Shown: positions 1 through 64,000 of the stretch, piece by piece
How positions within the stretch are numbered: the first letter of the stretch is position 1
Layout of the letters: each line of letters opens with the position of its first letter
Source of the DNA: Flectonema sp. DT1601
Taxonomy: Eukaryota
Reading direction: 5' to 3'
NCBI GenBank assembly: GCA_964019425.1
Contig: OZ025791.1
Span: 1,364,001 to 1,428,000, forward strand
Length of the DNA stretch: 64,000 nt
Program-made: the position numbers and the translations under genes
Notes under the pieces: generated by a model
What the model was told of the DNA's origin: nothing
The model's input: only the letters and a program-made list of their open reading frames with translations
The model's database searches: none

Positions 1-163
1 CTCTTCCTCTGACAATGCTGATACAAAAAAGTAATCGCAGTCGCCATGTGATGTCTCTTATTATTTGTTATAGTGATGTATTATAACTAAACTATTCCTC
101 CTCATCTTCATCTTCATCCTCATTCTCTTCAGTAACAATATAAAGTAAATGACTTAAAGTACA

Positions 164-2292
164 ATGCCGCTCTATCAGTCTCCAGAAGAGAAACAGAAAG
201 CGAAACAGACAGCAAGAGCAACTCTAGGTGACCTATTCTCATCAAGTGGTAGTCATGCGAGGAGAACTAAGAAACCAAGGATGATCTCAAGAGCGAATCC
301 ACTTCTAAAGACAAAAGTTAAAATGGTTGAGGCACTCACAAAGGCACATCAAATGGAAGGAGATGGTTTACTCTTGTTGTTGTACTTTCAACTATTCAAA
401 AAGACTTGGAATAGTAGAAAAGAATTTCAAAGTTGCCCAGGTGCTAGATGCCCAGACACAGTAGTGTACGAACACAACTTTCCTCAACATTGGTACACAT
501 ATGATAGTAAGCATGGTGAATTATTAAAGAGACCTGGTTCCTTCTTAGATACTGCTCAGATATTAAAATACTTTTCAAGACCTGTCGACAAGGATTCAGG
601 AATCGTAGCTCAATACCTCTGTAGTCATGAGAATACAGAAACTGAAGAACTTGAAACTAGTGTTGAATTCTTTACTCAAGAAACACTTAAGGATTTTCTT
701 CATAATCGAAAACATCGACCAGACGGAGTTTTACAGAGATTCATAACTCCGAAGGGTGAACATAATTTTCAAATTCAAGCTGTCTGGTCACCAAAAGTAA
801 CTCTCGTGTACAAAAGAACCAATACATACCGAATGAAGGACAAGACCGTCGGAGTTTACACAAGAGCCGTAACATGCGATGGTCCTCCTCACTTTTCAAG
901 AGAAGATCTCCTGGCGGAGAAGACAAGAGAAGAAGTAGTTAAAATATGTCAAAATTTTGTACAACACTTTAGCAGCACAGAACACAAGCCTGTTTCCAGG
1001 GTAGTCCTCTATTTTAAAGTCGATGATAAAGATTGTATTTGGATTATGTGGGCCAGCAGCCTGCGGATTGGAACATCGAAATTCAGCGCAAACCATCAAC
1101 GAATTCCACTCAATCTGTCAACTAAGTTTACTACTCCCGATGCTGAACAGCGAAAACGAAGAGAAAACGTTGAAGGGGAAGAGTTGGAAAGGAAGTTACT
1201 TTCAAAAGATGTTGAGCAGTACAGACTCTCGTCTGATTTTATGTTCGCAACAACCTTCTGTCGAGAGATAAATGAGAAGTCGAGACCGTATACAGCTAAG
1301 AAAAGAAATTTAATCGAAGCAAACAATACACATCAACCCTCACCTCCCAGGGAACCTCTTCTCCTACTCGACAGACGACCAAGAACTGCTGAGAGACCTG
1401 TCTCACCTCCTGTTAGATGTCAGTATTTCGTTACTTCTGATAGGCCTCCATTTCTTCCTAGCCCTAGGATTAATTCAGTACCACCACCTTGGTCACCAAC
1501 TAATCCTTTTCACAAACAAGTGATTCGATTAGGATTGGAAGGGTTCAGCGCTCCTGCAAAACTAACTAACCAACACAATATAAAAAGAGATCAAGTTAAG
1601 AAAATAGAAGAATCGAATATGACTTTATCACAACAAGAGCAAAACGAGTGGGAAACTGGTTGGTGGTGTGCAACCGAAAAGTCTGAACGAGAGTACAGAG
1701 AGTTATTAAGAAATGAAGAACAAGTAAGAAGTTGGGGAAAAGATCAATTATATCACATGTACAGTCACACACTAAATCACGGAATGCAGAAACCCTATTA
1801 CTTACAACCTCCTCAAGAGATTTGGCAACTCCTATGTTCAAATGATAACACGAGATATGCTGAAGAAGTGATGGCAGCACTCGGTCTTAAAGAACACGAT
1901 GTTGATGATGACTTTTCAGATAGCCGAGTCCCTACTTTCTACTACTGCGGGTATGGTTGCTCAGCTCACATCAACTCTGCTGGAGCTAATATTACTCAAC
2001 CTCCTGAAGGGGAATTACAAAACCGACCCATCGCACAGATAGCGAAAGATCTCGACACCGCTGTCACTATCATCTTCTCTGAACTTAAAGCTGACCTACA
2101 ACAATGGACGACAACAGTAAAGAAACAACAAAAAGGTAACGTAAATTACGGTGATTCACAACAACAACTGCCGAGCATTGTGAGTATGAATTTCTTGTAT
2201 TTCGAAAGCTTAGAACGTGTCGCCAACAAAATCTAAATAAAACAATAACACAGCTAACGAAATTCACTGAGCTCCCGCAGCAACACTCATAG
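164..2292 (+). CDS. Hypothetical protein (~684 aa), 2 predicted exons (164-2179, 2254-2292); N-terminal half possibly ATP-grasp-like
   Basis: 690-aa ORF. GTGAGT donor at 2180 and AATAACACAG acceptor at 2253 give the in-frame last exon LTKFTELPQQHS*. Motif spacing (CPDTVV, VLQRFI, VLYFKVDDKDCIWIM) is only weakly ATP-grasp-like. Confidence 0.75.
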
Positions 2293-2555
2293 ACTGTGAG
2301 TCATTTAAGTGATTGCTGTATTTTCATGCGGCCACACTATTTGTACTTCAGCTTCACTTCTGTGTTGTTGATAAATTATTGTACACGAATCTCCCTTTCC
2401 ATCCTTCTCTCAAGATCGATTATTTCATTTATTTTTTTTTTTTGATTTGTGGGGCAGCAGTTGTGTCCATTTTCTAACAACGAAAGGAACCTACAATAAC
2501 GTAAAACTTTTTGTTTTGTTTTATTTTATTTTTTTAAAAAATCAGCAAAACCAAA

Positions 2556-3641
2556 ATGTCAAAATACCTAAACAACGCATCAGAGGTCTTCCCTCTCACG
2601 ATACCAATCGAAGGAGCTGAACAAAATGTTGAAAAAGCAGCAGCAGCAATAGTCGATGGTTGGGATAGCTCCAAGGGATTCAAGACGTCTGTAATTTCAG
2701 GAGGAATAACAAATATGTTATTTAAAGTAGTGACAGAGAGCCATTCCGTGCTAGTCAGGGTTTATGGCGTTAATACTGAAGTTATGATTGACAGGGAACA
2801 AGAGAATAAAATTTTCGCATACCTGAGTAAAATTAAATTTGCTCCGACATACTACGGTCGTTTTGAAAATGGTAGAGTCGAGGGATGGTTGGAAGCACGT
2901 CCATTAGAATTTAGTGAAATGGGAACACTTGAAATTCAAAAATTAATTTCTTCCAAGCTGAGGGAGATGCACAGATTACAACTGCAACCAGTAGCTGAAC
3001 CACTTTTATTTCCAAAAATCAGACAATGGATTGGAATGGCCAGCGATATTACTTTCGATAATCCAGAAAAACAATCTCTTCTTAGCAAGCTAAACTTAAC
3101 CAGAATTGCTTCTGAAGCATCTCTGTGTGAGAACCAAATCCTCAACGAAGCGAGTCCCGTTATGTTAGAGAACGTATTTTCACACCAAGACTTGTTGTGT
3201 GGTAATATCTTAAAACCACTCGACTTGGATGAACATAAAGTAGTCTTTATCGACTTTGAATACGGTGGTTACAACTACAGAGGGTTTGATATTGGAAATC
3301 ACTTTGCCGAACACGCTGGATACGATTGCAATTACGAAGAAAGCTACCCAGACGATAGGATTGCGTCGTCATTCGTTAAATTATACTTCCCAACTGCTGA
3401 CGAGTCAGAACTTAAGAAGTTAACTTTAGACTCTCATCGGTTTGCTACTCTTTCACATCTTTATTGGGGATCATGGGCTGTGATTCAAGCTAAGTACTCT
3501 CCTATTGATTTCGACTTTCTTGAATATGCTCTTCTTAGATTCACTGGGTATTATTATCACAAGTCTCGTTTCTTTACATCCAATAGTAGTCATCCGACAC
3601 AATCAGAAGTTAAGAATGACATTTTAAATGGGAAGTACTAA
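2556..3641 (+). CDS. Choline/ethanolamine kinase
   Basis: ISGGITN, VLVRVYG, Brenner motif FSHQDLLCGNIL, choline kinase motif FIDFEYGGYNYRGFDIGNHFAE, C-terminal SHLYWGSWAVIQAKYSPIDFDFLEYA. Confidence 0.95.
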   Translation: MSKYLNNASEVFPLTIPIEGAEQNVEKAAAAIVDGWDSSKGFKTSVISGGITNMLFKVVTESHSVLVRVYGVNTEVMIDREQENKIFAYLSKIKFAPTYYGRFENGRVEGWLEARPLEFSEMGTLEIQKLISSKLREMHRLQLQPVAEPLLFPKIRQWIGMASDITFDNPEKQSLLSKLNLTRIASEASLCENQILNEASPVMLENVFSHQDLLCGNILKPLDLDEHKVVFIDFEYGGYNYRGFDIGNHFAEHAGYDCNYEESYPDDRIASSFVKLYFPTADESELKKLTLDSHRFATLSHLYWGSWAVIQAKYSPIDFDFLEYALLRFTGYYYHKSRFFTSNSSHPTQSEVKNDILNGKY

Positions 3642-4128
3642 TTTGATAAACTACTCAATCACTTCTGTGTGGTGTTACTCTGGTGGTGAGTGAGAGACGA
3701 CCTTACCAAATATTCTTAACGAGTACTGCGTTGAGGTCTACTCCGTGAGATAAGAGCGAGTGCAGATCTTTATTTACTGAAGTTGAAAAAAAAAAAAAAA
3801 AAAGAACAATTCTCGTGCTGGGGAAAAGAAATTTCTCCTCACGAGAATAATTCCTGTCACGGTTAAATACAGGTGTTACTTTATGAGGCTCAGTAAGCAA
3901 AGTGTTGTTCTCTTTTTTCTTCTAAAATTCAAACGATCGCCCCATCCATTCCCCAACAATTACTTTAAGGCTAAGAATGTATCATTTTTTTTTATTACCG
4001 GTGGTCTGTTATCGTTTTCTTCTAGTCACTGTACCCTTGAGTCTGTTGACGTTTTCTTATATGGGATGATCGTATTGTTTTGTTTTGATATTTATATACC
4101 TCCTTACAGTCCCATCGAGGTAAACTAA

Positions 4129-6681
4129 ATGTCGGTAACACTTTCTTTACTGGTTTATACGGCTTTGTCATCAACGTTGTTAATTGTCGGAAATGTTCCG
4201 TCGGTAAAAGATTATATGCACTCCTGGGAAATTGAGAATAACGTGTTGGAGAAGTTGAAGACGGCGAACCCGACGTGGGAGATATCACTGATGAATCCTG
4301 CTTGTGTTGATTGTGATAAACTTGTTAACATGACGGAGGATGTCGCAGTTCAGAAAGTCTTAGGAATGACTTGGACTGATACCGAAGTAACATCACAAGT
4401 AGAAACTCGACTAGCTAGCATCCCTCAGGGGGAGGCTGTTACTGTGGTTGCTTTGGATTTTCAGTTTGAGAAATCTTTGATTGACAAGTTACCAAATGTT
4501 GTTTTTAAAAATGTTCTTTCGAATTCAATCACTTCATCAGATGCTTCGATTATAGTTTCTACTGAGATGGCTTCTTACACTGACGGAGTTCTAGCAGGTC
4601 TTACAGCTTCTACAGGTTACAAGAGAGTTGGAATCTTAGTGGTAGAACCAATTCCAAAAGAAACATTCGCATTCTGGCAAGGAGTGATGGATGCAGATCC
4701 TGACATCTGTGTGATCTTTGACACTATTCCAATTGTTAATAATTTCACCTGGAGTCAACAAAAATATGAACTTATTGAAAAGCACGCTGTGTCACATAAG
4801 TCCACGGATGTTTTATACACTAATTTTGGTGCCTATGACATGGCAGTTTTTGAAGTCGTCAAAAATAGAACGGAATCGAACTACGCGATGTATGTAATTA
4901 CAGGAACTCTTTCAGGAGTGTTCGTTGATAAGTCAAGACTGGGTGAAGTATGGTTATCGAGAAGTCTCTTAGATTGGGATTCCATAATTACGGCTGTCGG
5001 TATACAAGGTAAGGACAGCATACCAAGTAGCAGTCAATCACAATGGACTGCTCCATGGAGTACGAGGATATCAAAGCTATCTGAAGATAATCAAATCCGA
5101 AAAGAGTATACGTTAAAATGTCCAGGAAACGCATCTGTAACCCACTCTGATATTATAAAAAGTATGATGACTCAACCAATCAAACCTATCAATGAAAACA
5201 TGTACACTCCGAACATGAATTCAAAATGTCAGACGCAGCAGCTTCCAATCTTATCACCCTTCGTCCGCCAACAAGTCACAGAATGCCTCGCTGAAGAAAC
5301 CGGAAAAGTCAGATTAGTTGGCGTTGCAATGTACATTAATAATTTAGGAAATGTTGATATGAAAAGAGGATCTTTTTATGTTGATTTTAACCTGTATCTA
5401 CATCAATCGAAAACTGTATATGCGACGATGGAGGGTGTTGAGGCGGTTCTTGCAGAAGAAGAGCGTCTCAACGGAATGGGTGCCTGTACGACAGCTTTAT
5501 GTTCATGTCCTGATCTCGGTACAAATAAATGGGAAAATTATATTCCTCACAATGAAACGGAAAATTTTAATACGATTGTTAATTTAGTAAATGTTGATAG
5601 AATACGTACTGTTACTCCTGTTTATAAACTTGATGCGGAAGAGCCATTAGTTGATTATTATCGAGTTCAGGGAACACATTATTTTATGCCGGAACTTAAA
5701 AAGTGGCCAATGGATTCACAATCACTTAGAATAATATTAGAAGACTTACAAGAATCAACGAGTGACACTCGAACCATTCGATTCTGTCACATGATTCACT
5801 TTGCTGGATTGTCTCCAAATGCAAGATACTTTCCTGGTATGGAACTTAGCATTGGTGACTCTCCTTGGGCAGTAGAAACAACATCAACATGTTGGCCTTA
5901 TCTAAAGTATCCCGCTAATTATGTTGAGGGGTATTGTAGTAATGGTTATGCCCCAGCTGATGAAACTCTTAAATACTCAAACATTCAAGGAGGTGATCTC
6001 TCTTGTAAGTGTCTTGGTGGTACAAAAGCATCGAGTCGATACACACTTTCGATAACGTTTGAACGACCTGCGATACCGAGTTTTATGAAATCATTTCTTC
6101 CTGCTATTTTTATAATACTTGTGAATCAGGGTGTTTGGTTCCTTCATCCTAAAGTCTTTGAAACCAGATTAGGTGTTTGCGGTAGTAGTTTGATATCCGG
6201 AGTTATGTATCACGTCTCTATTACAAGCAACACGCCAGAAACATCAGTTCTGACGTTGGCTGATCGATTCATGGTTGTCGTTTATTTTAATAACTTAGTT
6301 GCATTTGTTTCAGTTTTTTATCAAACTGTTTTATACCAAGGAGGGTTGGAGTTACTCGCTTGGAAATCATTTAGACTTTCACGAATTTGGGGACCACTCG
6401 TTACTCTGTGTACGTTTTTGGGTGTTGGGTTAGTTGACTCCCCTCGTCTTATTGTTCTGTGGGTAGGTGTCAGTGGTGGTGTGATATTCTTTTGTGTTTA
6501 TTTTATCGGTGATAAGATCCTGAAAGGCATTTCTCCTAAATTCTTATTGTGGATGCAAGTCATGAATCAAAAGATGAGCAGAAAAAAACACGACCAGACA
6601 ATGGAACGAGTCTTCAGCACTGAAAGCCAATCGAGTACCAGATTGCTAGAAGACGATGACGGGGCTATTCAGTTAACCTAA
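4129..6681 (+). CDS. Pentameric ligand-gated ion channel (Pro-loop, GLIC/ELIC-like) with N-terminal BMP-type periplasmic binding domain
   Basis: Signal peptide. BMP-like segment ASYTDGVLAGLTASTGYKRVGILVVEPIP..FWQGVMDADPDI. pLGIC extracellular motifs VGVAMYINNLGNVDMKRGSFYVDFNLYL, LKKWPMDSQSLRIILE and pre-M1 FER. M1 FLPAIFIILV, M2 RLGVCGSSLISGVMYH, M2-M3 PETSVLTLADRF, plus further hydrophobic helices. Confidence 0.85.
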   Translation: MSVTLSLLVYTALSSTLLIVGNVPSVKDYMHSWEIENNVLEKLKTANPTWEISLMNPACVDCDKLVNMTEDVAVQKVLGMTWTDTEVTSQVETRLASIPQGEAVTVVALDFQFEKSLIDKLPNVVFKNVLSNSITSSDASIIVSTEMASYTDGVLAGLTASTGYKRVGILVVEPIPKETFAFWQGVMDADPDICVIFDTIPIVNNFTWSQQKYELIEKHAVSHKSTDVLYTNFGAYDMAVFEVVKNRTESNYAMYVITGTLSGVFVDKSRLGEVWLSRSLLDWDSIITAVGIQGKDSIPSSSQSQWTAPWSTRISKLSEDNQIRKEYTLKCPGNASVTHSDIIKSMMTQPIKPINENMYTPNMNSKCQTQQLPILSPFVRQQVTECLAEETGKVRLVGVAMYINNLGNVDMKRGSFYVDFNLYLHQSKTVYATMEGVEAVLAEEERLNGMGACTTALCSCPDLGTNKWENYIPHNETENFNTIVNLVNVDRIRTVTPVYKLDAEEPLVDYYRVQGTHYFMPELKKWPMDSQSLRIILEDLQESTSDTRTIRFCHMIHFAGLSPNARYFPGMELSIGDSPWAVETTSTCWPYLKYPANYVEGYCSNGYAPADETLKYSNIQGGDLSCKCLGGTKASSRYTLSITFERPAIPSFMKSFLPAIFIILVNQGVWFLHPKVFETRLGVCGSSLISGVMYHVSITSNTPETSVLTLADRFMVVVYFNNLVAFVSVFYQTVLYQGGLELLAWKSFRLSRIWGPLVTLCTFLGVGLVDSPRLIVLWVGVSGGVIFFCVYFIGDKILKGISPKFLLWMQVMNQKMSRKKHDQTMERVFSTESQSSTRLLEDDDGAIQLT

Positions 6682-7770
6682 TAGCATTTGGTGTTTATTA
6701 TTTTATTTGTTATTTTCTTTGTAATCTTTTTGTTATTGTTATTAATACCACATGTGAATGAGGAACGGTTTCGTCAAATGATTGTATTCCGCTTAATTAT
6801 TATTGTGATCAAAGTTCGTTGTTTTGTTTACTACAAAAAGGTGTCAAAATTAGTTTTGTTGTGTCTGTTCTCTCAATTAACTAACGCTTTTCCCCCTGCT
6901 TGTTTTTTATGTGAGAATCTTTGTAAAAAAAACTGTCTGTGAAGTTAAATCAAAATAAAGGGAATCCCTCCCTGCAAACGAACTTTGTATTTTCAGTCAT
7001 TACATTACTCTCTCGTTTACTTTTTAAATAATGAAAACACCTTTCGTATTTCAATCAAAAGTTACGATGCCTAAGAGAGAAGAGAGACTCATCTAAAAAA
7101 GCATTTCCGTTTGAGTTGTTATAAGCATAGAATGATACTTTTTGTGGTTATATCTGTTGATCATTTTGTTATTATTTCGTTCTAGCTTTTTTTTAAAAAA
7201 AAAATCAGTCAAAGTTATTTTTTTTGCGACCAAATTCTGGACAATGAAAGTTTTATTCAAAAAAAATAAAAAAATAGTAAAAATTTCGATCTTCGACATT
7301 TTCATGCACGTCGTTCGGTTTATTTCCGTCCGAAATCGGGAGGTTGGCATCACATACTTGTTACCTAAATCGATGAAAGAGATTTTGTGGTTTGCTGAAT
7401 CAACTCAGCAGTGGACAAGTACTAAAACTAAAAAAATGATCGAAGGGTCTACTTTGACACTGCTGGCCCAGCGGGATCCAGAGAAAAAGAAATCGAAGCA
7501 AAATATATTAAAGAAGCGGGTTGTCTTTTTGGACTTTCTTTGAGACCTTTCGGGGATAACCCGAATGAGGCTCTGGATTCTGCTAAGACGAGCAACAGTA
7601 ACATGTTGTGTAACCTTGCTCAGGCAGTGAGAAAATGGTGTTTTTTTTTTGGTCACAAAAAAATTTTTTTTGACTGATATATTAGACGACCTAACTGGAG
7701 TGTTATCCTCCTCAGGTCTGCTTTGGATTATTTTTTTGTAAATTAGTTTCTTATTTAGTAATACTCACAA

Positions 7771-8997
7771 ATGGTTTCGGGGTCTGTGGCTGTGAACGGC
7801 TCTTTGAAATGGTGTGAAGTTGAAAATGGTAATTTGAAGATTTTTAAAGAAGCTCCAGAACGTGTTATTAAACTAGCTGACATCACTAGAACAGGTGCTG
7901 TTGTTGGAGTTGTCAACGAGTCTCTTCGATTCGCTTGTGAAGGCGATGCGATATGCTGGACTGAAGACATGCTTCGACAAGTATCTACTGAGTACGTTAG
8001 ACTTTGTGATAAGGAAAGAGATTTAGAAAAACGAGAAATGGATTTGATGTGGAGAGAACACCGAGTTAAAGTAGCTGAAGAAAGTTGCCTTCAATACGAA
8101 AGATCTTCGTGGGGAGGTTCTGAAGAAAATAAATCCCTCTCACCATCACTTTCGAGAAGTAATGGATCAGTTTTATCATCAATATCACCTCACTCATCTC
8201 GTGATGCTTCTCTATCTCCTCCTTTCGCATCTTCTGTTAGAAGACAAGTAGTAGCGGGATCAACAGAAGTACTAAATGTGAGTGCTGCTGATGTTCCTAG
8301 TACTATTGAACTTTTAGATACCCCTTCTCCTCTGAGAGTAAAGCCGCACAGGACTAGATCTGCGCCTCCAACTCAACATAGTCCACCTACTTTGACGGCA
8401 CCGAAATCAGTTGAAATAAAAGTTCCTGGAAAGTCTATTAAAATATTCCAACCAGACAATGGTGGCTCTGGATTACTCATAGCTGTTAATAATGAAATGA
8501 TCGGAAATTTAACATGGCTCGGATATGATGCTAGTAGACGTTGGCTTACAACTGGTACTGACTCGACAAGAAGTGGTGTTGCGCTACCAGAAGGTCATGA
8601 GGGTCAGGTTATTCTTAAGAAATTATCAGAGATGTCTACAGTTGCTAAAATAAAACACAACTTACCATCAGCTGCTAGTTGTATAAAGACTGATGATCAA
8701 ATCAAGACTGTTAAGTTTCTCAGATATTCGAGTGGAAAACAAATTCCATTCGGAACCATCGCTACTGTTCTACACGTCTCTAGCAAGTCCTCATCAATTC
8801 GAGTAAAGACTCAGAGTGGTGAGATCTTCACTACCAGCATTCGTAATGTTGAAACTACCGGAGAATCTTCTGAAGGTCCTAAAAACTCAAAGATCGCGTC
8901 ATATATCCAAGAAAATCTTGCAGAGGATCGACAGACGGAACTACACGACCTGGACAACGAACTGGATGCTATAATGGGAATCGCTGCCGGAATGTAG
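7771..8997 (+). CDS. Hypothetical protein: N-terminal PH-like region, coiled coil, Ser/Pro-rich linker, possible C-terminal SH3-like barrel
   Basis: 408-aa ORF with host-like codon usage. KWCEVENGNLKIFK..RVIKLADI..CWTEDML resembles a compact PH domain. Confidence 0.7.
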   Translation: MVSGSVAVNGSLKWCEVENGNLKIFKEAPERVIKLADITRTGAVVGVVNESLRFACEGDAICWTEDMLRQVSTEYVRLCDKERDLEKREMDLMWREHRVKVAEESCLQYERSSWGGSEENKSLSPSLSRSNGSVLSSISPHSSRDASLSPPFASSVRRQVVAGSTEVLNVSAADVPSTIELLDTPSPLRVKPHRTRSAPPTQHSPPTLTAPKSVEIKVPGKSIKIFQPDNGGSGLLIAVNNEMIGNLTWLGYDASRRWLTTGTDSTRSGVALPEGHEGQVILKKLSEMSTVAKIKHNLPSAASCIKTDDQIKTVKFLRYSSGKQIPFGTIATVLHVSSKSSSIRVKTQSGEIFTTSIRNVETTGESSEGPKNSKIASYIQENLAEDRQTELHDLDNELDAIMGIAAGM

Positions 8998-9746
8998 TTC
9001 TGTGTAACTTTATTAATTGACGGTAGTAGAATCTACATGTGCTTTAATACGTACCATTATGTTATTGGGGTTTTTTTTTTATATTATTTTTTGTTAGAAT
9101 TCCACCCTGTTCTCGTACCCTTCTTTTTATAGATTTTTTTCACTCCGCCCGAATCCTTTTTTTTTGTTTTTGTTTTTTCCCCCTTTTTTTTTTTTTTTAG
9201 ATCTATTTTCTTTTTATTATTTCGAAAGTTGGCAAAAAAAAAAAAAAAAAAAGAAAAGAATAATAAAAAAATAAATAGTAATGGATACCAAATTTAATCA
9301 TTGTTTCACTACAATGTTTGTATTTTTACTAAACTATTATCACAAAAAATAAATAAAAAACTGGTTTGATGATTCTTTTTTTTGTCAACCTCGTCTTCTT
9401 AACTTAGAGTGCAAAAAACATACGATTTGCAATAGATGTGATGTCCTTATTATTTTATTTTTATAAATCTAATTAACTCACTCAGGGTAATCAACAATGA
9501 TCAGATGAGTAGGACAGGCCTGACACCGCAGTGTGTCCCCCTTATTTTCTTCGCTGCAGAGGGCTGGGTAAGGGGAACGGTCCGAAGAAAGGTTTTTTAA
9601 TTTTAGCCCGAAACCAACCATTATTTGTTTGTTGTCCTACGACCTTTTTTTGCATTCGATTGAATTTTCCCGCTTCCTTCTTTTGACTGATAAGAAACTC
9701 ATATTTTAACACTCTCAGGGTAATCAACAATTAAAACTGACTAAAT

Positions 9747-12700
9747 ATGGCAACAACCATCCCACCTGTTGGATCGATTATTGAAGCTCACGGATTGGTT
9801 AGCAGATCGGAATTAAATGGTCAACAAGCTACTGTTAACGACCACTCAAAACCACCTGGCAGAGAAGAATGTGTCGTCGCTCAATTTAAAACAGGAGCAC
9901 CAGTTGCGTTGATGATGAAAAACGTAAAAGTGATATCAGTTCCTTACAATGTCGGAGAGACAATTGAAGCCCACGGTCTTGTCGCAAAGAAAGAATTAAA
10001 CTCAGTATGTGGTAAAGTAATAAACAAACAATTCACTAATTCTATGAACATATACACTGTTGAATTCCCAAGTCCTCACGGAGTCATGTCCTTGAAGGAA
10101 TCAAATGCAAGAAGACCAACGACTGGAGGATCCATATCAGACTTCCCTGTTGGTACTGTCGTAGAGGCTCACGGACTAATTCAAGAGAAAGGTTTAAACG
10201 GAAAGACGGGAACTGTTGCAAGTACTCAAGGTGATGTCTTAGTCGTTCAGTTTGAACAACCTTTCGGGACTATGAGTATAAAAATGAGCAACCTTCGCAT
10301 CAAATCAGCTCCTCCAGCAGCAGTAACATCAGAACCAGCAGCAGTCATTGCTGAGCCAACTCCTCCACAACCAGAACAGACCAACGGATCAAATCCAACT
10401 ATTGATTTCCCAGTCAATTGTGAAGTAGAAGCAACTGGTCTGCAATCAAAGGTAACAATGAATGGAGCGATTGGTACAGTTGCAGGTCACAGAACAGCTG
10501 GTGACGGGAGTGGAACTTGGCACATTATCGTCAGGTTTCCTATTCATGGAACTATGGCTTTACTTCCTCAAAATTTAATTAAAAAGGAATCGCAGACCCC
10601 AGCGACAACAACCTTCCCTGTTGGTACTTCGGTAGTAGCTCACTCACTTCAGTCAAGAACTGATTTAAATCAGTGTGAAGGAGTTGTTGTTGGTCATTGT
10701 GGTATTGATCAAGTAGTAGTTCAATTCCCTGTTAAGGGAGTTGTTACCTTAAAGGTATCCAATGTTACGAAGGGAGATGATTCTTCAGTTTCACAGCAAC
10801 AACAACAACAGCTGCCAATATCTATTCTATCACCAGATCATTCCTCAACAGCTCTTGTTCGTAATAGTAATGATTACATCAATCTGATGGAAAACATAAA
10901 TTCACTTCAACCTGTTCCAATGCAACCATCAGCATGTGAAGGTTTCTTAAACAAAAAGACACCTGCCATGGGTAGAGATCACGACAGAAGATGGTTCTCC
11001 CTGCGAGGTCAACAGTTAATATACTTTGAGGAAAAGGGAAGAATTAATTTAACTCCGGATTACACCATCCTTCCTGCAGAGGGTAATGGTTTCTCGATTT
11101 CTGGACCAGGAATGTCTCGTAAATTTGAGCTTAAGGCTGATACACCTGCTGCTAAAATGAACTGGCTCAAGGCACTGGAATCCTGCACAAAATCAGGATA
11201 TACCCCAGTGTGTCCTAATGCAACTGCTATTGTTCATTTAGAGTCTGCTTGCAGAGCACAAATGATGCATGATCATCTTGCATTCTCTCCTAAACCACCT
11301 GCAGCACCAACATCAGCGAGACAAACTCCACATGTTGGAAATGTCATCGTCGATGACTTAAAATCTCAGATTGAAAGACTCACAAACGCATCATCAGAAA
11401 ACGAGGTATACTTTTTGTTATTTTGTTATAAAGAAATTAGGCACACGGATTGTCATTCTTCGTTTCTCTTTCTAATTTAATTAAAAAACAGAAAACTGTT
11501 ACAAGTCTCAGATCAGAAGCCGAGCAAACCAGCCTCGTATGTCTTGTGAAACTATTCTATGAAATAATTGCTACTTATGATTACAACCTTTTCTTTATTG
11601 ATCTTAATGAAAAGTTAAAGAATAACCCCTTAAGAAGGATGAAGTACAAACAACACACACACGCACTCACGTCAGCCTCTATTGTGTTCTGTCTCTCCCT
11701 CTCTCCCTCTCGATAGTCAACTACCACTTATGATTACAACCTTTTCTTTATTGATCTTAATGAAAAGTTAAAGAATAACCCCTTAAGAAGGATGAAGTAC
11801 AAACAACACGCACACGCACTCACGTCAGCCTCTATTGTGTTCTGTCTCTCCCTCTCTCCCTCTCGATAGTCAACTACTACTTATGATTACAACCTTTTCT
11901 TTATTGATCTTAATGAAAAGTTAAAGAATAACCCCTTAAGAAGGATGAAGTACAAACAACACACACACGCACTCACGTCAGCCTCTATTGTGTTCTGTCT
12001 CTCCCTCTCTCCCTCTCGATAGTCAACTACCACTTATGATTACAACCTTTTCTTTATTGATCTTAATGAAAAGTTAAAGAATAACCCCTTAAGAAGGATG
12101 AAGTACAAACAACACGCACACGCACTCACGTCAGCCTCTATTGTGTTCTGTCTCTCCCTCTCTCCCTCTCGATAGTCAACTACTACTTATGATTACAACC
12201 TTTTCTTTATTGATCTTAATGAAAAGTTAAAGAATAACCCCTTAAGAAGGATGAAGTACAAACAACACACACACGCACTCACGTCAGCCTCTATTGTGTT
12301 CTGTCTCTCTCCCTCTCTCCCTCTCGATAGTCAACTACCACTTATGATTACAACCTTTTCTTTATTGATCTTAATGAAAAGTTAAAGAATAACCCCTTAA
12401 GAAGGATGAAGTACAAACAACACACACACGTCAGCCTCTATTGTGTTCTGTCTCTCCCTCTCTCCCTCTCGATAGTCAACTACTACTTATGATTACAACC
12501 TTTTCTTTATTGATCTTAATGAAAAGTTAAAGAATAACCCCTTAAGAAGGATGAAGTACAAGCAACACACACACGCACTCACGTCAGCCTCTATTGTGTT
12601 CTGTCTCTCTCCCTCTCTCGTTAGTCAACTACCACTTATGATTACAACCTTTTCTTTATTGATCTTAATGAAAAGTTAAAGAATAACCCCTTAAGAAGGA

Positions 12701-14056
12701 TGAAGTACAAACAACACACACACGTCAGCCTCTATTGTGTTCTGTCTCTCCCTCTCTCCCTCTCGATAGTCAACTACTACTTATGATTACAACCTTTTCT
12801 TTATTGATCTTAATGAAAAGTTAAAGAATAACCCCTTAAGAAGGATGAAGTACAAGCAACACACACACGCACTCACGTCAGCCTCTATTGTGTTCTGTCT
12901 CTCTCCCTCTCTCGTTAGTCAACTACCACTTATGATTACAACCTTTTCTTTATTGATCTTAATGAAAAGTTAAAGAATAACCCCTTAAGAAGGATGAAGT
13001 CCCACAACAAGATCTCTTAAGCAAGTATAAAATTGATTTCGAATGAAGATGTGATTAATTTAATAATTCAAAACTAGGAACTGCAAGCAGCTAACGCAGA
13101 GGTGGGAAATCTCAGGATGGAACTTGAGAAGGTGAGAAGTGATTTGGCATCATCCCAGCAAATGGCTGCTGTAGCGGCTGTCGCTCCTGTAGCTCTCGCA
13201 GCAGTGGATCTCGCGACACCAGTTGCTGTTCCTGTTCCTGTTGCAGAAGAGGTTCCTGTTGTAGCTGACGTAGCAGCAATTGCTTCACTAGCTGCTGTTG
13301 AGCCAGTGGCGCCTACTCCAATGGCAGTCCCGGAAGTTGAGCAGTTGCCTATTGTTGCTCCACCAGTAGCAGTTGCTGCTCCTGTAGCTTTACCGGAGCC
13401 TGTCGTAGCTGAGCCAGTCCCTGTCGCACCGCCAGCACCAGTTGTTGCAGAACCAATCGCACCGCCAGCACCGGTTGTTGCACAGCCAGTAGCTGTTGCG
13501 CCACCTGCAGTTGTGGCTCAGCCAGAGCCAGTCTCACAGCCGGCCCCTATAGTTGCTGAACCAATTGTTGCGGAACCTGCACCAGTTGTTGCTGAGCCAG
13601 CTGTTTACTTGCCGCCAATTTCTTCACTTGAGGCGCAACCAGCTGCCCCGCCACCACCAGCTCCAGAACCAGTAGCTACACAAGTACCTGCACCAGTTGC
13701 TGTGCCAGTAGCTCCACCAGCACCAGAACCAGTGGCTGCGCCAGTAGCTCCACCAGTTGCTGTACCAGTAGAACCTTTTATGGTCGCCGCTCCGATCACT
13801 CAAATGGTAGAACCGGTGGAGCCACTACCAGAGAGAAGTGGTACCAACCCAGTTAGGTACTTAGATGCTACTCAAGAAAGTGAGGTGATGATCCCACAGG
13901 TATGATCAGATTCTTTTCTTTTATGGTTCACTGCTTACTAATTATCGGAAAGAAATAAGGTAAACACAACTAACAACACAGACTGAAGCACCACAACAAC
14001 CGATCGTAGCAGAAGGACAGCCTGACGGTGGATCAGCATTCTTGCTTGCTGATTAA
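9747..14056 (+). CDS. Multi-domain protein: five 'G..VEAHGL....LNG..G.V' SH3/KOW-like repeats, PH domain, coiled coil and Pro/Ala/Val-rich tail; 4 predicted exons (9747-11405, 11492-11536, 13078-13899, 13982-14056)
   Basis: Three phase-0 GT-AG introns (11406-11491, 11537-13077, 13900-13981) join ORFs 9747, 11450 (part) and 13102 in frame. PH motif CEGFLNKK..DRRWFSLRGQQLIYF..KFELKADTPAAKMNWLKAL. Confidence 0.8.
11571..13000 (+). repeat. Intronic tandem repeat, ~145-155 bp unit, ~9.5 copies
   Basis: Unit CTACTTATGATTACAACCTTTTCTTTATTGATC...GATAGTCAACTA; the AAGGATGAAGT marker occurs 10 times. Lies inside predicted intron 11537-13077. Confidence 0.97.
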
Positions 14057-16082
14057 AGAGAGAGAACTATATTACTGGTTCACAGATGACAATGTTATTT
14101 AGGCGACTGCCTTGACAAACGAAGCCGGTGAGGAGTCATATCTCTTCCTTATGTGAGGTTATGATTTTTAAAAAAACATCCAATCACAATAAAAAGATTA
14201 AAAAAAAAATATTAGTCAGGTTATCCCACGCGTACGTTGTTTTACCCACCCCTACTTTCTTCTTGATAGTTGCTTTAAGCCGCCTTTTTTTTTTTTTTTT
14301 TTTTTTTTGTTATTGTGTTTACCGCAGTTAGTGCTTCCCCGCTTAAATCAGCCACACAATAGGTAATTTTTTCAAGTTATTTTTTTGATGATAAAAAAGG
14401 AGGAGAAAATTGTCCAGGTTTTCTTTTTTGTTATTTGTTGTCACTTTTTTCAATTTTTAGACGGCAGTAGGTTTTTCTTCTCTTTTTTTTATCTTTTTTC
14501 CCCCCCTTTTTGAAAGTCTTTTCTTTTCTTAGTAATCGTGTCCAGGTTTTGTCTTTTAACGTTTTATCTTTTTTTTCTTTTCCATAGCCACATTAGTATC
14601 GCTCCCGATGCGTTTTGTACTTTTCCTAACATTATGGTATTAAGCCATTTATTTTATATATTTTATTTTTAAAAATTATCGATTTATAATAACAATAACG
14701 TTAGCAATACGTGTTTTGTTTAAAAGCAACGGGTAAGAACAGTCTGTCGCATCAGAGATTGTTTTTTTTTTTTTTTTTTTTTTTTTGTAATTCCCTCGTC
14801 ATGTGTGATCTTGTCCTTCTTTTTTTTTTTTTTTTAAATTCAGTTTTTTCTCGTCTAGAGCAGAAGGAGGAGGGGTCATCATGCTCTCTCTCTTTTTACT
14901 TTTTTTTTTTTTGATTAATTAAGTATCGTGCAGAGGCCAGGTAATATTCTGGAAGCAGTAGTGGAAAGTAAAAGGATAGATCCTGCCTGCTAACACGTTC
15001 CAGTCTTGTTCCAGGTTTGAAACCAACTAATACAGCACAGTATAAATTGTACGTATTCTTTGGGATGCTAACCAAAAAAAAAAAAAGAAAAAGAGAGGGA
15101 GAAAAAATATTTCTTCCGAAGACAGACTATTAAGAATTCTGAGCATAGCTACGACAGGTCAAAAAAGAAGCCTTTTTTGGGCTGGATCGCCTGATAACCG
15201 AAGGAAAAAAAAAAAAAGTTTTTTTTTTGAAAATAAGAAACAAAAGAATCAAAGAAGCAGCGAATAGGAACAAATCCAAGCCTCAGCAACTTGCCACTGT
15301 GATGTGTTGTTCTTATGTCGTGTTCTTCGGGGTCGTTAATGTAATTTCTCATTTATCTTTTTGCTGAGGCTTCGCTCATCACGGAATCTTTGTTCTTAGA
15401 AATGGGTGTCGAGTCGGCCCTCAAAAAAAAAAAAAAATAATAAAAAAAAACGTTTCTTGTATTCTCTGACAAATAGAAAGTTGGATATGACTAAGAAAAC
15501 AAAAAGAAGGCGAGAGGAAAAAAAAAAAAAAAAATAAAAAAAAATAAAAAAAATTTAGGCTCGCCGCGCATTTGTTTGTGACAAGTAGTGCCAACAGCCT
15601 TTCAATTTAAGCACACGAACCTCGAATCTCTGTTGTTTTGCAGAGGTAGAGAGTAGTAAGGCTCTTTAGCAGAGTCCGCCGAACCGACGTGATGCAGCCT
15701 TCAGAGTTTGAGTCTAAGATGTGAAAATATAAGGTCATTAGAGTCTGTGGGTGGGCTTAATCTTCAAACTTCTTTCTGTCGCTCACTCTGCTTTGTTTCT
15801 TGCTCTACCTCTTCTACTTTATTTTACATGGAGGGGAAAACCTTAGCAAGAAGCAAACAACTCGAACAAAAACGCAAATATGAAAAAGAGAACGAAAAAA
15901 AAAAAGAAAAAAAAGAAAAGAAGAAATAAACCAAACCCCCTCCATTGATTTGGCCACGCGGTACCTTCGACTGTGATGATTGTGTGTTATGGTGTTGGTT
16001 ATTATATTTTTATTATAAATCACAGTGACTACTCTCATGATACTAAAGCTGTTGAGTACTTCTAACATCAGAATTACTAACT

Positions 16083-17537
16083 ATGTACTCTGATCATAGA
16101 GTGACATTATTCACAGCCATGAAATGTCAAGAATGGGACAAAGTAATGACGATGCTAAACTCTAACAACGGAAAATCATTTCTCCAATTGGAAGATGGAA
16201 CTCGTCGAAGCAGTCCTTTGCATTTGGCAGTCTACTTCGGAAATGAAAAAGTTGTAAAAAAACTTTTAGATCTCGGTGCCGATATTACCAAGTTCGAATC
16301 CGGGTGCGGTAATCGAACTCTACTTCATATTGCGGCTGAGGAAGGTCATTTGGAAGTCTTATCTATACTTTTAAACCATTGCGACAGCAGCTATTTGAAT
16401 GAAATAAAAATTCAACCTGGAAAGAATCCTCGAGAAATTGCAGACCTAACTAAACACGTACGATGCTCTCACGCTCTCTCAAACTTCTTTCCTTCGAGGG
16501 AAGATGTGTTCAGCAATTATCAGCATGCTGTGTCGGCATTGGCTGAGGAATACATCAAAGTAAAAGAATCAACTTTCAACGCCTCCTCCACAGGTATAGA
16601 ACTTGCTCAGCAGGAGTTACGTTTTCCAGTAGGGAGATTGTATGGAGCGGTGCTGTTTGGAAATTTTAGAAAACTTCCATCAAATATTCCAACTGATACG
16701 TTGCAGTTAATTATTAAATCTGATTGTGGTAGGTCGATGACTTACACGTCTTCAGTTAATAATTCAGTTTACGGGATTGATATTACTCATCAGAATACTT
16801 TCTGTAGCATTGCTCTTTGTAGGACTGATTTCTGGTCAACACAACTATCACGAATTGATTACAACATTGGAAACCAACCAGATTGGTATCCTTTACCAGG
16901 TCTTGGGGGGACTGAACTTTATATCGCTTCTGCTGTTCATTCAAAACCAGATTTCGTAATGCGACACACACCTCCCAGAGTAGTGTTCTCAAAGGTTAGA
17001 ATTGTTATTGATAAGGCGATGTATTTAGAAAAGTGTTCTAATGTTGTTCAAACATACGACCCTGATGCTTATGTTGAGATTTCTGGATTACACGGACCTC
17101 CGAGAACAACATCTATTCAGAGATCGTCGTGTAATCCAAAGTGGAATGAAGTTATTGAGGTGTTGGTTTCTGATGAAACGAGAGTTGAAATTTCTATTTT
17201 TCACTCTTCTCTGTTGGGAGCTGATCGTCTTTTAGGTTCTTGTGAACTACCTGACCTACCTCGTGGTGATGAAGAGCTCTCAATTGGATCTGGAGCAGTA
17301 CTTCGTATTGTTTGGTCTCGTGATGACATATCAAACAAGAAGACTGTTCCGTGTAATGTTTGGGTTCATAAAACAGGAGAATCGATTGATGTTGAGAATG
17401 AGAAAGATGAACAACTGACATGGTCACCTGTTTCAACGAGCACATCATCGTCACCACTCGCTAGTGGTGAAGTAGTAACACCAAAGAATAGATGCTATAG
17501 AAAAAGATTATCATCTGTTAACCTGAGAAGTGATTAG
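16083..17537 (+). CDS. Ankyrin repeat and C2 domain protein
   Basis: Ankyrin motifs SPLHLAVYFGNEKVVKKLLDLGADI and TLLHIAAEEGHLEVLSILL. C2 motifs DPDAYVEI..RTTSIQRSSCNPKWNE..ISIFHSSLLGADRLLGSCEL. Confidence 0.9.
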   Translation: MYSDHRVTLFTAMKCQEWDKVMTMLNSNNGKSFLQLEDGTRRSSPLHLAVYFGNEKVVKKLLDLGADITKFESGCGNRTLLHIAAEEGHLEVLSILLNHCDSSYLNEIKIQPGKNPREIADLTKHVRCSHALSNFFPSREDVFSNYQHAVSALAEEYIKVKESTFNASSTGIELAQQELRFPVGRLYGAVLFGNFRKLPSNIPTDTLQLIIKSDCGRSMTYTSSVNNSVYGIDITHQNTFCSIALCRTDFWSTQLSRIDYNIGNQPDWYPLPGLGGTELYIASAVHSKPDFVMRHTPPRVVFSKVRIVIDKAMYLEKCSNVVQTYDPDAYVEISGLHGPPRTTSIQRSSCNPKWNEVIEVLVSDETRVEISIFHSSLLGADRLLGSCELPDLPRGDEELSIGSGAVLRIVWSRDDISNKKTVPCNVWVHKTGESIDVENEKDEQLTWSPVSTSTSSSPLASGEVVTPKNRCYRKRLSSVNLRSD

Positions 17538-17708
17538 TTCAATCGTCATCTTCAAATTTAAAAAAAATAAAATAAAAAAGAACCACTTACACCTGTTGCC
17601 ATTGATACTGATATAATCGTTTTTTTCCCTTCTTTTTCTTTTTTTTGTATTATTTATTTATGTTATTTCTTTTTTAATAAAGGAAACTCTAATAAAATCT
17701 CATTAGAT

Positions 17709-18830
17709 ATGGAAGCTCACATCCAAGGTTTACTTTTGGGATTAGAGTTGTCTGCGTCTCTAAAAATTGCGACAACAGTTCGTAAGATATTACTGAAAAT
17801 AATACAAAACCCTGGTAGTGATCGTTTCAGATCAATATCACTGAAGGCATTCAATCAACAGACTGGTGGTATTCCAACAGGAGAAGATATCATGAAAGTG
17901 GTTGGGTTTGAACATCGAGATGATCGATTGTTGTTTATGGATTCTCTTTCTCAAATTCATCAACACCACGACGTCATTGATTCCATTATACTCAGTCTCT
18001 CAACTAAACAAAAAGAGTTGAGTTCAATAATTCTAAATAACAATCACACTGCAATGATACAAAAAGAATCAAATCGACAACATCAATTTGAAGATGTTCT
18101 TGCTCTGAGCAATCTGATTGAAAATAACAAAACTCCACTGGGAGACCCTCAAAAGTTAAAAAACCTCCCAAGTCATATCCTCGAGAGGTTACATAAATTA
18201 CTAAGAAATATTGGAGAAAACCCATCTACTGACATGTACAGGACTATTAGAGTCCAGAATGTTAGTGTGAAAGAATTGCTTGAGTTCAACGAAGCTGAAG
18301 CTCAACTTAAATTGGCTGGTTTCACTCTGTTTGGTGATAGCTTAATCACAACTAGTAATCTTAATATAATCATTTCTTGTTTAAAAACTGTTGAGACATC
18401 ATTGTCAATACAAGCAGCTGAAGAACAACAGCAGTTTGAGGATACCGCAGATCAAATGCGTCAGCTTCGGTTAAAAAAACCAAAACCTGACCCTTCAGAA
18501 GCACCCTTAGGTCTTTTAGACCCTTCGATTCAAGAAGAACTAACAACCGCAATGCAGCTTGTTAACGACATCCAGGGTCTAATGGAACAAGATTACTTAT
18601 TACGTGGTGCGGTTGGGTATGAAGCGACCTATAGGAAGAATGGTAAAAAAATATTTGAAGAATTTAAGTGCCACAGATCATTTAAAATACTACACGACCT
18701 TCTTGACGAATGGACTTTGAAAGTTGAAAATACGAAGAGAGAAACAAAAAGGACGATGTTCAATACAATTCATTGTCCTCCTGATTCTGAAACTGGAAAA
18801 CCACATCCTGCTACACTTATTAATGGCTAG
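17709..18830 (+). CDS. Protein with two PUB (p97-binding) domains
   Basis: Two PUB signatures: KILLKIIQNPGSDRFRSI..DIMKVVGFE and KLLRNIGENPSTDMYRTIRVQN..LKLAGF. Confidence 0.85.
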   Translation: MEAHIQGLLLGLELSASLKIATTVRKILLKIIQNPGSDRFRSISLKAFNQQTGGIPTGEDIMKVVGFEHRDDRLLFMDSLSQIHQHHDVIDSIILSLSTKQKELSSIILNNNHTAMIQKESNRQHQFEDVLALSNLIENNKTPLGDPQKLKNLPSHILERLHKLLRNIGENPSTDMYRTIRVQNVSVKELLEFNEAEAQLKLAGFTLFGDSLITTSNLNIIISCLKTVETSLSIQAAEEQQQFEDTADQMRQLRLKKPKPDPSEAPLGLLDPSIQEELTTAMQLVNDIQGLMEQDYLLRGAVGYEATYRKNGKKIFEEFKCHRSFKILHDLLDEWTLKVENTKRETKRTMFNTIHCPPDSETGKPHPATLING

Positions 18831-18923
18831 CATTGATATAGATAGCAGTCAGTTTGTCTTGTTTGTCATATTCCTGTTGTATTAATTACATTACCATCCT
18901 ACCCTAAGACTACACTACACTAT

Positions 18924-20882
18924 ATGACGACTCAAACACCAGTTTTGTGTCAAGTGTTGTTGAGAGACATATCTGAGTTAGAATCTGATCCGTTCCAAGA
19001 AAAACTTATTCATGTTGAGATCCAAAAGGACACTCCGGTAACAATAATAGAAAAGGTTAATGTTCAACGAGGATTTCTATGTCACGTTGGAAGAATAGTT
19101 GACGGAACAGAAACAGTTAGAGGATGGTACAATGGTAGTAACCCTATGGTAATCGTCCCAGTCAGATCTGATTATATCGAAGCGGAGGACGTGAGAGCTC
19201 AAAATCCTGCTGCTCGCTTGGTAGATGCTGGCGTTCCAATCGCACACGCATTGAAATCTCTGGGACGAGCATATTGGCATGGAGGTTTTCAAGAATTCTC
19301 AGCTGCTGCTACAGATGCAAAAAAACTCGTGGAGTCTACAGGAAAGGAACCATACGGGGATCGAACCCACGTCGCCACATTGGATCAATTTGATAGTTTT
19401 GGTCCAGTTGGACCATTCCGTGATAGTGATGAAGAACTTATCCTACCTCCTCATATTGTTGGTCATCTTACTCAATTACAAGTTAGAGGTAATTGGAGTA
19501 ATTTACAAAGACTTCACACTCTGAGTGTTGAAGAACGAGCTGAGCTTCAAAGACGAGGACGAATTTGGTTTAAAAGAAAAAGTCACCTGGAGAAGGTGTC
19601 AAAGGCGGTTGTTAATGTTTTTGGATACCACGCCTCTTCAGAGATCTTAACTCCACGGGTAGGTCTTGATGGTTGTGGGGCATTTGATGAGTTTCTGGTA
19701 GACGGAAGCAACCAACGATACGAAGTGGTTTCATTCACAGCTTTCTTCGTAACACCAAAACTATTACTCACAACACGAACTTCGTGTTATAATGCAGAGA
19801 CAGAAACTTATGCATCTCATTACTTCTGGACTAATCGAGTTAGAGCTCAGCAGGGAATGCTTAGAGAAAATATTGATCTCCATCGCTGTAAAGAAGTCCA
19901 AGGAATAACAAACTTTTTAGTAAAGAAAATTAGAAACATTGGCGTCGAACTAACTGACGATAAGATCCCACCAGGATCTATGGCTGTTCCTTGGAATGAT
20001 TTAATGTTGTTAGAAGTTGATGATGACAATAAGTCACCTGTATACCTCCTTCCAGGTATTGACGATATTACAAAAGGTGATGATTTAGTTGATATCTGCT
20101 ACACCGTCAGACCAAACGACAGTTGGATTGAATCTGTTTGCGGACCTAAAGGACACGATCTTACTGCTGGTTTACGAGAACTGTCTGACAGCTTTAAAGG
20201 ATTTGATCAAAAGATAGTTTCACTCGGAACTGTAAGAGAGAACACCGACAGTGGTGTCATAACTCATAATTGCTCTCTTGCTCCCGGATCATGTGGTTCT
20301 CCGATAGTCTGTAAATTCTCACCAATTCCATGTTCTGACATCCCCTCCAATGGATACAAAGAAAATGAAGAACCAGCAACAGAGATATTAACATTTTCAG
20401 CTATAAATTGCGGCAGAAGCCGAGCAGAAATTGAACGAAAAATCAACGACATTGACAACAACAGTACCTCAAACACTGCTGCTAAGTCTGCACGCTCTTT
20501 AAATATGTATAATTGTGCCTTCGTGGTTCAACATATTAGTTTTATTCTTCTGTATCAAGAATACATTATGCCAGAGTTCGCGGGGAAGAGGGAGTATTCA
20601 TATCTTGAAAGGTTCCTTTCCCCATATAATATCTTTATAAAGCCTGACGTATTAGCAACTTGTCACAGAAAGATGTTAAAAGACGCTGAAGATCATAATG
20701 AGTGGGGTATGAGTTTCTGGGATCGACATGACATCGACACAGCGCTGTACTGTTTTAGAGAAGGTGCTAGAATGTTCTGTATTGCTACCATACCTGATAT
20801 GTCTAAAACAGAAACCACACTAAAGGACGCATTGCAATCGAATGTTTCCGCCGTTGTTATGATGAAAGTTAACTCTTTGTGA
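18924..20882 (+). CDS. Protein with degenerate trypsin-like peptidase domain and C-terminal TPR-like helix pair
   Basis: FTAFFVTPKLLLTT, WNDLMLLEVD and ITHNCSLAPGSCGSPIV follow chymotrypsin-fold motif order. C-terminal AEDHNEWGMSFW..DTALYCFREG is TPR-like. Confidence 0.7.
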   Translation: MTTQTPVLCQVLLRDISELESDPFQEKLIHVEIQKDTPVTIIEKVNVQRGFLCHVGRIVDGTETVRGWYNGSNPMVIVPVRSDYIEAEDVRAQNPAARLVDAGVPIAHALKSLGRAYWHGGFQEFSAAATDAKKLVESTGKEPYGDRTHVATLDQFDSFGPVGPFRDSDEELILPPHIVGHLTQLQVRGNWSNLQRLHTLSVEERAELQRRGRIWFKRKSHLEKVSKAVVNVFGYHASSEILTPRVGLDGCGAFDEFLVDGSNQRYEVVSFTAFFVTPKLLLTTRTSCYNAETETYASHYFWTNRVRAQQGMLRENIDLHRCKEVQGITNFLVKKIRNIGVELTDDKIPPGSMAVPWNDLMLLEVDDDNKSPVYLLPGIDDITKGDDLVDICYTVRPNDSWIESVCGPKGHDLTAGLRELSDSFKGFDQKIVSLGTVRENTDSGVITHNCSLAPGSCGSPIVCKFSPIPCSDIPSNGYKENEEPATEILTFSAINCGRSRAEIERKINDIDNNSTSNTAAKSARSLNMYNCAFVVQHISFILLYQEYIMPEFAGKREYSYLERFLSPYNIFIKPDVLATCHRKMLKDAEDHNEWGMSFWDRHDIDTALYCFREGARMFCIATIPDMSKTETTLKDALQSNVSAVVMMKVNSL

Positions 20883-21089
20883 ATGATTACTCGTTTCTGA
20901 TCTCATGCGGTTGTTACACTTACCGTTCCTTTTATTTACTATTTACCAATTTTTTAAAAAAAAAAAAACTAAATTAATTAAATCTTCACTGTGAGTGAGT
21001 TAGTAAAAGAGAGAGAGAGAGAGAGTGAATTATTTATATATTTTAATTAAATCTTCTCAGGTAGGCTCATCAAAGCAGGTTGTAATAAA

Positions 21090-22286
21090 ATGATACGTAG
21101 ATGTGTGAAACTACTACAGCAAGTAGCTGTTGACAATCCCCTGACGATACCTGATAATAATCCTTTGAACCTAATCAATACAACAGGAAATCTATTAGTC
21201 GGACAGATGACTGAACTTGATCTGAAAGGACTTCAACGGCAATATAAAAATAATGAACCAAGCTACCCTTCTCACTGGAATGTTAAACATCAATGGGGAA
21301 CTAACAAAATGGACATCAGTTGGGAAGATAAAGGATTCTGTGTCAATATAACATCAGCATTATGTCTAAATAAGAGTGATATAAGATTAAATACTCGTCT
21401 TAAAAATCGAGAATACGCCTTACACAGTAATCCAATGACAACATCATACGGAGGAAGAGGATCACCTGATCGAGAGATTATAATAAATATTTCTTTATCG
21501 GATTTGTCTGAACAAGATGAGCAACATCTTCCTTGGGAGATGATTATTTCTGCGACTATAATAGAAAGTGTACTCGTGTTGTCAAAGATGGAGATCGTAC
21601 ACAATCCAAAGACTGCTGTCCGTTTACCAATTGCGTACAGTGGACCTGCTTTAACTGAATTCCATTTAGCCTGGTCATTATCAGGAGGGAGGGGGTTTGG
21701 CTGGAATCCTATGAAAGCTGTATCTGAAAAAACAAACAGCATCAGTGACCAAGCAGCTCTTCAAAAAATAGAAATGTCTGAAGGCGATGAAGACAATAAT
21801 GAACAATATGATGACCGCGAGTGGGATTCTCTTGACATGATTGAGAAACTAGAAGTCAGTAGACAAGAACTACGTAAACTTAATCACCAACTTGAGATCT
21901 TAAAATCTGATGAGCATGGAACCTACGAAGGTTCTATTGAAGTTGAAAAATTAACTTTATCGATATCTCATTACGAAAAAGAGTACCAACTCTCAATGGA
22001 TAAGATTCGATTAAAAGACTCGCTACGACGATCGTTATTTAAATCAGCTGACCCTGGTCATCTTATAAAAGAGCGTCAACAGTTTACTTTCGCACCTGAT
22101 AAACAAATTCACAACTCTTTTGTAACATTCTCACCTGAAGCAACAGACTCACTTTATAACTTCCTCGATACGATTGCAGTCAATGATATTAATCTTATCC
22201 ACGTTGAAGAATTAGCGACTTACTTATCAGAGTACGAAATACTTCGAAAGACACACGAAATGATGGACCTGTTATCAGCTGTTTAG
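21090..22286 (+). CDS. Probable mitochondrial protein, possibly MAM33/p32 family with an internal coiled-coil insertion
   Basis: Short Arg-containing presequence MIRRCVKLLQQ. YSGP motif and C-terminal DSLYNFLDTIAVNDINLIHVEELATYLSEYE resemble the MAM33 C-terminal helices. Confidence 0.55.
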   Translation: MIRRCVKLLQQVAVDNPLTIPDNNPLNLINTTGNLLVGQMTELDLKGLQRQYKNNEPSYPSHWNVKHQWGTNKMDISWEDKGFCVNITSALCLNKSDIRLNTRLKNREYALHSNPMTTSYGGRGSPDREIIINISLSDLSEQDEQHLPWEMIISATIIESVLVLSKMEIVHNPKTAVRLPIAYSGPALTEFHLAWSLSGGRGFGWNPMKAVSEKTNSISDQAALQKIEMSEGDEDNNEQYDDREWDSLDMIEKLEVSRQELRKLNHQLEILKSDEHGTYEGSIEVEKLTLSISHYEKEYQLSMDKIRLKDSLRRSLFKSADPGHLIKERQQFTFAPDKQIHNSFVTFSPEATDSLYNFLDTIAVNDINLIHVEELATYLSEYEILRKTHEMMDLLSAV

Positions 22287-22474
22287 ATCATTGAAGGTGT
22301 ATTTATTTTTATAACTTTATTGCTATTCTTATGCACATGCGCACAAACAGAAACTTGTGAGGATGTCAGGATTCTTAGTTTACAATTTCCCTTTCAGGAT
22401 ACACAAATAAAAGAAGAAGAGAATTTTATCAATTGAATTACAATATTTTAATCAGACTTCACAAACTTCATATA

Positions 22475-23404
22475 ATGGGAGTTCAACATGATGAAGATGC
22501 CAGTGCATCGGCGCCTTCCGCGCCTCCAGCAGAGCAGGTGATGCAGGGAACTGCTTTAGAACCTGTTCAGCAGGAGACACCAGAAGTACCATCACCAGAA
22601 GTACCAGCTCCTGCTTCAGAACCTACTTCAGGACAAGTGAGTTCAAGTGATGCTGTAATCTCTGGTAGGTTTGGTATTGTAATTACTGATATTGGACTAG
22701 CTGTCACTAGAGAAATGGTCGAAGAGTTCGTTGAATTCTGTGGTGAAGTCGGACAGATTGTAATGCAAAACGACCCACAATGTGAAGGAAAACAAATGGC
22801 GATTGTCAGCTTTGACACCGCCGACGACGTAGACACCGCACTCCTCCTAACAGGAGCGATCCTTGGAGACAGTACCGTCACTATTAGTAAAATGAAAATA
22901 GTAAATACTGGACCTGATCAATATGATAAGGTAGTTGCTGGTGCTAGATCTGTTTCTGAACGAGTACAAGCAATTATTAAGGCAGGTTACATTAAAGGAG
23001 AAGCCCTAACATCTACACTAAAAGTTAAAGCTCAAGAGGTTGATGAAAAATACAACATTCGCGAACGCGCCAAGGAAGGTGGCGGTGGTATCACTGAAAA
23101 GGCCAAAGTCCTCGCGGCAACAGCCTCCAGTGTTGGTATGCATCTTGTAAGCAATCATAACGTTCCTGATATAAAAAATTGAGATACAAAAAAAAAAAAA
23201 ACAGGTTCCCAAGTAGTGTCAAAAGTAAGTAACAAGAGAGAAGTGACAGAAGAACAGAGAGAGCAGTACCAAACTGCTGGTAATCACGATTGGTATGGGA
23301 AAAAAAAAAAAAAAAAACGGACAATTTTCTTAACAACGAGTAGCTTCAACACATTAAATCAACACAGGAACCAACAGCACTTATCTTCACAGCCACAGTG
23401 GTAA
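22475..23404 (+). CDS. RRM-domain protein, 3 predicted exons (22475-23135, 23205-23292, 23368-23404)
   Basis: First ATG at 22475. RRM pattern IVITDIGLAVTREMVEEFVEFCGEV..MAIVSFDTADDVDTALLLTGAILGDSTVTI, then KAQEVDEKYNIRER. Introns GTATGC..AAAACAG (23136-23204) and GTATGG..AACACAG (23293-23367) restore frame. Confidence 0.8.
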
Positions 23405-23864
23405 ACACACAAAGCATTAACATGTTGTTGTTATTTCTTTATTTTCATTTAGTAGCTGGTTGCTATTTTTGAGTTGTTTCGCTTCAATCCGTTGAATTGT
23501 TTATTACCTGTTCTCTTTGTATGAATACAATTCACGTAACATTGAACAGCATGTATTATGTGCTGTACAGTTTGAATAATATAACAGTTTATGGGAAAAA
23601 AAAAAAAAAAAAAGAAAACCAACCCAGGCTTTATATCCTCACCGTGAATTTGAGTATTTCACAGCAAAGAATTTTTTGCATGTTTTTTTTTTGTAAATCT
23701 TTTTTTTACAATTTCTTCAGGTTTTGTGCACAAACAAGTTTCTTTTGTTTTTTTTTTCCCCTTTTCCCTATTCCCGTATTCTGTTTATAAAAACTTGAAT
23801 ATGGAGCGAGGGGATAATTAATATGATATTTGTTGTTTAATAATTAATTCATAAATAGGTGATT

Positions 23865-26641
23865 ATGAGATGTTTTATATTTGTGTGTTTATTACAGTGG
23901 GTGAGTGCGATAACATCAGTTCCAACCCCTGAGCCAAGTGATGCAGCACCTCTTGATCTTGATATTACAGACGCTCCTCCGACAATAGCTCCGACTGATA
24001 TACCTACAGATAATCCTGTAGCGTTAACTGCTGTTCCTACTACTACACCTACTGAGATACCAACTCTAGTACCAACTAATGCACCAGCCCTGCCTACGGT
24101 ACCGCCAACGAACTCACCGACCAGTTCGCCAACCACCCCGCCTACGATTGCGCCTACTGGCGTACCTACGAGTTCTCCAACTAACTCGCCGACCAACTCG
24201 CCAACCAACTCGCCAACAGACTCGCCGACAAACTCTCCGACAAACTCTCCGACTAACTCTCCGACAGACTCGCCAACTAATTCGCCGACGAACTCTCCGA
24301 CAGACTCGCCGACTAATTCGCCGACAAACTCTCCGACAGACTCGCCGACAAACTCTCCGACGAACTCTCCGACAGACTCGCCGACTAATTCGCCGACAAA
24401 CTCTCCGACGAACTCTCCGACAGACTCGCCAACTAATTCGCCGACGAACTCGCCGACAAACTCTCCGACAGACTCGCCGACTAATTCGCCGACAAACTCT
24501 CCGACGAACTCTCCGACGAACTCTCCGACAGACTCGCCAACTAATTCGCCGACAAACTCTCCGACGAACTCTCCGACGAACTCTCCGACAGACTCGCCAA
24601 CTAGTTCGCCGACAAACTCTCCGACAAACTCTCCGACAGACTCGCCAACTAATTCGCCGACTAACTCGCCGACAAACTCTCCGACGAACTCTCCGACAGA
24701 CTCGCCAACTAATTCGCCGACAAACTCACCGACAGACTCGCCAACTAGTTCGCCGACAAACTCTCCGACAGACTCGCCAACTAATTCGCCGACAAACTCT
24801 CCGACAGACTCGCCAACTAATTCGCCGACAAACTCTCCGACGAACTCTCCGACAGACTCGCCAACTAGTTCGCCGACGAACTCTCCGACAGACTCGCCAA
24901 CTAATTCGCCGACAAACTCTCCGACGAACTCTCCGACAGACTCGCCAACTAATTCGCCGACGAACTCGCCGACAAACTCTCCGACGAACTCTCCGACAGA
25001 CTCGCCAACTAGTTCGCCGACGAACTCTCCGACAGACTCGCCAACTAATTCGCCGACAAACTCTCCGACGAACTCTCCGACAGACTCGCCAACTAATTCG
25101 CCGACAAACTCTCCGACGAACTCTCCGACAGACTCGCCAACTAGTTCGCCGACAAACTCACCGACAGACTCGCCAACTAGTTCGCCGACAAACTCTCCGA
25201 CAGACTCGCCAACTAATTCGCCGACAAACTCTCCGACAGACTCGCCAACTAATTCGCCGACGAACTCTCCGACTGACTCGCCAACTAGTTCGCCGACAAA
25301 CTCTCCGACTGACTCGCCAACTAATTCGCCGACAAACTCTCCGACTGACTCGCCAACTAGTTCGCCGACAAACTCTCCGACTGACTCGCCAACTAGTTCG
25401 CCGACGAACTCTCCGACTGACTCGCCAACTAGTTCGCCGACAAACTCTCCGACTGACTCGCCAACTAGTTCGCCGACAAACTCTCCGACTGACTCGCCAA
25501 CTAATTCGCCGACAAACTCTCCGACTGACTCGCCAACTAGTTCGCCGACAAACTCTCCGACTGACTCGCCAACTAGTTCGCCGACAAACTCTCCGACTGA
25601 CTCGCCAACTAGTTCGCCGACAAACTCTCCGACAGACTCGCCGACTAATTCGCCGACAGCATCGCCAACTAATTCACCAACCGATTCTCCGACAAACCCG
25701 CCGACAACTTCTCCAACCTCAGCACCTACAGGCCCACCGCCACTTCCAATTACAGCTGTTCCCGTTGGTCAAGAGAAGCAAGCTTTAGAGAATTCTGTCG
25801 GATCAGTACTTGAAGACGCAACACTACCACCAGAGATAACTGACATCTTAAAGAGTGGACAGGGTGGTTCACAAGAAGAATTAGTAGCTGCTATCAGATT
25901 AGCTTTAAAGAAGAATCAAGAAGGGGGAGGGTCACTATTGTCTACTTATCAACAAGAGTTGTTGCAAAATGCGTTACGAGGAGCAGCTGGATCAGAACCA
26001 ACACCACCACCACCTAATGATGAAGGGATTCCGTGGTGGATTGTATTGATTCCTTGCGTTATGTTATTAGGTTTATGTGGATTCCTGGCCTTCTACATGC
26101 AACACAAGAAGAAGTCATCTTTCCATGATGGATCAGGAGAACTAGTAGTTCCATCAGATCAAATATCACCAATTCCACAAGACTATCAATTCCCACTAGA
26201 AGGATACACTCCTCCAGAACAATCATCTCCTACGATGAATATGAAGCCTTCACCAGTTGATTTGTTATTAACACCTGCTACTGGACCAGTACCACCAGTT
26301 AATGTTACACCTCCTCCAATGGTCGGTGGGATTGCTCAATACATTCCGAGATCAACAGTTCCACGAAGAAGTACTGGATCACAAGCAATTGATAGGCTTC
26401 GTGCTCTTCCTGAAGACTCCGTTCTCGGTCACACTGCTCTCGGTGGAATTCCTTTTGCTCCACAACTTCCACCAGTAAACCATCGGCCTAGTAAATGGGT
26501 GAACACCAGATCTCCAGCAAGACGAGGTCTTGATCCGTATGTGTTATTTATTTAACTACATTGTCATTTTTCTACAAGAAAAGCAACAATAATCACAGGT
26601 TAAGCAATCCAAGAGGAGCCCTTGATCACATCGAAATATAA
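23865..26641 (+). CDS. Type I membrane mucin-like protein with (N/D/S)-S-P-T repeats; 2 predicted exons (23865-26536, 26599-26641)
   Basis: Signal peptide [15 protein letters not shown], ~500 aa of SPT tetrapeptides, [24 protein letters not shown], Pro-rich tail. Intron GTATGT..AATCACAG gives the terminus [13 protein letters not shown]. Confidence 0.88.
24170..25700 (+). repeat. Coding 12-bp minisatellite encoding xSPT
   Basis: Units such as AACTCTCCGACA / GACTCGCCAACT / AATTCGCCGACA repeated more than 100 times. Confidence 0.97.
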
Positions 26642-27547
26642 AAATAGTTGCGATTCCCTTTAATATAAATAAATTAAATCTTCTACTGAGATGTGACTAG
26701 GTGGACTGAATTAGTGTTTTATGTAACATTTTTTATTTTTATTTATTTGTTCCGAATGACTACACCTTGTTAAGCAATTTTGTTATTTACTCTTTATTGC
26801 AACATGATTTTCTTTTCTTTTTTTATTTATTTCCCCGCCTCATTTTTTTATGAGAGGAAAGTTTCTTTTGGGGGTTTTAACTTTCGGTAGTTCGTCATCC
26901 TTTTCTGGGATAATTCAGTCGGGAATTTCTCTACTGAAAAAACACGTTCTTGGCAAACTGTTTTTAAAAAAAAAAAAAAAAAGTATTGTAGTTTACCCCA
27001 CCTCACTTCCACTCTAGTTTTTATGTCATTTTATTTACACATCTTGCGAAGTTTATTTTTCTTTTTTTCCCCCCTCTTTCCAACAATTCCTTCACCTTCA
27101 TTTGTTTAAAGCATATTTCTGTTTTCACTACATTGATAAATTAATCATTTCCAGTCTTTTATTTTTTCTTTTTTCTTCATTATTATTTATGTACAGACCG
27201 AGCAGTTTCACTCTTTCAGGGTACTTGAATACACTTTTTTTTTTTTTTTTTTTTTTTTTGCACCGACAAAGTCGGCGAAGAAACTATTCTGATTAAGAGC
27301 CTTTAGTCTATTATTTATTATGTCATGTTATCTGCGCCAGTAAAACCGTCTGCGATCAACAAAATATAAAGGTTTATCTGAATGGTTTTTTTTCTCTCTC
27401 TCTCTTTTTTTCCTTTCCCCTTTAATAAATTCAAGATCTGATTGGTATTCAAGACTTAATTGATAATCCTTAAATCAGAAAAAGCCTTTTATTGCGAAAA
27501 GTAGTTAGTCAGGTTGTTACGGAGCAGAACCGAGAATAAGGGAAAAG

Positions 27548-27645
27548 TTTAAATACGTATCCGGGGAGGTCAAAAAGATTCTCCACAAGGCCGTCACTGT
27601 GGTATATATTTCTCCAAACATTTGGTTAGACTTGTAGGTTTTCCC
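27548..27645. mobile_element. Degenerate solo right end (TIR) of the Mutator-like family seen at 42124-43574
   Basis: TTTAAATACGTATCCGGGGAGGTCAAAAAG..CACAAGGCCGTCACTGTGGTATATATTTCTCCAAAC..TGTAGGTTTTCCC aligns with 43481-43574. Confidence 0.8.
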
Positions 27646-29930
27646 TTTTTTTAATGTTTTTTTTTTGTTTTTCTTTTTTTCTCAGTCAGCATTTGTTCGC
27701 TGCTGCGGCTGAAAAATCGAATTAAGTGAGGAAATTAAATTTAATTCAGAAAGAAGGGGGCCTGAGAAACGGCTACCGAATCCTTCCTTCTGTTCTTTAT
27801 AGTTTTATTTACATAGCAGTGCCCTGTTGAGACGCAGCTTACCTTCCGACACCTTCTTTGTACGGAGATCTTGATTGATTCTAACCAGTAGGGATACTTA
27901 TTGAAGTTCACTCGATTCGTTGCTTATTAAAAATGTTGAGGAATGATAGTTGTCAAACAGATGAAAGCAATGAATGGATGGTTTCATAAATTAAGTAATC
28001 TGGTATTCTGAAAACCTTTTCGATAGTTATTGTCCCCTCCTCGTACTCGAATGCGAAATTTTCTCTCAAAAATTGTTTTTGGTAGCAGCTGTTTGAACAG
28101 ATTGTGAACGATCTACCACCTACAACCTGCGTAGTTATATTCACCCAACTTGCAAACAAAAAAAAGGGGGCTTACCTCTTTATTATTTTTACCTCAACCC
28201 ACTCTTCTATTGTTTACAGTGATGTCAAGTAATCGTCGTGTGATGCTTACAAAGTTCTTATTACATTTAATCAGCTCTCTCTTTTCTTTTTTTCCCGGTG
28301 TAGTTCTCTGTCGGTAACTTGACATGATAGTTATAATTTGTGAGAGTTTTTTTTTTTTTTTGAATGTTGTGAGAATAACAAAGATGTTGGGCAACACACA
28401 GCCTTAGCCTATTCGCAATTATTGAATTGTTCTTCTACACGCACGGGACTGAAGACCTGTACAGGGACCGCTCCAACTTTGTGTTATTCTCCGCCCCTGT
28501 TGTATGACCTTTCCTTCACAGGTCTGGTGGTAAGGGGTTGCATTTTTCTGTTATTCATTTTATTTTATTTTTTTGAAATAAACGTGCCTGCAGTCACTCC
28601 CAAAACATAACATGCGGGCGGTGGGTCTGGATAGTCATTTATTTCAGGTTCTTTTCTACGTCTCTTATCGTCAGGGAGAGTGCTGGTATCTAACTGTTAC
28701 TGGTGTGAGCTTTTACTGATTTTTGGCTTCCTAGGCTTCGTAAATAAATAAAAACCCAACTGACAGTATCAGGAGAAGTGATTTCGTCATTTTTTTTTTT
28801 TCATTTCCAATTATTTATTTTATTCCCTCGATATTCAAAAATTGAAGTTTCTTTTTTTCTTTCTTTCTTTTGTTTCATTTACCCGGTAAGTCCCGTTTTG
28901 CTTGCTGACTTTTCAAATGTGTTACGTCGTGACTGTCATATTTATTCTTTAACAGGATAATAAAACTATTTGTGTTATAAACATTCAACCATCACTCGCT
29001 TGTTCGATACGTCTTAATAAAAGCATTACATACTAAACCAGATGGCATAATCAAATATGAATCACACACTCTTACACGGTCATAAGCGGAGATTATCGAC
29101 CGTGACTCACCCGCAGCATGACGTAGAAGTAGCTGATTTAAAAAGAAGACATGTCTTATTGAGATCTGGGTATAGTGTAATGCAACCGATTGAATGTCAA
29201 TCAAGTAAAATGGATATTGATAGTTGTGGTGAATCACATCCACTTCTTTCGTTATTTGATTGGCTCTCGTAGTCTTTACCAACCTTATCGAGAGATTGAA
29301 AACCAACAGTGACAGTCTGCACATTACTTCCTACATTGCCACTGAGCTTGTTTTAGGACACAACACTCTAACCTTTCGTGTTTGTATGGATTCTCAATGT
29401 TTTCAAATTAAACTATTAATATGCAGCAATTCAACTGACTGACTCTTTTCTAATTATACTGACAGCTGTGTTGGTTCTTTTCTTTTTTTTTTTTTTTTTT
29501 TTTTTTTTTGTTGTTGTTGCCTCTTTTTGTACCATACTGCTATTACCGTTATTAGAAGAAAGAAAAAAAAAAAGAAGAAAAAAAGGAAAAACGAAATCAC
29601 TCACTCCTCATGTTTTGTGAGGGTGACTTCAGGATCAGAATTACGAGTTTTTTTTTTCCCCTGTGGAATGTGATTCTCGTTTTTTGTAGATAGCTTTTTC
29701 TGTTTAAACAGGTTCGATAGACTGGAATAAATATTATATTCTAGTAGCAGTTATTCAGAATTAATATTACATTGTAATTGGTTGTTATTATTATTATCTT
29801 ACTTGACTTCAGGAAGCAAACAAGGGAAAAAAAAAAAAAAAAAAAAAAAAAAGAAACTTGACTGCTCTAAAACAACAAAACAAAATAAAAAAAATAAAAA
29901 ACCTACAATGAACTAACTTTCATTTAATTA

Positions 29931-32351
29931 ATGATTTTCGTAACCGTTTTACTGTTGTTGGTATCGATGGGAGTAGCTGCTAATGATGTTGGTAACGACA
30001 GAATGTCCAACAGAAGCTACTCAACCATAAACACAACATTACTAGCAGGGTTTGCAGGTAGTATCGGCGCATTAGTAATCGCTCTCGTTATAGTCAGAGC
30101 ATTGGGTAAGAAAATAAGAGGACCAGTAGTGATAATAACCTCACTGTGGGTAACAGTTGTAGCCAGTACAATAACTGCTTGGAGTGTCGTATATCAAACA
30201 ACAAGAGACACAATTGAAGACCAAGCTAGTCAGCTACTAGTTGCTGCAGCTGAGAGTATAACAACAAAGATTCAAAGTGATATTGATGTTGCTGTTCGAC
30301 TGTTGGAACTCATTCAGTCAAATGAGCAAACTAATCTCTTATCAGTTGAAGATGGTTATCCAGTAGTCCAGAGATACTTACATTCTATTTATACAACAAT
30401 TAGTCGTGCAGCACCATCCATAGAACTTTTATTTTGTGGAACACCCGCAGGAGAGATTCAAGGATTCGGATCAAACCAACTTGGAAAGAAACACGTCATC
30501 ATAGGTCTCGCTAGTGATGAGTTAATTCCATTTTGTAACAATGCTAGTACTGACTTGTTTGAAATAGCCACACCACCAGTATGTACAAAGCGAAATGAGT
30601 CGTCATATTTAATATTTAACAGTACGGGTGACATTGACATTAATAATATCGCAGAAGGTGAATTGATCGCACATAAGAATTTTGATGCAACAAAACGTCC
30701 TTGGTGGACTTCTAGAAACATCTCCTGGACGGAACCATACCCTTATGAAATGGGTGGTATTGGGATTACTGTTTCAAAAGCGAATTATAAAAATGGTATT
30801 CAAATCGGTACTTTTGGAATTGATTTCTCATGGACTTCATTTAAAGTATTAATGATTCCTCCAACTAAGAATGGCGACGTAATGTTGACTATTCCTAAAG
30901 ATGGAGAGGAGGTGCTATTAACCACATCAATCCCTGATGCAGAACTCCACGCACTCTGTAATGCTAATATATCTGGAGCCTCTACTATAACGGTAATGTC
31001 GTGTAATAAGAGAGTAAGCGGACCGTATAAAATTCTACTAAAACAGGTGGAATCGTTACAATCATTGAAATCTGGTAAGTACATCTTCTCTGATGACGGT
31101 CGTGATATAATATTAACTTATCCATTAACTCTAGTTGGAGGACTCCGTCTTACAATAGTTATCACTGTACCCTATAACGATGTCATGGGTGATGCAGAAG
31201 CTGCTTACACAACAACTCTGCTTATTGGTGTTGTCACTTCCTTCGTATTCGGAGGCTTTATATATGTTGGTGTTTCTATAACCCTCATCCCACTAAAACA
31301 TCTGGCCCTTGATATGGATGAAGTTGCTTGGCTTCATTTAGATGATATTGGTGAGAGAAGTCCTTCGTTAGTATATGAAATTAGTTGGATGCAAGAATCA
31401 TTTTCGAAAATGGTTTCTAATCTGGTTGAGTACAGAGCATACTTACCACAGTCTGTAATGATGGATACTATCGACTCGGATGATGTTGATGCGGAACCAG
31501 CAACGGCTACTGGGAAATCATCAGCGAGTCTCACTTCGGTGGAAACAATTGATTTCAGAGTACGAATTAACTCCGCAGGCGGTCTTGAGAGTCAAATTCG
31601 ACTTCTACGTCGTTCGGTGTCATTAGCAGCGTGTAATATCAGGAATTTCAATTCCTTCACACGCAAGTACGAAATCGATGAACTTTCATCAATCCACACA
31701 AATTATCTCAGCAGAGTTGTTGATGCTGCTGGTGAACATCTCGGCATTATCGATTCATTTAATGGTGATCGTGTTACACTTTCATTCAATGCTGTTAGAC
31801 AATGTCAAGATCATCGAAAGAGTGTAGCAAGATGTGCTGTTAATATGTCACAAGTGTTCGGAGAAATCAAATTAGACGTAAACATTGGTTGTGCAGGTGG
31901 TGAAGGTATCTGTGGACCCCTTGGCTGTACAGAGATAAAGAAGAATTGTGTTGTCGGAACTGTCTCTACCAACGTATATTGTATTGAGAGGTATGGATGT
32001 CATAATAAAATTAGAATACTTTGCGATCATTTAACAGCCACTAGTACAATAGGATGTGCTGATACAAGAAAGGCTGCTTTTGTAAAGTTTCCCAACAGCA
32101 GGAGAGCTGTGACCATCCATGAGATCCACGGTCTTCAGACTACTACAGAATGGATGTTTGATGCTGCTATGCCTCCAATATTTAAGAAGTATTATCACTA
32201 TAACTTAGCTTTTGATCTCATGTGGGAAGGAAATGCAACGGAGGCTATCGAATCTCTCTCACTGTCTGATCTAAAGCCATATGATGACATCCTCAGAGAG
32301 CAAATTGAGAACTCTCGAGAAAGGGTTTTAACGGTGGTAGAATTATATTGA
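29931..32351 (+). CDS. Membrane receptor: Cache-like extracellular domain, TM, HAMP-like linker, degenerate class III nucleotide cyclase domain
   Basis: Cache motif FDATKRPWW..WTEPYPY..GTFGIDFS. TM, then PLKHLALDMDEVA..EISWMQESFSKM..YLPQSV. Cyclase-like SLAACNIRNFNSF, GIIDSFNGDRVTLSFNA and NIGCAGG..CGPLG. Confidence 0.85.
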   Translation: MIFVTVLLLLVSMGVAANDVGNDRMSNRSYSTINTTLLAGFAGSIGALVIALVIVRALGKKIRGPVVIITSLWVTVVASTITAWSVVYQTTRDTIEDQASQLLVAAAESITTKIQSDIDVAVRLLELIQSNEQTNLLSVEDGYPVVQRYLHSIYTTISRAAPSIELLFCGTPAGEIQGFGSNQLGKKHVIIGLASDELIPFCNNASTDLFEIATPPVCTKRNESSYLIFNSTGDIDINNIAEGELIAHKNFDATKRPWWTSRNISWTEPYPYEMGGIGITVSKANYKNGIQIGTFGIDFSWTSFKVLMIPPTKNGDVMLTIPKDGEEVLLTTSIPDAELHALCNANISGASTITVMSCNKRVSGPYKILLKQVESLQSLKSGKYIFSDDGRDIILTYPLTLVGGLRLTIVITVPYNDVMGDAEAAYTTTLLIGVVTSFVFGGFIYVGVSITLIPLKHLALDMDEVAWLHLDDIGERSPSLVYEISWMQESFSKMVSNLVEYRAYLPQSVMMDTIDSDDVDAEPATATGKSSASLTSVETIDFRVRINSAGGLESQIRLLRRSVSLAACNIRNFNSFTRKYEIDELSSIHTNYLSRVVDAAGEHLGIIDSFNGDRVTLSFNAVRQCQDHRKSVARCAVNMSQVFGEIKLDVNIGCAGGEGICGPLGCTEIKKNCVVGTVSTNVYCIERYGCHNKIRILCDHLTATSTIGCADTRKAAFVKFPNSRRAVTIHEIHGLQTTTEWMFDAAMPPIFKKYYHYNLAFDLMWEGNATEAIESLSLSDLKPYDDILREQIENSRERVLTVVELY

Positions 32352-32567
32352 TGTGAGAGATATAATTAAACCGCAACAAAAAAAAAAAAAAAAATATTCG
32401 CTTAGCTTAACTTTTTTTGTATTTTGAATTACACGGATTTTTTTTTCCTTCTTTTTTTTTTGTTGTTTTATTCTTTATTGTTATTTATTATATTTTATTA
32501 TTTTTTTTTTTTTTTTCCATTCTTTCCCCTCTTATTTCTTTGGTTCTTTTTATTGTTACCCAAGATC

Positions 32568-33040
32568 CAGCCTGATTCCAGAGGTTACAACTGGAGGCAA
32601 TGATTCCTGATTCCGTAGGTTCCAATTGGAGGCAATGATTCCAGATTGCAGCCTGATTCCAGAGGTTCCAACGGGAGGCAATGATTCCTGATTCCAGAGG
32701 TTACAACTGGAGGCAATGATTCCAGATTGCAGCCTGATTCCAGAGGTTCCAACGGGAGGCAATGATTCCTGATTCCGTAGGTTCCAACTGGAGGCAATGA
32801 TTCCAGATTGCAGCCTGATTCCAGAGGTTCCAACGGGAGGCAATGATTCCTGATTCCAGAGGTTCCAATTGGAGGCAATGATTCCAGATTGCAGCCTGAT
32901 TCCAGAGGTTCCAACGGGAGGCAATGATTCCTGATTCCGTAGGTTCCAACTGGAGGCAATGATTCCAAATTGCAGCCTGATTCCAGAGGTTCCAACGGGA
33001 GGCAATGATTCCTGATTCCGTAGGTTACAACTGGAGGCAA
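32568..33040. repeat. Higher-order minisatellite: 81-bp unit of two 35-bp subunits plus an 11-bp linker, ~5.8 copies
   Basis: CCTGATTCCAGAGGTTCCAACGGGAGGCAATGATT + CCTGATTCCGTAGGTTCCAACTGGAGGCAATGATT + CCAGATTGCAG repeated. Confidence 0.95.
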
Positions 33041-34380
33041 TTCCGTCATATTCCTTTTAAGTTTTTAAGCCTTTTTATGCGATGATATGTTTTGGAATTC
33101 ACAGCAGAGTTTACTTTTTCTTAATTAACTTTTACTGTTGTTTGTGTTGTAAACGACATGTTATATTGTTGTTCACCTGGCATGACGAGGCTATCTAATT
33201 TATCGACTACACTCCCTTGAACCTGATCTATTTTTAATTTCAGGGGTTAGTGTCGTGAGATATAGTAAGAGTTCCCATCCTTTTCCCCCCACATATGGGA
33301 TTTTTTGTCGATACCAATTGTTGATCTTCTTATATTGCAACCAGATTTGGCCGAACCCTATATTCGTTTTTGCCAGTTTCAAGTTGCTTTAATTTAATAT
33401 TAGTATCAAGTTATCCCCATCTCCATTTACCCTCGACAGTAGTGGCAGGTCTTCTTTGTTTTTCTTGCTGTCGACCGTAAATGCGGGCTTGTACGTTGTA
33501 AGGTGTTTCCGTTGCGTGCTCGCTTCAGGACCTTTTCTTTCGTTTTTGCGTTGTCAATACCCCGAACTGCTTCAGGACTGGATTGATAAATTATATATAT
33601 TCATCAGTAATGAATTACTGTTACGGTAACAAATGCAGGGGGGTGCCTCCAGCGGTATTTTATTTATTTTGTATGCTTCCGCTGGTTTTCCTTTCAATGT
33701 GTAAGACCTATCAAGTTACCCCGGGAGGGTACTTCGATTTTACGGAGATTTGGGCGCGTTAGAATTTCTTTTTTGGAAAACGTGTAGCCAATTTATGAAA
33801 ACTACAACATGTTCCCCAAAAATGGGGATTGCGATCCACACTTTTGGGTTTTTTCATTCCTTGTCCAAATCACCCAAAACCAGGTTTTTTCGGCCCCGAA
33901 ATCACATTTTTCGGGGTTCTGATGGGGTCCTGGGTAATTTTTGCCCCGAAAAAACAGTTTATTAGCTTGAACCCTTCCCAAGAAGAGTACTCCACTAGTA
34001 GTGCGCTGTGATAAAAAGTTTTTTTTATAATTTATTACAATAATATACTAATATACCATAATCAATAAGTAACTACACCCCAGAATTACTTTCTGAGCGG
34101 TGATTTAATCTAAATATTTGGCTGATGATAGAATAGAGGTAAAGAAGTATATGGATTACTCTCGAAACCTAATAGTTTCTTCAAAAGGCTGAGCTAAGGC
34201 ATCACCAGCTAGCTCACTGTGTCCTTAACAGATTGTTAAATTATTGTTTTTTTTGTGTTAATATTTAGTAATTCAAAACATTGTAACCCAGATTGTCGGA
34301 GAAATTGTTGTTCCTTTGAACTTAAAAATGCAGTATCAAAATATCCCTTTCCCTAATTCCTTTTCTTTTTTCCCCCCCCT

Positions 34381-34975
34381 TTTGGAGCGGCATGATCGAA
34401 GACAATCTTTCTTTTCCCTCTTTTATTTCCAATCCCGTCGCCCCCGGGAAGTTTAATTGTAGTGACTAGCCATGAAGGGCATTTTGATTTACATTTGTGA
34501 CAGCTAGGGGGAGTGGAGTGTAGCGAGGGAATGGCACTTTGCCACTTACCGGCTGTTGACCGTATATGCGGGTTATCACGTTTCCTTTTTGTTTTAGGTT
34601 TTTTGTTAGTAGTGAGATGTGCTACGTTTATTTATTTCACAACGTGTTTCGCCATCTTGAACTACTTTTAATACAGTTTTCGTATCATCAAATACCAGTA
34701 TATACGGCTATTGACAAAGAGCCGCCCCCCTTCCTGGTGTTCGTCTTTTTCTATGGTTAATTTTCAAGACAATATAATGTATTAATTAAGTACTCATGAG
34801 TTTTATAAAAAGCTGTTACGGTAACATAGGCAAGTGGCGCTCAACTATGTTCACGTGGCCTCCAGTGGTATTATTTATATATTTGCAGTCATTTACTACG
34901 CTGCCGCTGACAGTCAAGATTGTCGGAGAAATTGTTGTTCCTTTTGAGCTTGAAAATGCAGTATCAAATTACCCC
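34381..34975 (+). repeat. Direct repeat, copy 1 (~595 bp)
   Basis: TTTGGAGCGGCATGATCG...CAGTATCAAATTACCCC recurs 902 bp downstream; identical ORF translations at 34566 and 35468. Confidence 0.95.
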
Positions 34976-35282
34976 TCTTTGCACTGTACCCCGGTATCTC
35001 TGTACTGGCGTGGAGCAGTGTATACCATATTGTGCCTATGTACAACTGACCACTCATCCAGTGTTGCTTTCCTAATTATTTATGCAACCCACGTTTAAAG
35101 TTACACACTTTGCCTAGGTCTGGGCAGGAACGGGAGACTGTGCGTGCTATCCACCGTTGAAGTGGACAAGTTTAATGCACTTCCCAAGGGACAAAATTAG
35201 CAAAAAAACGGCGGCTAGTCCGCGTGGTGTCCCCCTCTCCCTGTGTGAATTATGAGGATGTTTTGCTCGCCCCTTTTTTAAT

Positions 35283-35877
35283 TTTGGAGCGGCATGATCG
35301 AAGACAATCTTTCTTTTCCCTCTTTTATTTCCAATCCCGTCGCCCCCGGGAAGTTTAATTGTAGTGACTAGCCATGAAGGGCATTTTGATTTACATTTGT
35401 GACAGCTAGGGGGAGTGGAGTGTAGCGAGGGAATGGCACTTTGCCACTTACCGGCTGTTGACCGTATATGCGGGTTATCACGTTTCCTTTTTGTTTTAGG
35501 TTTTTTGTTAGTAGTGAGATGTGCTACGTTTATTTATTTCACAACGTGTTTCGCCATCTTGAACTACTTTTAATACAGTTTTCGTATCATCAAATACCAG
35601 TATATACGGCTATTGACAAAGAGCCGCCCCCCTTCCTGGTGTTCGTCTTTTTCTATGGTTAATTTTCAAGACAATATAATGTATTAATTAAGTACTCATG
35701 AGTTTTATAAAAAGCTGTTACGGTAACATAGGCAAGTGGCGCTCAACTATGTTCACGTGGCCTCCAGTGGTATTATTTATATATTTGCAGTCATTTACTA
35801 CGCTGCCGCTGACAGTCAAGATTGTCGGAGAAATTGTTGTTCCTTTTGAGCTTGAAAATGCAGTATCAAATTACCCC
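35283..35877 (+). repeat. Direct repeat, copy 2 (~595 bp)
   Basis: Apparently identical to 34381-34975. Confidence 0.95.
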
Positions 35878-36767
35878 CCCAAGCCACGAACCTAATTGTT
35901 ACTTAAATAGGTTAAGCTGAGCATTTCCAACATTTACTGTATCCTTGACAGATGTTAACATCAATATTTTTTCTTTTATAATGTTATGGTACAATAATGT
36001 TGTAATTTACTAAAATTTAAAAATTATTCCCCCACTTCGGGTTTAGAATTGTCTTTTTTTTTCTCTCCTTTTAACGTTATTTAAGTGTAAGCCGTAACGG
36101 ACTACAAGGCATGGGAGTACGTTGTCCACGTTTTACCGGATTCGAAAACGTCTTCTGGTCAATAAGAAAGAAAAAAAAAATATTATTATTTCATCTTTTT
36201 ATGTTTTCTTTCGTGCTTTTTCTTTGATTCCAAGTATATCTTTTTTTTTTTTTTTTTTCCAGTCGAAGTACTTGATATTATTTTTTTTGTGTTCATTCCT
36301 AAAATTGTTCTTGTTTTTACGTTGTCCAAGTTTCACCCTCCTCGGTTTTCATTTTTTTTTTTTTTTCATTTTTAAGTGCTCAAAAACAGTTAGGGTCCCT
36401 GGTTTTCGTTGCCATAGACAAAAACCATTGTGGTGTTTAATATTACTTTTCTTACCGTAGTTTTTATGTAGGAAGGATTTACGAAGATTTGTTTTGTTAT
36501 GTAGGCAAGTAATCAGTGTGAAAATAGATTCCTTTTTAAAAAGGAGGTTGGCAGACTTGCGTTGCCTAAACCTTCTGTGCATGATTCACACTGTTAGCAA
36601 GTTGAAATAGCGATTATGTGATGTCACGCTGGATGGAAGATTCTTACTTTTGAGCATCACTTGGTAGAGTAATCTGATGAAGAGGTTTATATATTTTTTG
36701 TAATCCGTTCTATCTTCAGTGTTTATGGGCAGCGTTAATTCATTTCATCTTATTGTATTCAACGGTG

Positions 36768-36799
<32 letters not shown>

Positions 36800-37062
36800 C
36801 ATAACACAAACAAAAAAAATCTCTACGTAATTTAACTACCTATGTTTTTTAAGATCCTGTTTCTGTTCCTTTTTCTTTTTCTTTTTCCCGTATCTTTTTA
36901 CGGTTTTTTTTTTTGTGTGTTACAACGCAAACAAGAATTTCCTTCGTTAGCATTCAACAATGCTGTTTGAGAGTTAGCAAAAGTTTGTTTCGCGTACAAG
37001 AAAAATATTCAAACAGAGCTCGTCATTTTATCAAGAAAAAAAGATCCTTCCGTTTGCGCAAA

Positions 37063-37333
37063 TGCTGTAAAAGAAATTCTTCTTGTGAGGGAATAATCCA
37101 CGATTTTCTCACCCCCCTCCAATTTTCACGAGGAATTTTTTCCTCACGAGAATAATTCCTGATTTTTGAGGAAAATATTTTTTCCTTTTCTGGGAATTTC
37201 CTTTTGTTAATAAAGCAATCTTGTGAGGAAAAAAATCCACGATCTTTTTTTTTTCCTTTTTTTTTTTCTCTCTTCCAGCTCAAAGAATTCATGAGAATAT
37301 TTCCTCACGAGAATTATTCTGTTTTTTACGGTG
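37063..37333. mobile_element. Degenerate MITE-like remnant with subterminal (TT)CCTCACGAGAA repeats
   Basis: Right end CCTCACGAGAATTATTCTGTTTTTTACGGTG (reverse: CACCGTAAAAAACAG). Degenerate left end CTGTAAAAGAAATTCTTCTTGTGAGG. A related motif CCTCACGAGAATAATTCCTG occurs near 3837. Confidence 0.5.
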
Positions 37334-39089
37334 ATGGCCTACGAGTAGTATACGTTTAACGACAAGCTTTCTCTTTTCTTTTTTTTCTTCCAAAGCTGCT
37401 ACTACAAACTAACAATTGCAACACTATCATTCAGTATTGCTCGATAACGAGGGCCTTTTTTTTTTTTTTCTTCTTTTTCTCTTCCTTTAATCCTTTTTTC
37501 TCTGCGCCAAACTAACCCCCAGGTATACTTTTTTTTTTTCAGTTCTCGGTCTCCTGAACTGCTAGGTACAAAATAATTTTTTAAATGACCCGATTTTTTT
37601 CTTTTTGATTACACCTAGCAACTTTCTGTATGAAGTACATTGGATAAACTGAACTGGCATTCTCAATGATTCTCTTGTTTTTTTTTAGCGAGTGAAGCTA
37701 GCGTGTTCCTGATTGGAATTACTGCGAGATCTTTACTTCGAATTCATGGAGAAAGAGGAGCCTTGAAAATAGATAAATTATTATTATTTTTTTTTTTTTT
37801 TTTACACCATCCCTTTTTTTTACAATTTTTAACATTTTTTTTACATAAAACTTAAGTTAAGTAGACAATCAAATAAGTCTTTTTTTTAAATTTCTTTTTT
37901 TTTTTTTTTCCCCTGTCACAGTTTCTGTTCATCTCGGCGATGGGTATCTGTGTGTTGTTTTACTTTTTTTTAAAAATTATTTTTTAATATGTACCTGAGA
38001 ACCTATTCTTGTGGTTGATAGTACTGTTGTGTAGGCTTACAGTGAGATGGTACAGGCATCCCACGGATTTTTATTGGTATCACGTACAGCATCTGTTTTA
38101 GGTTGATTACTTTCAACTTCCTGAGTTTGACCTTTCTCCAAACTTCCATAAATAAATAAATAAGTCAGCCGATTATCTTCCGCCTGTTTTTTCTTTTGTT
38201 TTAACTTCGTCTAACCCTGTTGTTAGTTCTGTGTGTTTTTATTAGTCAGCTGCAAGGATTCGTTTAAATAAATGAAACGCTGCTGGGGTCTTATTTGGGG
38301 TTCCAGGTGCGAGTTCAAGAAACCTGTTGGGCACTCACTGTTCACCTGATTTCGATTGGCTTCGTCACTCTTCATAAGTTGGATTAAGTTACTTAGTCGC
38401 ATCCAAACAAAACCTGAGAATGAACAAATCAATAATTTTAAAAAAAAAATGTTGTTGTAGTAGTTTCGTTTGTTACTTTGTCTGCAAGTTATGATTGTGT
38501 CATAGGAGTTTTCACCGAAATCTCAGTTTACCGAAAAAGAATAATGGTTTTTTTTTTTTTTTTGTTTTTTTTTTCTCCTTGAAACCTACAATAAAAAAAA
38601 CCTTCCCTGGGGAGTTACGTTATTTACCGCAGTTAAGCCTGCGTCACTTCACAGATGTGAGGTACTGAAGGTTCCTGGTTCTTGAAGAAAAAAAAAAAAA
38701 GAAAGAAAGGGAAACCTGCACGTTACTTTATTATGGCTTGTTCACTTATTCTTTATCTTTTTTCTCCCTTGCTTAAAAATGCAGCCCTCATTTTTTTATT
38801 TTTTCAGCTCACCTCAGCCAGTGATATTTTCGCGTTATATTTTTTTCACAGATGTTTGTGGAGTTTCTTAGGTTGAGCACAGCATAAGAATTAAGAAAAG
38901 AAAGCCTCCTATTTTGAATCGCAAAAAAATTCATCATTTTGTTTCCTTTTTCCTTTTCCTTTTCCTGTTCCTTTTCCTTTTTTTTTTTGTTGTTCTTCGC
39001 ATGACGATTTTGCTGAAAGTGATTGCACGAAGAAACTTAGTAAATCATCTTAACGGAAAAAAGAGAAAAAAAAAGAAAAAAAAAAAAAA

Positions 39090-39121
<32 letters not shown>

Positions 39122-40558
39122 GAGTAAAATTATCTGGCTTACCCCCCACCTGTGAATCCAACAGAAAAGGTAATAAAAAAATAATATGAAAATATAACTT
39201 CCCAAAATAGGAGAAGTGCAATGATATCATGTTTCATAATCAAGTGAAACCATTCGATTGTTTATTTTCTGCTGTGATGACCGAAAAAAATGAGCGAATG
39301 TTCAAACAGGCATCATACCAGGTAATGAGAAAAGATAACTTTTTTTTTTTTTTTTTTTTTTTTTTGGTTATTTATCATTAATAAGTCATAATGATGTGTA
39401 GCTTGAATACTCAATGAACCTCCAGTGAGACTTCCTGGAGTGTTGTTGACGTCAGCTCGATTAGTGTCTTAGATAGAGAGAATTCTCTCTTCACAATTGA
39501 CTTACGGATTTATGCATAACAAAATAACGATTGCTGAGGGAAGACTTGTACCTCGTGGTATCTTCCCTTGGCGTCAGTTTCTTTGTAGCTCACAACCATC
39601 AATTAGTTATGAGGGGACAGTCACTTTGATCTGTAGGTATCTGGTAGCCCCCTCCCTAGGTCTCGATTTAACTACGTCTCGCAACTCAAAAAAAAATCAA
39701 TTTCCAATGTTTTTCTTAACAGATGTTCATTTTTGCCTTAAGATCAAATCCAGGGGATGCATGCTAAGCGAGACACATAGAAGTCGATATTTAAGTATAA
39801 CACGCTTGAGAAGTGGAGAAGTGGTCAGATTAAGGTCTGGGCTACAAGATGCCTGCAGGCCAAAGTGGTAACCTGCTTTATGCGCGGCCTTTTCCCCCTC
39901 CTGTTCTTCTTTTCCCCTTCTTTTTTTTCTTTTTTGATACAGCTCAGTGTGATCATGATGATGATGTCATTTTTTAATTCACAAAACAAAATACTGAATG
40001 GAATTGACATTCTGCTTTTCTTTTTTCAGATGTTTTGTTTGAAAAAGTGAGTTAGATCGAAGACTCCTTCGCACTGTGAATTTATCACGGCTGTGTCAAT
40101 GAATCAAGTTATCTTTGATACAATACAGTTGCTTATCATAAAATTCGAAAATGCGACAACACTTTCGGTTTTTGCTTTATTCCTGAAAGTGTACTCTTTT
40201 TTTTTTTTTTTTTTTCTTTTTTCCCCCAGTTCAAGAAAAAAAAAAAAAAAAAAAAAAAAACACCTTTTCCCTCGTCAGATAGCTTTTTTTTTTTCTTTTG
40301 TTGTTTTTCCGTTAAGACCCAAGCAATTATTATTAGCGCTCAAGTTGCCCTGTTTCTTTAGCAGTTTTTTTTTTTATTCCTTTCGCAAATTATTTCTTTT
40401 AATTGCGAACCAACATTAAATTTGTTTTTTGAACAAGAAAGGAAATTATTTAAATCATTCCTCCTTTTTGACAGAACATTGTTATTAACAAGACTGATAC
40501 ACGCAGGCAACCACCCATAGTAACAAACAAAATAAAATATTAATCTCTCCTCAGAAAG

Positions 40559-42004
40559 ATGACAGAATTTCAAGAAATGTTGAACCAGAGCAGTCCTCGA
40601 ATTGGGACGGGTCACTACTACATTGAACAGAAGACATGCTTTGGTTGTACTTGTTTGGGAAATGACTTCGGGTGTTTAGGTCCACAAATAGTTAAAGACA
40701 GAACTGTCGATGGTGACATACTACTCGAGGCTGGAGGTACCAGTGATACAATAATGAATCACCTGTTTGGAGTTTGTTGTTGGCAACATACCATCAGAGA
40801 AGGTGGTTTCTTCCTCGGACTGACCGGCTTCGGAAATGTCAATCATATGAACTCATACACAGATAGTCCGAATTGGATTGGAATTTCAAATTATTTTCCA
40901 ATTCTTCAAATGACCCGTTACAGTTTATACATAACTCTTATGGTAGTGTTGATGGCATTCGTTTTCTTTATTTCATTTGTGAACGTCGGAATAGCAATTT
41001 TAATATCAAGTATCTTAGGAGGTGTATTCTTTATAATGTACCTCGTGAGGAATGCGCCAACATGTTTTGGTCCTGGATGGCCGCAGGCTTGGTTTTGGAT
41101 ATGTTGTTGTTTTGGTGATGGGAATCGATTCTATTATCACTTTACTCCTCAACATCGATTGTATTCTGTTATTACTAGTGAAGGTAATGAGGATATTGGA
41201 ATAGTTACAAAGGAGAAATATCATTCTAAAAAAATAATGTGTTGTGATCCTAAGTGTTCCTGTCTTATCTGTCCAGGTTGTTTTACTTCAAGTAAATCAA
41301 CTACAAATGTGACATCATCTTCAGACACTGGATCAAGAGTATTGGGTGATATCACTGCTGTTAGAATTAACTCTGGTTGCTGTACCACGGGACTCACAGA
41401 GTACTCTGGATTGGTTAGAGCTCGTGAGCCTCTTACTAAAGAAGAATTAATTAAATGGCTACTTTTGTATAACATTTCACACCACTCGATGCCGTTGAGA
41501 TTAAAATACCCAAATACCTGTACTGGTGAGGAAGCTATTAGGGTTTCATTGAATAATTGGTCTGCTCCAGAATTTGCAGAGAAGCTGAGCGATGCGACTA
41601 TTGGAAGACAGGTCCAAATGTTTGATTCATTTCTTGAGAAGAGAAATAGAAAAGTACAACCCGGATATGGCAACTCAGATATGAAATCTATGAAACCATT
41701 CCCCGACTCATCACATCACTTTATATCAATGCAACCAATAGAATCAGATCTTTATTCACCATTAGAATATAATAAAACTAACTTATTGCGAAGTGACGTG
41801 AGTACGATGGGATCCTCATCCCCAGCCGAACGAGGACCTCAGAATTTCAAAAGGCATTACCGTGTTCACAGCCGCGAAAGGAAGTCGAAGAAAGAGAAGA
41901 AGGAGAGGAGGGGAAAACTACGATCTGAGAAAGAAAAAAAAGCGAAAAAAGAAAAGAAAGAGAAGCGTCACCACCGCGAGAACTCCATTTGGAAGAGCCG
42001 CTAA
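40559..42004 (+). CDS. Cys-rich membrane protein with basic low-complexity tail (function unknown; weakly scramblase-like)
   Basis: 481-aa ORF, two long hydrophobic helices, several CC/CxC clusters, K/E/R-rich C-terminus. Confidence 0.75.
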   Translation: MTEFQEMLNQSSPRIGTGHYYIEQKTCFGCTCLGNDFGCLGPQIVKDRTVDGDILLEAGGTSDTIMNHLFGVCCWQHTIREGGFFLGLTGFGNVNHMNSYTDSPNWIGISNYFPILQMTRYSLYITLMVVLMAFVFFISFVNVGIAILISSILGGVFFIMYLVRNAPTCFGPGWPQAWFWICCCFGDGNRFYYHFTPQHRLYSVITSEGNEDIGIVTKEKYHSKKIMCCDPKCSCLICPGCFTSSKSTTNVTSSSDTGSRVLGDITAVRINSGCCTTGLTEYSGLVRAREPLTKEELIKWLLLYNISHHSMPLRLKYPNTCTGEEAIRVSLNNWSAPEFAEKLSDATIGRQVQMFDSFLEKRNRKVQPGYGNSDMKSMKPFPDSSHHFISMQPIESDLYSPLEYNKTNLLRSDVSTMGSSSPAERGPQNFKRHYRVHSRERKSKKEKKERRGKLRSEKEKKAKKEKKEKRHHRENSIWKSR

Positions 42005-42247
42005 GGATTGACGCGACTACCTGGCAGTTTTAGGACCTCACTTACTGTGCTGAGGTGTCTTCTTAATGACCTATTTACTGCAGCACATTTCTGACAATCA
42101 ATTTCCCCCCCTTCATTTTTTAAGGGAAAACCTACAGATCCACCCCCAGGTTTGGAGAAACGTATACTACGGTCACGGCCTTGTGTAGCTTTTTTGACAT
42201 TTTTTCCAAATCGACAGCCCTCTATTCTGGGCGAGAAAATTTTCAAA

Positions 42248-42320
42248 TCCGTGATAGCGCAGTGGTGTTGGTGCCGGACTGAAGCCCTGAAGGTAGGAGG
42301 TTCGATTCCCTCGGGGGGAT
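42248..42320 (+). tRNA. tRNA-Phe(GAA)-derived pseudo-tRNA / Pol III unit inside the element
   Basis: TCCGTGA-TAGCGCAGTGG (A box)..CCGGA-CTGAAGC-CCTGA-AGGTA-GGAGG-TTCGATT-CCCTC (B box), then oligo-T. Acceptor and other stems are partly mispaired. Confidence 0.75.
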
Positions 42321-42588
42321 TTTTTTTTTTTCCGAAATTTTTTTTCTGGGCATCTGTTCATCGCTGTTACTCATTTTTTTTTAAGGCTTGTTAACTTTTA
42401 AATACTACCAACGTGGTGCAGCGTAGCAACGCAATGCCCTCGAGGTTTGTTATTAGCCACAAATCATCGTTAGGGTTAAGCGTAATTAAGGTAAAGAGTA
42501 TGCTGGGGACAGGTGAGTGATGACTGCAACCGACAACATGCAAGTCAGTGATCCAATTTTTTCGTTCAGCTTTTGGGGCCTGCAAACC

Positions 42589-42704
42589 CAGCCAAGCGTT
42601 CATAGGACGTTGCTTTTGATCCTTCAATGTCGGCTCTTCCTAACCTAGCAGAATTGTCACCCACTAACAGGACCGTCGTGAGACAGGTTTTACCCTTACT
42701 GATG
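42589..42704 (+). pseudogene. Internally deleted fragment of LSU (28S-type) rRNA, peptidyl-transferase region
   Basis: CAGCCAAGCGTTCATAG-GACGTTGCTTTTGATCCTTCAATGTCGGCTCTTCCTA..GCAGAATT..CACCCACTAACAGG..ACCGTCGTGAGACAGGTTTTACCCTTACTGATG is colinear with the conserved eukaryotic LSU block. Confidence 0.88.
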
Positions 42705-43392
42705 GTAAGTCAATTTTTTTCAAAGAATTGTTGATTTTAAGCAAGTTATTTGTAGGTGAAACCTACACTCTGCCGTATTACATTATACCCCGGTTTTGGT
42801 TTCCCAGGGCTCAGTCCCGTTTCTAGTCCCGGTATCTACGGTTCTCCGATCGGAGCCGTGATGCTACGCAACACATCTGCAGTGACTGTGCTTGACTATG
42901 TTAGCCTTTGAAGTAAGTCAGTCAATTATGGAGACTGGATCACTTAGTCACCAGTGGTGGTTACTTTTTGATGGGGTTGCGTCCAAAACGATGGATTACT
43001 CTCTTATGTTAAAGTTTCCTTAAAGCTTCCTTAAGTTAAGTTTAACTTAACTTAAGGAAGAATTGCGCGATGACAGAAGGCTTCCAAGAGAGGTCCTAAG
43101 TCGAGTGGAAGTTTACACTATTGACCTTGAAGAACGACCCGCATGTGAATTTGATGCAGGGTCTTTGTAAGGTTCTGGTGTGAGACTGACTCTGTGCAGA
43201 CTTTCAAACGATGTTGCCAGGTTATGAGTCAGCAACCTGCACTAAGCAATGTCTCAGAGTACGACGAGTGTCCGAACGTGATAGAACGAATTAGCAGTAC
43301 GGATACGTCACGCACGACGTCAGCGGCGGCGTTCCCGACCGAACGGCCAGTGCAGACACTGGGGAAAAAAAAAAAAAAAAAAAAAAAAAAAA

Positions 43393-43463
43393 GACCCGAC
43401 AGGGGTTCGAACCGCAGCCTAGCGAATGCAAGTCTGCAATCATACCACTCGACAAATTGCGTC
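43393..43463 (-). tRNA. Degenerate tRNA-like Pol III unit (TGC at anticodon position, Ala-like) inside the element
   Basis: Reverse strand GACGCAATTTGTCGAGTGGTATGATTGCAGACTTGCATTCGCTAGGCTGCGGTTCGAACCCCTGTCGGGTC, followed by a long T run. A-box-like GTCGAGTGG and B box GGTTCGAACCC; stems imperfect. Confidence 0.65.
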
Positions 43464-44995
43464 GTCTTCGATTTTGCGGATTTAAACACATATCCAGGGG
43501 TCAAAAAAGTTACACAAGGCCGTGACCGTAGTGTACGTTTCCCCAAACCTGGGGGTGGATCTGTAGGTTTTCCCATTTTTTAATTTAGTATTTTAGTATT
43601 AGCTAGTTCAGTTCTCTCTCAAAGTATTTTTTCAAGAGCAAACAACAATCGCTGTTAGCCAAAAAACGTTCCTTGATTCTTTTTTTCTTTTTGCATAGAC
43701 AAAATCGAAAAAAAAAACTATTTAGATTAAAAGAGCCGTTTTATTTGTTATGTGTGTGTTCAGTATTCCTGCTTGCGATCACAACAAAATATAAGGCTTC
43801 ATCTGAATAGTTTTTTTTAAATTTCTTTTTTTATTGTTATGAAGCTATTGAGGGATTTCCAAGAGAAAGTTGAGAAAGGTTCGTTCCCTTTCAGACGATG
43901 TTTTTCTTCTTCCTTGAAATAGACTTCAATAAATCCGATTTATCAAAAAGAAATAGAGGGACGAGTAGTATAAGATTAAGACTCCTGAACCTACGTATTC
44001 CACAGTGTTTTATGGAACAGCGGAACAATTGTGTTTTCATAACTTTTTTTTAAATATTTTGTTTGATTTGGTGCACATTTCTTTCTATAAACTCATATTC
44101 TTATCTATCTTGTCTACAATAGTTCTAAAAATGGTAATTTTTAATTTCCAACAAAAAAATCCAATTCATTTTTTCATTTTTTTTCTTCTGAAAAAATGTT
44201 TTCTTTCGTTTCATTTCTTTGAGACACAACAACAATCCAAACAAGACAAGAATTAGGTCTACTTATGTTACTGGCTCTGTGGAGTTCGTTCGATGCTTCT
44301 TTTCCTCTCTATTCTGTTCTGTTGGTATTCTTTTTTCGTGATCAACAAGTTAATTGTTAGAGAAAAATATATATTTTTTAATACCATCACTTACAAACCT
44401 ATTGAGTAACTGTGCTATTCTTTTATTAGGATGTACTGGTTGCGAACAATCACTCTCTCGTGATGGGATTCTCTTCAAAACGTGATTCTTGACATCCTTT
44501 TCAGTAAAGGGATTGGTTGATATTTTATTCTTTGAAGTGACTGCCGTCTTGAGAGTTTAGTTTCTTATTTCTGTTATTTGTCTTTAATTTTTATTGTACT
44601 TGCTGAAGTTAACCGAAACTTTTCGACAGCAGTTTTTGTTACCAACAAAGTTAGTCCACAGCGGAACATGTCTCTCGCACATATTTATGGTGTATTCCCA
44701 TCACCTAAAATGAGTTTTTTTTTATTTTTTTTAAATTTTGTGTCGTCGATTATTCTTCGCACAATCGTTTCTGTACAGCTATTGTTGAGGTGTGATGAGG
44801 AAATTAATATTCACCTTCTACCCATCTCCTACAGTTGTATTGTTGTAGTACTTCAGTACTTCAGTACTTCAGTACTATACTTTAGATATCGCAGTTGAGG
44901 TAATCTCTTGTTGTGATCATTTATTTAAAGTTTCTGTGATGATGGAAGACAAAAAATAGTTTAATTCCATTCAACAGGAAAGAAGAGAGAGGAAG

Positions 44996-46618
44996 ATGCC
45001 ACGGCCACGAGCGAGCCGTGGGATGATTATTTTATGTTCTCTGGTTCTGTTGTTTGGGTCAGCACAGTTTATGATCATGAGACCACTACTGGCTGGGAGA
45101 AAAGGAAAAGAGAGATCGAAACCCCCAGCAGAGGAATCTGTTGAACAAGAATCAGAACCAGAACCAGAAATAGAAGATGTTGTGAAATCGAATTCACAAC
45201 AACACCGACAGGTGCACTTTAAAGAAATAGAATTTTCAAAACTGAAGTCAGGTGACTTCATTGCACTACAAGCAGCTGACGGCCGGTGGATCGCAAGACC
45301 TCCATCTTCGCATCATAAAACTGCTACTGCAGCTGAAAAGACCTGGAAGCTTGTCGTCAAAGACGAATCTCATTCTTTCAAGTCTGTCATTGGAACCTAT
45401 TTAGGACTCAACAGGGAGTCTGCTATAGTTGCTCAAGCGAGAGGAACCTCTTCAGAGGAGAGATGGAAAATCCATTCTGGTAGCGGCAGCACAATCTACA
45501 TCGAAGGTCTTGGTAGAGATGGTAAAAATAAATTTATTGGAACTGTCAACGCCACTGACAAAGATCTCAGCTGTAGGTACACTGAAAAGACATCCGAAAC
45601 TAAAATAAAAATTTTCAAAGTTACGAATTCCAACATCTGGGAAGACTACCTATCTGATAAAAACAAACACTACAACAAAGAGGAAAAGGAACAATTATAC
45701 TCCTCCTACTTGAAAGAATTCTTACCTATCTTTGGTTCTCCAAAACCCCTCAACAAGTCGGGTGATTTATACGAAGAAGCACTTTTAATATTTCAGAGGA
45801 CTTTGAAGGGGTGGCAGAAACTCCCCAAACCAATCCAACCATTACTTTTAATGGAACCAACTGATGATATTGGTATCAGACAAGTTACCGAACTCGGGGG
45901 GGGTTCCGTTTTGTCAGCAACAAAATTCGAACATCACGAAGAGTATAAGAAACAACCGACATACAGAGGATTGTTTTCAGCTGCATTTTCATTCGCAAAA
46001 AGTCACACGAAATCCGACTGCGAGATGGCGGTTTACAGCAACGGAGACATTCTGTACAGTACTTCACTAAGAGATACTTTAGGTAGCGCATTAAGCTATG
46101 CTGGTGAAGTTGAGAACAGTAATCGAGTACTTGTAATAGGAACGAGAATCAACACGGATATGCCAGATGATCTCGATCTTGATGTCGATAGTCAAGATTA
46201 CGATGCAGTTCTTAAAAAACTCGCTAAAACTGGTCGTCGTTATCAAAGTAATGCAGAGGACTACTTTGCAGTCTCACGGAGTCTTTTTGATTGGGATGCA
46301 ATGCCTGACTTTATTGTCGGTGGTGTTGCTTTTGATAACTGGCTCGTGGCGAAGGCTAATCGAGGATCAAAATCCAATAGAAAGTCGGTACCGACAGTTG
46401 TAGTTGACGCAAGTGATACAGTTACCGCCATTCATCAAAATCATGGAAAAGGTAGGAAGGATTCTCATCTACAAGGTAAGTCGACTTACAATAGAAAACT
46501 AGCAGTAAAAGAAGGCTCTTGGAGCAAAGGGAGAGTCGTCGATGCCAAATACTGCGCTCTAAACACTCCGTGGAAGGAGATCGTTGTGTTTGAAAGACGA
46601 AGAATGTTATTCAAATAA
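44996..46618 (+). CDS. Type II membrane protein: fascin-like beta-trefoil plus putative GT-A glycosyltransferase domain
   Basis: N-terminal signal anchor. FIALQAADGRWI / SFKSVIGTYLG / SEERWKI trefoil-like motifs. YSNGDILY (DxD-like), EDYFAVSR, PDFIVGGVAFDNWLV, VDASDTVTAIHQNH. Confidence 0.75.
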   Translation: MPRPRASRGMIILCSLVLLFGSAQFMIMRPLLAGRKGKERSKPPAEESVEQESEPEPEIEDVVKSNSQQHRQVHFKEIEFSKLKSGDFIALQAADGRWIARPPSSHHKTATAAEKTWKLVVKDESHSFKSVIGTYLGLNRESAIVAQARGTSSEERWKIHSGSGSTIYIEGLGRDGKNKFIGTVNATDKDLSCRYTEKTSETKIKIFKVTNSNIWEDYLSDKNKHYNKEEKEQLYSSYLKEFLPIFGSPKPLNKSGDLYEEALLIFQRTLKGWQKLPKPIQPLLLMEPTDDIGIRQVTELGGGSVLSATKFEHHEEYKKQPTYRGLFSAAFSFAKSHTKSDCEMAVYSNGDILYSTSLRDTLGSALSYAGEVENSNRVLVIGTRINTDMPDDLDLDVDSQDYDAVLKKLAKTGRRYQSNAEDYFAVSRSLFDWDAMPDFIVGGVAFDNWLVAKANRGSKSNRKSVPTVVVDASDTVTAIHQNHGKGRKDSHLQGKSTYNRKLAVKEGSWSKGRVVDAKYCALNTPWKEIVVFERRRMLFK

Positions 46619-46934
46619 CCAGCCTCACTAATAGTTAATGAGACTCCAGACAAACTATTATGTGATTTACTGTGATGATATGAAGACGAGGAGTAGACAA
46701 AACTCTCTACGCTCTAAATGACTAAAGATTATTGTAATTAAAATAACATACTTCACACCCACCAGTAAGTTTCAATATAAATATGCAGACAGAGGTTCGT
46801 ATTATGTTTTTGAGATTCTGATGATCGTAAAATATAAAAAAACATCTCCTTTCAGGTCACCTAAGCCTCGTGCTTCAATAAGTTCCCATCCCCCCCCACA
46901 TATGTACTGAGGGTGACAATAGTTTTATTTTATA

Positions 46935-48793
46935 ATGACAACGGCTCCAATGATGCCTCCTGCACCAACAGCCCCACCTCCAGAGTTGGTATATCCTATT
47001 TGGTGGGTTTTTGCGACTGGTGTTGGAGTTGGTATGTGTCTTGCTGGATTGATTGTAGCTGTTATTGTTGTGAGAAAGAAGATGGGAGACTCACGTCATT
47101 CAAATCGTGGATGGCATCAAGATCTTACTGGATCAATGTTGAGAGATACAGCAACAGAATTCTCGAGAGACTCTCCTAATTATTCTCCACCTCATCATGG
47201 TGTTCAGATGACTACAAACAGAGAGAATACACAGAGAGGGATGTCTGTCTCATGTGTATCATTTGTTGACCCTGAAGAAGTTCAGGACAACCCTTTACAA
47301 ACACAATCACCATGGGTAGCACCTCAACCATCATATCCCCCAATCACCAATGAATCATTCTGTCGAAAGATGTCTGGCAGTCCAAGAATTGGTGGAGGTC
47401 GTCGTCGTACAATTATCAGCAGAGGATGGACGAAGGGAAAACTCCTCGGTCAGGGAGGATTTGGAAAAGTATACAGTTGTGTTTGCGCTGACGCTACTTT
47501 AATGGCTGTTAAGATCCTTGACTTGTCAACATTAGCAGATGATTCAAAGGCACAGGCAATCATTAGAGAAGTAGAACTCCTCTCAAAGTTAACTCATGAT
47601 AATATTGTTGACTACTATGACTCTAAAATTGATGAAGTAAGAAATGAACTTCAGCTATTCATGGAAATGGTGAATGGTGGTTCTCTTGGTCAGTTCGTAA
47701 GGGATTGCTCTGAACAGCTCACAGAAGCAGTCGTTGCTAAGTACACAGCTCAGATATTAGAAGGTGTTGCTTACTTACACGCAAACAATGTAGTCCACAG
47801 AGATCTGAAGGGTGATAATATTTTAATGTCAGCTGACGGTACGATGAAAATATCAGATTTTGGAACCTCTAAAAACATCAATCCTGTTGGAAGAGTTGGA
47901 GTTCCAGAAGCTTCTTTCTCAAACAGTCAGATTCAAGGAACTCCATTATGGTCAGCACCAGAGACATTTGATGGAACTTATATTATCGAATCTGATGTAT
48001 GGTCTGTTGGATGTGTTGTTTGTGAAATGTTAACGAAGAAACCACCATGGCCTGTATTCGAAACAGTCTGGGCAGCAATTACTAGTATTGGTAAGTGTAT
48101 TACATACCCAGAACTGATGCCACGAGAACCTGAAGTAACACCTCAATGTGAAGACTTTCTAAAGTGTTGTTTAAATCCGGTAGCAACTGAGAGAACACCA
48201 GCTGCTGATCTTAAACGTCATCACTGGATAGAATCTCATGGCTCTCCTGAAATAACGGCGGGTGAGAGTTCTGATTCAGAAGTTGAACCTCCAACTGCTA
48301 TTCCTCAATTACTTCGTAAGATATCAGAAATTAATACTCCTACTCACAGAGCTAACTTGGGAAGCTTTCGTAGGAAGAAAGGAAGATTATCCTTCGCTCG
48401 TCAAATGCAATTCGATAGTATTAATTCAATAAATCTTGGTGAACCTCAAGTTGCACTTGAAAAGGACTCTCAAGCAGCTGCGTCTCCTACTCAAGCTCAG
48501 CCACAACTTCGCAACGTTGTGGCTGACTCTGTTTCGACTTCTTCAAGTTCGCATGAGAGCCCGGTATGTGATTAATGTCTGTTGAGTACTTCCTAGGCAT
48601 TGTTTACTGTGAAGTTAATTACGGTCACTTTATCATCTCTTTGTTAATTATTAAGTGCAATCTAATTAAGTGCAATCTAATAAATAATAAACAGCTGCAG
48701 GCAGACGAAGAAGTCCCAAAATCCCCTCAGAGTACTACGAAAAAGTCATCTTCTATCAGAAGGCGAGAGGATCAACCTGTTGCTAGTGCGTAG
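46935..48793 (+). CDS. Transmembrane Ser/Thr protein kinase, STE11/MAP3K-like; 2 predicted exons (46935-48563, 48695-48793)
   Basis: TM WWVFATGVGVGMCLAGLIVAVIVV. Kinase motifs WTKGKLLGQGGFGKVY, MAVK, HRDLKGDNIL, DFG, GTPLWSAPE, SDVWSVGC. Intron GTATGT..AATAAACAG joins ORF 48575..48793. Confidence 0.93.
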
Positions 48794-48924
48794 GGCATGT
48801 GATGATGTGTTTTGGAATTGGGGAGGAGGAAAAAAAAATAAATAAAAAACATATTTGTCCGACTTGTCTGACTTGACGTAGAATCACAAATGATGTTAAC
48901 TAACGACCAACGAAACGGTGTGAA

Positions 48925-49120
48925 GGTGAGCTCGTGTTGAGCAATCAATTCACCTCACAAGAAAACACAGCTACGCTATCTGAAGACGTTGGAATTGCGA
49001 AGGTTTGGTGAGCTCGTGTTGAGCAATCAATTCACCTCACAAGAAAACACAGCTACGCTATCTGAAGACGTTGGAATTGCGAAGGTTTGGTGAGCTCGTG
49101 TCGAGCAATCAATTCACCTC
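48925..49120 (+). repeat. 82-bp tandem repeat, ~2.4 copies
   Basis: GGTGAGCTCGTGTTGAGCAATCAATTCACCTC starts at 48925, 49007 and 49089 (one substitution in the third copy), with identical intervening sequence. Confidence 0.92.
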
Positions 49121-50410
49121 TTCATATGACCCAACTATTTATATAAAACAACTACCTACAATGTCTAATGATATGTACTACGTGTGTTCTCATCATTTTC
49201 GGACCCAGGAATAATTCTATTCTTTACATCACTATTTGGTGAGCTTGTCACCACCCCTCAAATGGATGTAACATGGAAAGATTTCCCTCTTTGTTATTAG
49301 TCAAGTTAAAACCCCCCTTTTGTTTTATTTTATTTTTATTGTTCGGTGAACTCTTTATTGTTATTCACGGAACTCGTTGTTTTTTTTTTTTTTTTTTTTT
49401 CGTTTCTTTTTTAAAGGAAAAAAAAAAAAAAAAAAAAAAGAAGGAAATAGAGGAGGAAAAAAAAGTGGAAAAGGAGTCCCCTCTCTCTACTGAGAGTCTT
49501 GTTGTGTATTATGTATGTATTTGTATTATTTAATTTTTGAGGAGGACTGTGTTTTTTATCATCGTGTCTCTAGCAGGATGACACGCTCTGCTTTTTGCCA
49601 TGGGTTTTTGTTTTAAAAAAAAAATTCCCCCTTTTCCCTTCTGTACCGCTTTACTCTCGAGACCTGAATTATTGTAACAGGAGAGTAACACAAGTTCAGT
49701 TAATGAACTGGTGTTTAATCTTCTTGTTTTAAAAGAATGATATGGTATAATATAATCGTATTGTGCTTTTCTAATTTTGTTTTTTAAAAAAAAAAATAAT
49801 AATAATAATAATAATGAAACTACAGCATTGTGAGATGTGTACTATATATCAAGTTTCTTTTTTTTCTTAATTTTTTTCTTCTTCTTCTGTTCTGTTTTAT
49901 ACTGGATCCTTTGGCAGCACAAAAACAGAATAAAGTGCCCCTTACCACCGCTGTGATGAAGTGACATGCTGTGTTTTAATTAACCAGTTGGTTTCTACAG
50001 TTCCAAGTTGACACAATGTTTTTGATCGTGAAGCTGATTCCTTTTTTTTTTATTATTATTTTTATTTTATTTTCTATTGCCGTCCTTTTTTTTGTTGTTA
50101 ATGGCTATCGGTTCTGTTTGGGTTTTCCCGCATTTTTTTTTTTTTTTTTTTTACTTTTATTTTCTTTTTTCCCCTTTTTATTTTATTTTAGTTTTTTTCA
50201 AAGAAAGAACACGGCTGGAATATTACATCTGTATCTCACTTCACAACCCGCCCAAAGAATTCAAAAAAACGCCTCAGTAACTTCATAGTAACTTCTACTA
50301 CGCCTCCACCCAGTCGTCTTTTCTGGTCCAACGATGGTTTTTTCACTATCAACCCGGTTTCGTCACCTCTTCCAAAAGACTCCGACTTCCCGTCTCTCAA
50401 CGCAACTCCA

Positions 50411-50761
50411 ATGGTGGTGGACTCTACGACTTGTTCTAATAATCCTTACCAAAACTCGCTAAAGCAGAACCATCCTAATCCACTCCCTCAGCAGGCACCA
50501 CAACCTCCAAATAATAAAGTCTCTCAGGCTTTGCCAACTCAACATACTAATGATCCATTGCAAGAACTAAAAGATCAAATCAAAGAGCTCTCTGACGCAC
50601 TTGCCGCAGAAAAGAAATTAAGTAGATCTCTCAGACGTGATCTTGATTCCCTAAAAAGCCAAAAGCAATCTGGAAACTCTGAAAAAGACCGACGTCCGCG
50701 TGCCAACTCTGCGATCACGGTCAATGATGATTTAAGAACTCGTGATACCACTAGGGAGTAG
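50411..50761 (+). CDS. Retrotransposon ORF1 (C-terminal coiled-coil part); frame is open without ATG back to ~50192
   Basis: Pro/Gln-rich segment then coiled coil LQELKDQIKELSDALAAEKKLSRSLRRDLDSLK. Same frame as ORF2 (offset 360). Confidence 0.7.
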   Translation: MVVDSTTCSNNPYQNSLKQNHPNPLPQQAPQPPNNKVSQALPTQHTNDPLQELKDQIKELSDALAAEKKLSRSLRRDLDSLKSQKQSGNSEKDRRPRANSAITVNDDLRTRDTTRE

Positions 50762-50770
50762 CAATCAACG

Positions 50771-53700
50771 ATGCCGCCTCCTCCAAAGAAACAGTACCAT
50801 GAAACTGTTACAGCACGTATAAATCTTCTACGTTCAGGTGTGCACCCTAACCCTGGGCCTCTTCGTGTCCTCTCCTGGAACATGAACCGTTATAAATCTT
50901 CTCGTCTTCATCTTGAAGACCTAGTTGCATCTTACGACCCCGATATTATTCATATCCAAGAATCATGGTTAAAAAGTGATGTATCAGATGATCTTCTTCA
51001 AATTAAAGGCTTCGATCTACATCGTCGTGACAGAGTCAGCGCAAATAAAACTGTTGGTGGAGGCCTTCTGTCTTATTTCAAATGCTCCTTACATGCCGAA
51101 TTCATCGCAGAAGACAGTAGTCATACTTATATTGAATCACTTTATTGTACATTTAAAACTGTGCTGGGTAACGTCTCGACCTGTAACATCTATATCCCTC
51201 CAGATGCTCTACACCTACCGAAATCCTTCAACTTGAGTGACCTCACCTTCGGAGACTTTAATGCCCACCACGAATCGTGGTCTTCTAACAATAAGATCCC
51301 TAGAAAAGCTTCAGGGAAGGTAGTTAGTAATTGGATACTTGATAATGGTTTGGCAGTCATACAACTTTCTCCTTCTATACCAACACACGGAACAACTCCT
51401 GACCTTGCTTTGCATTCTCCTCAGTTCAAGTGTTTCAATTCAATCCAAATAGATCCCTCTCTGGTTAACTCTGACCACACTCCTATAATCACCGATTTCG
51501 ACGTCACTCCACTCTCTTCATCCCAACAAATACCAGCCCATCGTAAATTCTTCTACGATAAATTCACGGAATTACATTGGAAAGCATTTACAGCATCTCT
51601 TGAGTCTCAGTGCCCACGTCTAAATAACATTAGATCTCTAAGCAAACTCTGCAAGGCTCTTCTCAAAACAATTGACAGTATTGCAATCTCCACCTTACCT
51701 AACAAATGGTACCCATTAAAAGCCTCACAACATCAACGCTCAAATCTCAATGCCGAAAATATTTTATTACAAAGTGGCAAGAGGGGGTTCTCTTGGACCT
51801 ATAAGAAATTACGAGAACTTAAGGGAGAGGCTACTGGACTTCACACCCCGTCTGCTCCGTTTGAATCACTTCACCAGCGCTTCTTTCCTACAGATTCACG
51901 CTCGGATGAACTTCAAATACCTACGGTTTCCCCTCAGGCCTTTTCCGATCCCTCTTGCAGGCCCTTCTCGACCTCAGAGGCCCAAGCTGTTCTGGACTCC
52001 TTGAAAAGATCAGACTCAACCGGACCTGACGCAATCTCAAATAACATGCTCCTCCACCTGGGTGAACAAGCTTTACATCTTATACTACGCATAGCCAACT
52101 GGTCATTCTATAGAGGAACACTGCCAAAATGTTTAAAAGTAGCTCATGTGATCCCAACCTATAAAGGAAACAAGAGAGACCCTACTGATGCAGCATCTTA
52201 CCGCCCTATATCTTTGACCTCAATATTATCGAAGTTTATAGAGTCTTTGATGCTCTCCAGACTGGAGCACTTATTGATAGATAAACTCGATCCCAAGCAG
52301 TCTGGATTTGTCCCCGGCAGGACAACAGACGAAAATATTGCAGTACTTATCAACGCAGCCTCCGAAACTAAAAGCGACTATCTCCAATGCGCTGTGCTCA
52401 TACTCTTTGATATTTCGGGGGCTTTCGACAACGTAGACCACAACCTACTTATGGATAGGATAAAACCTTTACTACCGACTCCCTTTGTACGATGGATAGG
52501 CAACTTCCTTTCAGATCGCACCGCTCACCTTCTTCATGGTAGTACCCGCTCAAAACCTATAGCCTGTACAAAGGGGGTTCCCCAAGGTAGTATTCTTGGC
52601 CCATTACTTTTTCGAATGTACGTTGACTCCTTACCAGAGTCCATTACGGTATCTGACACCTCACTACTATACGCCGATGATCTTGCGGTATATGTAAGTA
52701 GCTCGACAATCGACGATTTGGAAGCGAGAGCCAACAAAGCAATAGGTCAAGTAGAATGCTGGCTGGATAACTCCAGAATGTCATTATCCCATTCAAAAAC
52801 AGAATACATGTCCATAGGCAAACGTTTTACGGAAGACAAACGCATCTGTCGGCGTCCGCGTCTTTATTTCCCCTCGACAGTTGATGATGTCCCAATTCCA
52901 CGTGGGTCTTATCAATTCTTTTATGATCATATAGATGATGGGGCTGCTGCTTTACTTAACTTTGAAAACGGTCCCATCTTTCCCTTAGGTATAAATGGAC
53001 GTAGCGTGAACAATCGATCGCAATTCATAAACACCATTCCGAAGGGTGAATTTTCTTTGACAGCCGCCATCCCACTTCGTCAGGTGAAACAAACTCGGTA
53101 CCTGGGTGTTATAATTGATGATAATCTTACCTTTGAATCACAGAAAACAAAAATCCTGAACACTCTGAAACGTGGGATTGCTCTCCTATCGATGGTCTCA
53201 TCGTACCAAGTAAAGACTGAGGTGCTACGACAAGTCATTTTCGGTCTAATCCTCTCTAGAGCATATTATGGTCTAGCAGCATTTGCTCCCCTCCTCTCCA
53301 AAAAGGCGCAGGAGGAGATTGACCTGACACAACGTGTTCTCCAACGGAAACTTACCGGCTGCCTTAACTCAACAGCTACACCGGCCCTTTCAGTAGAATC
53401 CGGCATATTACCATTCAAACTACACCTTTCGAAATCTACTGCGTTGATGAATGAACGATTCTTGCGTAATAACAAGAACAGCCCCTCGTGGTCCATCTTA
53501 GACCCTGAGAAAACATCGAGCATGTGGAAAACATTTGCTTCCATCCACTCCAACAGATATCCTACTCCATCGTTGCGTTCATACCACTGCCTTCCGCATC
53601 ACCAAGCACCATGGGAGCCTCCGCCAGATGTAACTTTTAACCCCTGGAGAGAGTTCCGTAAATCCTTGGAACCTGTTCAGAACTTAGAAGCTGCTCTGTC

Positions 53701-54874
53701 AACAATGAAGAATCTCCCGCCGGCAATCGCCCGACTATACACTGACGCGTCCTATTTCCAAGACAAAGAACAGAATTATCGATGTGGCAATGCAGCCTGT
53801 CTGATCATAGGAAACAAATGCTTCTCTAAGAGGAAGCGCTATACACCTGCACTGATGATATACAATGCGGAGCAACAAGCTCTCCTATCAGCAGTTGAAC
53901 TGTTGGAAGAACACTCCTCCTGGCTCCCCAGAGGGAGAGTCCATATCATCACCGACAGTCAGTCCTCGGTAAGCAGCCTGGCAAAGGGATATCTCCGCCA
54001 GAGATCCACCACGAACATGGAAATTTTAAAACGCATAATGCTGCTCCGTCGCCCGATCACCTTCCAATTTGTGCCCTCCCATTGTGGAATAATTGGTAAC
54101 GAGCTGGCCGATTCGCAAGCAAGTAAAGCAGCGTCTTCTGATACTCTCCAAATTACAGAGGTAGCTTTCGACTACCGAATGGTTCAGTGCTCTATCACGA
54201 ATCAAGTTAACAAGATATGGTTAAGGGAAAGAGACTCTAACCACGTTCACTATTGGTCAACCCTCGGGGGAAGAATTCAACGCTTCCATCCAAACCTGAA
54301 GCGGTCTGATGAAGTACACATTTCACGCCTCCGCACGGGTCACCACCATTTGATCAAGATCCCCTCTCAGGGTCTCACGAATTGCAACTTCTGTAACGAG
54401 CCGTTAACAAGCACGCATCACTTATTATTCAATTGTCTCGCATTACGCCCAATTGTGCAACAATACTTCCCACCAACAGCAACTCTTGAACAAGGAGAAA
54501 TGGATGTCGGTCAAAACCTCCACAAATTCTTCTCGACAGAACACCAACCAGAGCTTATGAAGTTGATAATGAAATTACATGAACTCCCATTATGGCAGGC
54601 AATACCTCAACAGCACCTTATGGAACATTTGTATAAGTGGACTAGCTTTCCGACCTTCAACACAGCAACACGAAAAACAGTCGTTGCGTACATTAAAGAA
54701 GCCTACACTCTCACCGACATAGAGGAAATACATACCAATCTTGATTGGGTATGGATGTACTGCTATCCTGACTATCTTAACAACGATACAAGCATGAAAA
54801 AGCTCCTCGACAAAATCCAGGACTCCCAATACAGCCGTATCGATGCGGCGTGGTTTAACAGACAAGTTCGATAA
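50771..54874 (+). CDS. Retrotransposon ORF2: 2A-like peptide, APE endonuclease, reverse transcriptase, RNase H, CCHC knuckle
   Basis: APE: VLSWNM, IQESWL, NIYIPP, GDFNAHH, SDHTPI. RT: YRPISLTS, DISGAFDNVDH, GVPQGSILGP, YADDL, RYLGV. RNase H: LYTDAS, NAEQQAL, TDSQS, VPSHCGIIGNELAD. CCHC: CNFC..HLLFNC. Confidence 0.97.
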   Translation: MPPPPKKQYHETVTARINLLRSGVHPNPGPLRVLSWNMNRYKSSRLHLEDLVASYDPDIIHIQESWLKSDVSDDLLQIKGFDLHRRDRVSANKTVGGGLLSYFKCSLHAEFIAEDSSHTYIESLYCTFKTVLGNVSTCNIYIPPDALHLPKSFNLSDLTFGDFNAHHESWSSNNKIPRKASGKVVSNWILDNGLAVIQLSPSIPTHGTTPDLALHSPQFKCFNSIQIDPSLVNSDHTPIITDFDVTPLSSSQQIPAHRKFFYDKFTELHWKAFTASLESQCPRLNNIRSLSKLCKALLKTIDSIAISTLPNKWYPLKASQHQRSNLNAENILLQSGKRGFSWTYKKLRELKGEATGLHTPSAPFESLHQRFFPTDSRSDELQIPTVSPQAFSDPSCRPFSTSEAQAVLDSLKRSDSTGPDAISNNMLLHLGEQALHLILRIANWSFYRGTLPKCLKVAHVIPTYKGNKRDPTDAASYRPISLTSILSKFIESLMLSRLEHLLIDKLDPKQSGFVPGRTTDENIAVLINAASETKSDYLQCAVLILFDISGAFDNVDHNLLMDRIKPLLPTPFVRWIGNFLSDRTAHLLHGSTRSKPIACTKGVPQGSILGPLLFRMYVDSLPESITVSDTSLLYADDLAVYVSSSTIDDLEARANKAIGQVECWLDNSRMSLSHSKTEYMSIGKRFTEDKRICRRPRLYFPSTVDDVPIPRGSYQFFYDHIDDGAAALLNFENGPIFPLGINGRSVNNRSQFINTIPKGEFSLTAAIPLRQVKQTRYLGVIIDDNLTFESQKTKILNTLKRGIALLSMVSSYQVKTEVLRQVIFGLILSRAYYGLAAFAPLLSKKAQEEIDLTQRVLQRKLTGCLNSTATPALSVESGILPFKLHLSKSTALMNERFLRNNKNSPSWSILDPEKTSSMWKTFASIHSNRYPTPSLRSYHCLPHHQAPWEPPPDVTFNPWREFRKSLEPVQNLEAALSTMKNLPPAIARLYTDASYFQDKEQNYRCGNAACLIIGNKCFSKRKRYTPALMIYNAEQQALLSAVELLEEHSSWLPRGRVHIITDSQSSVSSLAKGYLRQRSTTNMEILKRIMLLRRPITFQFVPSHCGIIGNELADSQASKAASSDTLQITEVAFDYRMVQCSITNQVNKIWLRERDSNHVHYWSTLGGRIQRFHPNLKRSDEVHISRLRTGHHHLIKIPSQGLTNCNFCNEPLTSTHHLLFNCLALRPIVQQYFPPTATLEQGEMDVGQNLHKFFSTEHQPELMKLIMKLHELPLWQAIPQQHLMEHLYKWTSFPTFNTATRKTVVAYIKEAYTLTDIEEIHTNLDWVWMYCYPDYLNNDTSMKKLLDKIQDSQYSRIDAAWFNRQVR

Positions 54875-56787
54875 CTCTCCTTTAGTTATATACAACATTA
54901 TCAAAAAAAATAAAATAAAGAAAAATTCTATCCCTTACAGAATCTAAACGCCCCGCCCCCAGAGTCTTTGTTTTTATATATTTTATTTTATTTTCTTTTT
55001 AATTTTATTTATTCATTTATTTGTTTTCTTTTCTCTTTAGTTATCCTCATATCACTTCCTGACAACAATCGGACAAGGTGGAAAGCTGACAATAGGCATA
55101 CTGTGTTCATTATGCCCCGTCAGCCGAAGCTATAATAAAACAATCCTAATAAGATTGGGTCTAATTACGTTGCTGTTGCCTCGTAGCTCTAGGGAGTTAA
55201 CCCGATGCTCCCTAGTTTGCTGTATCAGCGATGCACAGTACGCAATGTATTGGACTTCCTTATCTATCTATCTATCTATCTTTTTTTTTTTTTTTTTGAG
55301 GCGGGGAAAACGATACAAAAAAACCAACCGGGGGAAGGGTTAGATGTTTCCCTTTCGAACAGACAAGCTGCTTTTACGCAAGTTGTTTGTTTTTTTTATT
55401 TCATTCTATTCACACCTAAAAATGAAATGTGTAGCCTACTGATGTAATTACTCAGTGCTACTCTTCGTACGAGATGATGAGTGATTTATTAACAACCTGT
55501 CGAGGGGGTGCTGTCAGGGATTCCCTTCGTCGGAGTTTTTTTCCATTTCTTTTTCCCTTTTTTTTTTTCAGCAGCATTTTTTTTTTGTGTTCTATTATTT
55601 CTTACAATATTTCCCATCTTTCTCTCATCCCTTTTTTTTTGTTCTGTTTATCGTTATTATGTTACCCTCATTTCTATTTTTCTGAAGCAATTTTGAAGCT
55701 ACGTGGGTGATTTTGTGGCACGTTCATTCTTGTTTTTCGGAGACTCGAAGAGCAAACTACCACTGCCTTTTTAGCATCTTGCAAAGTTCTTACAAAGAAG
55801 CTTTGTGAGTGTTTTTTTTGTTCTTCCCTCCCCTTCTTCAGTTTACTAAATGAATAGTGTGATTCGTACCTGGATTTGTACATTACTGATGGTCACAACG
55901 TCGAGGTATCAAATGACTGATATCCCGTATGCTTACCATGATGTACAAGTGTTAGGATTTCTAAAATAAATAAATACAACAAACCAAAAAAAAAAAAAAA
56001 AAAAAAAGGTAAGCAACAAAGCGGTAACAAAACTGATTGGAAAAAAAAATAAATTCGGTTCGGATCGAATAAATAGAACGACGTTAAAAATTGCGTTAAG
56101 TTAACGTTTCGAGGACTGAAAATTGAAAGAAAAAAGTTACCCCTCGAGATAACTTGATTGAATTGAAGACAACTGAACTTTTCTTTTGAAAAAAAAAAAA
56201 AGTGAAAAAGAGCTATTATTATGTTGTATCTGGTGAGCAACATGCAAAAGATCAATTTCTTCTTATCGTCCTCATTTTTCGTGCAAAACTATATTACCAG
56301 AATGACAATTTTATTTTATATAAAGATAAAGAGCAAGGATCAGATTTCAGAAAGAAGAAGAAGAAGAAAAAAAAAAAAATACTTATCCCTCGAAAAGAAG
56401 TAATCAACAGGCAATTATTTATTTTATTATTATTTTCTTTTTATAAACATCCATCATGTTACCCTGGTCGCAAGCAAATGAAGAAACAAACCAATTTGAA
56501 TATATGGAACGAACGTAATAATTAATACTACGGTGTATACATACAATGTAGTACTTTACTGTTTTCTGATTTAGTTGCGAAGGCTATTTATATTATTGTT
56601 TTTTTTTTCTTGTCTTTTCTTTTTTTGACACACACCAACACAAGAGATATGTGAGCTTGTTTTAATCAAAGCAAATTCTTTGCATCTGCAAACTGAGCAA
56701 CATTTTTTTTTTTTTTTTTTTTTTCAAAAGTCAAATTTTCAAAGAAATTAAGAAATCACAAACAGAAACATGCAAAAAATAGCATTC

Positions 56788-56820
<33 letters not shown>

Positions 56821-59098
56821 TATTTAATTCGTCGGTTTCGTACTTTTCTTTTTTATTTTCTTCAATCGTGTTAAATGAAGAAGATGTGAATGTTTTTGTA
56901 AAGTTGCTATTTCTCTTCGCTGCCTCAGCTAAATTTGTTTCTATTGGGCAACCTGCGTCGCCTGCTGCCATTATATTTATTATTGACTAGCTTAGAAAAG
57001 GATATGAGCCACTCCGAAAAAATGAAATAAAAAATAATACAAAAGTCGAAATGGTTTTATCTTTTTTTAAAACTAAATTTCTGTTTCTGTGGTAGATACA
57101 CGCACCTGACAAAAGTCTTTGTTTGACTCCACGTGTCTTTATAAATACACGGGTGTTGACACGTTGTGGGTTGGTAATACTAATATAACAAAATATCTGC
57201 TGTAAAATGAATTTTCTGATTTCTACCAGTATGAGCAACGAAGGAAAGCTTCCTATTGTTTCTCATGAGGTTTGTTCATCATTGAAAGTGATTATTTAAG
57301 TATAAACCGTCAGCTACTTTCCTTCTTTTCGTTGTGCTTGAGTACATTACGTGTGTGTCAATCCACAATTGGTCACAATTGTGGCTGTGCTAGTACGAGC
57401 TGCAATTTTCTTATGCGGCTCACGAGCTTTTTTAAAAAAAAACCAGTTCTTTCACGGTTATTAGGTACTTGTCTGCTTTACGTAGTTTTCATATGTTCCA
57501 CACACATCGCTCTGAGTGAACAGCAGATAAAGTTAGTACGAGCTGTTCTTATCTTGCGGCTCACGAGCTCTCTGTTTTCGTTTTCTTTTTTGATCTTCAG
57601 GTTGGGTAGCAGCTGCCCCTCACGACGGGGATGGCTCGTCCAGAGACTCTGTTGACCATCACTATGTTGAAGTTTTCCTGAGCTTGAATGAATGGGAAAA
57701 AAAAACAACAATTTTTTAAAAAAAATAAATTTTTTTTTTTGAGAAAAGAGCATCGCGCCAGCGAAATTTATATTTTTTGTTTGCCGTGAACCAGACTCAA
57801 AACTGAAGAGAGATTTAAAAAAAAAAAAATGTCTCAAAATCTGTGTTCTCTCACCTTCCCTATTTCATACATTATTATTATTACTACCGATTTCCTTTTT
57901 CAATCAACCTTGTTTTCGTACATTTTACTTAAAAAAAAAAAAAAAGGCAGAATGCTAATACATTTATTTATTTAAATAATTGTAATGTAGCTCGCCTGAT
58001 ACAAGAACTTTAAAAAAAAAAAAAAAAAAAATGAACGCAACGAAAATCACAAGCTCGTTCATCTTTACCAGGTGATCAGTAGACTGCTTGTGATACTTAA
58101 GAAAAAAAGCAAACAACTCGTTTTAATCATTGTTATTGCTTACTATTGCTGAACGTGCATGTCTTACGAAATGCTTGTTCTTTTTTATTCATCGTGTCTG
58201 TTGGTCCTATTTTGCCTGTTGATTTTTTTTTAATATATATTTTATAAATTATTATACTATTTCTTTGACCGAAAACCTTTTTTTTTTTTTTTTTTTTTTT
58301 TTGAAATTGTGTTCCGGGTATTGACATAATCCTATACGAATGTCACGTCACCTCGAACGGGAAAATAATTTTTAGTTTTCTTTTCTTTCTCTTACTCTGA
58401 TCTGTGCCTTACAAGGTGGCTGACTAAAGACGCACACGATATTCTGGTTTGGAGATGATGTTTTGTTTGTGCACGCCGAGCAGTTCTGAAGATGAACGAG
58501 AACCGACAATCGGAAAAACAAAAAAACAAAAAAAAACTACTTTGTCCACTCTATTCGTGTTCTTAGTGAGAATTGAAGAAAAAAACAAAAAAAAAAAAAA
58601 AAAAAGAGAAAAGATGATTGTTTGCTTGGTTCCTTGTTTCGTCAGCTTGCAGCTTTGCAAAAGTCTGTCAGTTGCTGTCATAAGAGAATAAAAAAAATTA
58701 AAAATAAAAAAATCCCATCCCACATTTTCTTTAATACGAACAGAAAATTCTCGTTAGTTTGCGTAACAAGCAGTTGAGTAGGTCGGTGCACGTCCCTTCC
58801 CTCGTTTCTTCCCTGATATAGTTTTTATGTTTTTTTTCTCCTCCTCTTTTAATATTCAACAACTGTCGGTGAGGAATGGATGCCAATTCCTTTCTATCAG
58901 CTGTGGGAAAATTTGAATAAAAAAAAGTTTTAGTGACTAATTAAAAGCCTCAATGATATATTCCTTATACGTGTGTTGGCATTTTGTCACTTTTTTTTCC
59001 CTCTTTTTTTTTTTTTTTCGTGTTTGAAATCTTTTTTAAATCCTTATTTTTCTATTTTTCTTTTTAATTATTTTGTACTTAATCATCAGCCCAACTGT

Positions 59099-59130
<32 letters not shown>

Positions 59131-59138
<8 letters not shown>

Positions 59139-59491
59139 GTTGTAGCCCACTGCCTGTGACTTGAGCTCCCTGACTGTGGGTCCTCAATAATAGTTCAGTT
59201 TGAGGATGGCTCACACCTACGAATTACGTATCGTTTCCCCCTTGTGTTGGACATTGGGGATAAGCTCAGGATGCACTAGCGAGAATCAATCGTTATGAGT
59301 ACATTGCTGCTGGCGGTATTGGGGCCTTACCCTCCATAATTCCTTCTCGGGCTAAAAAACCAACAAAAATGACCGAGAGAATCGATCCCTTGTTATTCCA
59401 TGCTTTATCATTTGGTGACACGGTAAATGAAGTAACTGGAATCCGACAGGCCATTTCAGCTATTCTGGTGTATTTTGGGCCACTGCCCCCC
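59131..59491. mobile_element. Possible MITE with short imperfect TIRs inserted in a poly-A run
   Basis: Left GGGGGGTTGTAGCCCA versus reverse complement of right GGGGGGCAGTGGCCCA. A-runs on both sides; interior more GC-rich than the flanks. Confidence 0.4.
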
Positions 59492-60358
59492 AAAAAAAAA
59501 AATGTAAAAGCAGCTGGTTCTATGATACTTAGTTAGACATGGCTTAAATATGTGATGGGTCAAAAAAAAAAAGAAACAGAACACAACTGTCCCGTCAAAG
59601 GGATTGCCCTGCCTGCTTTCTATTGATCTGTTTTATTATTTTGTTATTCCTACTTTCTCCCCGAGTGTTATTTCTTTCGATCCTTCATTTCATTCTTTTC
59701 TCTTTCTAATAAGTACAAGCGATCGTACGACATTAGCCAAAGTGAGTTCTTATATCAAATGGGTTGAATTACCGTTGAATCCCTTACTTCGTCAGGTGAG
59801 AGTCTCCATGAGCTTTTTCTGGAGCTTGGCTTCGCTGACATCGGTATACCCTTTTCCCCTTCTTTCACTTTTAATACTAAAGTTGTTTTTATATTGTTAA
59901 AGTATCACCCCTCCTTATTTCACTTGGGAGAGCCAAAAAAAAAAAAAAAAAAAGAAGATTTTTCCAGAATAAGAGCAAAACTTGCTTTTTTTCCAATCCT
60001 CCATCCATCCCTGCTTTTTTGTTGTTGTTTTTGTTTGAGAAATATTGTAGAAAAGTAGGAAATAGGAAGCGGCTTATGGATATGTGTCCTCTCTGTTGGT
60101 GTGAGTTACTTCCTTAGAGTATTCTTGTACAACAGAATAGTATTATATCCGGAAGCTAGCTTATTCTAATTACTTACGATATAAATAAAGTATCACTTCC
60201 CCTGCTGTTGCTGTTTTCTTGTTTTCTATGTTCCGCTTATACCTTATGTAACCGTGGCAGAGGAAGAAACTTCTTCATGTGTTGTCTGTCTGCAAAGAGA
60301 AGAAGAGACTATGTTTGCCGCTGTTCGATTTGTTTGTGTTTGTGTATTTATAATCAAT

Positions 60359-60521
<163 letters not shown>

Positions 60522-60683
60522 TTTTTCTTTCCCCTCCTCGTTCCCCTTTTTTTATTTCTTCCTTCAGACGAGTCGATTGAATCTGTTTTTTATTATTATT
60601 ATGTTGAAGTAATTTCTGCTAACACAACTCTCATTGTTACTCTACAGGTATTCCTTTAAAGAGGGATCTACCAAAAAAACTAA

Positions 60684-63600
60684 ATGAACGAGTCAAATGG
60701 AAAAGCAAAACAGATATCCTTGTTGCTAATTGACCTCAGACAGAATGCTATTTCTGGAGAAGGACGAGGGGTTGTAGTTGCAGATACAGGTTTACTACTT
60801 GCTAGTATCGATGAAATAATACACAAAGTCGAAGGTGCAGACGAGTGGTCTGCTGTTGGAGATGTCTTATTCAACAGAACGGAAGGCATTTTTCGATTTG
60901 TTGATTTGGTCGTTAAAATAAAAACAGCATCACTCGCCTCAACAAGAGCTGATACTATGAGTACTACTGATGGAGGCTTAAAAAGTGCGATCGACTTGGT
61001 TACGTATTTCATATCAACTTCAAGATCAACTCAACATAATACCTACATCACTCTGCAGTGTGGTGAATTACTTAGAAGAACTACAGCAATACGAGGGATT
61101 AGTTTATTTCAAGAAGCATTGTTTGGACCACTCACTTACACAATTGAGAATTGTATTGACCTTTCGATATCTGCGGGTGATATCGGAGTAGTGGAGTTGT
61201 TGGATACGCTTCTTAAAATCACAACGCAATCATCATCTCGTAAAGCTTCGCTGTTCTCTCAGAGAGTCCGAAGATGTTCTCTTGCAACTTTAGGTTTGAT
61301 CACAAAAATATTTCCTGCTGAATGCTCATTGCGATCTCCAGACATAACAATTTCATTCAAACAAACCCTCGAACACATTGTGAAGTCAGAATCACCTGAA
61401 TTTACAGTCGCTGCTGGTCTGTTGGACGGAATTACCAATTTCTTACATAACTTTTCAAACACAGAAGATCACAACTGGATTGAAACTCTTTATAAATTTA
61501 TGATCAGAGGAATGGAGTTAATCGACCACACTCGTTATGATCTTCCGAAGGCAGCTCTTCGTCTTCTTAAGAATCACGCGAAGTTATTTAGAAAACTTTT
61601 ATTAAAAGACAGAATGATATTTGGATTACTCAGAGCATTAGTCTCTCACAGGAATGATTATCTCAGAAAAGCAGCTATTCCGGCAGTGGGTCCTTATGCT
61701 GGAACACTTGCTGTGGAAATCGTAAATAACAAAACATCTGATGAAAGGTCCAGACTGAGTATTTTCAAAAATGTTTACAGCAATGCATCAGAACTCACTA
61801 TTCAAGGTGGACAAGGTCATAAAGTATCACTTGGTGTACTTACTATGGGATATTTATCTCCAGCTGCTGTTTTCTTTAATGGATCAGAGGCTGGTCATAA
61901 CATCTTGTCGGTGTTGTTATCGAAGTTTATTAATATGTTTACATCAATAGACGATGAGTTAATTGGTGATTCAATCAGGTTGATTCCTTCTTATATTGAT
62001 GCGATTTCTGCTGCCGTCTCCAGCACGTCATCGACTCTTCCGTCTCTTTTAGAACAAAACCTCTCGGAATGTATTCGAATTGTTTGGATTCATTATCCAA
62101 GGCCTTATACTTTTACTTCAACTAGAGTGAAGATTCACACGACTCTCGTCAGACTGTTACTCGCAATCTATAACTCAACTGATGGATTACAAAGGATATT
62201 AAGAAGTGTAATGTTCAGTATTGTGTCGCTTACTATTTCAGGAACAGAATCGATTCCTGTCGAATACAACAAACTTTGGAATAGTATCTGTTCTATCTCA
62301 GCTGCTACGGTATGATCTCTTATAGTTTATTAGGATAATATTATGGTAAAGTAAAGTATTAATAATAAACAAAACAAATCAAAACAGGTTTGGGATTACC
62401 CTTGGGATAACATCCTCGGTTCTGTAAGTACTGGACACCATCTTCACATGACGAGTATTGTTGTTGATTCTGTTGCGACCACAGTAATGCAACTGGTCTC
62501 AAGACTTGATTTATCATTTCATAAAGACTCAACAGATGACGTCCCTTTGGCAAGAAATCCAAAAGACTTCACTCTGTTTCATAACGTTGTGGCGTTTTGG
62601 AATAAATTATTTGAAAAAGTACGAGACCCTGGGATCATAAACGATTGGTGTTTATCCTTAGCCGTAAAGTGGATAGAGTTAAGTGAAGTATATCCTCATG
62701 TTAGTGGGTTTTATTCTCTCTTGACAATCGTAGTACGCAAGGCAACAACCATCGAAGAAGAAGCTCCTGCGACTCAACCAGCAAACAATACCAACGATCC
62801 CGAATTTAATCAAATTATAAGAAAGTTCATTGCTGACACACTTAAGAATGTCGAAAGTAGGTTCAAAGGTGAGATTCTCATAGCCGGATGTAAATTTTTG
62901 TTGTCGCTACCAGTGCAGTTGGTTGAACTTCCTAAGATGAAAAGTACGTTAGAGATCTCATTAAACATTGGACTATCACTTCCAACAATAGCAAGGATAA
63001 CAATTGATACTTTAGAAAGATGGATAGAATCGAGTAATGCGGAGGAAGCTGCTAAGCTCGTTGCTCCTTCGATTCCAATTCTCCGCTCATTTGTAGCCAC
63101 TGCCCATGAAAAACTCCACACAGATGGAGGTGAGTCTTCTCACGACAATGAAGTTTCCATCCTTCGCGATCTACAAGTCCGTATAATCATAATCTTGGGA
63201 AAACTAGGACCACTACAACTGACATCTAAATCAGAAGAAAAAAAGCTCGACGACGGAATTGAACCTCCATGGGATGTCGTCAGCCGAGTTGAGATAAAAT
63301 TGCCTTTCGATGCGAACTACACGCTGGCTTTTGATAAATTATTACCCAGAATCTGTACTTTATCATTAACAAGTAATGACAGAAAGGCAAAGACTGCATC
63401 ATGTGAATTACTACATAGCATAATAATATGGATGGTTGGGACCAACGCTCACAGCTTAAAGACAACTTCAGCGACGCAGGATTCTCCGGTAGAGACGGCA
63501 ACACCTTTTCATAAAATATACAGCAAAGTGTTTCCAGTAGTTTGCCAACTGGCTGTTGACTCAGAACCCATCGCAAGTCAGATGTTCACAAAACTACTTC

Positions 63601-64000
63601 AACAGTTGGTGCATTGGTTAACAAAGAACGTTCATTTTGAAAGCAAAGAAACTATCGCCTTGTTAGACACGTTGATCGATGGAATATCATCTTCGAATGT
63701 CGGATTAAGAGACATCTGTGCTTCTAATTGTGGTGAGTTCGCAAAGTACAGCATCAAACATGGAAAGGGAACAGGTGCGAGAAACCTTCTAAGTTTAACG
63801 ACTCGTCTTCACAATCTTATGATTCATCCTAATTCTAGTACGAGATATGGTGCTGCTGTTGCTTGGAAATGTGTTCTTCCTGAACTGATGAATGATAAAA
63901 AGTTATCCTCAATCCATCTAATGCATGCAGTGTATACAGCAATGCTTTCATTATCAATGTTTGATGAGGGAGGTGTTGTAATTACTCATGTGATGCTACT
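60684..64000 (+). CDS. PRKDC: DNA-dependent protein kinase catalytic subunit, N-terminal HEAT region (exons 60684-62309 and 62388 to beyond the window end)
   Basis: Intron GTATGA..CAAAACAG at 62310-62387. Recognisable DNA-PKcs blocks in order: RYDLPKAALRLLKNHAKLF, NPKDFTLFHNVVAF, PHVSGFYSLLTIV, FKGEILIAGCKFLLSLP, DKLLPRICTLSLTSNDRKAKTASCELLHSIIIWMVG, FPVVCQLAVDSEPIASQMFTKLLQQLVHWLT. Confidence 0.9.

Follow-up and report, generated by a model that had tools for sequence, protein, structure and literature searches.

The 1451-bp (~1.45 kb) non-coding element at positions 42124..43574 of the window, a 64-kb stretch of DNA from the genome of Flectonema sp. DT1601, a diplonemid (marine protist), is a non-autonomous transposon with terminal inverted repeats (TIRs) that carries a different tRNA-derived unit behind each TIR, both facing inward. 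We propose, with a probability of roughly 0.38, that the two units are long-standing promoter-only modules which, judging from their sequence, are predicted to serve as TFIIIC/TFIIIB landing pads beside each end. That they are selected, built-in Pol III modules, all mechanisms taken together, seems slightly better than an even bet; that they are passengers or nested SINEs, taken together, has a little under an even chance.

Ends, target duplication and classification

The initial annotation had described 75-bp TIRs and a perfect 9-bp target-site duplication (TSD), and the 96% complementarity of the ends and the identical flanking 9-mers confirm both:

42115..42123 (no strand): left TSD copy, 9 bp, perfect 9-mer
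42124..42198 (+): left TIR, 75 bp, starts GGG, 96% complementary to the right TIR
43500..43574 (-): right TIR, 75 bp, pairs with the left TIR at 96%
43575..43583 (no strand): right TSD copy, 9 bp, identical to the left 9-mer

The 9-mer occurs eight times on the + strand of the 64-kb window, and the match of the flanks is therefore not chance; the TSD is judged from one insertion, that of one full copy of the element. A TTAA duplication, by which piggyBac and Kolobok elements are defined, was rejected, since TTAA adjoins the left end only. No transposase remnant or Pfam match was found in the 16 interior reading frames (33 listed), and the element has likely moved recently by means of a transposase encoded elsewhere. 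Pattern searches for TIR relatives returned none in viral contigs and none in prokaryote genomes, and two metagenome matches of at most 14 nt were dismissed as chance. The window also contains an ORF of a non-LTR retrotransposon, in which endonuclease, RT and RNase H domains are recognised.

On TIR and TSD features the element is of Mutator or Merlin type, an assignment that is unproven. The Mutator label given initially agrees with the TIR length (75 bp, 96%) and with the 8–11-bp TSD of Mutator-like elements (MULEs), here a perfect 9-mer from one insertion; MULE TIRs range from 14 to 500 bp (PMC6446971), although more than 100 bp has been called typical (PMC5499845), of which 75 bp falls short. 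However, the GG ends and the 9-bp TSD fit Merlin equally well. Merlin (IS1016-like) elements have TIRs of 24–462 bp starting with GG and TSDs of 8–9 bp, and are found in Euglena and kinetoplastids (PMC8101967). In contrast to these, our element has no DDE_Tnp_IS1595 ORF, and the euglenid Merlin families have 8-bp TSDs; the main text of the same paper never mentions tRNA (PMC8101967).

Two decayed tRNA-like units

Each unit consists of a tRNA-like sequence with an A and a B box, directly followed by a T-run:

42248..42319 (+): left unit, inward-facing, tRNA-Phe(GAA)-like; 16.9 bits, 68% to a viral-contig tRNA-Phe, 13/21 cloverleaf pairs
42255-42265 (+): left A box, near consensus
42299-42309 (+): left B box, exact
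42320..42345 (+): T12 directly 3' of the left unit (42320-42331), then a T8 run; predicted Pol III terminator and back-up
43393..43463 (-): right unit, inward-facing; 13.4 bits, 66% to a viral-contig tRNA-Pro, 15/21 pairs
43455-43445 (-): right A box, near consensus, one miss
43413-43403 (-): right B box, exact
43365..43392 (-): T28 directly 3' of the right unit (A28 on the + strand); predicted Pol III terminator

The right unit is closest to tRNA-Pro (D arm) and has TGC at the anticodon position. With a tRNA model built from 24 viral-contig tRNAs, no Phe or Pro among them, the units rank first and third of 13 matches in the window and are its two best full-length matches; held-out true Phe/Pro tRNAs reach 30.6–38.7 bits, compared with 16.9 (left) and 13.4 (right). 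ARAGORN called no genes at its default setting; the 90% threshold gave two matches in the window, one of them the right unit, and the 80% threshold gave 30, among them the left unit. Neither unit has the tRNA family among its Rfam matches at E ≤ 10. About one third of positions differ from the nearest comparison tRNA, a divergence that is overstated because the comparators come from viral contigs and not from the host. The cloverleaf pairs kept compare with a random pair probability of 0.42, and folding is no better than in shuffles (z-scores of -0.04, left, and +0.12, right). The outer acceptor pairs are kept in both units. Given the ARAGORN result at default, the low model scores and the 13 and 15 of 21 pairs, neither unit qualifies as a functional tRNA gene.

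The promoter elements present a different picture from the stems. An A-box plus B-box pattern fitted to the units occurs in the window only at the two units, the A–B spacing is normal (44 nt, left; 42 nt, right), and the T-run begins at unit position 73–74 in both. The exact B box occurs four times, against 0.76 expected; the matches at 19357 (inside a long ORF) and 63255 (coding-like DNA downstream of the DNA-PKcs ORF) were rejected as further units, since both lack an A box at the spacing of a tRNA. The other 62.5 kb of the window hold no further copy of either unit. The left-versus-right score of 34.5 falls inside the between-isotype range (42 ± 11), which indicates different parents. For the same reason, and because 534 of 2000 shuffles match the similarity of the spacers, the units were rejected as decayed arms of one longer TIR.

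The initial annotation of two different, inward-facing tRNA-derived units, the left one Phe-like, with A and B boxes and oligo-T tracts kept and stems degraded, is thus borne out. The placement, which it called near-symmetric, is mirrored and inward, but symmetric only approximately: position 1 of the left unit (42248) lies 124 bases inside the left end and that of the right unit (43463) 111 bases inside the right end, and the A boxes begin 131 and 119 bases in, 12 bp apart. Its guess of a polycistronic host was right in kind, the host being a diplonemid.

Predicted promoter modules beside each end

We hypothesise that TFIIIC/TFIIIB would bind the A and B boxes next to each TIR, and that the bound factors would keep the DNA beside the TIRs open for the transposase or, alternatively, would form a boundary within a polycistronic Pol II unit. 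The T-run at position 73–74 would limit any Pol III transcript to about 75–85 nt, so that neither the interior nor a transposase could be transcribed from the units; the autonomous promoter for the interior suggested at first is unlikely, as the units run straight into 12 and 28 T. Exact B boxes, A-box cores and normal spacing despite decayed stems count in favour of modules: by a rough estimate, which ignores ascertainment, both box sets would stay intact after neutral decay of 20–32% with a probability of 0.007 to 0.00007. Of two randomly placed 85-bp units, one would lie within 50 bp of the left TIR and the other within 50 bp of the right TIR, both inward, about once in 1200 cases (a post hoc figure). 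Moreover, the units diverge from tRNAs far more than the TIRs do from each other (96%) or the 28S scrap described below does from the Rfam consensus in substitutions, which is consistent with their being old residents.

A four-subunit TFIIIC has reportedly been found in trypanosomatids (PMC10781861). The proposed mechanism has a model in the CeRep3 repeats (extra-TFIIIC sites) of C. elegans, tRNA-like repeats in which the A and B boxes are kept and TFIIIC is bound without Pol III; in contrast to our units, the available text does not describe them as paired modules inside TIRs, and binding was measured there, whereas we infer it here (PMC6950938). Trypanosomatid tRNA-like sequences, with boxes and without a cloverleaf, are functional (PMC4950102). 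Several points speak against modules: the element demonstrably gathers RNA-gene debris (the 28S piece), one full copy was examined, the left unit may have its own TSD, the A boxes begin at unequal offsets (131 versus 119), and a 106-bp relative has no units. Two parts outside the promoter, the anticodon loop and the variable region, are also retained in the left unit; as the comparators were chosen by that motif, this retention cuts both ways.

The same trypanosomatid sequences suggest a further scenario, in which Pol III, directed by the A and B boxes, would transcribe outward across the TIRs. They drive snRNA genes about 104 bp upstream, at a nearly invariable distance, and resemble our units in being euglenozoan, in keeping the boxes while the cloverleaf is lost and in that they can sit within a polycistronic unit (PMC4950102). 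Positions 104–106 bp upstream of each A box fall inside the TIR, the right kind of orientation and distance. However, the predicted starts lie at unlike TIR positions (26–28 versus 14–16), Rfam lists no small-RNA family there, and the transcript would be stopped within about 25 nt by a T4 run at the tip of the TIR. The trypanosomatid sequences are also single-copy host promoters at a fixed 104–106 bp from an snRNA gene (PMC4950102), and neither unit has a divergent small-RNA gene at that distance upstream of box A. We regard this scenario as highly improbable.

It is also rather improbable that the units are small-RNA genes, from which Pol III would make RNAs of about 75–85 nt to the benefit of the element, for instance by acting as decoys for RNAi or RNA-binding proteins. 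Such a role would account for the complete layout of promoter and terminator and for the outer acceptor pairs retained in both units; a tRNA-like sequence is transcribed in L. major (PMC4950102), and D. papillatum encodes an RNAi pathway (PMC10161547). It fits poorly with folding z-scores no better than shuffles (-0.04 and +0.12) and with the lack of any sequence or structure common to the units beyond the boxes.

Possible nested retroposons

Each unit could instead be a short tRNA-derived retroposon inserted into the transposon, its boxes having been preserved for as long as it lived as a SINE. An 8-bp direct repeat, a possible TSD of a nested insertion, brackets the left unit:

42225..42232 (+): 8-bp direct repeat, copy 1
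42344..42351 (+): 8-bp direct repeat, copy 2

As background, complex shared words of at least 8 nt are found in 21 of 3596 control flank pairs and in 18 of 2000 shuffles. The non-LTR retrotransposon ORF of the window could supply the enzymes, and the units have the A and B boxes of a tRNA-SINE head. In contrast, the right unit has no flanking direct repeat (longest shared word, 4 nt), and neither unit continues into a body, a LINE-like tail or an A tail: T12 and T28 follow directly, and there is no match to the LINE of the window. The rest of the window (62.5 kb), moreover, has no other copy of either unit. Retroposed copies are expected to have an A tail, whereas gene copies with terminators end in T; the sense strands of both units end in T with no A tail, and the units therefore resemble terminator-bearing gene copies rather than products of retroposition. 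We regard nested insertion as unlikely.

Probably captured DNA in the interior and the passenger hypothesis

Beyond the initial annotation, which did not include the 8-bp repeat either, we found a 28S rRNA fragment and a palindrome in the interior and a related element in the window:

42577..42704 (+): 28S rRNA fragment; Rfam RF02543, 23.5 bits, E 0.0027, below the gathering score of 50
43026..43060 (no strand): perfect palindrome, 17-nt arms, 1-nt loop; folding z -6.5
27540..27645 (+): related 106-bp element, a diverged right end after a 7-nt TIR-type start; ~75% identity over 98 bp

The 28S fragment runs from position 2832 of the Rfam model to a little beyond 2984; it shows several internal deletions and few substitutions, and its end at 42704 comes from extension of the match. 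It shares an exact 19-mer with two loci called eukaryotic LSU rRNA by Rfam; matches of L005 and L006 to a 17-nt 28S pattern were dismissed as chance. Nothing in the window reaches gathering level in Rfam, and the other Rfam rows, below their own gathering scores, were treated as chance. The palindrome is likely repair or filler DNA, and the middle of the element as a whole (28S scrap and palindrome) was likely captured as filler, in the manner of Pack-MULEs. The match of the 106-bp relative takes in right-specific subterminal DNA, with a TIR distance to the 1451-bp element of 20–25%; it has neither a tRNA-like unit nor a TSD, and neither local alignment nor nhmmer found a partner TIR for this end at 27.6 kb.

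These observations bear on the possibility that the units are passengers. A Pack-MULE-like scrap collector would have acquired, in gap repair, the 28S piece and two host genes for tRNAs or tRNA-like RNAs, terminators included; the units would be useless to the element, and their symmetry would arise because internal deletion spares DNA near the ends. The 28S fragment with its many deletions and the perfect palindrome share the same interior, some 3600 28S pieces are scattered in the genome of D. papillatum (PMC10161547, section 8), and non-autonomous MULEs often bear host fragments (PMC5499845). The unequal offsets, the frequency of T-runs in local non-coding DNA (1.45 runs of at least 10 T per kb per strand) and the relative without units point the same way. 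However, two different tRNAs, mirror-placed and both inward, are not readily explained in this manner, and B boxes that are both exact despite decayed stems need past promoter selection somewhere. We consider passengers a serious possibility, well short of an even chance.

The resemblance to non-autonomous MULEs and Pack-MULEs includes long TIRs (14–500 bp), an 8–11-bp TSD, the lack of a transposase and pieces of host DNA inside (PMC5499845, PMC6446971). Here the 28S fragment and the tRNA-derived units lie between the TIRs and the TSD lies outside, as in Pack-type elements; in contrast to known Pack-MULEs, the cargo is RNA-gene DNA (two tRNA-derived units and a 28S piece) and mirror-placed, and MULE membership is putative.

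Comparison with elements that carry Pol III promoters

Selected promoter modules at the ends of a DNA transposon would have a partial counterpart in the TRIMp3 elements Helenus, Ajax and Cassandra, which are non-autonomous and carry a small-RNA-derived Pol III promoter in each terminal region, with conserved boxes and an RNA that is not a functional tRNA (PMC10886601). Those, however, are LTR retroelements with direct repeats and a 4–5-bp TSD, in which the promoter is needed for the RNA template (PMC10886601), whereas a DNA transposon needs no transcript, and the two units here differ and terminate at once; the ends of our element are inverted, and no long direct repeat bounds it. We found no report of a DNA transposon with paired tRNA-like modules in the open-licence full-text literature, and the layout is absent from the accessible portions of PMC2817418 and PMC12621601.

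Pol III promoters in mobile DNA are understood for retroelements (SINEs, Cassandra, Helenus), whose RNA serves as a template. A cut-and-paste element needs no such RNA; if Pol III modules at its two ends are indeed under selection, they would therefore point to a transcription-independent use, namely chromatin opening or insulation. As euglenozoan tRNA genes have been proposed as end signals of polycistronic transcription (PMC2695483), the element could also move gene-expression boundaries. A broader scenario, which we regard as doubtful, is a euglenozoan DNA transposon family in which the TIRs are backed by promoter-only tRNA modules, one at each end and the two unlike each other. Such an element would be a mobile boundary cassette for TFIIIC/Pol III, effective on both sides, that would shield itself and its cargo, could punctuate polycistronic units at its landing sites and would be a carrier of the scattered diplonemid 28S pieces. 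Should the units be passengers, we are dealing with a Pack-type element of the ordinary sort, from a lineage with poor annotation.

28S rRNA fragments are also found in other mobile or dispersed repeats, namely SINE28 and the 28S pieces scattered through Diplonema papillatum (PMC10946416, section 11; PMC10161547, section 8). The latter have no assigned carrier (PMC10161547, section 8), whereas the fragment described here lies inside a TIR element and offers a concrete starting point for assigning such 28S pieces of diplonemid genomes to a carrier.

Structure and ends of the transposon

The element and the features discussed with it are as follows, both tRNA-like units facing the element interior.

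42124–43574, TIR transposon of 1451 bp
42124–42198 and 43500–43574, left and right TIR, 75 nt each
42248–42319 (+), left unit, Phe-like
43463–43393 (−), right unit, Pro-like
42577–42704, 28S rRNA piece
43026–43060, perfect palindrome with 17-bp arms
27540–27645 (+), related 106-bp element

The 75-bp TIRs and perfect 9-bp TSD described in the initial annotation were both found again: the ends are 96% complementary, and the 9-mer that is identical at both flanks has just eight occurrences in the window's + strand. The near-identity of the TIRs and the perfect TSD suggest that the element inserted recently. Since none of the 16 interior frames tested (33 listed) has a Pfam match, it is non-autonomous. 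The element had been called Mutator-like; its ends are compatible with MULEs (TIRs of 14–500 bp, TSD of 8–11 bp; PMC6446971), and MULE-like ORFs exist in Diplonema papillatum (PMC10161547). They are equally compatible with Merlin (TIRs of 24–462 bp with a GG start, TSD of 8–9 bp), which is known in Euglena and kinetoplastids (PMC8101967). Judged by these features, MULE and Merlin would fit equally well as superfamily.

Origin of the two tRNA-like units

ARAGORN at default settings called no gene in either unit, and the tRNA family was not among the Rfam matches for them; with relaxed settings, the right unit was one of two matches at 90% and the left unit one of 30 at 80%. We therefore relied on a covariance model trained on 24 viral-contig tRNAs of other isotypes, Phe and Pro excluded, and ran it unfiltered across the window (E ≤ 10). 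Among the 13 matches, the left unit ranked first (16.9 bits) and the right unit third (13.4 bits), behind a T-arm-like piece of 19 nt in a coding region, while eight held-out true Phe and Pro tRNAs scored 30.6–38.7 bits. Because the units rank at the top of the window yet score far below true tRNAs, both are real but degenerate tRNA derivatives, so that their proposed tRNA origin is borne out by a model built without either isotype.

Against 85 distinct tRNAs of 22 anticodon classes, the top match was Phe(GAA) for the left unit (68%) and Pro(TGG) for the right (66%), labels that are partly circular because the Phe and Pro comparators were retrieved with patterns derived from the units. Both loci retrieved with the left pattern were tRNA-Phe; with the second, 78 of 98 were tRNA-Pro(TGG), 16 yielded no tRNA and four belonged to another class. 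The Pro label is the weaker one, since TGC stands at the anticodon position. The units do differ from each other, as first claimed: their similarity (34.5) lies within the between-isotype range (42 ± 11). A single decayed long TIR behind both was rejected, as their likeness does not exceed that of two different isotypes.

Promoter boxes, predicted terminators and possible function

Matched to the A/B box consensus, both units carry an exact B box, and the A box is consensus-like on the left and has one mismatch, at the second position, on the right; A–B spacing is 44 and 42 nt, respectively. T-runs follow directly 3′ of the units (T12 left, with an extra T8, and T28 right), whereas only 13 of 21 (left) and 15 of 21 (right) cloverleaf pairs are formed and folding is no better for either unit than for its own shuffles, in agreement with the earlier description of kept boxes, adjoining oligo-T and degraded stems. 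For trypanosomatids, boxes and terminators have been described (PMC2695483). T-runs of at least 10 are common in the genome (on each strand of non-coding DNA, 1.45 per kb); despite this abundance, one would begin inside a given 4-base slot in less than 1% of cases. By rough, post hoc arithmetic, the mirror placement has a chance probability of about 0.00085, and survival of both box sets under 20–32% neutral change one of 0.007–0.00007; the case was chosen for its visible boxes, and divergence is taken against foreign tRNAs.

DNA transposons require no RNA intermediate, and the suggestion that the units are autonomous promoters for the interior was not upheld, because the T-runs would end any Pol III transcript. 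If the boxes are selected in the element, factor binding itself would be their likeliest use (probability roughly 0.38): TFIIIC/TFIIIB bound beside each TIR would keep the ends accessible or form a boundary. The tRNA-like, box-bearing CeRep3 repeats of C. elegans are bound by TFIIIC without Pol III (PMC6950938), and trypanosomatid tRNA-like sequences show that boxes without a cloverleaf are in use in euglenozoans, also within polycistronic units (PMC4950102). Small-RNA production from the units appears improbable. Outward promotion is very improbable, as a 104–106-bp rule lands on unlike positions of the two TIRs.

Interior of the element and rival readings

Four features had been overlooked in the initial annotation: the 28S rRNA piece, the palindrome, a direct repeat around the left unit and the related end at 27.6 kb. 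The 28S rRNA piece scores below the Rfam gathering threshold (E = 0.0027), and BLAST extends the match; it contains an exact 19-mer common to two loci called eukaryotic LSU rRNA by Rfam. Substitutions in the piece are few, and it has lost segments of 1 to ~20 nt at several places. About 3600 scattered 28S pieces of this kind occur in D. papillatum (PMC10161547). Short eukaryotic 28S pieces from the same 28S region are also present on two contigs of the viral collection (L105, 1–361; L106, 2245–2589).

An 8-bp direct repeat (42225 and 42344) encloses the left unit and its T-runs; repeats as good were found for 21 of 3596 flank pairs used as controls and in 18 of 2000 shuffles, and the right unit's flanks have no comparable repeat. 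That the units are nested SINEs, for which this possible TSD would speak on the left only, is unlikely. The interpretation given in the initial annotation is supported in part: the observation is real, but against the proposed built-in architecture stand the single full copy, the RNA-gene debris sharing the interior, the left unit's possible TSD and unit offsets that differ by 12 bp. Capture of the units as passengers is a serious, if tentative, alternative to factor binding.

In C. elegans, some repeats of DNA transposons coincide with predicted pseudo-tRNAs, so tRNA-like DNA inside TIR elements probably has precedents; what is distinctive here is a different tRNA at each end together with a 28S piece. 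Full-text searches of open-licence papers listed none that describes a DNA transposon with paired tRNA-like modules. The closest published systems are Pack-MULEs, alike in capture (PMC5499845), and TRIMp3 elements, with Pol III promoters in retroelement terminal repeats (PMC10886601); in a review's table of rDNA-derived TE sequences, Pokey is the sole DNA transposon entry (PMC10946416).

Two further interior features were seen. A 13-nt word with two mismatches to the TIR start (42755–42767) comes shortly after the 28S piece and is possibly a nested-end remnant. The stretch 43265–43364 is CpG-rich (observed/expected 1.62), folds no better than shuffles and ends in a small hairpin just ahead of an A28 run; alternatively, this run could represent the A tail that a retroposed piece carries on the + strand.

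A related end at 27.6 kb

Positions 27548–27645 are ~75% identical to the element's right end over 98 bp, right-specific subterminal DNA included. The homology breaks off ~13 bases before the expected unit start, at a TIR-type start of 7 nt (the + strand has 17 words of this type; chance ~0.003), and the 106 bp at 27540–27645 probably arose by deletion. This product lacks both a TSD and a tRNA-like unit, and therefore neither proves nor excludes units in a full-length parent. Eight of its nine outermost bases agree with the TSD of the main element, which hints, from two sites only, that T-rich targets in the coding strand are preferred.

Genomic setting

The closest named relative of the window's ethanolamine kinase is in D. 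papillatum (47% identity). Protein-like ORFs lie on the + strand throughout, the minus-strand ORFs listed falling within + strand ORFs or tandem repeats, as expected of a diplonemid gene cluster; such clusters are co-transcribed (PMC10161547). The element lies 110 bases past the stop of ORF 40544–42004 and ~1.4 kb ahead of ORF 44960–46618.

Elsewhere, 60684–62315 (+) encodes the N-terminal part of DNA-PKcs; the frame stops at 543 aa and coding-like DNA runs on to the window end, which suggests an intron or frame break. A non-LTR retrotransposon (50192–54874, +) includes a frame of 1370 aa that encodes endonuclease, RT and RNase H domains and, close to its start, a 2A-like motif; a 189-aa frame lies upstream in the same reading frame, one TAG between them. 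An exact 596-bp direct duplication (34380–34975 and 35282–35877), with a partial third copy of 60 bp at 34290–34348, could reflect either a repeat of recent origin or an error of assembly. Four tandem arrays were found:

11573–13000, 153 bp × 9.5
32568–33041, 81 bp × 5.9
48925–49120, 82 bp × 2.4
60360–60520, perfect trinucleotide run × 53.7

What the first reader, a model, noticed from the sequence alone, without database searches (positions are those of the whole stretch)
50759..50770. LINE ORF1-ORF2 junction is an in-frame UAG in a TMV-type readthrough context
Seen: ORF1 ends GAG TAG CAA TCA ACG ATG, in frame with ORF2, with only three codons between the stop and the ATG. Established: UAG-CAR-YYA is the tobacco mosaic virus leaky-stop consensus, and CAA-TCA fits it exactly. 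Other genes here end at TAG (8997, 17537, 18830), so UAG is a normal stop. Inference: ORF2 may be made by programmed readthrough that sets the ORF1:ORF2 ratio, a gag-pol-like strategy unusual for non-LTR elements.
Basis: partly seen in the sequence, partly recalled or inferred. Interest (0 to 1): 0.85.

Follow-up and report, generated by a model that had tools for sequence, protein, structure and literature searches.

The report
LINE genes joined by leaky stop
A young jumping gene (a LINE retrotransposon) of a single-celled eukaryote has its two genes in one reading frame, split by one UAG stop in the same six-letter context that makes the tobacco mosaic virus stop leaky, so its copying enzyme is likely made when ribosomes now and then read through that stop.

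Summary
Observation confirmed: GAG TAG CAA TCA ACG ATG at 50756-50773, ORF1 and ORF2 in frame, an exact fit to CARYYA (chance about 1 in 330-440 per stop, about 1 in 1,000 with frame; 0 of 18 other long-ORF stops match). The element is a young APE-RT-RNase H LINE; this copy is 5'-truncated inside ORF1. The stop is not copy-specific: a 489-aa ORF1 from another contig ends at the same residue, and none of 10 ORF2 cluster members is fused to ORF1. In two sister families (57% and 53% identical, same assembly) every near-full-length ORF2 call but one aberrant copy starts inside the endonuclease, which suggests that they have no usable AUG. Against: I had no DNA for any other copy, so conservation of the motif is untested; ATG 50771 has A at -3 and could serve reinitiation. 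A 2A-like peptide precedes the endonuclease but is non-canonical. Readthrough of the ORF1 stop has been proposed before for 12 Paramecium LINE families, so the strategy is not new in kind; a TMV-type UAG signal in a LINE was not found in my searches. Readthrough about 60%.

The parts
50204..50758 (+). 3' part of ORF1 (residues 305-489 of the 489-aa ORF1 P0083); 5'-truncated copy; ends in a coiled coil and a charged tail
   Evidence: tblastn of P0083 on the window: 185 of 189 identical, homology starts at about 50204; helix 422-460 is the only part of the model above pLDDT about 70
50759..50761 (+). ORF1 stop codon TAG, in frame with ORF2
   Evidence: P0083 from another contig ends at the same residue
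50762..50767 (+). CAA TCA, exact match to the TMV-type readthrough hexamer CARYYA
   Evidence: motif definition from PMC2754532
50771..50773 (+). First in-frame ATG of ORF2, 9 nt after the stop, A at -3
   Evidence: 4 full-length proteins on 5 contigs are called from this position, one with an extra Met just before it
50825..50860 (+). Non-canonical 2A-like peptide (LLRSGVHPNPGP; no Asp, His in place of Glu) directly before the endonuclease; activity untested, probably low
   Evidence: translation; the same position holds a 2A-like motif in relatives P0085 and P0066; canonical motif and the E-to-H effect from PMC3708506 section 7
50771..54874 (+). ORF2, 1,367 aa, intact
50870..51478 (+). APE endonuclease domain
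   Evidence: PF03372 E 2.7e-9, PF14529 E 1.8e-10
52178..53113 (+). Reverse transcriptase (YADD), with an insertion shared by the closest relatives
   Evidence: PF00078 E 1.2e-32; alignment
53735..54133 (+). RNase H domain
   Evidence: PF00075 E 3.3e-9
54383..54436 (+). C-terminal Cys/His zinc-finger-like motif
   Evidence: read from the translation; kept in relatives
55170..55280 (+). Possible 3' end of the element: a stable hairpin (55170-55240) followed by (TATC)5; the boundary is not established
   Evidence: fold z = -4.1, 1 of 200 shuffles as stable; repeat read from sequence; no clean target-site duplication found

Best explanation
This is a young two-ORF LINE whose ORF1 ends at an in-frame UAG followed by CAA-UCA, and ORF2 is likely made by programmed readthrough of that stop. 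Shown: the frame, the motif, the stop shared by at least two copies, an intact ORF2, several near-identical copies. Inferred: most ribosomes stop and release the 489-aa ORF1 protein; a few percent insert an amino acid at UAG and go on through Q-S-T-M into ORF2, giving a predicted 1,860-aa ORF1-ORF2 fusion and so many ORF1 molecules per enzyme, as with retroviral gag-pol. The non-canonical 2A-like peptide 30 codons later may release some free enzyme, but the fusion is the more likely product. On this reading ATG 50771 is incidental or a secondary route.
For: Exact CARYYA and frame at the one junction where they matter, about 1e-3 by chance; 0 of 18 other long-ORF stops match. Stop shared: P0083 (489 aa; contig of 651,521 bp, the same length as the contig of ORF2 copy P0003) ends at the same residue. 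No fusion: 0 of 10 cluster members exceed 1,367 aa; the search of 332-2,000-aa proteins with ORF1 returned only P0083. The family is young (98-100% protein identity among copies), and this copy is a 5'-truncated insertion carrying the stop, so the source RNA probably had it (inference). Sister families B (57%) and C (53%) form a 100%-supported clade with it and share contig lengths with it. All 4 full-length B proteins (7 contigs) start at the equivalent of residue 38, and 5 of 6 examined long C proteins at residue 78 (the sixth has an unrelated N-terminus), that is after the first endonuclease motif (Pfam match starts at profile position 18 and 151 instead of 1). The gene caller took the first ATG in 11 of 12 window ORFs tested, so B and C probably have no AUG there. 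Precedent: 12 Paramecium Group 3 families have an in-frame stop about 105-140 nt before the endonuclease core; here the distance is about 110 nt.
Against: No DNA of any other copy or sister family was obtained, so neither the identity of their stop nor the hexamer is confirmed; P0083 shows only where ORF1 ends, and its adjacency to P0003 is inferred from equal contig length. For the other three full-length ORF2 occurrences no ORF1 was found, so they say nothing on the stop. ATG 50771 lies 9 nt after the stop with A at -3, as in 11 of 17 host starts, and a distant relative (P0085, 28%) also has a called start about 30 residues before its NPGP. Start calls are fallible: in distant family D, 1 of 6 proteins examined (99.5% identical to the rest) is called 37 residues further upstream. 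Lack of an AUG in B and C also fits a frameshift or AUG-independent restart. No strong downstream structure (z -1.0, -1.2, -2.3 in three windows), though the TMV type needs none. Whether CARYYA works in this host is unknown.
Confidence: 0.6

Rival explanations
1. Termination-reinitiation at AUG: ribosomes stop at the UAG and a fraction restart at ATG 50771, 9 nt on, as in other two-ORF LINEs; frame and hexamer are coincidence.
For: ATG close to the stop with A at -3; all 4 full-length ORF2 proteins keep this Met and one has two; reinitiation is the route shown for SART1 and proposed for mammalian L1 (PMC5972666 and PMC10275272, passages); P0085 has a start at a similar distance from its 2A-like motif.
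Against: Needs a 1e-3 coincidence; the closest sister families seem to have no such AUG; with Met at 1.2-1.6% of residues an ATG somewhere in a 40-codon leader is expected about 40-50% of the time, so its presence says little; no UAAUG-type overlap.
Confidence: 0.22
2. AUG-independent restart (L1-like): post-termination ribosomes resume near the stop at any codon, in this family and in the AUG-less sisters; the 2A-like site could trim the N-terminus.
For: Explains families B and C without readthrough. That human L1 ORF2 tolerates loss of its AUG is recalled (Alisch et al. 2006); one search shows only that an unconventional restart was proposed.
Against: Does not explain the exact hexamer or the frame.
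Confidence: 0.08
3. RNA processing: if the host is a euglenozoan, a spliced leader is trans-spliced to the AG of this TAG, giving a separate ORF2 mRNA that starts at ATG 50771.
For: All 17 long host ORFs lie on one strand without evident introns and are separated by T-rich tracts, like the gene clusters described for Diplonema and trypanosomes (PMC10161547, passages); AG lies 9 nt before the ATG.
Against: Host identity is inferred, not shown. The best 20-nt pyrimidine count upstream is 13, lower than in 14 of 17 host starts (a weak test). It cannot serve families with no AUG, and would separate ORF2 from the full-length RNA it must copy (inference).
Confidence: 0.07
4. The element has one long ORF and the TAG is a nonsense mutation in a dead sub-lineage.
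For: Only two copies show the stop, and their ORF2s differ by one residue (99.93%), so they could be close siblings of one mutant; Ingi-type elements have a single ORF with 2A (PMC3894237).
Against: No fused protein in this family or in B, C, D; ORF2 is intact in several copies; the mutation would have to fall in front of an exact CARYYA.
Confidence: 0.03

Closest known systems
Paramecium tetraurelia non-LTR retrotransposons, Group 3 (Guerin et al. 2017, PMC5405496; passages and 12 rows of Table S3 seen)
   Same: ORF1 and ORF2 in one frame with a single stop; readthrough proposed from sequence; similar stop-to-endonuclease distance.
   Different: A ciliate clade without a listed RNase H; the stop there must be UGA because of the ciliate code (recalled); I did not read out their 3' contexts; no 2A-like motif mentioned in the passages seen.
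TMV type I readthrough signal, UAG-CAR-YYA (PMC2754532, passages)
   Same: Stop and hexamer match exactly; it sets a ratio of short to extended protein, with the polymerase in the extension.
   Different: Described for plant RNA viruses; used as a test motif for LTR elements (PMC3441728, passages; SIRE1 env readthrough is recalled). Not measured here.
Ingi clade (L1Tc, ingi) with N-terminal 2A (PMC3708506 passages and section 7; PMC3894237 parts 1-2 of 3)
   Same: APE-RT-RNase H layout (RNase H in Ingi recalled) with a 2A-like peptide directly before the endonuclease.
   Different: Ingi elements are reported to have no ORF1; this one has a 489-aa ORF1, and its 2A-like motif lacks two key residues.
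SART1 and mammalian L1 ORF2 translation (reviews PMC5972666, PMC10275272, passages; primary SART1 paper not held)
   Same: Two-ORF LINEs that make little ORF2 from one RNA.
   Different: SART1 uses an overlapping UAAUG with downstream structure, L1 a 63-nt spacer; here the spacer is 9 nt, in frame, with a readthrough hexamer.

Membership tests
APE-type non-LTR retrotransposon | ORF2 with APE endonuclease and reverse transcriptase | tested here: met
   nearest solved sequences are R2 and L1 ORF2 proteins
APE-type non-LTR retrotransposon | Dispersed copies with variable 5' truncation | tested here: met
   10 cluster members on contigs of 234-999 kb; this copy lacks ORF1 residues 1-304
APE-type non-LTR retrotransposon | Upstream ORF1 with nucleic-acid-binding domains | tested here: inconclusive
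   489-aa ORF exists; no Pfam family at cut-off; Atlas hits 0.84 or lower, some CCHC/RRM clusters; model pLDDT 38
APE-type non-LTR retrotransposon | 3' tail and target-site duplication | tested here: inconclusive
   A-rich run near 54900 or (TATC)5 at 55261-55280; only low-complexity flank matches
Ingi clade | RNase H and C-terminal zinc finger in ORF2 (feature recalled) | tested here: met
Ingi clade | Single ORF, no ORF1 | tested here: not met
   489-aa ORF1; definition
Ingi clade | RT groups with named Ingi/L1Tc sequences | not testable with these tools
   tree of 61 unnamed RTs only
2A StopGo peptide | GD(V/I)ExNPGP motif | tested here: not met
   SGVHPNPGP: Asp absent, Glu replaced by His; an E-to-H natural variant had very low activity
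TMV type I readthrough | UAG followed by CARYYA, in frame with a downstream ORF | tested here: met
TMV type I readthrough | Context conserved across relatives | not testable with these tools
   no DNA of other copies:
TMV type I readthrough | Measured readthrough product | not testable with these tools
   needs reporter, profiling or mass spectrometry
SART1-type translational coupling | Overlapping stop-start (UAAUG) | tested here: not met
   stop and ATG are 9 nt apart and in frame

The most novel reading that the evidence does not exclude
A protist LINE lineage, in which the sister families have no ORF2 start codon at all, makes its reverse transcriptase by TMV-type UAG readthrough and then uses a 2A-like StopGo site 30 codons later to free part of the enzyme from ORF1: two recoding signals in series, gag-pol logic in a non-LTR element, and a natural reporter for stop-codon leakiness in a probably euglenozoan host.
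Probability: 0.2. Interest if true: 0.78.

Novelty: new variant of a known kind. Interest (0 to 1): 0.5.

Why it matters
How LINEs translate ORF2 from a two-gene RNA is described as an open question (PMC3894237, PMC3708506), and the worked-out cases use reinitiation. Readthrough has only been proposed from consensus sequences (Paramecium). This junction carries a motif with a known mutational signature, so it makes the readthrough route directly testable with a few point mutants. It would also show that LINEs with ORF1 can keep a 2A-like site, against the reported trend that 2A goes with loss of ORF1, and that database ORF2 proteins of this lineage are mis-started.

Tried and rejected
Getting DNA of other copies failed: no genome is held; the one sequencing run listed (X1, contigs, no RNA holder listed) has 4 laid contigs, none covering the junction; scans of metagenome, viral and prokaryote collections gave only distant LINEs or chance hits (L001/L002: an unrelated LINE whose ORFs overlap out of frame; L003; L004). 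A pattern scan for the hexamer followed by an NPGP motif in viral contigs gave 2 matches, neither in a LINE frame. Whether run X1 covers single-copy neighbours, which would have helped fix the 3' end, stays open. UAG as a sense codon was rejected: long host ORFs end at TAG, TAA and TGA (4, 8, 5 of 17). A -1 frameshift was rejected for this family: no slippery heptamer in 50601-50900 and none is needed. No Rfam match of note in 49900-55600 (1 hit, E 0.78). A 9-nt match between the stop region and the 3' hairpin was seen by eye and dismissed as within chance (rough estimate about 10%, not computed in a call). The ORF1 model was too poor for a fold search. Host identification by PDB and Atlas gave nothing. 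The tree is the quick version; the careful search did not finish. Literature searches listed no non-LTR element with UAG-CARYYA; the library holds only open-licence PMC and bioRxiv papers, and I read listings only for most hits.

Full report
Observation. The window reads GAG TAG CAA TCA ACG ATG at 50756-50773. The frame that ends at this TAG (50192-50761) and the frame that follows (50762-54874) are in phase. CAATCA fits CARYYA, which PMC2754532 (passages) gives as the six bases essential for readthrough of the TMV UAG. The host uses all three stops: of 17 long ORFs 4 end at TAG, 8 at TAA, 5 at TGA. The hexamer is expected at 1 in 326 (element composition) to 1 in 437 (window composition) positions and occurs at 5 of 4,666 positions in the element; 0 of 18 other long-ORF stops carry it. 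Together with the frame that is about 1e-3. The 9-mer occurs 8 times in the window, so only its place makes it notable; and the scan reads many LINEs, so a few chance cases are expected overall.

What the element is. ORF2 (1,367 aa from ATG 50771) has APE endonuclease, reverse transcriptase and RNase H domains and a Cys/His finger near its end. Its 90% cluster has 10 members on other long contigs, 4 of them full length (5 contig occurrences), 97.6-100% identical: a young family. The window's ORF1 is a remnant. A search of longer proteins found P0083, 489 aa, whose residues 305-489 match the window from about 50204 and which ends at the same residue as the window's ORF1. It lies on a contig of the same length as the one holding ORF2 copy P0003; adjacency is inferred. 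So this copy is a 5'-truncated insertion next to a T-rich tract, and the stop is shared by at least two copies. No fused ORF1-ORF2 protein turned up (0 of 10 cluster members; searches over 332-2,000 and 751-2,393 aa). For the other three full-length ORF2 occurrences no ORF1 was found, so they do not bear on the stop. ORF1 has no Pfam family at cut-off, only weak Atlas look-alikes and a poor model apart from a C-terminal helix. The 3' end is unsettled: an A-rich run near 54900 or a hairpin (z -4.1) plus (TATC)5 ending at 55280; no clean target-site duplication. The host looks like a euglenozoan (one-strand, apparently intronless gene array; compare PMC10161547, passages), but this is inference; searches did not identify it.

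Sister families. A, B and C form one clade with 100% SH-aLRT in a quick tree of 61 RT segments. All 4 full-length B proteins, on 7 contigs, are called from the Met equivalent to residue 38 of ORF2, just after the first endonuclease motif; 5 of the 6 long C proteins examined are called from the equivalent of residue 78, past the second motif too, and the sixth has an unrelated N-terminus. The Pfam endonuclease match starts at profile position 1 for the window, 18 for B and 151 for C. These motifs hold catalytic residues (recalled from L1 endonuclease work), and B and C copies are over 99% identical to each other, so they are probably active and their real ORF2 must begin upstream of the called start. 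The caller chose the first ATG in 11 of 12 window ORFs tested, so B and C probably have no AUG there. Against this: in family D 1 of 6 proteins examined is called 37 residues further up, and the distant representative P0085 has a called start about 30 residues before its 2A-like motif, while P0086 starts inside the endonuclease. This is protein-level, indirect evidence; it favours a route without AUG but does not tell readthrough from frameshifting or AUG-free restart in those families.

A second signal. Residues 19-30 of ORF2 are 2A-like and sit directly before the endonuclease, as in L1Tc and ingi; relatives P0085 and P0066 have such a motif at the same place. It departs from GD(V/I)ExNPGP by lacking the Asp and having His for Glu, and a natural E-to-H variant had very low activity (PMC3708506 section 7). 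I treat it as weak or vestigial. Those authors report that 2A mostly goes with absence of ORF1, with a few exceptions; a 2026 preprint notes two cases of 2A between fused ORF1 and ORF2 (10.64898/2026.06.17.732966, passages; its supplements are closed and may list variants like this one).

Mechanism. Most likely (0.6): termination at UAG gives ORF1 protein, and motif-driven readthrough at a few percent gives an ORF1-ORF2 fusion of 1,860 aa (489 + 1 + 3 + 1,367). Rivals: reinitiation at ATG 50771, which has A at -3 like 11 of 17 host starts (0.22); AUG-independent restart (0.08); spliced-leader trans-splicing at the AG of the TAG, for which the upstream pyrimidine content is on the low side (0.07); a nonsense mutation in a single ORF (0.03). 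There is no slippery site and no strong downstream structure (z -1.0 to -2.3). The decisive comparison, the DNA junctions of other copies and families, could not be made.

Comparison and novelty. It is an APE-type LINE; it resembles Ingi in ORF2 layout but fails the no-ORF1 criterion, and clade placement was not testable. Readthrough of the ORF1 stop has been proposed for Paramecium Group 3 (PMC5405496: passages; 12 table rows with 'in-frame stop'), a lead I took from earlier notes of this scan, which also describe other LINEs with in-frame UGA junctions that I did not check. The worked-out LINE cases are reinitiation. Eight library searches listed no non-LTR element with UAG-CARYYA; coverage is limited to open-licence papers. 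Verdict: a real feature, a new variant of a known kind, interest 0.5.

Noticed in passing
window 50825-50860: Non-canonical 2A-like peptide between the leaky stop and the endonuclease; a strict 2A-like pattern also occurs in 24 of 149 related representative proteins.
   Followed up: partly
P0022, P0052 and P0026 families (other contigs; a B copy and D copies lie on a contig of the same length as this window's): At least four LINE families with multiple intact near-identical copies in this assembly; their database ORF2 proteins mostly start inside the endonuclease.
   Followed up: partly
window 55170-55280: Stable hairpin (z -4.1) followed by (TATC)5; may be the LINE 3' recognition stem-loop and tail.
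   Followed up: partly
window 52860-53080 (inside RT): An insertion of about 80 residues between RT motifs, shared by families A-C and P0085-P0087 but absent from family D.
   Followed up: no
window 48925-49137: Perfect 82-nt tandem repeat, about 2.4 copies, in the intergenic region upstream of the LINE.
   Followed up: no
window 23865-26555: 896-aa Pro/Thr-repeat protein (PF04886) with a 569-codon overlapping frame that is probably a by-product of the repeat.
   Followed up: no
window 32585-33049 (- strand): Short ORF made of a tandem repeat of about 28 aa; the region 32.4-40.5 kb has no long + strand ORF.
   Followed up: no
window 60684-62315: 543-aa ORF matching only the N-terminal part of DNA-PKcs (PF20500, E 9e-23); the gene may continue beyond this ORF.
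   Followed up: no
L001 about 3050-3080: Unrelated marine LINE with a zinc-knuckle ORF1 overlapping ORF2 out of frame, ORF1 stop next to an ORF2 ATG.
   Followed up: no
L004: A contig of a bacterial MAG carries a eukaryote-type LINE, probably contamination.
   Followed up: no
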